Of a stretch of 31,034 bases of DNA, positions 1-31,034 are shown in pieces. The position numbers and the translations under genes are program-made. Position 1 is the first letter of the stretch. Each line of letters begins with the position of its first letter. The notes beneath the pieces were generated by a model. It worked only from the letters and a program-made list of their open reading frames with translations, was not told where the DNA came from and made no database searches. This DNA is from Candidatus Thorarchaeota archaeon (lineage in GTDB: Archaea; Asgardarchaeota; Thorarchaeia; Thorarchaeales; Thorarchaeaceae). The DNA is taken from NCBI GenBank assembly GCA_048882385.1, contig JBHLRQ010000031.1:1-31034 (forward strand). The letters are read 5' to 3'.

Positions 1-182
1 AATCCCATTTGCCAAGGAGATTCGATATATTGCCAAACTACTGCTTCAATTGAATTAGGACCAGGTCCTAAATCAAAATGATATGCAAAGGGAACAAAGA
101 GTATAGCAAGAAGAATTACGATAGTAACAAAAAGAATTCCAAAATTGGAAAGCTTTAAGGATCGACCAATTTCTGTACTCAT
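1..182 (-). CDS. Partial membrane protein, runs off the window start
   Basis: Manual translation from ATG at 182 (in-frame alternative ATG at 191): MSTEIGRSLKLSNFGILFVTIVILLAILFVPFAYHFDLGPGPNSIEAVVWQYIESPWQMG..., open to base 1, with a clear TM helix. Not in the ORF track. Confidence 0.65.
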   Translation of the reverse strand, partial: MSTEIGRSLKLSNFGILFVTIVILLAILFVPFAYHFDLGPGPNSIEAVVWQYIESPWQMG

Positions 183-242
183 GAGTAACATCTCTAAGAA
201 AATATGACCAGTTATCTTGGTTATAATTAACTGTGCTCAACG

Positions 243-274
243 CAACTTTTCCAAGTTGGGAAAATCTCCCAGCT
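243..274 (-). terminator. Possible hairpin terminator after the PPase gene
   Basis: Overlapping inverted repeats CAACTT-ttcc-AAGTTG and AGTTGGGA-aaatc-TCCCAGCT just downstream of the stop at 280. Confidence 0.3.
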
Positions 275-279
275 ATCCT

Positions 280-2406
280 CTAGAACAGCGCAATAATCCA
301 TAGATGCAACTGAACAATGATGGGTAGGAATAGAGTTGCTGTCAGTGAGATGACAACAAGCAATGTGTTGATAGAAGGACCTGCAGTGTCTTTGAATGGG
401 TCGCCCACCATATCTCCACGTACCGAATTGCGATGTATCTGTTCATATCGTGGGTGATTATGGTCGTACTCGGGGGACTCAATCATCTTCTTTGTGTTAT
501 CCCACGCTCCACCAGAGTTACTCATTAAGAGAGCCATGATGAAGCCCACCATCACAGCGCCTCCAAGGTAGCCACCAAGGGCTTCAAGTCCAAGCAGTGC
601 GCCTGTAAGTATGGTAGTACCTATTGCGAGTAAAGTCGACGGCATTAGTTCACGAATAGCACCTGATGTGGCTATACCTATGCATTTGTCATAGTCAGGT
701 TTTGAGGTTCCTGCTAGGATTCCAGGATCAGAATCGAATTGTCTTCGAATTTCTTTAATCATCCGACCTGCATTGCGATCCACTCCAAGAATTAGCATGG
801 CTGTGAATGTCACAGGCACCAGTGCTCCAATGAAGACACCAGCGAGAATGAAAGGATTCGATAGGTTCACAATGACCTCTGTTCCCAGAAGAACTTCTGC
901 AGATTCTATGTAGGCTGCGAAGAGCGCCAAGACAGATATTGCAGCTGAACCGATGGCAAATCCCTTTGTGATTGCCTTTGCTGTATTTCCAGCAGCGTCA
1001 AGCTTGTCGCATGCGACTATTGCTTCATGCGGCGCGTCAGCTTGCTCAATAACTCCTCTCGCATTGTCTACAATAGGGCCATAACTATCAGAACTCATTG
1101 TAAGCCCATTTGTTGCCAGAAGACCTACAGCTGCAATTGCAACAGTATAGATACCTCCTGCCCAACCTCCAAGTCCTGCAGAAGTTGCAGTTGATCCGAG
1201 AACAAAGGAAGCGACAAGCGCTGCAACTACACCAAGAACAGACGGTACAGCACTTAGTAAACCGTATGAGTATCCAGAAAGAATCAAGTTTGCTGTACTC
1301 TTTTCGGCATTGTCTACCATATTTTGTACTGGTTTGAAACCGAATAGTCCCTTATCATTTGTAAAGACATCTGAGGTGAAACCGATGAAAACTCCAGCCA
1401 ATAGTCCAAAAATGGCGGACCAGGCCACAACAAGGTCTACGTTAATAACTAGAAGTACAATTACGACGAGGATTCCAAATAATAGCGTCGTGATGTATGT
1501 CCCTCTATTGAGAGCTGTGCCAGGATCATCGTTCTCATTAGGTTGAACCAAGAAAGCTCCAAAAACAGAGGCGAGTGTGCCCAATCCTGCTATTAAGAGT
1601 GGGAGGAGTCCATATACAATAGGAGGAGAGAATAGTGCATCGATAGCTGCACCAAGCAGGGCTGCTGCAAGAATTGCTGCAACATTGCTATCAAAGATAT
1701 CTGCTCCAGTTCCTGCAACGTCGCCAACATTATCACCTACTGCGTCTGCAACTGCTGCTGGATTTCGGGGATCATCTTCAGGGATGTTTTGCTCTATTTT
1801 GCCAACAATATCAGCAGCCATATCCGCTGTCTTTGTAAAAATACCACCACCGGCTTTTGCAAATAATGCTACAGTACTGGCTCCAAAGGAGAAACCGGTC
1901 ATTATCTCCCATAAAAGAGGAGATTCAAGGAGTGGAAATATGATGTCCCAAAGCCAGTATAAAGCTGAAAGACCTACAAGAGCAATTCCAGCAATCATGA
2001 GACCCATGACTGACCCAGCCCTAAAAGCAACTGTGAAGGCAGGATTGAGACCTCCTTTTGCGGCGGCTGCTGCGGTTCGACGATTTGCCCGAGTTGCGAC
2101 AGCTAGACCGATAAAACCAGCAATCATACTTGAGAAAGACCCTATAACATAAGAGATCGCGATTGGGATTCCCAATGAACCAAACACAAGTGCAATGACG
2201 ACAGCTAGTAGAAGTGTAAAGATTGTGAGGATTTTGTATTGTATCTGAATGAATGAATTTGCACCTTCTTGAATCAGATGGCTGACCTCTCGCATACGGT
2301 CGTCACCTTCGTCAGCCTGCATCACCTTTCTATATGTAAACAGAGCAACGAAGATAGCAAGAAGGCCTGATAGGAGCCCAGTAGATAGAAAGAGTAGTTC
2401 AGACAT
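280..2406 (-). CDS. hppA: Membrane-bound cation-translocating pyrophosphatase, K+-independent signature, divergent gate
   Basis: Motifs GGGIFTKTADMAADIVGKIEQNIPEDDPRNP, GDNVGD, DSYGPIVDNA, GNTAKAITKGFAIG, GGAWDNTKK and GDPFKDTAGPS, plus many TM segments. Confidence 0.95.
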   Translation of the reverse strand: MSELLFLSTGLLSGLLAIFVALFTYRKVMQADEGDDRMREVSHLIQEGANSFIQIQYKILTIFTLLLAVVIALVFGSLGIPIAISYVIGSFSSMIAGFIGLAVATRANRRTAAAAAKGGLNPAFTVAFRAGSVMGLMIAGIALVGLSALYWLWDIIFPLLESPLLWEIMTGFSFGASTVALFAKAGGGIFTKTADMAADIVGKIEQNIPEDDPRNPAAVADAVGDNVGDVAGTGADIFDSNVAAILAAALLGAAIDALFSPPIVYGLLPLLIAGLGTLASVFGAFLVQPNENDDPGTALNRGTYITTLLFGILVVIVLLVINVDLVVAWSAIFGLLAGVFIGFTSDVFTNDKGLFGFKPVQNMVDNAEKSTANLILSGYSYGLLSAVPSVLGVVAALVASFVLGSTATSAGLGGWAGGIYTVAIAAVGLLATNGLTMSSDSYGPIVDNARGVIEQADAPHEAIVACDKLDAAGNTAKAITKGFAIGSAAISVLALFAAYIESAEVLLGTEVIVNLSNPFILAGVFIGALVPVTFTAMLILGVDRNAGRMIKEIRRQFDSDPGILAGTSKPDYDKCIGIATSGAIRELMPSTLLAIGTTILTGALLGLEALGGYLGGAVMVGFIMALLMSNSGGAWDNTKKMIESPEYDHNHPRYEQIHRNSVRGDMVGDPFKDTAGPSINTLLVVISLTATLFLPIIVQLHLWIIALF

Positions 2407-2530
2407 TATTGCTTCGATTTTGCGATTGAGAACGGTATTATAGAGGTTGTCATTTGTTCAGCTCTTCATCGAAGTTGATAGGTTTAATAGAATGCGAATA
2501 TAATAGGTATCTCTTGCGATGAATCTGAAA

Positions 2531-2538
2531 GGAGGTGA
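2531..2538 (+). promoter_or_regulatory. Shine-Dalgarno site for the GYD gene
   Basis: GGAGGTGA 7 nt upstream of the GTG at 2546. Confidence 0.7.
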
Positions 2539-2545
2539 AATATAG

Positions 2546-2836
2546 GTGAAATTTGTTGTACTAGGTAACCTTACTCAGCAGGGAATTAAGACAATCAAGG
2601 AGGCAGGGAAACGCCAACAACAGGCTGTTGAGATTATGAAATCGTTTGGATGCAATTTGATTAGTCTCTACTATACAATGGGAAAATTCGACTGGGTAGC
2701 AATTGTAGAAGGACCAGACATTGATTCTGCAATGAAGGCACTCTTCGTGTTTGGGATGGGAGGCACCAACCGTACAGAAACTCTTGTTGCAATAACAGGA
2801 GACGAAGCTGTAAAGTTGATTGGAGAACTACCTTGA
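2546..2836 (+). CDS. GYD domain-containing protein
   Basis: 96 aa with TQQGIKTIKE...YYTMGKFDWVAIVEGPD...RTETLVA, typical of the GYD family; strong RBS. Confidence 0.85.
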   Translation: MKFVVLGNLTQQGIKTIKEAGKRQQQAVEIMKSFGCNLISLYYTMGKFDWVAIVEGPDIDSAMKALFVFGMGGTNRTETLVAITGDEAVKLIGELP

Positions 2837-2979
2837 AGCCTGTTTTGTATTCGGAGAGATACTTAACTGAAATAATTCATAGTACCCAATATGTAGTTGA
2901 TAATAGAACTACTACTACAACATCATAAGCTGAACAGACGCACTCAGTTCCATTTGAGTTTCTAGTCACCCAGGAAATT

Positions 2980-3597
2980 TCAGACCCATTCAATCTGACT
3001 TCGGTATGTTTTCAATCCAATGGGTATCCTTGTCTGTGTCTTCAATGCTCCTTTGGCTTTGAGTTTCACATCAGGGTCCAAACCTAACTTCACCAAATTC
3101 GGACAGAGAAAGAGTGAAGACAAATCTATCAAATCAAATTGATTCTTCTCAAGCGTAAGATTTCTGAGTTTTTTGCAATTGCTTAAGATAGAGAGATCAA
3201 TGCTCTCAAGTTTATTCTCATAGAGGTGGATTGCTTTTAGGCTCTTACAGTTACGCAATGGAGTCAGGTCAATTGACTTGAGTCTGTTAAAGGATAAATC
3301 CAGATGTATGAGACCAGAACATCCCTCCAGAGGGGATAGATCTACATACTCGAGTATGTTTCCATTGAGGGAGAGTTCCAAAAGCTCTGAACGATTTTGA
3401 AGGATGGATAGATCGATACTGGGAATCTCATTCCCGGAAAGAAACAGTCCCTCCAAGGTTGGGAATTCATCTAATACCGAGAGATCAGTAGTTGCGATTC
3501 TTCTGTCTCTCAGATCAATAGTAGTTGTATTTGTGTCAAACCGCTCGACGACTTTTCCGCCTTTCTGGGTTTCACTCCAGATTGTAATCTCCACCAT
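2980..3597 (-). CDS. Leucine-rich repeat protein (about 6 repeats of 24 aa)
   Basis: Repeating LxxLxLxxNxLxxIDLSxLxxCxx units. Confidence 0.9.
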   Translation of the reverse strand: MVEITIWSETQKGGKVVERFDTNTTTIDLRDRRIATTDLSVLDEFPTLEGLFLSGNEIPSIDLSILQNRSELLELSLNGNILEYVDLSPLEGCSGLIHLDLSFNRLKSIDLTPLRNCKSLKAIHLYENKLESIDLSILSNCKKLRNLTLEKNQFDLIDLSSLFLCPNLVKLGLDPDVKLKAKGALKTQTRIPIGLKTYRSQIEWV

Positions 3598-3699
3598 TTA
3601 CCAAACATCCATTTTTTCTACAAGTACCCTCCACTTATAGTCTGGTATAGCTGAGCCCTACAAAAACTATGCTACTGAATGGTTTTTGTGAGGTAAATA

Positions 3700-4098
3700 T
3701 CAACTTTGTCTTCGTTTTCTGATGGCTCGCAGATCCTCAACGAATAACACACCAAAGAACAAGTCTACCGCAACAAACACGACAACTAAGATTGAGGCTT
3801 GACCCCAGAAAAACCATGCAATACCAGCGACGAAGACCCAACTCTTCTCAAATATGGCCATCTTGATAATTCCATGATTTTCCAATATATTTTGGCTGAC
3901 AAGGAAAGATCCAATCCCAAATATGAAAACTAACCCTAGAAATGAGTCAAACCAAAGTAGTGTATTAGGAATCACAAGACCAGTTGCTGTAAAGTACTCC
4001 TCGTCAATCCTAGGCAAAACAAAGAAAATGATTGCCAAAATCCAGTTCCACAGAGCGGCTGTCAGAAACATCAGTCGATGATATCGTTCTCGATTCAA
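3700..4098 (-). CDS. Small 4-TM membrane protein of unknown function
   Basis: Four hydrophobic segments, basic C-terminus; GGTGA 6 nt before the TTG start. Confidence 0.8.
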   Translation of the reverse strand: MNRERYHRLMFLTAALWNWILAIIFFVLPRIDEEYFTATGLVIPNTLLWFDSFLGLVFIFGIGSFLVSQNILENHGIIKMAIFEKSWVFVAGIAWFFWGQASILVVVFVAVDLFFGVLFVEDLRAIRKRRQS

Positions 4099-4190
4099 GA
4101 TTGCTCACCGAAGTTGTAGATGAATTTAACATGCCACCATATAACTCCGATTAATCGAAGCGTCTAAAGGGAAACGTCCTAGAACATGCA

Positions 4191-5015
4191 GTGATGATAT
4201 TTCTTCACGCAGTGACAGCAAAAGAGATTATTCAGGCGATTGAGAGCGGCTTTGAGCAACTAAACCTCACGCTTGATGTTGGAAGAACTAAAACAAGGAT
4301 TGACCTATCAAACCCGATTTGGAATATCGAACAACTTGAGAAAATAACAGAGGATTCAGACTCACTTTATTTTGTAAAAGAGAACCAGATTTTCAAAGCA
4401 GCTATCAGTGATGACCACTTCTACAAGCTATTTCCTACCGGACATGACTCTGCTCCTGCTTTACTCATTGATGGTATACTTATGCATCGTGTAAAAGATG
4501 TTAACCCTATTGAAGATGCAAGAATGAAAGCCGATCTGTGTGCTCGAAAAGGTATTGACATGCTGGATATCTGCACAGGTCTTGGATACTCTACTATTGC
4601 ATGCCTCAGGAGAGGAATCCGTAGTATCATTACAATAGAAAAGGATCGTCATGTGATTGAATTATCCAAGCTGAATCCATGGTCAAGGGAACTCCATAGT
4701 GACGACAGAGTTTCGATCCTTCATGGAGATGCTACAGAAATTATTGAGGGTTTTAAAACAAAAACATTCCATGCAGTTATGCATGATCCACCAAGGTTCT
4801 CCATGGGATCAGAGCTGTACACTTCTGAGTTCTACGCTCAGATATATCGAGTATTGAAATCAGGAGGAATATTGCATCATTATGTCGGTGCTCCAGGGAA
4901 GAAACATAGAAAGATGGACCTTCCAAAAGGCGTAATCCAAAGGCTTCGAAACGTAGGTTTTGAACAAGTCATGAGAAATGACGGCACACTGGGTGTTGTG
5001 GCAAAGAAACGCTGA
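4191..5015 (+). CDS. Class I SAM-dependent methyltransferase (COG2521-like archaeal family)
   Basis: MLDICTGLGYSTI SAM motif, ITIEKD, HDPPRFSMGSELYTSEFY. Confidence 0.85.
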   Translation: MMIFLHAVTAKEIIQAIESGFEQLNLTLDVGRTKTRIDLSNPIWNIEQLEKITEDSDSLYFVKENQIFKAAISDDHFYKLFPTGHDSAPALLIDGILMHRVKDVNPIEDARMKADLCARKGIDMLDICTGLGYSTIACLRRGIRSIITIEKDRHVIELSKLNPWSRELHSDDRVSILHGDATEIIEGFKTKTFHAVMHDPPRFSMGSELYTSEFYAQIYRVLKSGGILHHYVGAPGKKHRKMDLPKGVIQRLRNVGFEQVMRNDGTLGVVAKKR

Positions 5016-5036
5016 ACATCGATAGTGGAAGATAGC

Positions 5037-5060
5037 GGGAATGGTTAGGACCCCATTCCC
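5037..5060. terminator. Hairpin between convergent genes
   Basis: GGGAATGG-8nt-CCATTCCC perfect 8-bp stem between the stops at 5015 and 5085. Confidence 0.5.
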
Positions 5061-5084
5061 ACCTCTTCATTCAGAAAGTAGCAA

Positions 5085-6755
5085 CTAGCGATTTCGACCA
5101 AAATATACAACCAATGCAATGACTACTATTGCTACTCCAACACCAGCTCCAATAATCAGAAGATCAAATGGAGCCGAAGGAGCTCCTATGGACAGGGTAA
5201 ACTCGTAGTAGCCAGTGTAATTGTTACCGATGAATAGACTTACACTTGATTCACTAAGATCTGATGAAAGTATAACACTGGCTTGATCTGTCAGTGTCTG
5301 GTCTCCTCCAACAGCAATTAGTGAATCCAAAGTGGAGTTTTCAGAGTCCAATATGTAGATACTTTCTCTACTACCAAGTCTTGGACTCAGGCAGTTCATT
5401 TGAACGGACATAGAAACATTGTCACCCGTTGAAATCCCACCAGACACTCCAGAAATTGTGATATCGAGTCGTGGTGTCATTTCTAAGAGATATACAAAAG
5501 CACCCCGTAATTCATCCCAGAGGGTGTTGATATGATTCTCAGTTGGATCGAAGTATCCATAGATACCCTTCCATTCGCGGATGATGTGTGTGCTATTGTT
5601 CTCAATGATTACATGAGCTTCTTCTGTGTCAACTGATCCATTATGGTATACCTCAAATGTAATAGGCACTGCCGTGCCTTGTTCATAATACATCCATTCA
5701 TCCCAGCTACCACTCAGACCTGCTTCCTGTGACATTTCCGAAGAAGTGTAGCCAACGTAATCATTGAAGTGATCTGGCAGAATATCTTCAAGATCTGAAT
5801 ATATCTGATAGTAGAGAACATTTTCAGGCCAGTTTTCGCTTTCATCAGTGGGGAAGTAGGTTGCATTGATTCCCGAGTGTAGTGAGTATGCCATTGCAAA
5901 TCTGTGATTCAAAGTAAAGTCGCGGAATGCCTGTGTTTCAGGCTCTGAAAATGGTTCGGTTCCACAATAAATTTGGGTAATAGGATTCTGTAGGTCTGGG
6001 TCGTTGAGACCCCAGAATGTGGGATAGTTACGATTAAGGTCAACAAGTCCAACCTCATCTTCATTCACTAGACCATCACCATCATTATCAATTCCCTCCC
6101 AGTATTCCCAGTCGTAGTCGTTAATGTCAGGGACCTCTGTGGGATAATCTTTTTCGTAGACAAGGAAATTGGAAATCCATCCATCACCATCTACATCCTC
6201 AAGATCATCTTCAGAGAAGAAACCATCACCATCATTGTCAAACGGTCGTAGATTCTTCCTCAGCCAATGATTTCCTTGGTTGACGACTATTTCAAGTGCA
6301 TCAGGATTGAGGGTGGGGATGACGTATATTTCCTGAGTGTCAATATATTCCGTAATGGTGCTATCTAACCCATAGCTGTTGAGTAGAAGGAGAACGAATC
6401 GTAATGCCATTTCAACAGTAATCTGTTCACGCCCGTGATGTTGTGCAACCACTAGGGTCTTTGCTTTCTGAACTGTGTTCTGTTCATTTGTGATTCTTAT
6501 GCACGTCAGGTTTCTACCTTGGTAGCTCTGACCAATCACTTCAATGTCAACAAGCTCTGGCACTGAAGTGTGAATGTTTTCAATCTCTTCGTCAAGCTCC
6601 ACAGGGTCATGGAACTGGTTGTCGTAGAGAAGAGAGAGGGTGCTCCATGTTCTTGTTACAGAGGGCGTAGTGACCTTTTCAATGGTTGGAGCAGTATCTG
6701 GTGTTTCTGTGGCCATGACTTGTATTGGAGCCAGAACCATGGCTAGAATTAGCAT
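5085..6755 (-). CDS. Exported, C-terminally anchored M14 zinc carboxypeptidase (carboxypeptidase T-like)
   Basis: HHGRE (HxxE), WLRKN, DLNRNY, SEPET, LHSG, ITFEV; N-terminal hydrophobic signal and C-terminal TM ending GRNR. The true start may be at 6788 (see findings). Confidence 0.9.
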   Translation of the reverse strand: MLILAMVLAPIQVMATETPDTAPTIEKVTTPSVTRTWSTLSLLYDNQFHDPVELDEEIENIHTSVPELVDIEVIGQSYQGRNLTCIRITNEQNTVQKAKTLVVAQHHGREQITVEMALRFVLLLLNSYGLDSTITEYIDTQEIYVIPTLNPDALEIVVNQGNHWLRKNLRPFDNDGDGFFSEDDLEDVDGDGWISNFLVYEKDYPTEVPDINDYDWEYWEGIDNDGDGLVNEDEVGLVDLNRNYPTFWGLNDPDLQNPITQIYCGTEPFSEPETQAFRDFTLNHRFAMAYSLHSGINATYFPTDESENWPENVLYYQIYSDLEDILPDHFNDYVGYTSSEMSQEAGLSGSWDEWMYYEQGTAVPITFEVYHNGSVDTEEAHVIIENNSTHIIREWKGIYGYFDPTENHINTLWDELRGAFVYLLEMTPRLDITISGVSGGISTGDNVSMSVQMNCLSPRLGSRESIYILDSENSTLDSLIAVGGDQTLTDQASVILSSDLSESSVSLFIGNNYTGYYEFTLSIGAPSAPFDLLIIGAGVGVAIVVIALVVYFGRNR

Positions 6756-6969
6756 AATAAGTAGTATTCTGGTTTCAGAGTGTGTGATCTTGGTTCACCT
6801 CGTGTTTCCGTTCAAGCTTCACAGCACTCCTCCTGACTCCTCAGTGCTCTGAGGCCTATTATGTTAGGTAATATTGACTTTCAGCCCCTATATTAGGCGT
6901 TTAGATTCACGTAATGCCGCAGACTCAATGTGAAACAACGTACATAAGAGAAAGGATAGGCATTCTAGA

Positions 6970-7440
6970 TTGGCGACTAACATGAAGACTGCAATCATCG
7001 TCTACGAGAGTGTTTATGGAAACACAAGGAAGATAGCAGAGGCAATCAGCGAAGGTATCAACACAGTGGAAGGTGTTGAGTGTGTCATCAGGAAGACTGG
7101 AGAGATTCACACAGATGACCTCTGTGATTATGATTCAATTCTTTTTGGGTGTCCAAATCATAATCAAGGACCAGCTCTGAATCTAGTCCGCTTCATCGAG
7201 AGATCTGCAATCGTTCATTTGAAAGCGAAGATTGGTGCTGCTTTTGATACTTACACAGGTGGAAACAAAGACGTGGCTGTCACAAAACTGGAATCCATAA
7301 TTAAGGAGAAACTGCCCGGGATTGACCTAACCGGAAAACTATCTGCAAAGGTCACGGGAAGGAAAGGACCCTTAGTGGATGGTGAAGAAGACAGAGCTCA
7401 TGACTTTGGAATAGAATTTGGAAAGAAACTAGTGGAATAA
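6970..7440 (+). CDS. Flavodoxin-domain protein
   Basis: IVYESVYGNTRKIAEAI FMN P-loop, ILFGCP, GAAFDT. Confidence 0.9.
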   Translation: MATNMKTAIIVYESVYGNTRKIAEAISEGINTVEGVECVIRKTGEIHTDDLCDYDSILFGCPNHNQGPALNLVRFIERSAIVHLKAKIGAAFDTYTGGNKDVAVTKLESIIKEKLPGIDLTGKLSAKVTGRKGPLVDGEEDRAHDFGIEFGKKLVE

Positions 7441-7514
7441 CAACTATCGGCCAACAATTCATAAGCATCAATGTATAGGTGTTAATGTATATGCGAGGTT
7501 AGGAGATTGACCTT

Positions 7515-8135
7515 ATGCAGTGGAAGAAAATTCTATTCGCGATAATTGTAGGTATACTCTTGTATATTACCGATATGATGTACGGATGGATGTCATACTC
7601 ACTTGGTGGGATTTGGACTATATTCATGATTGTGTTTATTGTCGGAATCCTTGCAGGAGATATCTCAGGAGGATTCGTTGCAGGACTACTAACACTTCTG
7701 TTAGGTGTTGTAATATTGGCTTTGATTCCAGAGGTTTTGAGCCCAGGATATACTGTTACAGCATCAGACTTTCTTTCTCGGATGTGGCTCATTATGGCAT
7801 ATTCACTCTCGTATAGTGCTAGATTTCCAGATGCACCAGTTCCATGGTTTGAAACTTTAGTGATCATTATCCTGCTTATCGTACTTGCACCTCTCGTTTA
7901 CATGATTGCTCTTGTTTTCGGACCTATTGGTGGTTTGATTGGTAGGTTCGTCTATCCAAGAATCTTCAAACCAGAGGGAGCTCCGATGCGGGCTACTGCC
8001 CAAGTTCCTCAGCAAGCACCAGCACCAGCACCATCTGCACCAGAGCCACAAGTTGCAGAAGAGGAGTACGAGGAAGAAGCCATGGAGGAAGATTCTGAAG
8101 AAACGGAAGGTTGGGGACAAGAACCATCTGAGTAA
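7515..8135 (+). CDS. Membrane protein with a Pro/Ala linker and acidic C-terminal tail
   Basis: About 5 hydrophobic segments followed by APAPAPSAPEP and an E-rich tail; AGGAG RBS upstream. Confidence 0.8.
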   Translation: MQWKKILFAIIVGILLYITDMMYGWMSYSLGGIWTIFMIVFIVGILAGDISGGFVAGLLTLLLGVVILALIPEVLSPGYTVTASDFLSRMWLIMAYSLSYSARFPDAPVPWFETLVIIILLIVLAPLVYMIALVFGPIGGLIGRFVYPRIFKPEGAPMRATAQVPQQAPAPAPSAPEPQVAEEEYEEEAMEEDSEETEGWGQEPSE

Positions 8136-8188
8136 CTGACAAACAAAAGAAGCATAGGCAAAGGTCCACGCCACTTACAGTTATAACA

Positions 8189-8211
8189 TATTATACTATA
8201 TTAGTATAATA
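8189..8211. promoter_or_regulatory. Palindromic operator candidate
   Basis: TATTATACTA-TAT-TAGTATAATA, a perfect 10-3-10 inverted repeat upstream of the 8289 gene. Confidence 0.45.
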
Positions 8212-8288
8212 AGGGCTGCGCCAAGTCCTGTGAATCCTAGTTTCAAACACAGATGTAAGATGTCGTTTGAGTTCATGGGGATACCACT

Positions 8289-8621
8289 ATGAAAGCGGAG
8301 GCAATTCCTACGTCCAGCACAGAAATGAAGACACCATGTGGTAGATGTGGGTGTATTATTTTCTACAAGGGCGAACTCTGTATTTTCTGTGAAGCGGCAA
8401 CAGAGATGCTTGCTGATGCGCTGATGGGTTTTGGTGTGTCCAGTAGTGCAATATGTGAGATTGATGTAGATTCGGAGGAGGAATGTGGGTGCGGCACAGA
8501 TGACATCGCAATGCTTCCCACAATCAGAATCTGCGATATGAAACTGACAGGACTTCCTGACGAGCAATCAATGAACGATGCTGTCATGCGTGCAATAATG
8601 AGAGACTGTTTTTGTGAATAA
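8289..8621 (+). CDS. Cys-rich thioredoxin/glutaredoxin-fold protein
   Basis: IIFY...CIFC...EIDVD...LPTI...GLP pattern matches the Trx fold; 11 Cys in 110 aa. Confidence 0.7.
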   Translation: MKAEAIPTSSTEMKTPCGRCGCIIFYKGELCIFCEAATEMLADALMGFGVSSSAICEIDVDSEEECGCGTDDIAMLPTIRICDMKLTGLPDEQSMNDAVMRAIMRDCFCE

Positions 8622-8628
8622 GCGTTTC

Positions 8629-9144
8629 TTATTCATTCTGCCACACATATGTAAAATCGCAGCAATCATCACCATTCATCAATGTCTTCTCTCGAATTAA
8701 TTTGATATTAGGATGATAGATGCTTGCAGATACAAAATCGATATCACACATTGTAAGCAAACCCAGATCAGCCGCATCAAGTTCTCTCATCGCCTTTGCC
8801 CAAATACACTCAGTTACTTTGTAGGTGACTCTGTCTGATTTACTATCTAATGTTTCACAGGTATGTGTCTTAGAAACTTGTTCAGAAGCCCACATTTCAT
8901 CCATATGCTTCTTGAAATCTTTAAAATCTTGAATTTCTATCCCAGAGGTTTCTAAGAGATTTCGGATAGATTCAGATGTTTGTCTCGTAGCTAAATCTTT
9001 GAGTATGAAATGTGTTTTTTCCTTTCCAAGGACTCTCTCAAGTTCCCGTTGTAACGCAACTTCGCCTGACAGGGAGTTTTGGATATATCTTCCGAATGAG
9101 ATGTCAATTTTCTCATCAAATTTGTGAGTCTTAGGTTTCGTCAT
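8629..9144 (-). CDS. L-2-amino-thiazoline-4-carboxylic acid hydrolase (ATC_hydrolase) family protein
   Basis: VTECIWA...LGLLTMCDIDF...LIREKTLMNGDDCCDF C-terminal signature. Confidence 0.85.
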   Translation of the reverse strand: MTKPKTHKFDEKIDISFGRYIQNSLSGEVALQRELERVLGKEKTHFILKDLATRQTSESIRNLLETSGIEIQDFKDFKKHMDEMWASEQVSKTHTCETLDSKSDRVTYKVTECIWAKAMRELDAADLGLLTMCDIDFVSASIYHPNIKLIREKTLMNGDDCCDFTYVWQNE

Positions 9145-9271
9145 TGGATTTCAATCCGTTTCAGATATGAAGCCGAAGGTAGATACAGATTATATTAGAA
9201 ACTCTTTCTAAGCATTTTTTCACAAAATGGACGATGAAATCATTGCAGTCATCATCCTCATGAAAGAGTAC

Positions 9272-9751
9272 TTAGAAATCCAAATGAATCGTTTCCCAGC
9301 GAACTCTCCCCTCTTCGACAGCATCTTTGATTTTGCGTTCGGTACGATTTAGTTTTGCATTTCCTGTCTTGATATCAGCGAGAACAACAGTGATGGGCTC
9401 ATCTGATCTGTCATCTTTGGCAGCAGTGTATCCATCGAAAATAACGTAATCAATTGGTGCTCCAATGAAACGGGCATCCGAAGGATCGTGCTGGAAGATA
9501 TCCCTATACATTGGCACCATATGTTCTGCAATCTTTCCTTTCAGTACAAATCGACTTCTATCAGCTGCATCCTTTCGAACAGCAGATTCTTGCTCTGCCC
9601 ACGTCTTTTCAAACTCCTTTGTTACGATAGCGATACGATGACGAAGCTGCATTTTCATAATTAAGTAAACAAGTAATGCTAGAACAAGACCAATTGCTAA
9701 TCCAATTAGAGTGTCTTCGAAAGCCATATCATTTAGTGTTATCGACTCCAT
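9272..9751 (-). CDS. Membrane-anchored Holliday-junction-resolvase-like PD-(D/E)xK endonuclease (COG4741-like)
   Basis: N-terminal TM, coiled segment, SRFVLKGKIAEH, DARFIGAPIDYVIFDG, ADIKTG, IKDAVEEGRVRW. Confidence 0.85.
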   Translation of the reverse strand: MESITLNDMAFEDTLIGLAIGLVLALLVYLIMKMQLRHRIAIVTKEFEKTWAEQESAVRKDAADRSRFVLKGKIAEHMVPMYRDIFQHDPSDARFIGAPIDYVIFDGYTAAKDDRSDEPITVVLADIKTGNAKLNRTERKIKDAVEEGRVRWETIHLDF

Positions 9752-10010
9752 ATATTCTCGGGTAATTGTAGGGTATTAGCTGGAGAATATGTTGAAAATA
9801 GCGAATGACAATCATTTTACGATGGTTGTTACTATAACGATGGAATTGATTGGCTGAAATATCATACTAAGCTTGTAATCATTGGTGTTTTTTCCATGAA
9901 GATACAACCATCACTTTTCGGCTTCTAAGTTCATAGACTCAATTTCACAACAAAACGCGGATGCTGACCCTTAAGAGGGGATTTCGCAAAATGATGGGTG
10001 GCGGTTCAAG

Positions 10011-11057
10011 ATGTCTGAGGAAACATTGAATCTTCTAAAGATCCTATCTGCAACACCCGGTCCTGTGGGAAGAGAAGGAATGATTCAAGATGTTGTCAAA
10101 GAGCATTTCAAGAAACATTGTGGAAACTTTACTCAGGACAGAATTGGCAATGTCATAACCACCCTAGAAGGAGATATGGGCAAGCGTTATGCACTTGTGG
10201 CTCATGCTGATGAGGTTGGATTTCTGATAAGTAATATAGATGAAAGAGGATTCATACGAGTAAAATGGAATACCCAAGGTCATATGCCAGATCTCAGATT
10301 GTTACCTGGGCAATGGGTCCTGATTATGACCGAGTCTGGAATGATTCCGGGAGTCTTTTGTGTGAAGACTGCACATATCGCAGGAGCCGAGGGAAAGAAT
10401 CGCATTCCAACTTATGAAGAGATATTCCTCGACATCGGAGCGAAGACGCTTGATGAAGTGAATGAACAAGGCATAAACATAGGTGATCCTGTCATCTATG
10501 CAGCTCCTGTAGAGAAGTTGATGAATGACAATGTAGCTGGCAAGTCAATGGATGACAGAGTTGGTTTAACTGTCCTGCTTCGTGTACTCGAGCAGGTTTC
10601 AAAGATTGCAAAATCCAAACGTCCAACAATAACTTTCGTGTCAACGGTGATGGAGGAACTGGGAGCAAAAGGAGCCGCTGTGGTGGCAAAAGATCTCAAT
10701 GTTGATGAGATCATTATATTGGATATCGGTCTTGCTGATGACTATCCAGGCACAAAAGGAGAAGCAGGTGTAGCATTGGGCAAAGGTCCAGTTGTCGTGA
10801 TTAAAGATAACGCATTGCATTATTCTCACGAATTTGTGCAGCGTATAATCAAGACTGCTGAAAAGGAAAAGATTCCAATTCAACGTGCGGTCTTTCACTC
10901 ATACATGACTGATGGTGTGCAGTTTGCCTCTCAGGGCCAAGTGGTTGCGGTCCTCGCTGTACCATGTAGATATTCTCACTCAAGTTTTGAAACTGTAAAC
11001 CTCTTGGATATGGATATGACAATACATCTTGTCATGAAACTGTTATCGTCAAGTTAG
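10011..11057 (+). CDS. M42 family metallo-aminopeptidase (TET-like)
   Basis: AHADEVG, IFLDIGA, GKSMDDRVG, MEELG, ILDIG, TDG, RYSHS metal-ligand motifs. Confidence 0.92.
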   Translation: MSEETLNLLKILSATPGPVGREGMIQDVVKEHFKKHCGNFTQDRIGNVITTLEGDMGKRYALVAHADEVGFLISNIDERGFIRVKWNTQGHMPDLRLLPGQWVLIMTESGMIPGVFCVKTAHIAGAEGKNRIPTYEEIFLDIGAKTLDEVNEQGINIGDPVIYAAPVEKLMNDNVAGKSMDDRVGLTVLLRVLEQVSKIAKSKRPTITFVSTVMEELGAKGAAVVAKDLNVDEIIILDIGLADDYPGTKGEAGVALGKGPVVVIKDNALHYSHEFVQRIIKTAEKEKIPIQRAVFHSYMTDGVQFASQGQVVAVLAVPCRYSHSSFETVNLLDMDMTIHLVMKLLSSS

Positions 11058-11060
11058 TTG

Positions 11061-11237
11061 TCATAATTTGACATTCAGACCTACAATAAACCAGATTCGT
11101 GCTAAGATTGGCGTCATTAGTATGACTGATAGTATTTTCATTGCTAGGAGTAGCAGCATTACAAAACCTATAGCAACCAAGACTGAAATCTGTTCAACAA
11201 TGAGACCAATTACGACCAGTAAACATTCTGTGAATGC
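11061..11237 (-). pseudogene. Possible remnant of a membrane-protein gene
   Basis: 58-codon very hydrophobic open frame (AFTECLLVVIGLIVEQ...IVGLNVKL*) preceded by an in-frame TAG, with no clear start. Confidence 0.25.
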
Positions 11238-11276
11238 CTATATCTTATAGAAGAGTAGTCAGATGTAACATTTCAA

Positions 11277-11675
11277 CTATTGATTACTTACTCCATATGG
11301 CTCTACTCGTACTCTCATACTTTCACGAGAAACAATGACAACTTCGGTTCCGGAATCAATCTCGCCCACATCACACCTGGCTTCCCAAATCTCAGCCCCA
11401 ACTTTGATTTTGCCAGAAACGGGTGTGACTTTATCTATGACCTTACCACGCATTCCTTTCAATTCATAGAACTGTTGAGAACTTTCGAGGAGTGATGGAT
11501 AGATTAGATAGTATTTCCCAGCAACGAAGATTGCGGCACCTACAATCAATAGCACTGTGATAGGTAAAAGCCACTCTGGTTTTAGGTAATATACGATAGC
11601 AATGGCAATAGGAACTAGAATAAGCTCATCTACTGTTATTGCAATGAATTTAGCTCTTGGGGAGAAATCTACCAA
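11277..11675 (-). CDS. nfeD: Short NfeD-family protein (TM plus OB-fold)
   Basis: Two TM helices then LKGMRGKV...GKIKVGAEIWEAR...IDSGTEVVIV...VRVEP. Confidence 0.85.
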   Translation of the reverse strand: MVDFSPRAKFIAITVDELILVPIAIAIVYYLKPEWLLPITVLLIVGAAIFVAGKYYLIYPSLLESSQQFYELKGMRGKVIDKVTPVSGKIKVGAEIWEARCDVGEIDSGTEVVIVSRESMRVRVEPYGVSNQ

Positions 11676-11788
11676 TTTTCACATCCAACCATCATTTGTG
11701 CTTCATTTGGTGTGGGAGGAAAAAAAGGTTTGCAACTACTGAGCTAATTCAAAATTGTGCAGATAGTACTATTGAAAAGGAAGACTAA

Positions 11789-12931
11789 GTGCGCCTCGTC
11801 TGTGACCATTTCTTGAAGACTGAAACTATCCAGATCATGGCTGGAGCAGCTACACTCTCCGCATTCACATATGTTCCAATCCTAGCAAGAGTACATCTGG
11901 GCATCTCAGAGATTCTAGTCACAATAATTGTAGGAGGATTTGCTACAGCAAGCTTTCTTTCAGCCTATATCTTTGGCAGAGCAGGAGATGTATATGGTCG
12001 GAGGGTAATCATCAGACTGGGATTGGTCGTAGCCTCCATTTCTTTTGGTCTTCTTCTAGTTTCATCAGATTTTGTAACATTGTTCATTGTGCGATTGATG
12101 AACGGTTTCTGCGTGGGGATGTATCCAGGAGCTCTTGCTGCATTTGCTTTTGAGTCAAAAATGAAGATGGGACGGTTTGCCACATGGGGTGCTGCTGGGT
12201 GGGGATTGGGAACACTGCTAGCAGGTTATGCAGCAGGTTTCAACATCTACTATGCATTCATCATGTCTACAATCTTTTTCGTCATAGCATTTGGTTCATC
12301 TCTAACTCTGCCTCCTTTAGATCAAGCTCCAATGTATGTTCCATGGTTCCCAGTTGAAACATTCAAACGAAACATCTCAGTATATTTGGCAGTCTTGATT
12401 CGACACAGTAGCGCATTTGCAATCTGGACACTATGGCCGTTGTTTCTCTATGACATTGGGGGTGACCCATTCATGATTTCAGTTGTTCAGGCCACCAGTG
12501 CAATTTTCCAAGTTCTGTTCATGGTGACTATAACTGATCGGTTCGAGAGTAGGCGATTGGTATCAATTGGATTAGTCGCATCTGCTATCACATTTGCGTG
12601 GTTTCCATTTGCCACAAACATAATCGAAATTCTTCCATCGCAAATCCTTGTGGGTTTCGCATGGGCAATGCTCTATGTTGGCGCATTGAAGTATGTGACA
12701 GAGAATAACGAGGAACGGTCAACAGCATCAGGACTGCTTCAATCAATGTTTTCACTATCAGGTGTCATAGGGCCCATTATTGCGGCTGTTATCTACACAA
12801 TTTGGCCAGGTTATGCCCCGATCATGTTGTTTGCCTCAGTAATGTCGCTTCTGTCATACGGCCTGTTTTGGGGATATAATAGAAATCATCAGCTTGAGAT
12901 AGTTGAAGGTCCAATCATTGAAACCGCCTAG
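11789..12931 (+). CDS. MFS transporter
   Basis: Motif A GRAGDVYGRR, second copy TDRFESRR, about 12 TM segments. Confidence 0.92.
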   Translation: MRLVCDHFLKTETIQIMAGAATLSAFTYVPILARVHLGISEILVTIIVGGFATASFLSAYIFGRAGDVYGRRVIIRLGLVVASISFGLLLVSSDFVTLFIVRLMNGFCVGMYPGALAAFAFESKMKMGRFATWGAAGWGLGTLLAGYAAGFNIYYAFIMSTIFFVIAFGSSLTLPPLDQAPMYVPWFPVETFKRNISVYLAVLIRHSSAFAIWTLWPLFLYDIGGDPFMISVVQATSAIFQVLFMVTITDRFESRRLVSIGLVASAITFAWFPFATNIIEILPSQILVGFAWAMLYVGALKYVTENNEERSTASGLLQSMFSLSGVIGPIIAAVIYTIWPGYAPIMLFASVMSLLSYGLFWGYNRNHQLEIVEGPIIETA

Positions 12932-14093
12932 CACGACGTGATTTCACCTCTTCGATTTTTTGACCGAAATTCACCTCAGACAGACGGTTAGCTATGACTG
13001 GAGAAATAATCATGACCATGATAGCAAAGACACCAATTACAGCTATGTCTATGAGTAACGTACCATAACTGCCTTCAACGAACATTCTGATCAGTGAGCG
13101 ATATACATTGGACACTGGAAGATACTCGTTTGTTATATCAAATGATGAGCCAACGAGTTCCAGAGGAGCAATCCCACCTCCTACAATCCAGTAGAATATT
13201 GCACCTAGTGCACCTACAGGTACTACAAACACGGAGTTCCTGAAGATTGCCCCAGCAATCAATCCAATACCGGAGCTGAAGAGAGCAAGTAGGAAAGTCA
13301 GTGATACGAATACTAGAATATCTCCATTTGGCCAAACACCAAACAGAACAAAGCTGAGTATGAATAGAAACGGTATTGCAACATGGCTGATAACAACTCC
13401 ACTCAACATCTTCCCCAAATAGATCGCATTCGGTGATTGATTTGATAGTACAAGTTCATCCATGGTTTCTTGCTCAAATTCTTGTGTCATTGCTGAACCT
13501 GCTGCGAATATCGCACCAAACATCACAGAGTAGACAGCAATAGTCCATGCCATGTATGCCAGTCTCGGAGGGGTGAATGGTCGGAGGTTCTCTAACTGGA
13601 AATCGACTAATGAATCATTAAAGAGATATGTCTGATAGAAGATGTCGATCTTACGAATGACAGGCATTCGGAGATTCTTAGTCAGGTCTTCATGAATATT
13701 CGCAACCTGTACATGAATTGAGGTTGTTTCATTATTAGCCACTGCCTCCTCAAACCCGTCAGGTATTGTAATTACGAGAAGTATCTCACCATTCTGAAAA
13801 AGGCTGTTGGCGGTTTCTAAATCCATGATTATCGGATCAAGTCGTGGAGGAATAGGATCGTACTCTCCTAAAATTTCGATGAGTCCTTCTGTATAGAACC
13901 CTGGATTCTGTTCCTCAATGACAACTGCTGTTTCAACGCCACTCCCAAAATAGACACCTCCCATGAGCATACTAAATCCTGCAAAGAACATGAGCGGTAA
14001 GAGAATGACAAGAATGAGCTTCTGGGGACTACGTTTCCAGACTCGAAGCTCCTTGACAAAACTAGCCTTGATGACTCTAAATGACACATTCAT
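12915..14093 (-). CDS. ABC-2 type exporter permease
   Basis: N-terminal TM, extracellular loop with ITIPDGF, EFEQETMDELVLS, GKML, 5 C-terminal TMs. Confidence 0.9.
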   Translation of the reverse strand: MNVSFRVIKASFVKELRVWKRSPQKLILVILLPLMFFAGFSMLMGGVYFGSGVETAVVIEEQNPGFYTEGLIEILGEYDPIPPRLDPIIMDLETANSLFQNGEILLVITIPDGFEEAVANNETTSIHVQVANIHEDLTKNLRMPVIRKIDIFYQTYLFNDSLVDFQLENLRPFTPPRLAYMAWTIAVYSVMFGAIFAAGSAMTQEFEQETMDELVLSNQSPNAIYLGKMLSGVVISHVAIPFLFILSFVLFGVWPNGDILVFVSLTFLLALFSSGIGLIAGAIFRNSVFVVPVGALGAIFYWIVGGGIAPLELVGSSFDITNEYLPVSNVYRSLIRMFVEGSYGTLLIDIAVIGVFAIMVMIISPVIANRLSEVNFGQKIEEVKSRRARRFQ

Positions 14094-15223
14094 GATCTCT
14101 CAACCTCTCTCTTCATGAGCTGTGCTACAACAGCAGTCATCACAATCCAAGTACCCAGTAAATACAGAAAACCTGTCAGTAGACCTAAAGTTGTATCCAA
14201 GAAAAAGACTCGAGCCCATAAGGTGAGTGAGTGCGTAGTAGGAAGAATTCCCACTAGAATTCTGATTGGAGCAGGAGAAAGACCAATGGGAGCCATTCCC
14301 CCACCGAGTATAAAACCAACAACTGTGATGAGCACAGCAGCAAGTAAAGCCTGCTCTCGGTTTCGTATCTTCAGACCAATTAATTCCCCAACTGGAACTA
14401 GTGCTAGAATGGTGAGAAGCAGGATTCCAAATAGGATGATGATGTTTCCAATTGGCACCACTCCCATGCCAATACAAATCACCGGAGCTGAAATCAGGAT
14501 GGCTGAGAATGACCTCGGAATTGCAGCAAGGGTCCTTCCTATAATCAAAGCAAGTCTAGGTGTAGGTGAATTCAGGGTATCTTGGAGGGCATTTGTTTCA
14601 AACTCGGTAGCTGTTAGCATTGCTTGACTAGCAAGGGAACATGCAATGAGAGAGAGCATTATTGCCACGGCGGCCATGTATTTGAGATTCGAAGGAGTTT
14701 CGATAAGGCTGAAGGACTCCTCAATTGAGATACGAGCATCTGATTGATCAAACTCTGGGGAAACAGCACCTTGGTTGAAAAGAAGAACTGCTGCTTCCAG
14801 TCGATGTACATAGTTCTTTACGATATCATCATTAGCATTGTTGATAAACATCAGAACGGACGTGTTTTGTCCAGACGTCACATTGTTTCCAAAACCTTCT
14901 GGTATCAGGATGTAGGCAATGAGTGAGGTGCTCTGGTATAATTCATCTGCAGTCTGTAAGTCATATCTTTCAATACTGAACCAAGTATGATTGGTAGTAG
15001 ACACCATGTTTTCAATGATATCAGCCATATCATTTGCTTGAGGAGAGAGGTCTTCTACAACAAGACCACAGGCAAAAGACTCTCCACCTCCAACTGAGGT
15101 CCACATAATCGTATAGACTAACAAGAAGACAAATGGGATGATTAGACTGGGTCCAAGGAATTTGGGATCGCGCTTTGCTTGTTTCAAATCCTTCTTCACA
15201 ATTGCTATGATCTCGCGAATCAA
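14090..15223 (-). CDS. ABC-2 type exporter permease
   Basis: Same architecture (ILIPEGF, EFETNAL, GR, LPTTH); 4-nt overlap with the next gene. Confidence 0.9.
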   Translation of the reverse strand: MIREIIAIVKKDLKQAKRDPKFLGPSLIIPFVFLLVYTIMWTSVGGGESFACGLVVEDLSPQANDMADIIENMVSTTNHTWFSIERYDLQTADELYQSTSLIAYILIPEGFGNNVTSGQNTSVLMFINNANDDIVKNYVHRLEAAVLLFNQGAVSPEFDQSDARISIEESFSLIETPSNLKYMAAVAIMLSLIACSLASQAMLTATEFETNALQDTLNSPTPRLALIIGRTLAAIPRSFSAILISAPVICIGMGVVPIGNIIILFGILLLTILALVPVGELIGLKIRNREQALLAAVLITVVGFILGGGMAPIGLSPAPIRILVGILPTTHSLTLWARVFFLDTTLGLLTGFLYLLGTWIVMTAVVAQLMKREVERS

Positions 15224-15224
15224 C

Positions 15225-16196
15225 TCAATCCCTCAGTCTTGAACCAGTAATAGCAAGAAATACATCCCCAAGCGAAGGTTCTCTCATTGAAGCTTGTTTG
15301 ACAGATAGTCCACTCTCTGATAGTCTACTAAGTACTATGGGCAAGTCAGAGTGACCAGATTGACTTCGAATCCAAGCAGTTCTTGGTCCGCCATTGAGTG
15401 GTTCAGAAACCTTCTCTACTTCAAATCCAACTTTCTCTTTCAACCATTCAGAGCCCTGGGAGCTATCCATGCCTTCAAGAAGAACCTCAATAAGAAAGTC
15501 CCCAACATACTGACGCTTAAGGTCACTAGGCTTTCCGTTAGCCACAAGCTGACCATTATCAATAACGACCACGCGGTCAGCAAGAGCTTCAGCCTCATCC
15601 ATATAGTTTGTGCAGAATATGATTGTACGTCCTTCATCTTTCATCTTGCGGACCTGATTCCATATCAGATTGCGACTCTGAACATCGACTCCCAGTGACA
15701 TCTCATCCAGAATAAGAAGTTCAGAATCATGGAGGATGGATCTCACAAGTGCAAGTCGTCGTTTCATTCCTCCAGAGTATGTCCTCACGAGATCGTCCTT
15801 TCGATGGGTCAGTCCAGACAACTCAAGCATCTTGGTTATGCGTTCTTGAACATCGCCTTTTGGAACACCATACAGCTCAGCATGATATTCAAGAGCCTCA
15901 TAGGCTGTCAGGTCCTGATAAAGTGCGGTTTCTTGCGGCATGAATCCGATGAGCTTTCGGATCGCATCAAGATTTTCTGAAACCTCGTTTCCAGCAACTT
16001 TCACACTACCGGAAGTTGGTTTCAAAATTCCGGTAATCATTTTCACGGTTGTAGACTTCCCAGCTCCGTTTGGACCAAGAAGAGCCAAAATCTCTCCCTT
16101 TTCGACTGTAAATGAGAGAGAGTCAAGTGCCTTTATGTCGCCGTTATAGATATGCGTCAGTTTTGATATTTCAACTATTGAGGTCAGCTGAATCAC
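15225..16196 (-). CDS. ABC exporter ATP-binding subunit (DrrA-like)
   Basis: Walker A GPNGAGKST, signature YSGGMKRR, Walker B LILDE, C-terminal EPSLGDVF. Confidence 0.95.
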   Translation of the reverse strand: MIQLTSIVEISKLTHIYNGDIKALDSLSFTVEKGEILALLGPNGAGKSTTVKMITGILKPTSGSVKVAGNEVSENLDAIRKLIGFMPQETALYQDLTAYEALEYHAELYGVPKGDVQERITKMLELSGLTHRKDDLVRTYSGGMKRRLALVRSILHDSELLILDEMSLGVDVQSRNLIWNQVRKMKDEGRTIIFCTNYMDEAEALADRVVVIDNGQLVANGKPSDLKRQYVGDFLIEVLLEGMDSSQGSEWLKEKVGFEVEKVSEPLNGGPRTAWIRSQSGHSDLPIVLSRLSESGLSVKQASMREPSLGDVFLAITGSRLRD

Positions 16197-16234
16197 CTAC
16201 CTATAGAAAGAAGCTCTGAAACATATTATACTGG

Positions 16235-16253
16235 TGTCACGAAAGGAGTAACA
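16235..16253 (-). promoter_or_regulatory. Operator copy 1, upstream of the ABC operon TATA box
   Basis: Minus strand TGTTACTCCTTTCGTGACA, 4 nt before TATAATAT. Confidence 0.6.
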
Positions 16254-16267
16254 TAGTAGAGTTCATT

Positions 16268-16570
16268 ATGAGGTGCATCATAGTTTCTGACACAATGACG
16301 CTTGAATTTCTTGTAGAACCCGAGGTCAGAGAGGTGCTGTTCCAACTAGTTTGGGGAGACAGGTTTGAGAAGGATATAATGTCCAATATGACATCTGACG
16401 AGAGTTTTGAGAGGATACGTGACAGGCTTGTTGATGAGGACTTGGTCTATAAGCTTAGAGGAGAGAATGACAGCCCCTATCTATCTCTTACCGACAAGGG
16501 CGTTGCGATTGTCAATCGGCTCTATGAAATTGAGAGAATAATCGAGGGAGAAGATGTAGATAGCGAATGA
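16268..16570 (+). CDS. Small winged-helix protein
   Basis: LVDEDLVYK...YLSLTDKG wing motif; the start may be the ATG at 16295. Confidence 0.7.
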   Translation: MRCIIVSDTMTLEFLVEPEVREVLFQLVWGDRFEKDIMSNMTSDESFERIRDRLVDEDLVYKLRGENDSPYLSLTDKGVAIVNRLYEIERIIEGEDVDSE

Positions 16571-16576
16571 TAGATC

Positions 16577-16595
16577 TGTCACTCCTAAAGTGACA
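16577..16595 (+). promoter_or_regulatory. Operator copy 2, upstream of the trmB TATA box
   Basis: TGTCACTCCTAAAGTGACA, 5 nt before TTTAATAT. Confidence 0.6.
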
Positions 16596-16627
16596 AGAGG
16601 TTTAATATTCTGTGAACCCTGATATCA

Positions 16628-17473
16628 TTGGGTGGTTATTTGGTCCAAGAAACCATTGTTGATGACCTAACGAGTCTTGGCTTAACTAAGAATGAAGCAA
16701 AGGCGTACCACGCATTAGTCAAATCGGGCAGAGCCACAGCAAGGGAAATAGCTGAGGAATCTGGAATTCCGCGAAGTAAGGTCTATGAAACCTTGGATCT
16801 GCTTGATAAGAGAGGGATCATCAAGAAAGTTACTGGTAGCGATCCCACGGAGTTTGATCCTGCTCCTGTCGATGCGGCTTTGGACCATCTAGAAGAGAAG
16901 GTCAAAAGATCTGCTTCAAGTGCTCGTAAAGTCCTAAAGGGACTCCAAGTCTTGAGGGACACAGAGTCCAAAGAATTTGCTTGGGCAGTTCAAGGGATGG
17001 AACAAGTAATTGTGGGAATGAGGACGGCCATTGAAGAGGCGCAGGAATATGTGTACATTGCTTCTGCATCGCCTGAGCTATTAGGTAGACTCAGAGGTGC
17101 ATTCAGCTCTGCCAAAAGTCGAGATGTAAGAATCGAAGTATATACTACGACTCCCGGAGCTAGAGAAATTGAGGGGCTAGATCATTACTTAACTGTAAAG
17201 ATAGCGATGCCAAGCAAGGAGATTCTCATAGAGAGTTTCAAAGAGATTTTCCAATCACCCAACTTCCCATCTGACGAATTGGAACCAACACGCATGCTGA
17301 TAATGAACATTGATGGGAGGGAGAGCATCGGTGTGTTTCTTCCTCCTGATGATTCATCCCAACCATGGGCTCTGCACATCAGAAGTCGACTGGTTGTCAT
17401 GATTCAATGGCATGTAGTCAAGACAGTCTTATCGGGTGTAGAGGCAATGATCCAAGGAGTCTTATTCGGATGA
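16628..17473 (+). CDS. trmB: TrmB family transcriptional regulator
   Basis: LGLTKNEAKAY...TAREIAEESGIPRSKVYETL...GII HTH followed by an effector domain; the start may be the TTG at 16640. Confidence 0.9.
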   Translation: MGGYLVQETIVDDLTSLGLTKNEAKAYHALVKSGRATAREIAEESGIPRSKVYETLDLLDKRGIIKKVTGSDPTEFDPAPVDAALDHLEEKVKRSASSARKVLKGLQVLRDTESKEFAWAVQGMEQVIVGMRTAIEEAQEYVYIASASPELLGRLRGAFSSAKSRDVRIEVYTTTPGAREIEGLDHYLTVKIAMPSKEILIESFKEIFQSPNFPSDELEPTRMLIMNIDGRESIGVFLPPDDSSQPWALHIRSRLVVMIQWHVVKTVLSGVEAMIQGVLFG

Positions 17474-17528
17474 TATAAAAATACGAGAGTCTTAGGACAA
17501 CCTATCCTACAACATTGGAGTAACGACT

Positions 17529-18320
17529 ATGAATGAAGCTCATCTCAAGTTCCTGAAATGTCCCAAATGTGGAAAAAAACTGCAAGGGAATGAAGACATC
17601 ACTGATGGTGAGATTGTATGTAACAAAGGTCATGTTTGGAAAGTCACAGGGGGGATTCCATCTCTCGTACACCCACCAATTAGTGAGAAGGATGCCAAAT
17701 GGATTGCAGACTATGACCAGATGGCAGAGAACTATGATGAGCTAGTCAAACAATACGATGATTGGTTGGGTATCGATATGATGAAGGAACGAGAGAACTT
17801 CATTACATTCGTACCAATTGAAGGTCCAGTTTCGATAATTGATGTCAGTATAGGAACAGGAGCCAACTTTATAGCTCTCTTCAATAAGTTCAAGGATCAG
17901 ATTAGAAGATTTGACCTACACGGGATGGATTTGTCTACTGGTATGCTAGATGTTTCACGGAGGAAATTCAAAGAGAACGGTCTCACTGTAGGTCTTACTC
18001 ACGGTAGTGTTTTCAATATCCCATTTCAGAATAACCTATTCGACATGGTCTTGCATTCTGGGGGGATAAATACGTTCTCAGATATTCCCGGAGCACTCAA
18101 TGAGATGTTAAGAATAGCAAAACCCGGAGGAATCATCATCGTTATCGATGAGGGGCTTTCACCAAAGAAAAGAGATACAGAAGAGGGAAGTGCTATCATA
18201 AAGGCAAACACTCTATTTGCAGCAAAACCACCCCTTGAGCATATTCCTGAAAAAGCAAATGATGTAGAAGTCACATACGTCATGAATGAAACCTTCTATC
18301 AAGTTGTCTTCAGAAAATAG
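17529..18320 (+). CDS. Class I SAM methyltransferase with an N-terminal Trm112-like zinc ribbon
   Basis: LKCPKC...CNKGHVW...GIPSL N-terminus; IIDVSIGTG, GMDLS, EMLRIAKPGG. Confidence 0.85.
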   Translation: MNEAHLKFLKCPKCGKKLQGNEDITDGEIVCNKGHVWKVTGGIPSLVHPPISEKDAKWIADYDQMAENYDELVKQYDDWLGIDMMKERENFITFVPIEGPVSIIDVSIGTGANFIALFNKFKDQIRRFDLHGMDLSTGMLDVSRRKFKENGLTVGLTHGSVFNIPFQNNLFDMVLHSGGINTFSDIPGALNEMLRIAKPGGIIIVIDEGLSPKKRDTEEGSAIIKANTLFAAKPPLEHIPEKANDVEVTYVMNETFYQVVFRK

Positions 18321-18331
18321 ATGCTTCAATT

Positions 18332-18405
18332 TGGTGAAAATTCACCATTATTACTATTCGTTAAAAATAGGGGTGAGTGCTCAGGTGGCCTCCCACAAGA
18401 GCACT
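18332..18405. terminator. Two hairpins between convergent units
   Basis: TGGTGAA-aa-TTCACCA (18332-18347) and AGTGCTC-ag-GTGG-cctc-CCAC-aa-GAGCACT (18376-18405); on the minus strand the second is followed by a T-tract. Confidence 0.5.
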
Positions 18406-18497
18406 TCCTCAACAGTCAATTCTTGACGTTTTTGTACGTCAACTGTACGGCTCTCTTTGCGTGGACTACAAGAAACTGCTTCGTTGATTGGAGTCAT
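18381..18497 (-). CDS. Small peptide 3 (38 aa): MTPINEAVSCSPRKESRTVDVQKRQELTVEEVLLWEAT
   Basis: Manual translation; ATG 6 nt after the stop of peptide 2, preceded by AGGTAG. Confidence 0.5.
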   Translation of the reverse strand: MTPINEAVSCSPRKESRTVDVQKRQELTVEEVLLWEAT

Positions 18498-18503
18498 TGC
18501 AAT

Positions 18504-18593
18504 CTACCTGTATGTGTATGAATGAGTGATAGCATCAGTAGAGATCCGTTTCCTCGGCTTGAACTTCTTCTTGGTTGTTTTTGCTATTGCCAT
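18504..18593 (-). CDS. Small basic peptide 2 (29 aa): MAIAKTTKKKFKPRKRISTDAITHSYTYR
   Basis: Manual translation; strong AGGAGGT RBS overlapping the stop of peptide 1; aligns with peptide 1. Confidence 0.65.
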   Translation of the reverse strand: MAIAKTTKKKFKPRKRISTDAITHSYTYR

Positions 18594-18599
18594 GTTTGT

Positions 18600-18707
18600 T
18601 TACCTCCTGAACTGGTAAGCGTACCCGAGTGCGAAGGTCGTTTGGATCCTCGCAATCTTGTTGTTTAACTTCTCAAGGTTGTTGGTTGTGAGTTTCGCTA
18701 GAGCCAT
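18600..18707 (-). CDS. Small basic peptide 1 (35 aa): MALAKLTTNNLEKLNNKIARIQTTFALGYAYQFRR
   Basis: Manual translation; ATG about 33 nt downstream of a CTTATATAG TATA box; aligns with peptide 2. Confidence 0.65.
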   Translation of the reverse strand: MALAKLTTNNLEKLNNKIARIQTTFALGYAYQFRR

Positions 18708-18738
18708 CGTTTTTCACGTTGTATGTACACACCACTTT

Positions 18739-18756
18739 TCTATATAAGGTTTGTTC
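18739..18756 (-). promoter_or_regulatory. BRE/TATA promoter of the small-peptide operon
   Basis: Minus strand GAACAAAC-CTTATATAGA; the same 10-mer CTTATATAGA precedes the profilin gene at 20652-20661. Confidence 0.6.
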
Positions 18757-19026
18757 TCCAAACTATTGAGTACTAAATTGTTGTGTTGAAACACTAAAAA
18801 TATTATATTGGTGGAAAAAATAGGATGTGCCAAACGTTTGATTTACAAATGGTGTCTTACATCAACAAATTTATATTCTGATTTATACGAATATAAAACA
18901 GGTTCGGGGTGGTTTAAAGAGCCCCTGGTGGATTTTAAAATCCAAAATCCACGAGAAAAATACGAACGATTCCCGGGCATATCCAAGTCACGAGACGGAC
19001 CAACGAAACATTGGTGAGAAAAAAAC

Positions 19027-19782
19027 ATGGGCGATGACGACATCACAACAGAAATCACGGACAGCCTTGAAGGAATTGTCTTGACAGAAGAAGGCGAACA
19101 ACCCCAGAAAGAGATTGTTTTTGTAACGGATGACGAGAGAGCCGAGGTTCTAGATGAACTTGTACGCTTCAACATCCTGCAGGTTCTACGAAAAGGTGTC
19201 AAAGACACAATCACTACAGAAACAAGAGATGAAGAAACGGGTGATAGAATCATCAGGAAACGAGATGTAAAACGAAATGTGTTGTCTGTTGTTGAGATTG
19301 TGAAGATGTCTCCGGACTGTTGTTATGATGGAGAAGAGATCACTAAGAACCAAGTGTACCATCACTTACCAATTTTGATAGAAAACGGCTATGTAATCAA
19401 ATATGGTACAGTCACAACAGGTAAACGAACTACAGACTATTACAGAAGGACTGCAAAAGGATTCATGCTAACAAAAGGTGCTTGGGGTACTGAAGAAAAG
19501 CGAATTCGGGAGAAACTTGGAAGTTTTACAGAAAAAATGCTTGAAACCTTCAATTTGGACCTCTCAGAAGAGAAGCGCAAAGAATTGTTAGATTTGAGTG
19601 TAAAGAGAACTCAGATGCAGTATGAGTGGAGATCCAAAATTGCCGAAATGGTCAGTCTAGATGTAGCAAACAAAGAAATTCTGAACATGTATGAGATGCT
19701 ACTCGATTATTACTCCGTAGGATTCAAGGAATATATGGATGTAATCTACAGAATTAGAGAAATCCTCTTTCCTGAAGAATAG
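19027..19782 (+). CDS. ArsR-like winged-helix transcriptional regulator with an insertion and a helical C-terminal domain
   Basis: DELVRFNILQVL...LSVVEI...ITKNQVYHHLPILIENGYV...DYYRRTAK; GGTGA RBS. Confidence 0.8.
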   Translation: MGDDDITTEITDSLEGIVLTEEGEQPQKEIVFVTDDERAEVLDELVRFNILQVLRKGVKDTITTETRDEETGDRIIRKRDVKRNVLSVVEIVKMSPDCCYDGEEITKNQVYHHLPILIENGYVIKYGTVTTGKRTTDYYRRTAKGFMLTKGAWGTEEKRIREKLGSFTEKMLETFNLDLSEEKRKELLDLSVKRTQMQYEWRSKIAEMVSLDVANKEILNMYEMLLDYYSVGFKEYMDVIYRIREILFPEE

Positions 19783-19792
19783 TCTAGAAAAT

Positions 19793-20167
19793 TCAAACGT
19801 GGCCTTTTAGCTGAATAGCTGATTTGGTCACATCAATGATTGATAGTTCGGGCACTGCATGAGGAGCTGCAAAAGCAATCGCCCAGATCTCTTCATCAAT
19901 TTTCACTAAGAGGAGATGGCCTTTGTCACCATCAGCAGTAGCGATATACGAGTCTACTGTTGAAGACGCCTTCTTGTACTTCATGCCCCCAGCTATCACA
20001 GAGGATTTGTCTTCCTTGATCGCTTTAATAATTACATCTGCATCTTCGACAAGGTCCCAGTTCTCTGTTTGCCAGATTATTGCTCCTTCCTTTACCACAG
20101 CAAATGCTTGAATCTTGGGATTGTTAGCATAGAGCTGATTCCATTCGTTCCCGATTATTGTGCTCAA
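19793..20167 (-). CDS. Asgard-type profilin (paralog B)
   Basis: 124 aa; QAFAVV, WQTENWDL, GGMKY, KGHLLL, C-terminal helix; GGAGG RBS before the TTG start. Confidence 0.8.
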   Translation of the reverse strand: MSTIIGNEWNQLYANNPKIQAFAVVKEGAIIWQTENWDLVEDADVIIKAIKEDKSSVIAGGMKYKKASSTVDSYIATADGDKGHLLLVKIDEEIWAIAFAAPHAVPELSIIDVTKSAIQLKGHV

Positions 20168-20195
20168 AGAAAGCCCTCCAGTTTCAAAGAGAAGT

Positions 20196-20233
20196 AATCG
20201 AGGGGGATTCCTCCCTGTATGTTCCCCCTGATT
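20196..20233 (-). terminator. Hairpin between the two profilin genes
   Basis: Minus strand AATC-AGGGGGA-15nt-TCCCCCT-c-GATT followed by a pyrimidine tract. Confidence 0.5.
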
Positions 20234-20239
20234 CCATGG

Positions 20240-20626
20240 TTAAATCTTGCCTCGAAGGGTCTTAGCGGCTCGGTCTACATCAACATAAACACCATCTGGC
20301 TGAGCACTTGCATCAGCCCACGCCACAACCCATCTATCACCAGCAGCATCTATTTTTGTCAGGATTAGAATCCCACTTCCCTGAACATTTCGTGCCACAA
20401 GGCTTTCTGGAGTAGACCTCATCGTACTGTATTTGACTGAGTTCTGTACAACTGAAGAGCTTCTTGATTTTACTGCGGCGATCAGACTTGAAGCCTCAGC
20501 AGTCAAATCCCAATTGTTACTCTGCCACAGAACTTGTCCAGATTCGGTTATGACACCGAAGGCTTGAACCATATTTCCCGAACTATTGTATGCTTGCGTA
20601 TATGCATCCATTACAGGATCGCTCAT
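20240..20626 (-). CDS. Asgard-type profilin (paralog A)
   Basis: 128 aa; QAFGVI, GQVLWQSNNWDL, VKYSTMR, RNVQGSG, C-terminal helix; TATA box and GGGGTGA upstream. Confidence 0.85.
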   Translation of the reverse strand: MSDPVMDAYTQAYNSSGNMVQAFGVITESGQVLWQSNNWDLTAEASSLIAAVKSRSSSVVQNSVKYSTMRSTPESLVARNVQGSGILILTKIDAAGDRWVVAWADASAQPDGVYVDVDRAAKTLRGKI

Positions 20627-20754
20627 GTGAATTCACCCCGTATATCTACGGTCTATATAAGAACGTCCTGTACCTTCTCCAAATAAACAAATCCTTGACG
20701 GCCCTGTCTTCGAATTTCAAGCACACTCATATGGATTGGTGCATCCTGAATGGT

Positions 20755-21054
20755 ATGTGTACTGCGATTTGGGAGAGTGAAAAGGGAACGTTCATCAGAT
20801 TCCTAGTACGTCCCAATTCCAAAGAACGGGAGTTTATTGTAGGGATTTCTTCTGAGAATGTCATGGTCAATCTGAAAAGCCCAGCAAGACAAGGAAAGGC
20901 TAACACCGAATTGGTCAAACGACTCACCAAAGTACTTGGCATCTCAACATCCAGCGTTAGACTTGTTTCGGGACATAAAACAAAGGAAAAAACACTCTTG
21001 ATACATGGACTGGGCGTCCAAGATGTTCAAAGGATGCTCGCAAATATGACATAG
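20755..21054 (+). CDS. DUF167 (YggU/UPF0235) family protein
   Basis: VRPNS...PARQGKANTELV...LVSGHKTKEK. Start moved to the in-frame ATG at 20755 (99 aa) to avoid overlapping the profilin gene and promoter. Confidence 0.85.
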   Translation: MCTAIWESEKGTFIRFLVRPNSKEREFIVGISSENVMVNLKSPARQGKANTELVKRLTKVLGISTSSVRLVSGHKTKEKTLLIHGLGVQDVQRMLANMT

Positions 21055-21140
21055 GCAGTTATATACAGGAGAACGAAGGCAAGGCATGGTCAACATCGAT
21101 TGAAACCAGTGGATATACCTTTGACTCGGAGAGAGCAGCT

Positions 21141-23990
21141 GTGAGAGACAGAACTAGAAGATTCCTTAGTTACATCTTTGCAGGATTTATCTTCTATGTT
21201 CTCGCTGCAATGTTGTTAGGCCGCTTTGCTGAACCAGCTGCAATTATTGCTCTCCTGACATCATTTGTATTCCTCTATCTCTCCTTATACAGACCCCCAC
21301 CCGATTTTCTAGATCGTGTAGTAATATTCTGCTTCGCTGCAATCTATATTCCACTCAGCTTCTTAGCACGAATTTTCTCAGAGATGGTCATCATATCAAT
21401 AGCAATTGCATTGACCTATCTAGCAATTCAGACAATATTCAATCCAGATCTAACGAGATCACTTCTCTCAGGTTTATTCCTTGCTGGCGCAATATATTCA
21501 GGAATTCTAATGATCTTAGGTCGATGGTACAATCTGGATGTCATAATAGCTCTTGTGACGACACTTGCACTTCTCTATTTCATATTGTACCGACGTCCGT
21601 TTGAAATCAGAGAGCTAGTTGTTGCAGTCTTTCTCACTGCAATCTATCTGCCGTTTAGTCTGTTTGCTGGGATTTTCTCTGAGATGACTATTGTGACGAT
21701 TGGAGCTATAGTAATCTACATAGTTATGACAACAAAGATACGGCCAGATCCGAAGAGATCATTTCTTGTGGGACTTTATTCTGCTGGAATCTTCTATACA
21801 CTTATTTTGATGGCAGAAGGAAGATGGCTTCATCCAGATGTCATTTTCGCTTTGGTTCTGGAGATCACACTTCTTTACATGTCAGTATTCAAAAAACCTC
21901 CAGACAAGAAAGAACTTGCAGCGATTACGACACTGATTTTGATATATCTGCTTCTTAGTGCATACTTTGCCTTCTTCACTGAAGCTGTAGTAATGGCCAT
22001 TGGAGGTCTTGCAATCTATGGAATCATCAGAGCCGAACCAAAATTCCCACTCACAAAACGGGCATTGGGTACAGGATTGATTGTTGGCATAATTATGACG
22101 TTCATGGGCATCTATCTTGCCCTTAAGCTCGGAGTAGTATTTCTAGTTGGAGCGGAAATGTTAGGAGCCATAATACTTAGTGTGTATGGAAAATACACTT
22201 GCGAAGAGAATGCAGTGGTAGTGGCGATTGCAAACTCGTCATCAATGATCGCAATTGGTGTTTTATTGACATATCCAGCAATTGCTATCTTCGATACAGC
22301 AAATCCTTTGTTCAACACGTCTCTTGCCGCATATAATCCAACAACAACTCTGATATTCATCGTTCTCACAACTGGCATCAGTGCAATCTTCGGACTCATT
22401 CTCTTGGCTCCCTTCAGAGACCGCTTTGAGAAAGAGGCTTGGCCCCAGGTACAACCACAAGCGGAGTGTATCAACTCAATTGGAGGAGATACGGAAGCCA
22501 AGAAATCTGTGGGAATTGGAATTGTTGCTTCTGGTGCGTGGGTAGGCGCATCTAAGATTGGAGAAGGGATTTCAGGCTCTTCTTTGAGTACTGTTCCAAA
22601 TGCTCTGGCACCCATTATTCCGGCTGCGTCTGCAATTCCAGATTGGATTGGGATAAGCAACTCTCCGATGATTGCTGGAATCGGATTCTTTGTTGGATGG
22701 AAACGGGCTGTTGTCATGGCTATTGGTGGTGTGATTTCGATTCTCATCTGGATATTCTTGGAGGGTGCCGTTGGAGCAGTGGAGTATAGTACACATCTAA
22801 AGAGACCAGAGATTCTCTATTTTGCCTTGGGTCTATTTGTCACTGTCATCCTTGGAGATGTCCTCAGTGGAAAAAAGGAGGAGAAGAATCTCACTCCGGA
22901 AGAATTTGACAGGACCACAAAGAAAACAGAAGAAGACGGAGCCATAATTGTTGATGCTCCGCACAAAACTGAGGAACTCCCAAGAGTCTTGAGAGTGAAA
23001 CAGGAGCTGTTCTCAATTGAAACCTTTAAGGAAGAAGTCAGAGAAATAGTCGATAATCCTAGGGAGTATCTTAGGTCTCACAGGGGTCAGGTTCCCCCAT
23101 GGATCGCAATTCTGTCAATGGGTATATTCATGGTCATTGGAATCATCGTCTTCTGGTTTATCGCTCCTTTCATGCAGAGTGAAACGGCACCTCTAAGGAT
23201 TCACTGGCTTTTGTTTATCTTTGGAACACCACTTGCATTAGTGTCAGCATACTTTACAGCCAGAGCCATAAGTGAAACCGGAATGCTCGCAGGATACATC
23301 TCCGACATTGTAGCAATCCCTGCCATCATATTCTTCAAGGTCACATTTTCAGCGATAACAACATTCATGGGAATGTTGGGAGCAGTGCAAGATTCTGCAA
23401 TTGCATTGCTAGTTCACCTTAAGCTCGGTAGACTTACTGGCGTACGTGGAAGAGATGTTCTGAAAGCAGTTTCTGTTGGTGCAATGCTTGGTACAACTGT
23501 TGGCTCTCTCATCACATTCCAGATATTCAATGCCTATGGATTTGGGAGCTCTGACTTTCCAGCACCAGCTGCACAGCTCTTTGGATTTCTTGTAACAAGT
23601 CTGGAAGGTATAGGTAACTTTCAACTACCTGGATTGAATCTACTTGATGTTCCTCCACTTTTTGCGTTTCTTTATCTCTTTATGTGGGCGATAGGTGGAT
23701 TCCTTGCAGGACGAGAACTAAATAGACGAGGTTTGAGTCCAATCAGCCTGGTCGTGGGAGTGCTAATCCCGCCTGCTACATCAGTTACAATTCTGATAGG
23801 TGGATGCATCAATTACAGAGTAAAGCAGATACAAAAGCCAATAGCTAGGGTTCCAGACCATATTCCACAACAGATTGAGGTCTATGAAGCAGGTTACAGT
23901 CACACAAGTCGGGTACTTAGTGGGATTGTAGCTGGAGAGGCGGTTATTACGGTGATTTGGGTTATTTTGAGCGCATTTCTTATCATTTAG
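21141..23990 (+). CDS. OPT/YSL-family oligopeptide transporter with a triplicated N-terminal membrane extension
   Basis: From about aa 305: LTKRAL..G..YLALKLG, EEN, WP, GIGFFVG, RAISETG, LKLGRLTG, FPAPAA, SGIVAGEA OPT motifs. Confidence 0.85.
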   Translation: MRDRTRRFLSYIFAGFIFYVLAAMLLGRFAEPAAIIALLTSFVFLYLSLYRPPPDFLDRVVIFCFAAIYIPLSFLARIFSEMVIISIAIALTYLAIQTIFNPDLTRSLLSGLFLAGAIYSGILMILGRWYNLDVIIALVTTLALLYFILYRRPFEIRELVVAVFLTAIYLPFSLFAGIFSEMTIVTIGAIVIYIVMTTKIRPDPKRSFLVGLYSAGIFYTLILMAEGRWLHPDVIFALVLEITLLYMSVFKKPPDKKELAAITTLILIYLLLSAYFAFFTEAVVMAIGGLAIYGIIRAEPKFPLTKRALGTGLIVGIIMTFMGIYLALKLGVVFLVGAEMLGAIILSVYGKYTCEENAVVVAIANSSSMIAIGVLLTYPAIAIFDTANPLFNTSLAAYNPTTTLIFIVLTTGISAIFGLILLAPFRDRFEKEAWPQVQPQAECINSIGGDTEAKKSVGIGIVASGAWVGASKIGEGISGSSLSTVPNALAPIIPAASAIPDWIGISNSPMIAGIGFFVGWKRAVVMAIGGVISILIWIFLEGAVGAVEYSTHLKRPEILYFALGLFVTVILGDVLSGKKEEKNLTPEEFDRTTKKTEEDGAIIVDAPHKTEELPRVLRVKQELFSIETFKEEVREIVDNPREYLRSHRGQVPPWIAILSMGIFMVIGIIVFWFIAPFMQSETAPLRIHWLLFIFGTPLALVSAYFTARAISETGMLAGYISDIVAIPAIIFFKVTFSAITTFMGMLGAVQDSAIALLVHLKLGRLTGVRGRDVLKAVSVGAMLGTTVGSLITFQIFNAYGFGSSDFPAPAAQLFGFLVTSLEGIGNFQLPGLNLLDVPPLFAFLYLFMWAIGGFLAGRELNRRGLSPISLVVGVLIPPATSVTILIGGCINYRVKQIQKPIARVPDHIPQQIEVYEAGYSHTSRVLSGIVAGEAVITVIWVILSAFLII
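21153..22052 (+). repeat. Three tandem 300-nt (100-aa) intragenic repeats
   Basis: aa 5-104, 105-204 and 205-304 align without gaps; DNA echo CCAGATC at 21444 and 21744. Confidence 0.85.
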
Positions 23991-24957
23991 ATAGAGTATC
24001 GACATGCTCAGCAAGCAGCTGCAAGAACTTTGGAAAGTCATTCCTATCAAGACTGGCTCCTGCTGCTGCAGGATGTCCACCACCTGAGCTTCCATCAATG
24101 TCTTTCAGAATGATGTTCAGTGTTCGATTCAGGTCGACGGTGGTACCTCTTCGTCGTATGCTCATATCAACCTCATCATCGGAAGACCGAGCACTGATAC
24201 CAATCTTCGAATCGGTGACATATGCTGAGAACTTAGCGCTTTTACCACGATACCCATTGATCGGCATATCAAGGATATAACCTATTGGACCAAGTTTTCG
24301 GGCATTTTGCTGAACATATCTAAATACCTCATGCTCAATACGTGTGGCTTTTAGAGCTAGAGAAACGATATCGTCCATCGAACTAGGTTTTATTCCCATA
24401 GCAAGCTGGTGAACCAGATCCTTTGACTCACTCCTATAATCAATCTCTTGTAGTGCTTGTACAAGTAGTCCTGCTTCAAGATAGAGTGTCCTCTTGTCAA
24501 CATCATCGAAATGGGTTTTGGCAAACGGTGTTTCGTCACAATAGTCACCAATCGCCCCGTATAACGCAAGACGAAGTGAATACTCAGGTAGAGTATCATT
24601 GAATTTTCTATAAACTAGTTCAGCTGCACAAGGACCAGTATCATGAAACAGGTTAACTCTATTCTCAAGCTCCCTACGCTGTTTGGTCGTCATGGGGTGA
24701 TGATCAGTCCAGTGAATGACAGTAGAACTAGGAAAACGATCCAATGCTTGCAATAGTTCGTCAAACTTTCGTGAATTGATTGCAATATCACTAACATGAA
24801 CTGTATCAGGATTATCCTTTGCCACACGAAACATATCTTGATGCACTTGCGAGGGTCGTGTGAAGTAGAAATCAGATCCCGGAAATACCAGTAGGGCGAT
24901 GGCACCAGAGGTTATTCCATCAAGATCGCCATGAGTTAAAACAACACTCTTAGTCAT
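23983..24957 (-). CDS. DHH/DHHA1 family phosphoesterase
   Basis: THGDLDG, SDIA, TDHH, GAIGD, SIR, GGGHPAAAGA. Start moved to the ATG at 24957 (MTKSVV) to remove the overlap with the upstream gene. Confidence 0.9.
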   Translation of the reverse strand: MTKSVVLTHGDLDGITSGAIALLVFPGSDFYFTRPSQVHQDMFRVAKDNPDTVHVSDIAINSRKFDELLQALDRFPSSTVIHWTDHHPMTTKQRRELENRVNLFHDTGPCAAELVYRKFNDTLPEYSLRLALYGAIGDYCDETPFAKTHFDDVDKRTLYLEAGLLVQALQEIDYRSESKDLVHQLAMGIKPSSMDDIVSLALKATRIEHEVFRYVQQNARKLGPIGYILDMPINGYRGKSAKFSAYVTDSKIGISARSSDDEVDMSIRRRGTTVDLNRTLNIILKDIDGSSGGGHPAAAGASLDRNDFPKFLQLLAEHVDTLSK

Positions 24958-24976
24958 TGAGGTTCCACCATTGGCT

Positions 24977-26365
24977 CTAACGTTTGAACGTTTCTTCAAG
25001 AGCCTTGTCCCATTCATCAACTTCAGACTCATCGCCCTTTCGTTTCTTTCTGGCTTTGGTACGGGCTTTTCGAGCTTTTTCAGCCTCGCGTTTTTTGCGA
25101 GCTAACTCCTTCTTCCTTAGCTTCACAGCCTCTTTCTCTTCCTTGGTCATCTCCTCCTTCTCAACGACTTCTCTTCTAGAGAACCAAGAGATTATCATGG
25201 CTGTAAATGGAAATAGTAAGACGACTGGTACAAGAAACAGAAGAACAATTTCGGGTTGGATGAGTTCCACGCTGCTCTGTATTCCAATAGGCAAGTTGAG
25301 GAGTATTGAAACCACGCTAGGACTCATCAAAATGAATGATAGTGAAACAACTGTGAGAAATCTTATTGCAGACCCTGTTATGGTTGAACCAATGACATAT
25401 GATGATGAAGGTGCTGCAGCTTTTGCAGTAAGTTCATCTCTGGCTCTTGAATCGGTCTGGAGTAATTCGTCAACGTAGATTTGAAGTCTACGAACATCAG
25501 AAACTGCATCAAGGCTCTCTAAAGCATCCTGGGTTCCAACCACTTTACGTTCAATAGCCTCTCTAAGAAAGGAGAATGCTGTTGCTCCTGTTGTACGACT
25601 CATACCAGTTGTACTTACTTTTTCTCCACGCTCAATCGCATCTTGTTTTCTCGTAGCTTGACGTAGTGCTAGAAGCTGTTTCTTCAGTGTTTCCTCTCGA
25701 TCCTCGACTGGCTTTCCAACGGAGTAGCTGTATATCATCTGATAACTGACTTCAAGATACGCAAACGAAACTAGGGCTAATAGTTGAGCTGGCATCTGGA
25801 GAAAGACCATGAAATCCCCTGGAAATGGATTAAGGTCAGGGACGATGAGAGCCCTAAAAGCTGCAAGTATCACTATCGCTTGAATCGAGAGAAATGCTCC
25901 ACCTACATACTTATGCTCCATTCGAGCAAGTGACTGCAAGAATAATGCAATTCCAACTCCAGCAAAAAGGAAGTACAGAAAGAGGAATGTGTTGTCCCAA
26001 AGAGCGAAGAGTACATCCAAAAGATTTGTTTGGAAAGAGGTCCAAACTTCCGCTACATTGGTCAGAGGATCTGAAACCCCGTAGGGTTGCATATACCAAG
26101 TTCTAAGAACCAATGTATTGTAGAGACCTATAATCAGATCACTTGGCATTGCACCTCCAGCGAATGCACTCACCAGCCCACTAATCATTGTAGTAGTTAG
26201 AAAGAACACAATAAGAGAGAGAAGTCTGAATACTGTAACCACGAAGTTATACGGAGCATCCCAGTGCCAAAAATCATTGACATCAAGTAGGTAGTAAACA
26301 AGAAATGCCATACCAGCGAAGGTAGCGATGGATGCAATGCGAAGTATCCAAGTGACAACCTTCAA
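24977..26365 (-). CDS. Polytopic membrane protein of unknown function with a highly charged C-terminal tail
   Basis: About 7-8 TM segments, a large soluble loop and a K/R/E-rich tail; 4-nt overlap with the DUF58 gene. Confidence 0.8.
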   Translation of the reverse strand: MKVVTWILRIASIATFAGMAFLVYYLLDVNDFWHWDAPYNFVVTVFRLLSLIVFFLTTTMISGLVSAFAGGAMPSDLIIGLYNTLVLRTWYMQPYGVSDPLTNVAEVWTSFQTNLLDVLFALWDNTFLFLYFLFAGVGIALFLQSLARMEHKYVGGAFLSIQAIVILAAFRALIVPDLNPFPGDFMVFLQMPAQLLALVSFAYLEVSYQMIYSYSVGKPVEDREETLKKQLLALRQATRKQDAIERGEKVSTTGMSRTTGATAFSFLREAIERKVVGTQDALESLDAVSDVRRLQIYVDELLQTDSRARDELTAKAAAPSSSYVIGSTITGSAIRFLTVVSLSFILMSPSVVSILLNLPIGIQSSVELIQPEIVLLFLVPVVLLFPFTAMIISWFSRREVVEKEEMTKEEKEAVKLRKKELARKKREAEKARKARTKARKKRKGDESEVDEWDKALEETFKR

Positions 26366-27684
26366 AATGTTGCCACCCCCTTCTGTTTTGCTTGTTCGTA
26401 TGTCCTGATGATTGTCGGCAAGAAATCTTCAGGGCCTACATTGATGACTTGAATATTAAACCTAGCAAGTGCTCGAGCAATCTTGGTTCTACGTTCCCAG
26501 AGTTCCTCTGAAACAGCTTCTGAAAGCACCTTTTCAACTGGTCCAAACTGACCAACAGGCGCTTCAAACCAAGGACCAAAAGGACTAATCACCATGGCTT
26601 TGTGTCCATTTGCAACAAGTGTCTTCATTGCATTTAGTAGAGGAGCTGGACTTTGTTCCAAGTCTGTCAACCAGATGATCAATGACCGTTTCTTACTTTG
26701 TGTCACAACATGTGAAATTGCTGTTTCGTAATCGCTCCAACCCATTGGTTCTGCCATAGCGAGAATCTCTAGAACATCATACATGTGATTAGGTCTTGCT
26801 CCTGGAGGCACATATCCATGAACCATGTCGCTGAACACACATGTGCCAACTAGATCTTTCCTTTCAAGACCCATGTGTGTGAGTAGAACAGCTGCTCTTA
26901 TTGCATACTCAAGCTTAGTATTTTCTGGGTACCCGTTACCCATACTACCACTAGTATCAACCATGCAGATTACCTGGACATTTTTCTCTTGCTCCCATTG
27001 TTTGATGACCATGTCACCACGTTTTGCACTAGTCTTCCAATCGATGAGTCGGAATTCATCCCCAGGAACATATTCTCTGAAACCAGCAAAATCAGTCCCC
27101 ATTCCCACTGTCTTGGTGCGATGTGCTCCAAACATGAGACCAAGCTGTCGTTGCTTGCCAAGAGCTTCCATTCGACGGACGTCCTTCCAAGTAGGATAGA
27201 CTAGGACCTCAGTCTGTTCCTTGAGGATTCGCTTGTAATAATGAAGACCAAGTCGGTCACGCATAATGACTTCTGTGGGTCCCAAGTAATAGCGTCCACG
27301 CATGCGTGCTTGTAGAATATATGAGAAAGTCATACTGCTTCCGGGTTCAATCCTTGAAGCCATGAAGTTCTCGCCAATTGCTAGAATCCAAGTTTCTGGG
27401 TATTGGTCATGGACTTCAATGAAATCAAAATGACGCCTGGATGCATTACGAATTGTAACTCTCACACGAATGAAATCGCTTGAGAACACCTTTACCTTGT
27501 CAATTTGACGATCCACTTCAATGCCAGCTAGATTAGCAGTCAATGCAAAGAGAGGCAACGTGACGACTAGACCAATCACGAGATAGACTCCTAAGAGGAC
27601 GAGGTAGAAGTTTAGAAAGGAGAATCCACTAGTCAATAATAGAACTCCTGCGAAGACTACCACGAAGCCTCTCTGCGTTATCAC
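26362..27684 (-). CDS. DUF58 / vWA-like MoxR partner protein
   Basis: RGRY, VYP, DFAGFREYVPGDEFRLIDWKTSAK, MIDAS-like DTSGSM, TD. Confidence 0.92.
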   Translation of the reverse strand: MITQRGFVVVFAGVLLLTSGFSFLNFYLVLLGVYLVIGLVVTLPLFALTANLAGIEVDRQIDKVKVFSSDFIRVRVTIRNASRRHFDFIEVHDQYPETWILAIGENFMASRIEPGSSMTFSYILQARMRGRYYLGPTEVIMRDRLGLHYYKRILKEQTEVLVYPTWKDVRRMEALGKQRQLGLMFGAHRTKTVGMGTDFAGFREYVPGDEFRLIDWKTSAKRGDMVIKQWEQEKNVQVICMVDTSGSMGNGYPENTKLEYAIRAAVLLTHMGLERKDLVGTCVFSDMVHGYVPPGARPNHMYDVLEILAMAEPMGWSDYETAISHVVTQSKKRSLIIWLTDLEQSPAPLLNAMKTLVANGHKAMVISPFGPWFEAPVGQFGPVEKVLSEAVSEELWERRTKIARALARFNIQVINVGPEDFLPTIIRTYEQAKQKGVATF

Positions 27685-27715
27685 TACTCACATTCTCCTG
27701 AGAGGGGTATAGCTG

Positions 27716-28708
27716 CTACTTGGGACAGTCGACTTCACCGAGAATCTTAGCTACTACTCTAGCTACTGTGAGTCCTTCAAGCTCAGCCTCAGGCTTTAGG
27801 ATCAGTCTGTGGTTCAGTGCTTGAACTGTGAGTTGTCGTACATCCTCAGGAACCACATAATCTCGACCGCTCATAGCAGCCCTTGTCTTGGATCCATCCA
27901 TAAGAACCAGAGATGCTCTTGGTGAACCTCCGAGCAGAATCTGTGGGTCGTTCCGGGTTCGAACAACTATATCTCGAATGTAGTTGATGATATCCTCCTC
28001 AATGAAGACTGTTCTGCAGGTGTTCTGCATCCTTACCATCAGTGATGGGTCTGCAAGAACACTGAGATCTGTCGCTTCACCAAGGTGCTTCCTTCTAATG
28101 ACCTCGGCTTCCTCAGAATCCGTCGGGTAGTCGAGTAGAAGCCTGAACATGAACCTATCAAGCTGTGCCTCAGGAAGGGGATAGGTTCCTTCCTGTTCCA
28201 CAGGGTTCTGTGTAGCGATGATCAGGAATGGTCTTGGGAGCTTTCTGGTCACTCCCTCTATTGACACCTGGCGCTCCTCCATCACTTCAAGCAGTGCGCT
28301 CTGTGACTTTGGAGGGCATCTGTTGATTTCATCCGCCAAGACCAGGTTTGAGAACACTGGACCTTTTCGGAACCAGAATTCACCTGTTCTCTGGTTGAAT
28401 ACATTGCTCCCCAGCAGGTCTGCTGGGAGCGTATCCACTGTAAGCTGTATTCGTTTGAATGCACAACCGAGGATTGATGCAAAGGTCCGTGCCATGTAGG
28501 TCTTCGCTATACCTGGCACACCCTCAAGCACAACGTGACCGTTGGAGAGGAAAGCAATCAAGATGTCCCGAAGGATGTCATCCTTTCCAACGATAATACG
28601 GCCACATTCTCGAATAATATCACTCGTGAGTTTGTGTACCTCATCAATTGACATCGTCGCGGAGGTATCCACAACCACAGTGTCGTTCGTTTCTTCTTCT
28701 GTCGTCAA
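27716..28708 (-). CDS. moxR: MoxR family AAA+ ATPase
   Basis: GHVVLEGVPGIAKT, RIQ, LADEINR, ATQNPVEQEGTYPLPEAQLDRF, GGSPRA. Confidence 0.95.
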   Translation of the reverse strand: MTTEEETNDTVVVDTSATMSIDEVHKLTSDIIRECGRIIVGKDDILRDILIAFLSNGHVVLEGVPGIAKTYMARTFASILGCAFKRIQLTVDTLPADLLGSNVFNQRTGEFWFRKGPVFSNLVLADEINRCPPKSQSALLEVMEERQVSIEGVTRKLPRPFLIIATQNPVEQEGTYPLPEAQLDRFMFRLLLDYPTDSEEAEVIRRKHLGEATDLSVLADPSLMVRMQNTCRTVFIEEDIINYIRDIVVRTRNDPQILLGGSPRASLVLMDGSKTRAAMSGRDYVVPEDVRQLTVQALNHRLILKPEAELEGLTVARVVAKILGEVDCPK

Positions 28709-28720
28709 TTTCTTCTACCT

Positions 28721-30121
28721 CTATTTTCTTTTTGTTGTATCTATCATGTTTGATTGGATATTACGCATGAAAAAGAAGAGCTCCATCATCTCGCTCTCCT
28801 TGATTGAAATATTCGGATCGGACGAGATGTCCTCAATCCGTTTAATCATTCTAAAGAACTCATCCTGCTTCAGTTTGGGATCTTTGTAATGCATTACTTC
28901 CCATACTTTCTCAGGATTGTATTCAGTCCATTGTTGGGCTTTCCGTAAACCTCGTCTTAGTCGTCTGTAAAGCATCTTTACTACACGAGCATAGTTTCCT
29001 TCAGTTCTGTAGTAGGACATCCTTTCGCTGAAGTATGTCTGCCCTCTTCTGAGAAAGACATCTGATACACTCTTTACCTCTGGTTTTTTGATATCTGGCA
29101 AGTACTTTCTAATGCCTACTGCAGTAAAGAGAGGATAGATTGCTGATAGCCAAGGCATTGAAGACAACCATAGAACTCGGCCAAGGTACAGACCGAAAAA
29201 GAACTCACTCTCAGTGAAAGGCACCTCAAGAAGTTGTTCGCAGAATAGTACTGGTTGTGTTGTATCACCATGAGTGAGCCACTCTATTATATTCGCGCCA
29301 AATCGTTGATTTCCAGAGAATCGTCCATACATATCGTTATTGAAAACACTCGGGTCGCTGACTGCGACAATCCTCCCGCCAATGGAGCTGTTCACACTTG
29401 ACAAGTCAATGGCACCTGCTACAGGAAGGCTACCACTCCATTCGTCTGGGTCTGGATCTGGTGTTGGATCACTGATGTTCTTTTCACACCAAGCTCTGGG
29501 TGTAGTCCAAGCAATGCCTGCTTGTCCCATCATACTATACGGATTAAGAGCCGAAGCCCAGTTTAAATGAATCTCAGTCACTCCAGCAGTCAGTGCTCCA
29601 CCATCGAATCCCGCTCGTAAATCAGTGATGATGGGCAATCGTGGCTCTTTCGAAGTGTCATAAGAGTCCAAGTCCAAGAGTACTCCTCCTGTAAATGAGA
29701 GTAGACCTGCACTTTGGTTATCTCCAGAGAGAGCACCTAAGAGATAGTTTAGTAACGCGAACGACGAATTCGCAGACCCAAAGTCATCAGCTATGAAAAC
29801 TCCACCTCCCATCAGTAAATGCGAGTAGATTACAAATGCCGCATCCAAACTGAAGTCCCTCACAGGACCCATGATGGCAATTACTGCAGAGCCATTGTAT
29901 CGCGTGGCAACACTCATGCTTGCTTGAATTGAAAGAACTTCTCTTCCTGTATCTGAAATACTAGATGAGTACTGGCTAAGACCAAACTCAGAGTCATTGT
30001 AGATTGAAAAGTCATAGGCATAGTGTGATGTAGCTCCAACCAATGGACCTATAGCTAGAAAAGCTACTGGAAGCCATGACAAGAAGAAAAGGATGACTTG
30101 CCCGTACTCTTTCCAGCCCAT
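28721..30121 (-). CDS. DUF4350-like (GATase-like fold) membrane-anchored protein
   Basis: FSIYN...GLS, GGGVFIADDFG, GRIVAVSDPSVFNNDM, N..F..N; context in a MoxR operon. Confidence 0.75.
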   Translation of the reverse strand: MGWKEYGQVILFFLSWLPVAFLAIGPLVGATSHYAYDFSIYNDSEFGLSQYSSSISDTGREVLSIQASMSVATRYNGSAVIAIMGPVRDFSLDAAFVIYSHLLMGGGVFIADDFGSANSSFALLNYLLGALSGDNQSAGLLSFTGGVLLDLDSYDTSKEPRLPIITDLRAGFDGGALTAGVTEIHLNWASALNPYSMMGQAGIAWTTPRAWCEKNISDPTPDPDPDEWSGSLPVAGAIDLSSVNSSIGGRIVAVSDPSVFNNDMYGRFSGNQRFGANIIEWLTHGDTTQPVLFCEQLLEVPFTESEFFFGLYLGRVLWLSSMPWLSAIYPLFTAVGIRKYLPDIKKPEVKSVSDVFLRRGQTYFSERMSYYRTEGNYARVVKMLYRRLRRGLRKAQQWTEYNPEKVWEVMHYKDPKLKQDEFFRMIKRIEDISSDPNISIKESEMMELFFFMRNIQSNMIDTTKRK

Positions 30122-30139
30122 TAGTATCTCTCCGTTTTC

Positions 30140-31034
30140 TTACTCTACTGGTGCAGTTGAATCAATTCTGGGATATAGATCAGTGAAAATTCGAACTGCT
30201 TCTTCATACCTCTCACGAGTCATTTCATGATGTGAGAAGCGAGCCTCTTCGTATGTCTGCACGAACTGTTCCACAGTCGCAAGATCAAGTGGGATAGTTT
30301 GAAGGACCCGGTCTAAGTACTCGCGAGCGGTTTCGTTGTGACCTCGCTCCGAGCCAATTTTTGTACCGCACATCTGTTCGAAGGTTCGATACGCCAGTGT
30401 TATTGACGCACCATACTTGCCAGTATCTGCCAACTTCTTGATGTTTCGTAACTTTGTGGGTATATCAATCCCTCTCGAAATTCCTGGGGCGCCGCGGAAC
30501 ATACCCCTTACTATATACAGATACGCCAGGACGGCGATCACTGCACCTACAAGCAAGATACCTGCTATGAGTAAATCTGTTCCTTGCAATGGATTACCAC
30601 CTGCTGTTTGAATATTAATTGTGAAGCCACTATACACAATTGGTGTGACTTCTGCTGATAGAAGTGTAAGTGTGAAGGATATAGAAGTTCCTTCTACGAA
30701 TGGACCCAATTGATAGGAAATGACTCCGTCAGAACCTGTGGACATAATGAAATTGTCACTATCGTTCAGTCTCAAACGGACATTTCGATTGAGTATTGGA
30801 TTACCATCTAGTCCCGCGAGTCTGAATTCTATTGAGAATTGTGCTCCGGGATCCACTCTTGTTGGAGTTGACGATTGAAAGTCAACATCTGTGAAAACAT
30901 GAATCGAATTGGTCGACTCAAATGAGTCTGGATCAATGAATGGCCCACCAGGGTAAAAAGCAGTAACCGTGAAGAGACCATCCCCTTCTGTCCAAGACAC
31001 GGGTACAGTCAATTCTACTGTCATTCTACCGGTT
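30140..31034 (-). CDS. C-terminal part of a large surface protein ending in a TM helix and DUF4129 domain (5' end outside the window)
   Basis: Frame stays open to the window end; Ig-like beta-rich region, TM helix, then AYR...ETAREY...YEEARFS. Confidence 0.8.
   Translation of the reverse strand, partial: TGRMTVELTVPVSWTEGDGLFTVTAFYPGGPFIDPDSFESTNSIHVFTDVDFQSSTPTRVDPGAQFSIEFRLAGLDGNPILNRNVRLRLNDSDNFIMSTGSDGVISYQLGPFVEGTSISFTLTLLSAEVTPIVYSGFTINIQTAGGNPLQGTDLLIAGILLVGAVIAVLAYLYIVRGMFRGAPGISRGIDIPTKLRNIKKLADTGKYGASITLAYRTFEQMCGTKIGSERGHNETAREYLDRVLQTIPLDLATVEQFVQTYEEARFSHHEMTRERYEEAVRIFTDLYPRIDSTAPVE

Follow-up and report, generated by a model that had tools for sequence, protein, structure and literature searches.

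Annotation of metagenome-assembled genomes routinely misses genes as short as 28-38 codons, and an apparently intergenic stretch of a Thorarchaeota contig raises the question of whether such genes are hidden there, and what their products might do. For the window (the whole 31,034-nt stretch of DNA that was analyzed), a first-pass annotation had proposed a TATA box followed by three minus-strand ORFs with 6-nt spacers, all of which were found in place (Table 1). They are part of a complete small operon (18756-18363, or 18767-18363 if the upstream motif is included), which has its own BRE/TATA promoter, three cistrons encoding 35, 29, and 38 aa and led by SD-like motifs, and a hairpin with a T-tract. 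We refer to the products of ORF1 and ORF2 as A peptides (A-long and A-short, respectively), and to that of ORF3 as B.

Table 1. Coordinates of the operon, its signals, and the divergent regulator gene within the window.
Feature	Position	Strand	Remarks
Candidate operator AATAGTTTGG	18758..18767	-	AATGGTT(T)GG in relatives; just 5' of BRE; from upstream alignments
BRE/TATA promoter CAAACCTTATATA	18741..18753	-	Contains TATA box CTTATATAG at 18748-18740
Conserved GTGGTGTGT block	18727..18735	-	Probable transcription start region; between TATA box and SD
SD-like GTGA	18714..18717	-	10 nt 5' of ORF1 ATG
ORF1 (A-long)	18600..18707	-	35 aa; cationic; predicted single helix; ends ...ALGYAYQFRR; pN/pS 0.51
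SD AGGAGGT for ORF2	18602..18608	-	ORF1's last two Arg codons and stop
ORF2 (A-short)	18504..18593	-	29 aa; net charge +8; ends ...ISTDAITHSYTYR; pN/pS 0.34
SD-like AGGT for ORF3	18506..18509	-	Overlaps ORF2's last Arg codon and stop
ORF3 (B)	18381..18497	-	38 aa; acidic C-terminal helix ...TVEEVLLWEAT; pN/pS 0.66
Hairpin	18376..18405	-	ORF3's last codons and stop codon; outer stem 18405-18399/18382-18376, inner stem 18396-18393/18388-18385
T-tract	18363..18367	-	Probable transcription end (inferred); T run 3' of hairpin in most loci
Winged-helix regulator gene	19027..19782	+	251 aa; candidate operon controller; divergent to operon

The signals around the operon recur in related loci. Of 27 homologous loci, 24 carried AAAC[CT]TTATAT; relative to the ORF1 ATG, it was located at -44 to -46 in 23 of these and at -74 in one. 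The remaining three had CTATATA at -38 to -41. The GTGGTGTGT block was kept as (T)GGTGTG in most aligned loci, and an SD-like motif was located 7-12 nt upstream of ORF1 in all 27. In alignments of upstream regions, AACCATT, the inverse of the AATGGTT motif, was found to recur near the regulator's own promoter.

Among the 23 loci listed, the ORF1-ORF2 spacer was always 4-7 nt, and the ORF2-ORF3 spacer was 6 nt in 21, 4 nt in one, and 0 nt in one. The proposal that the final Arg codons and the stop form the next ribosome binding site held throughout this set, as GGAGGTA(A/G), spelling Arg-Arg-stop, preceded ORF2 in 23/23 and AGGTAG preceded ORF3 in 23/23. In several loci, the A-short cistron apparently starts at CTG, TTG, or GTG directly 3' of the upstream stop, which fits with reinitiation. 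Judged from this layout, in which spacers are short and each SD overlaps the stop region before it, the translational coupling that had been suggested is a consistent reading. Termination-reinitiation operons of archaea and bacteria likewise have an SD inside the end of the upstream cistron, 4-7 nt between stop and start, and near-cognate starts. Here, however, coupling is putative, all three cistrons encode microproteins, and the unit is repeated as a multigene family. The operon is a clean case, found in nature, of three microprotein cistrons linked in series by 4-7 nt. A single read-through gene was also considered, as the three ORFs share one frame at this locus; ORF1 and ORF2 are in different frames in several homologs, however, and therefore do not form one gene of this kind, and the spacers vary in length.

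By the intactness of their frames and the purifying selection on them, the three ORFs are real coding sequence, as the first-pass annotation had argued. In the homologous loci of the genus, no frame was disrupted (27/27 for ORF1, 28/28 for ORF2, and 28/28 for ORF3, counts that include the studied locus; in one locus, the contig ends before ORF1 is reached), while frames +1 and +2 contained at least one stop in 23-28 of the same loci. All pN/pS values were in the range of 0.34-0.66, at a pS of about 0.6, where synonymous sites are near saturation. ORF2 was the best-conserved cistron, and values by half were 0.22 for its C-terminal half, 0.35 for the C-terminal half of ORF1, and 0.75 for the N-terminal half of ORF3. 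The third codon position was the most variable, with 0.40-0.51 of differences. In the archaeal family as a whole, all 150 listed of the 430 matches to the A4 profile were stop-free.

A conserved non-coding RNA, or a set of chance ORFs, would account for the structured and covarying RNA at the 3' end of the operon, and antisense stop-free stretches of 44-107 aa are indeed present across the region. We consider this reading barely credible, as the sense frames are open in all loci with the other sense frames closed, substitutions show third-position bias and a pN/pS below 1 at saturated synonymous sites, and the length of the antisense stretches differs between loci. In addition, the best overlapping Rfam match over 18381-18756 had an E-value of 3.3, far under the gathering score, and ARAGORN detected no tRNA in the whole window. 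An antisense gene in these stretches was rejected as a candidate, since its extent varies by locus and the pattern of variation over codon positions agrees with the minus-strand frames.

ORF1 and ORF2 had been described as paralogs, and profile-profile alignment bears this out (hhalign probability 96.4%, E = 1.1e-9, over 22 columns). A peptides are 28-38 aa in length, with a net charge of about +5 to +6 and no hydrophobic segment. A single α-helix is predicted for them, which AF2 places at residues 2-32 of ORF1 (mean pLDDT 80). Mean net charges were +4.7 for A-long, +5.7 for A-short, and -2.4 for B. The mean Eisenberg hydrophobicity was -0.23 to -0.27, the longest apolar run was five residues, and the best 18-residue hydrophobic moment of the peptides was 0.30-0.35. 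The C-terminal motif (S/T)T(D/E)A(I/L)..(A/S)Y.(Y/F)R(R) is near-invariant across paralogs and genera, and the N-terminus MAL(A/T)(K/T)N is conserved as well, while the middle is variable. Loci in which no further cistron follows also retain the terminal RR, encoded by varied codons, which makes it a protein-level trait. Neither the A motif nor the B motif was found in larger proteins of genome G000 (best E-values of 2.7 and 0.69, respectively).

B is a different type of peptide. It consists of a fast-drifting polar N-terminal part, which is probably disordered, and a C-terminal helix with the motif (E/D)VL.(W/L)EAT; in the AF2 model, only residues 29-36 are helical (mean pLDDT 62.8). A hairpin and T-tract had been placed after ORF3. 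Both are present, but the hairpin does not follow the ORF: it is formed by the terminal codons of ORF3 itself, stop included, so that about 8-9 last sense codons plus the stop are dual-coded, for protein and for a covarying hairpin. The hairpin has an MFE of -22 kcal/mol (z = -2.74), and over 38 loci, 88.3% of cells were paired, versus 31.6-47.6% with the partner slid. Compensatory changes were found in 17 cells, against 5.9 in shuffles, with 0 of 500 shuffles reaching 17, and they include a non-synonymous change (Trp to Leu) and a change of stop codon (TGA to TAA). As this region is part of a putative terminator hairpin with compensatory changes, conservation of the ORF3 C-terminus is partly at the RNA level. 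In locus L071, the hairpin has a different register that puts EAT in the loop, and EAT is kept there all the same. Intrinsic terminators overlapping the ends of coding sequences are similar in having a G+C-rich stem with the stop codon in it, followed by a T run, but differ from this case, in which about 8 codons plus the stop are dual-coded, with compensatory changes. Archaeal termination is generally held to need a T-tract alone. With a near-neutral N-terminal half and an RNA-constrained end, B may be important because it is translated rather than for its protein product.

The first-pass annotation described a hidden operon. It is not an isolated one, but belongs to a multigene family that extends across Thorarchaeota. 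Of the 86 genomes of one archaeal family, 73 contained matches to the A profile, 430 in all; 14 of its 16 genera were represented, with about six copies per genome and up to 12. Outside that family, no A match better than E = 0.03 was found in the rest of 400 genomes of the phylum. An exact-pattern scan of 185,579 species, which finds close relatives of the ORF2 motif alone, returned 25 confirmed loci: by title, 20 from Thorarchaeota, one from Promethearchaeota, and four from an "uncultured archaeon". From the phylum genome searches and this one species scan, the family appears to be confined to Thorarchaeota. The locus itself is contained in 20 listed sequencing runs, all of DNA, from sediment and mangrove metagenomes, with no RNA run among them.

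That the peptides were undescribed, as had been claimed, stands after searches of several databases. No family match for ORF1-ORF3 was found in Pfam-A (E up to 1), NCBIfam (E up to 10), or PADLOC, nor did any Rfam family match; the best PHROGs match was to ORF3 at E = 0.32, and a PDB profile search returned only the N-terminus of uS11 at E = 0.49. The ESM Atlas held no usable match to the peptides, and no relatives were found in the viral contigs of IMG/VR. A literature search covering listings and abstracts found no such peptide family. In Asgard archaea, which are the closest relatives of eukaryotes known, apparently intergenic DNA has yielded a whole multigene family, with purifying selection and strong expression signals in its sequence.

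Each genome carries at least four syntenic paralogous loci, and four locus types were distinguished, each syntenic across genera; one genome contained five near-identical copies. The make-up of the operon varies by genus, and includes A only, A-B, A-A, A-A-A, and A-A-B. In 9 of 43 peptide loci (orthologous groups chosen by the analyst, and not independent samples), the next gene downstream, on the same strand, encodes an MFS protein, and none of these nine contained a B gene. The downstream genes belong to MFS_3 (EntS-like, "transmembrane secretion effector") or MFS_1, lie 15-518 nt away, and occur in two locus types and several genera.

The position of A-A pairs 15-50 nt upstream of MFS_3 genes is one of several features that point to a cis-acting role, in which translation would matter and the peptides would not. 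Conserved C-terminal residues would act in the ribosome exit tunnel, each terminating ribosome would control initiation at the next cistron, and a ribosome translating ORF3 through its stop would melt the hairpin, making termination, read-through into the convergent methyltransferase gene, or mRNA stability dependent on translation. For the MFS gene of paralogous operons, the A pair would form a tandem leader. In line with this, it is mostly the last dozen or so residues that are conserved, each next SD lies within the previous stop region, the ORF3 stop codon is paired in a covarying hairpin, and the N-terminal half of ORF3 is near-neutral while its frame is always open. Regulatory leader peptides, such as those of erm, cat, and tna, are also short ORFs with a conserved C-terminal part, sometimes in tandem, upstream of a transporter or resistance gene. 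However, most modules described here end in a terminator without a downstream gene, and the N-terminus of the A peptides is conserved as well. The terminal RR is retained where nothing follows, EAT is retained in the hairpin loop of L071, and the several copies per genome, near-identical in one case, fit product dosage better than local control. No alternative RNA structures sequestering an SD were found. Taken with these points, a purely cis-acting role seems rather improbable.

Upstream of the operon, the divergent gene had been called an ArsR-like regulator. The gene is indeed divergent and encodes a winged-helix (wHTH) protein, and an ortholog was divergent to A/B genes in 13/13 regulator-type loci examined from other genera, but the ArsR label is not established. 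In Pfam, the protein gave a weak PadR match (E = 0.03, below the cut-off) and one to DUF1002, and the Csa3-type wHTH model of PADLOC matched at E = 2.9e-5; a paralog with 41% identity matched HTH_20 (E = 4.7e-4), which is again below the cut-off. We describe the regulator as a winged-helix protein, on the basis of these profile matches. Of 26 genomes of the archaeal family that were sampled, 25 encoded it. Clustering of the genes around 21, and then 43, loci identified the regulator, a methyltransferase, OPT, PolX, EF-1alpha, MFS, and ClC-like genes as recurrent neighbors. Specifically, an OPT oligopeptide transporter gene was found 2-3.4 kb away in 12/13 regulator-type loci. The recurrent pairing with a lineage-specific regulator and the replacement of B by MFS are testable handles on the small-protein biology of an uncultured lineage.

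Our best explanation of the whole combines a coupled operon, a soluble A-A-B oligomer, and control by the wHTH protein, and we put it forward tentatively, well short of even confidence. Short spacers and SDs within the last codons of the previous cistron would lead to termination-reinitiation coupling, by which the three peptides would be made in a fixed ratio. Together, they would form a small soluble hetero-oligomer inside the cell, the acidic helix of B pairing with the helices of both A peptides, which are aromatic and rich in Arg. The basic parts of A may then bind a polyanionic or protein target, such as nucleic acid, the ribosome, or the cytoplasmic face of MFS transporters, while the divergent wHTH protein would control transcription via the AATGGTT-type repeats flanking both promoters. 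The stoichiometric intracellular A-A-B complex at the center of this model, with a function that we infer, is the reading that we favor, as a possibility that is somewhat unlikely in itself; gene arrangement, charge complementarity, and predicted helices suggest it. Complex prediction from the alignments of ORF1, ORF2, and ORF3 gave a best score of 0.07, versus a mark of 0.32, and returned no model, which speaks neither for nor against binding. As operon make-up varies among genera, a strict A-A-B trimer cannot be universal.

The downstream MFS genes and nearby OPT gene fit exported peptides equally well as an intracellular complex. If exported, the leaderless A peptides would leave the cell via the MFS pumps of paralogous operons, and act outside as signals or non-lytic antimicrobials. 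OPT may re-import the peptides or their fragments, to be sensed by the wHTH protein in a manner similar to RRNPP or Rgg-SHP systems, and B or the pump would protect the producer. Besides the same-strand MFS genes and the OPT gene in the syntenic block, the many diversified paralogs per genome support this, as does the conserved C-terminus with a variable remainder, an arrangement also seen in pheromone precursors. The regulator is divergent, and its paralogs adjoin PmbA/TldD peptidase genes. On the other hand, the peptides lack a signal peptide, a double-glycine leader, and a hydrophobic segment, and the loci lack a processing protease. Loci of the studied type and of the PolX type have no exporter gene, five other MFS_1 matches in G000 sit on contigs without A genes, and the OPT linkage is possibly mere synteny within one archaeal family. 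N-glycosylation sequons were not enriched either (25 observed versus 19.1 expected in A-long, p about 0.09; 6 versus 6.4 in A-short). Furthermore, the motif is nearly identical in all paralogs and genera, so that any signaling by these peptides would imply cross-talk rather than specificity. On balance, export is unlikely.

In the RRNPP and Rgg-SHP systems of Firmicutes, a small peptide gene lies beside the gene for a cytoplasmic HTH receptor-regulator, with an oligopeptide transporter nearby. The archaeal loci resemble these in their divergent wHTH gene, whose receptor role is putative, in the conserved C-terminal part of the peptides, and in the proximity of OPT. They differ in that the regulator has no recognizable TPR or Rgg peptide-binding domain in Pfam, and the archaeal peptides have no export signal or hydrophobic C-terminus, with a motif that is not diversified. 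The further proposal that A/B modules are the core of Thorarchaeota-specific peptide communication or transport, with MFS as the way out, OPT as the way in, and the wHTH family as the reader, is decidedly improbable. If true, it would be the first peptide signaling cassette described in Asgard archaea, perhaps tied to control of the actin cytoskeleton, and interest in the family would be much higher if the peptides were exported signals or regulators of transporters or the cytoskeleton.

The gene order, with two related small peptides followed by a different third gene, also recalls two-peptide bacteriocin operons, in which paired peptides are followed by an immunity gene. A toxin/antidote set had accordingly been suggested, in which the cationic A pair would be toxic and the third cistron, B or the efflux pump, would neutralize it; B and MFS are mutually exclusive as the third gene, and A is basic where B is acidic. 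Neither composition nor distribution supports this. The peptides are hydrophilic, have no membrane segment, and show a low hydrophobic moment, and inheritance of the loci is vertical, with synteny between genera instead of a patchy or mobile distribution. No relative was found on viral contigs or in PADLOC and PHROGs, and A-only loci exist, making a toxin/antidote function very doubtful indeed. The leaderless bacteriocin operons of aureocin A70, garvicin KS, and enterocin L50 similarly encode head-to-tail paralogous, cationic, leaderless peptides of about 30-45 aa, sometimes with a linked transporter. Leaderless multi-peptide bacteriocins are amphipathic or hydrophobic, Trp-rich, and membrane-acting, however, whereas the A peptides are hydrophilic, show no sequence similarity to them, and are encoded by chromosomal, syntenic loci across the archaeal family.

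Two profilin genes adjoin the regulator gene at the studied locus and in orthologous loci, and in L098, a regulator paralog lies directly upstream of a gelsolin-repeat gene, beside actin. This raises the option of WH2- or thymosin-like actin-binding peptides co-regulated with the profilins. Some A-long peptides contain (L/V)KKN in mid-sequence, which loosely recalls the L-basic-basic-T/V form of gelsolin WH2-like motifs given in passages of PMC9433394, whose subject is other than the A/B peptides. This element is in the variable part, outside the conserved motif, however; Pfam returned no WH2 or thymosin match, and three of the four locus types lack cytoskeleton genes. Actin binding is thus highly improbable.

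Finally, the peptides had been suggested as RiPP precursors, and more broadly could be precursors of a peptide-derived cofactor, with the alternating aromatic motif (H/Y)(A/S)Y.(Y/F) cross-linked, or modified in some other way, by enzymes encoded elsewhere. The genes are multi-copy and precursor-like with a conserved C-terminal aromatic core, and in 9/13 regulator-type loci, a convergent gene for a UbiE-type methyltransferase (with a Trm112-like zinc ribbon), possibly a tailoring enzyme, ends 18-150 nt from the operon end. YxY-type cores are reported to be cross-linked in cittilins and biarylitides. The methyltransferase is absent from the paralogous loci, however, and no maturase recurred among the neighbors in the 21, and then 43, loci: genes for radical-SAM, YcaO, lanthipeptide, and RRE-bearing proteins were not recurrent neighbors in any of the four locus types, G000 (95% complete) contained no P450, and no NCBIfam precursor model matched. 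Among RiPP precursors, a near-invariant C-terminal motif with a variable middle agrees with the cofactor type only. PqqA/MftA-type precursors are likewise encoded by very small genes and have an invariant aromatic C-terminal core, but those genes, as far as is known, always adjoin their radical-SAM maturase, a neighbor that the A genes lack. The suggested RiPP precursor role, like the broader cofactor one, is in our view very improbable. As a separate observation, a radical-SAM-like ORF is located near a single A gene on contig C23.

On the minus strand, positions 18767 to 18363 make up what reads as one compact transcription unit, with a BRE/TATA promoter, three small ORFs, and a T run in that order (table). 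All three ORFs had been proposed in the first-pass annotation, and the ORF listing of the window returned them with identical coordinates and peptides. ORF1 closes with AGG AGG TAA, which doubles as the SD-like sequence of ORF2, and ORF2 with AGG TAG, which serves ORF3 in the same way; in the window, all three share one frame.

Features of the operon and of its surroundings in the window
Feature	Position	Strand	Remarks
BRE/TATA promoter	18753-18741	-	CAAACCTTATATA; contains CTTATATAG (18748-18740) of the first-pass annotation
Conserved block	18735-18727	-	GTGGTGTGT; between promoter and SD-like GTGA
SD-like GTGA		-	10 nt 5' of ORF1 ATG
ORF1	18707-18600	-	A-long peptide, 35 aa
ORF2	18593-18504	-	A-short peptide, 29 aa; 6 nt after ORF1
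ORF3	18497-18381	-	B peptide, 38 aa; 6 nt after ORF2
Outer stem	18405-18399 with 18382-18376	-	
Inner stem	18396-18393 with 18388-18385	-	
T run	18367-18363	-	3' end of unit
Methyltransferase	17529-18320	+	UbiE/Methyltransf_11 with N-terminal Trm112-like zinc ribbon
Regulator	19027-19782	+	divergent 251-aa winged-helix (wHTH) protein
Two tandem profilin-like genes	19793-20167, 20240-20626	-	convergent with regulator; pair kept in orthologous loci
OPT-type membrane protein	21141-23990	+	949 aa; residues 304-942 match OPT (E = 2e-31)
Other window genes	12915-16196 (-), 11789-12931 (+), 10011-11057 (+), 26362-27684 (-)		two ABC-2-type permease ORFs and ATPase, MFS_1 transporter, M42 aminopeptidase, DUF58/VWA protein

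BLASTN with 18300-18800 found a homologous stretch in all 24 other genomes of the same genus (E 5e-96 to 6e-15), and beyond the genus only short pieces at E 4.5e-4 or worse. We fetched 27 homologous loci, with a second copy present in three genomes, and added the window's own locus to the counts, which are taken over relatives and are not independent. Frameshifts and stops in homologues, named in the first-pass annotation as the sign of a false reading, were absent: ORF1 was intact in 27/27 loci (one further locus ends at a contig edge before it), and ORF2 and ORF3 in 28/28 each. Within these stretches, 23 to 28 loci showed one or more stops in the +1 and +2 frames. By Nei-Gojobori counts over all pairs of homologous loci (pS about 0.6), pN/pS was 0.51 for ORF1, 0.34 for ORF2, and 0.66 for ORF3; the C-terminal halves were most constrained (0.35, 0.22, and 0.56, respectively), and the third codon position was the most variable across the three ORFs. 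Taken together, the intact frames, the closed +1 and +2 frames, the pN/pS values, and the third-position variability indicate that the three ORFs are protein-coding, and the coding operon is very probably real. That the region is instead a non-coding RNA or a set of chance ORFs is scarcely credible; Rfam at permissive thresholds gave no RNA family over the operon, and ARAGORN gave no tRNA. Since the ORF1-ORF2 spacer varies (4-7 nt), these two ORFs lie in different frames in several homologous loci, so that the operon cannot be one gene with read-through of two stops. On the antisense strand, stop-free stretches (44-107 aa) cross the operon, and their extent changes between loci. In three related loci (L016-L018), one antisense frame has no stop over the full length of the operon (about 323 nt; 107 aa), probably as a by-product of codon content; the longest such stretch in other loci is 44-100 aa.

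AAAC[CT]TTATAT was found in 24 of the 27 homologous loci, in 23 of them at -44 to -46 from the ORF1 ATG, while the three second-copy loci carry CTATATA instead, at -38 to -41. An SD-like motif lies 7-12 nt 5' of ORF1 in 27/27 loci, and GGAGGTA(A/G) and AGGTAG precede ORF2 and ORF3, respectively, in all 23 loci listed, with an ORF2-ORF3 spacer of 6 nt in 21 of these 23. Comparison of the upstream regions also revealed AATGGTT(T)GG immediately upstream of the BRE and the inverse AACCATT about 95 nt farther up, near a second CAAAC-TTAAATA-like box facing the divergent gene; we infer that these repeats are candidate operator sites.

The observation made in the first-pass annotation was confirmed and extended, and its interpretation was supported in part. 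The reading as a real coding tricistron with a paralogous peptide pair holds, but the hairpin that the annotation placed after ORF3 has a stem formed by the end of ORF3 itself. GAAGTGC-TC, which codes for E-V-L, pairs with GA-GCACTT, an arm that starts within the stop codon, and a second pairing joins TGTGG, across the Trp codon, to CCAC(C), the coding sequence of A-T. The hairpin has an MFE of -22 kcal/mol (z = -2.74; 3/200 shuffles fold equally well). When 38 B-gene ends, taken from orthologous as well as paralogous loci, were aligned, 88.3% of the cells were paired, compared with 31.6-47.6% when the partner was slid by 1-3 columns, and both-sided changes were seen in 17 cells versus 5.9 in shuffles, a value reached by 0/500 shuffles. 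Among the compensatory changes, GTG to GTA is matched by GCAC to GTAC or GTGC, TGG (Trp) to TTG (Leu) by GCC to GCA, and, in locus L069, TGA to TAA by CTC to CTT; locus L071 forms the hairpin in another register and still encodes ...LLWEAT. From this pairing and its compensatory changes, the strong conservation of ...EVLLWEAT is in part an RNA constraint. That translation of ORF3 also matters, as probably does the peptide end, is shown by a frame that is open throughout and by EAT being kept even when unpaired. As judged from these alignments, the terminator is dual-coded as protein and RNA, which is unusual. The stop-in-hairpin design would suit translated ORFs that act in cis, as would the C-terminal conservation and the near-neutral drift of ORF3. 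Nevertheless, the N-termini are conserved, stand-alone modules exist, and copy number is high, which makes this explanation unlikely. Comparative analysis all but establishes the tricistronic microprotein operon as real, with a promoter and a terminator of its own, and, equally nearly, a third product with a dual-coded end.

ORF1 and ORF2 encode paralogues (hhalign 96.4%, E = 1.1e-9) of a cationic peptide family, here called A. In a search of 400 genomes of the phylum, an ORF2 profile had several matches each in 75 of the 85 other genomes of the window's family, and nothing better than E = 0.03 outside that family. A profile of 97 A peptides had matches in 73 of 86 family genomes and in 14 of 16 genera, at most 12 in any one genome; of 430 matches in total (E 1e-4 or better), the 150 listed were all free of internal stops. 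When 185,579 prokaryotic species, each represented by one genome, were scanned with an exact pattern, 31 stretches came up, of which 25 were confirmed (20 titled Candidatus Thorarchaeota, 1 Promethearchaeota, and 4 “uncultured archaeon”); IMG/VR viral contigs yielded none. The window's own genome has about nine A genes at five places, including a second A-A'-B operon on contig C20; no A motif was found in its larger proteins. A genus-level profile of B matched 47/86 family genomes, and B was recognized by eye in further genera. On this sequence evidence, it is shown or nearly so that the peptides form a multigene family specific to Thorarchaeota. They represent a small-protein system that is new and confined to one lineage. 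Contig C20 (26486-26600, +) and locus L101 (2722-2829, -) carry a third, divergent peptide type, MA(L/F)AK...(V)R(S/T)EVYR(S/T)SF.R; it fills the A-short position in a PolX-type operon and adjoins a regulator homologue in the related genome G372.

Searches of Pfam, NCBIfam, PHROGs, PADLOC, PDB sequences, and the ESM Atlas gave no match for the peptides, and a search of the full-text literature, judged mainly by listings and abstracts, brought up nothing on such a family. By the criteria applied, the peptides show no clear fit to RiPP precursors, to membrane-active bacteriocins, to toxin-antitoxin modules, to WH2 peptides, or to a curated family of any kind. Precursors of RiPPs or cofactors are very unlikely, as no linked maturase was found in the loci examined and P450 is absent from the window's genome; a toxin with its antidote is more unlikely again, and peptides binding actin are highly so.

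The A peptides start with MAL(A/T)(K/T)N and end with (S/T)T(D/E)A(I/L)..(A/S)Y.(Y/F)R(R), around a variable basic and polar middle. A-long and A-short carry mean net charges of +4.7 and +5.7, and B one of -2.4. As their mean Eisenberg hydrophobicity of -0.23 to -0.27 shows, the A peptides are hydrophilic, with a best 18-residue hydrophobic moment of 0.30-0.35 and apolar runs of at most five residues. AlphaFold2 predicted a single helix for ORF1 (residues 2-32; mean pLDDT 80, 97-sequence alignment), and disorder for ORF3 except for a helix at 29-36 (mean pLDDT 62.8, about 80 toward the end). From sequence and models, it is close to established that two of the products are paralogous cationic helices. 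In the 14 cases in which no cistron comes next, the Arg-Arg end persists with varied codons, so that it is more than a by-product of the SD.

With their 4-7-nt spacing and the SD in the preceding stop region, the junctions resemble those of termination-reinitiation operons, and such coupling would give fixed product ratios, the usual reason for chaining subunits of one complex. Near-cognate starts in some loci point the same way: in some apparent A-B loci, A-short seemingly begins at CTG, TTG, or GTG just past the upstream stop. Such apparent second A starts were seen in loci L061, L069, L071, L078, and L103 (e.g., ...TAA ATAAT CTG GCA CTA GCA..., read as (M)ALA...) and would fit reinitiation. 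The complementary charges and short capped C-terminal helices suggest that the C-terminal ends of A and B associate, which would leave their basic parts available to a partner, either polyanion or protein. Given the lack of an export signal and of membrane-active character, we favour an intracellular role. As a whole, this mechanism is a possible reading that we put forward tentatively.

Outside the main locus of the genus, we compared 43 peptide loci, chosen from hit lists and forming orthologous groups, so that their counts are not independent. The window type (13 loci, about ten genera) has the operon divergent to the wHTH gene in 13/13 loci, a convergent UbiE-type methyltransferase with Trm112-like zinc ribbon in 9/13, and, behind the regulator, two profilins, DUF167, and an OPT oligopeptide transporter (OPT in 12/13). 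In a second type (6 loci), the peptides lie downstream of a PolX polymerase gene; in a third, near EF-1alpha after a 139-141-aa membrane protein, often with an MFS_3 (EntS-like) transporter directly next; and in a fourth, upstream of another MFS_1 family. In loci L063, L072, L077, and L084, this conserved membrane protein, with a weak C-terminal zinc-ribbon match, directly precedes A-A pairs of the EF-1alpha type, and ClC-like channel genes lie nearby. Modules are composed as A, A-B, A-A, A-A-A, or A-A-B. An MFS gene follows 15-518 nt downstream on the same strand in 9/43 loci; as none of these nine has B, the third cistron looks to be either B or MFS. This linkage is the main unexplained fact, and fits peptides that act on the transporter as well as peptides carried by it. 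Export of the peptides as signals or antimicrobials would account for the MFS and OPT links and for the presence of a regulator; however, leader, protease, and diversification are all missing, and we consider export somewhat unlikely. In its layout, the unit resembles both leaderless multi-peptide bacteriocin operons and Rgg-SHP-type cassettes.

The regulator occurs in 25/26 sampled family genomes and is rare outside the family, and the constant pairing of the operon with one regulator is all but established. Its paralogues have no peptide genes beside them. Three (L096, L099, L100) are directly followed by a PmbA/TldD peptidase pair, and one (L098; G385:C53, 661-3694) by a gelsolin-repeat gene at a distance of 85 nt, with actin adjacent to this regulator gene. 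The family may have a connection with genes for the cytoskeleton and for peptidases. Of the profilin-like genes in the window, only the second reaches the Pfam cut-off (E = 8.7e-6). The 3' end of the methyltransferase gene, whose product also matches the PADLOC “mad2” model (E = 3e-11), is 60 nt from the ORF3 stop, and the hairpin therefore sits between two convergent genes. The OPT-type protein has an additional N-terminal membrane region of about 300 aa. For the other window genes in the table, no link to the operon was seen.

In the related genome G362, five near-identical A-A(-B) copies (L079-L083), including about 400 nt of flanking DNA, occupy five different contexts, which suggests gene conversion, selection for dosage, or recent spread. 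On contig C23 of the window's genome, a radical-SAM-like ORF (20068-21207, +) with a CxxxCxxC-type motif in its translation is convergent to a stand-alone A gene (21675-21764, -).
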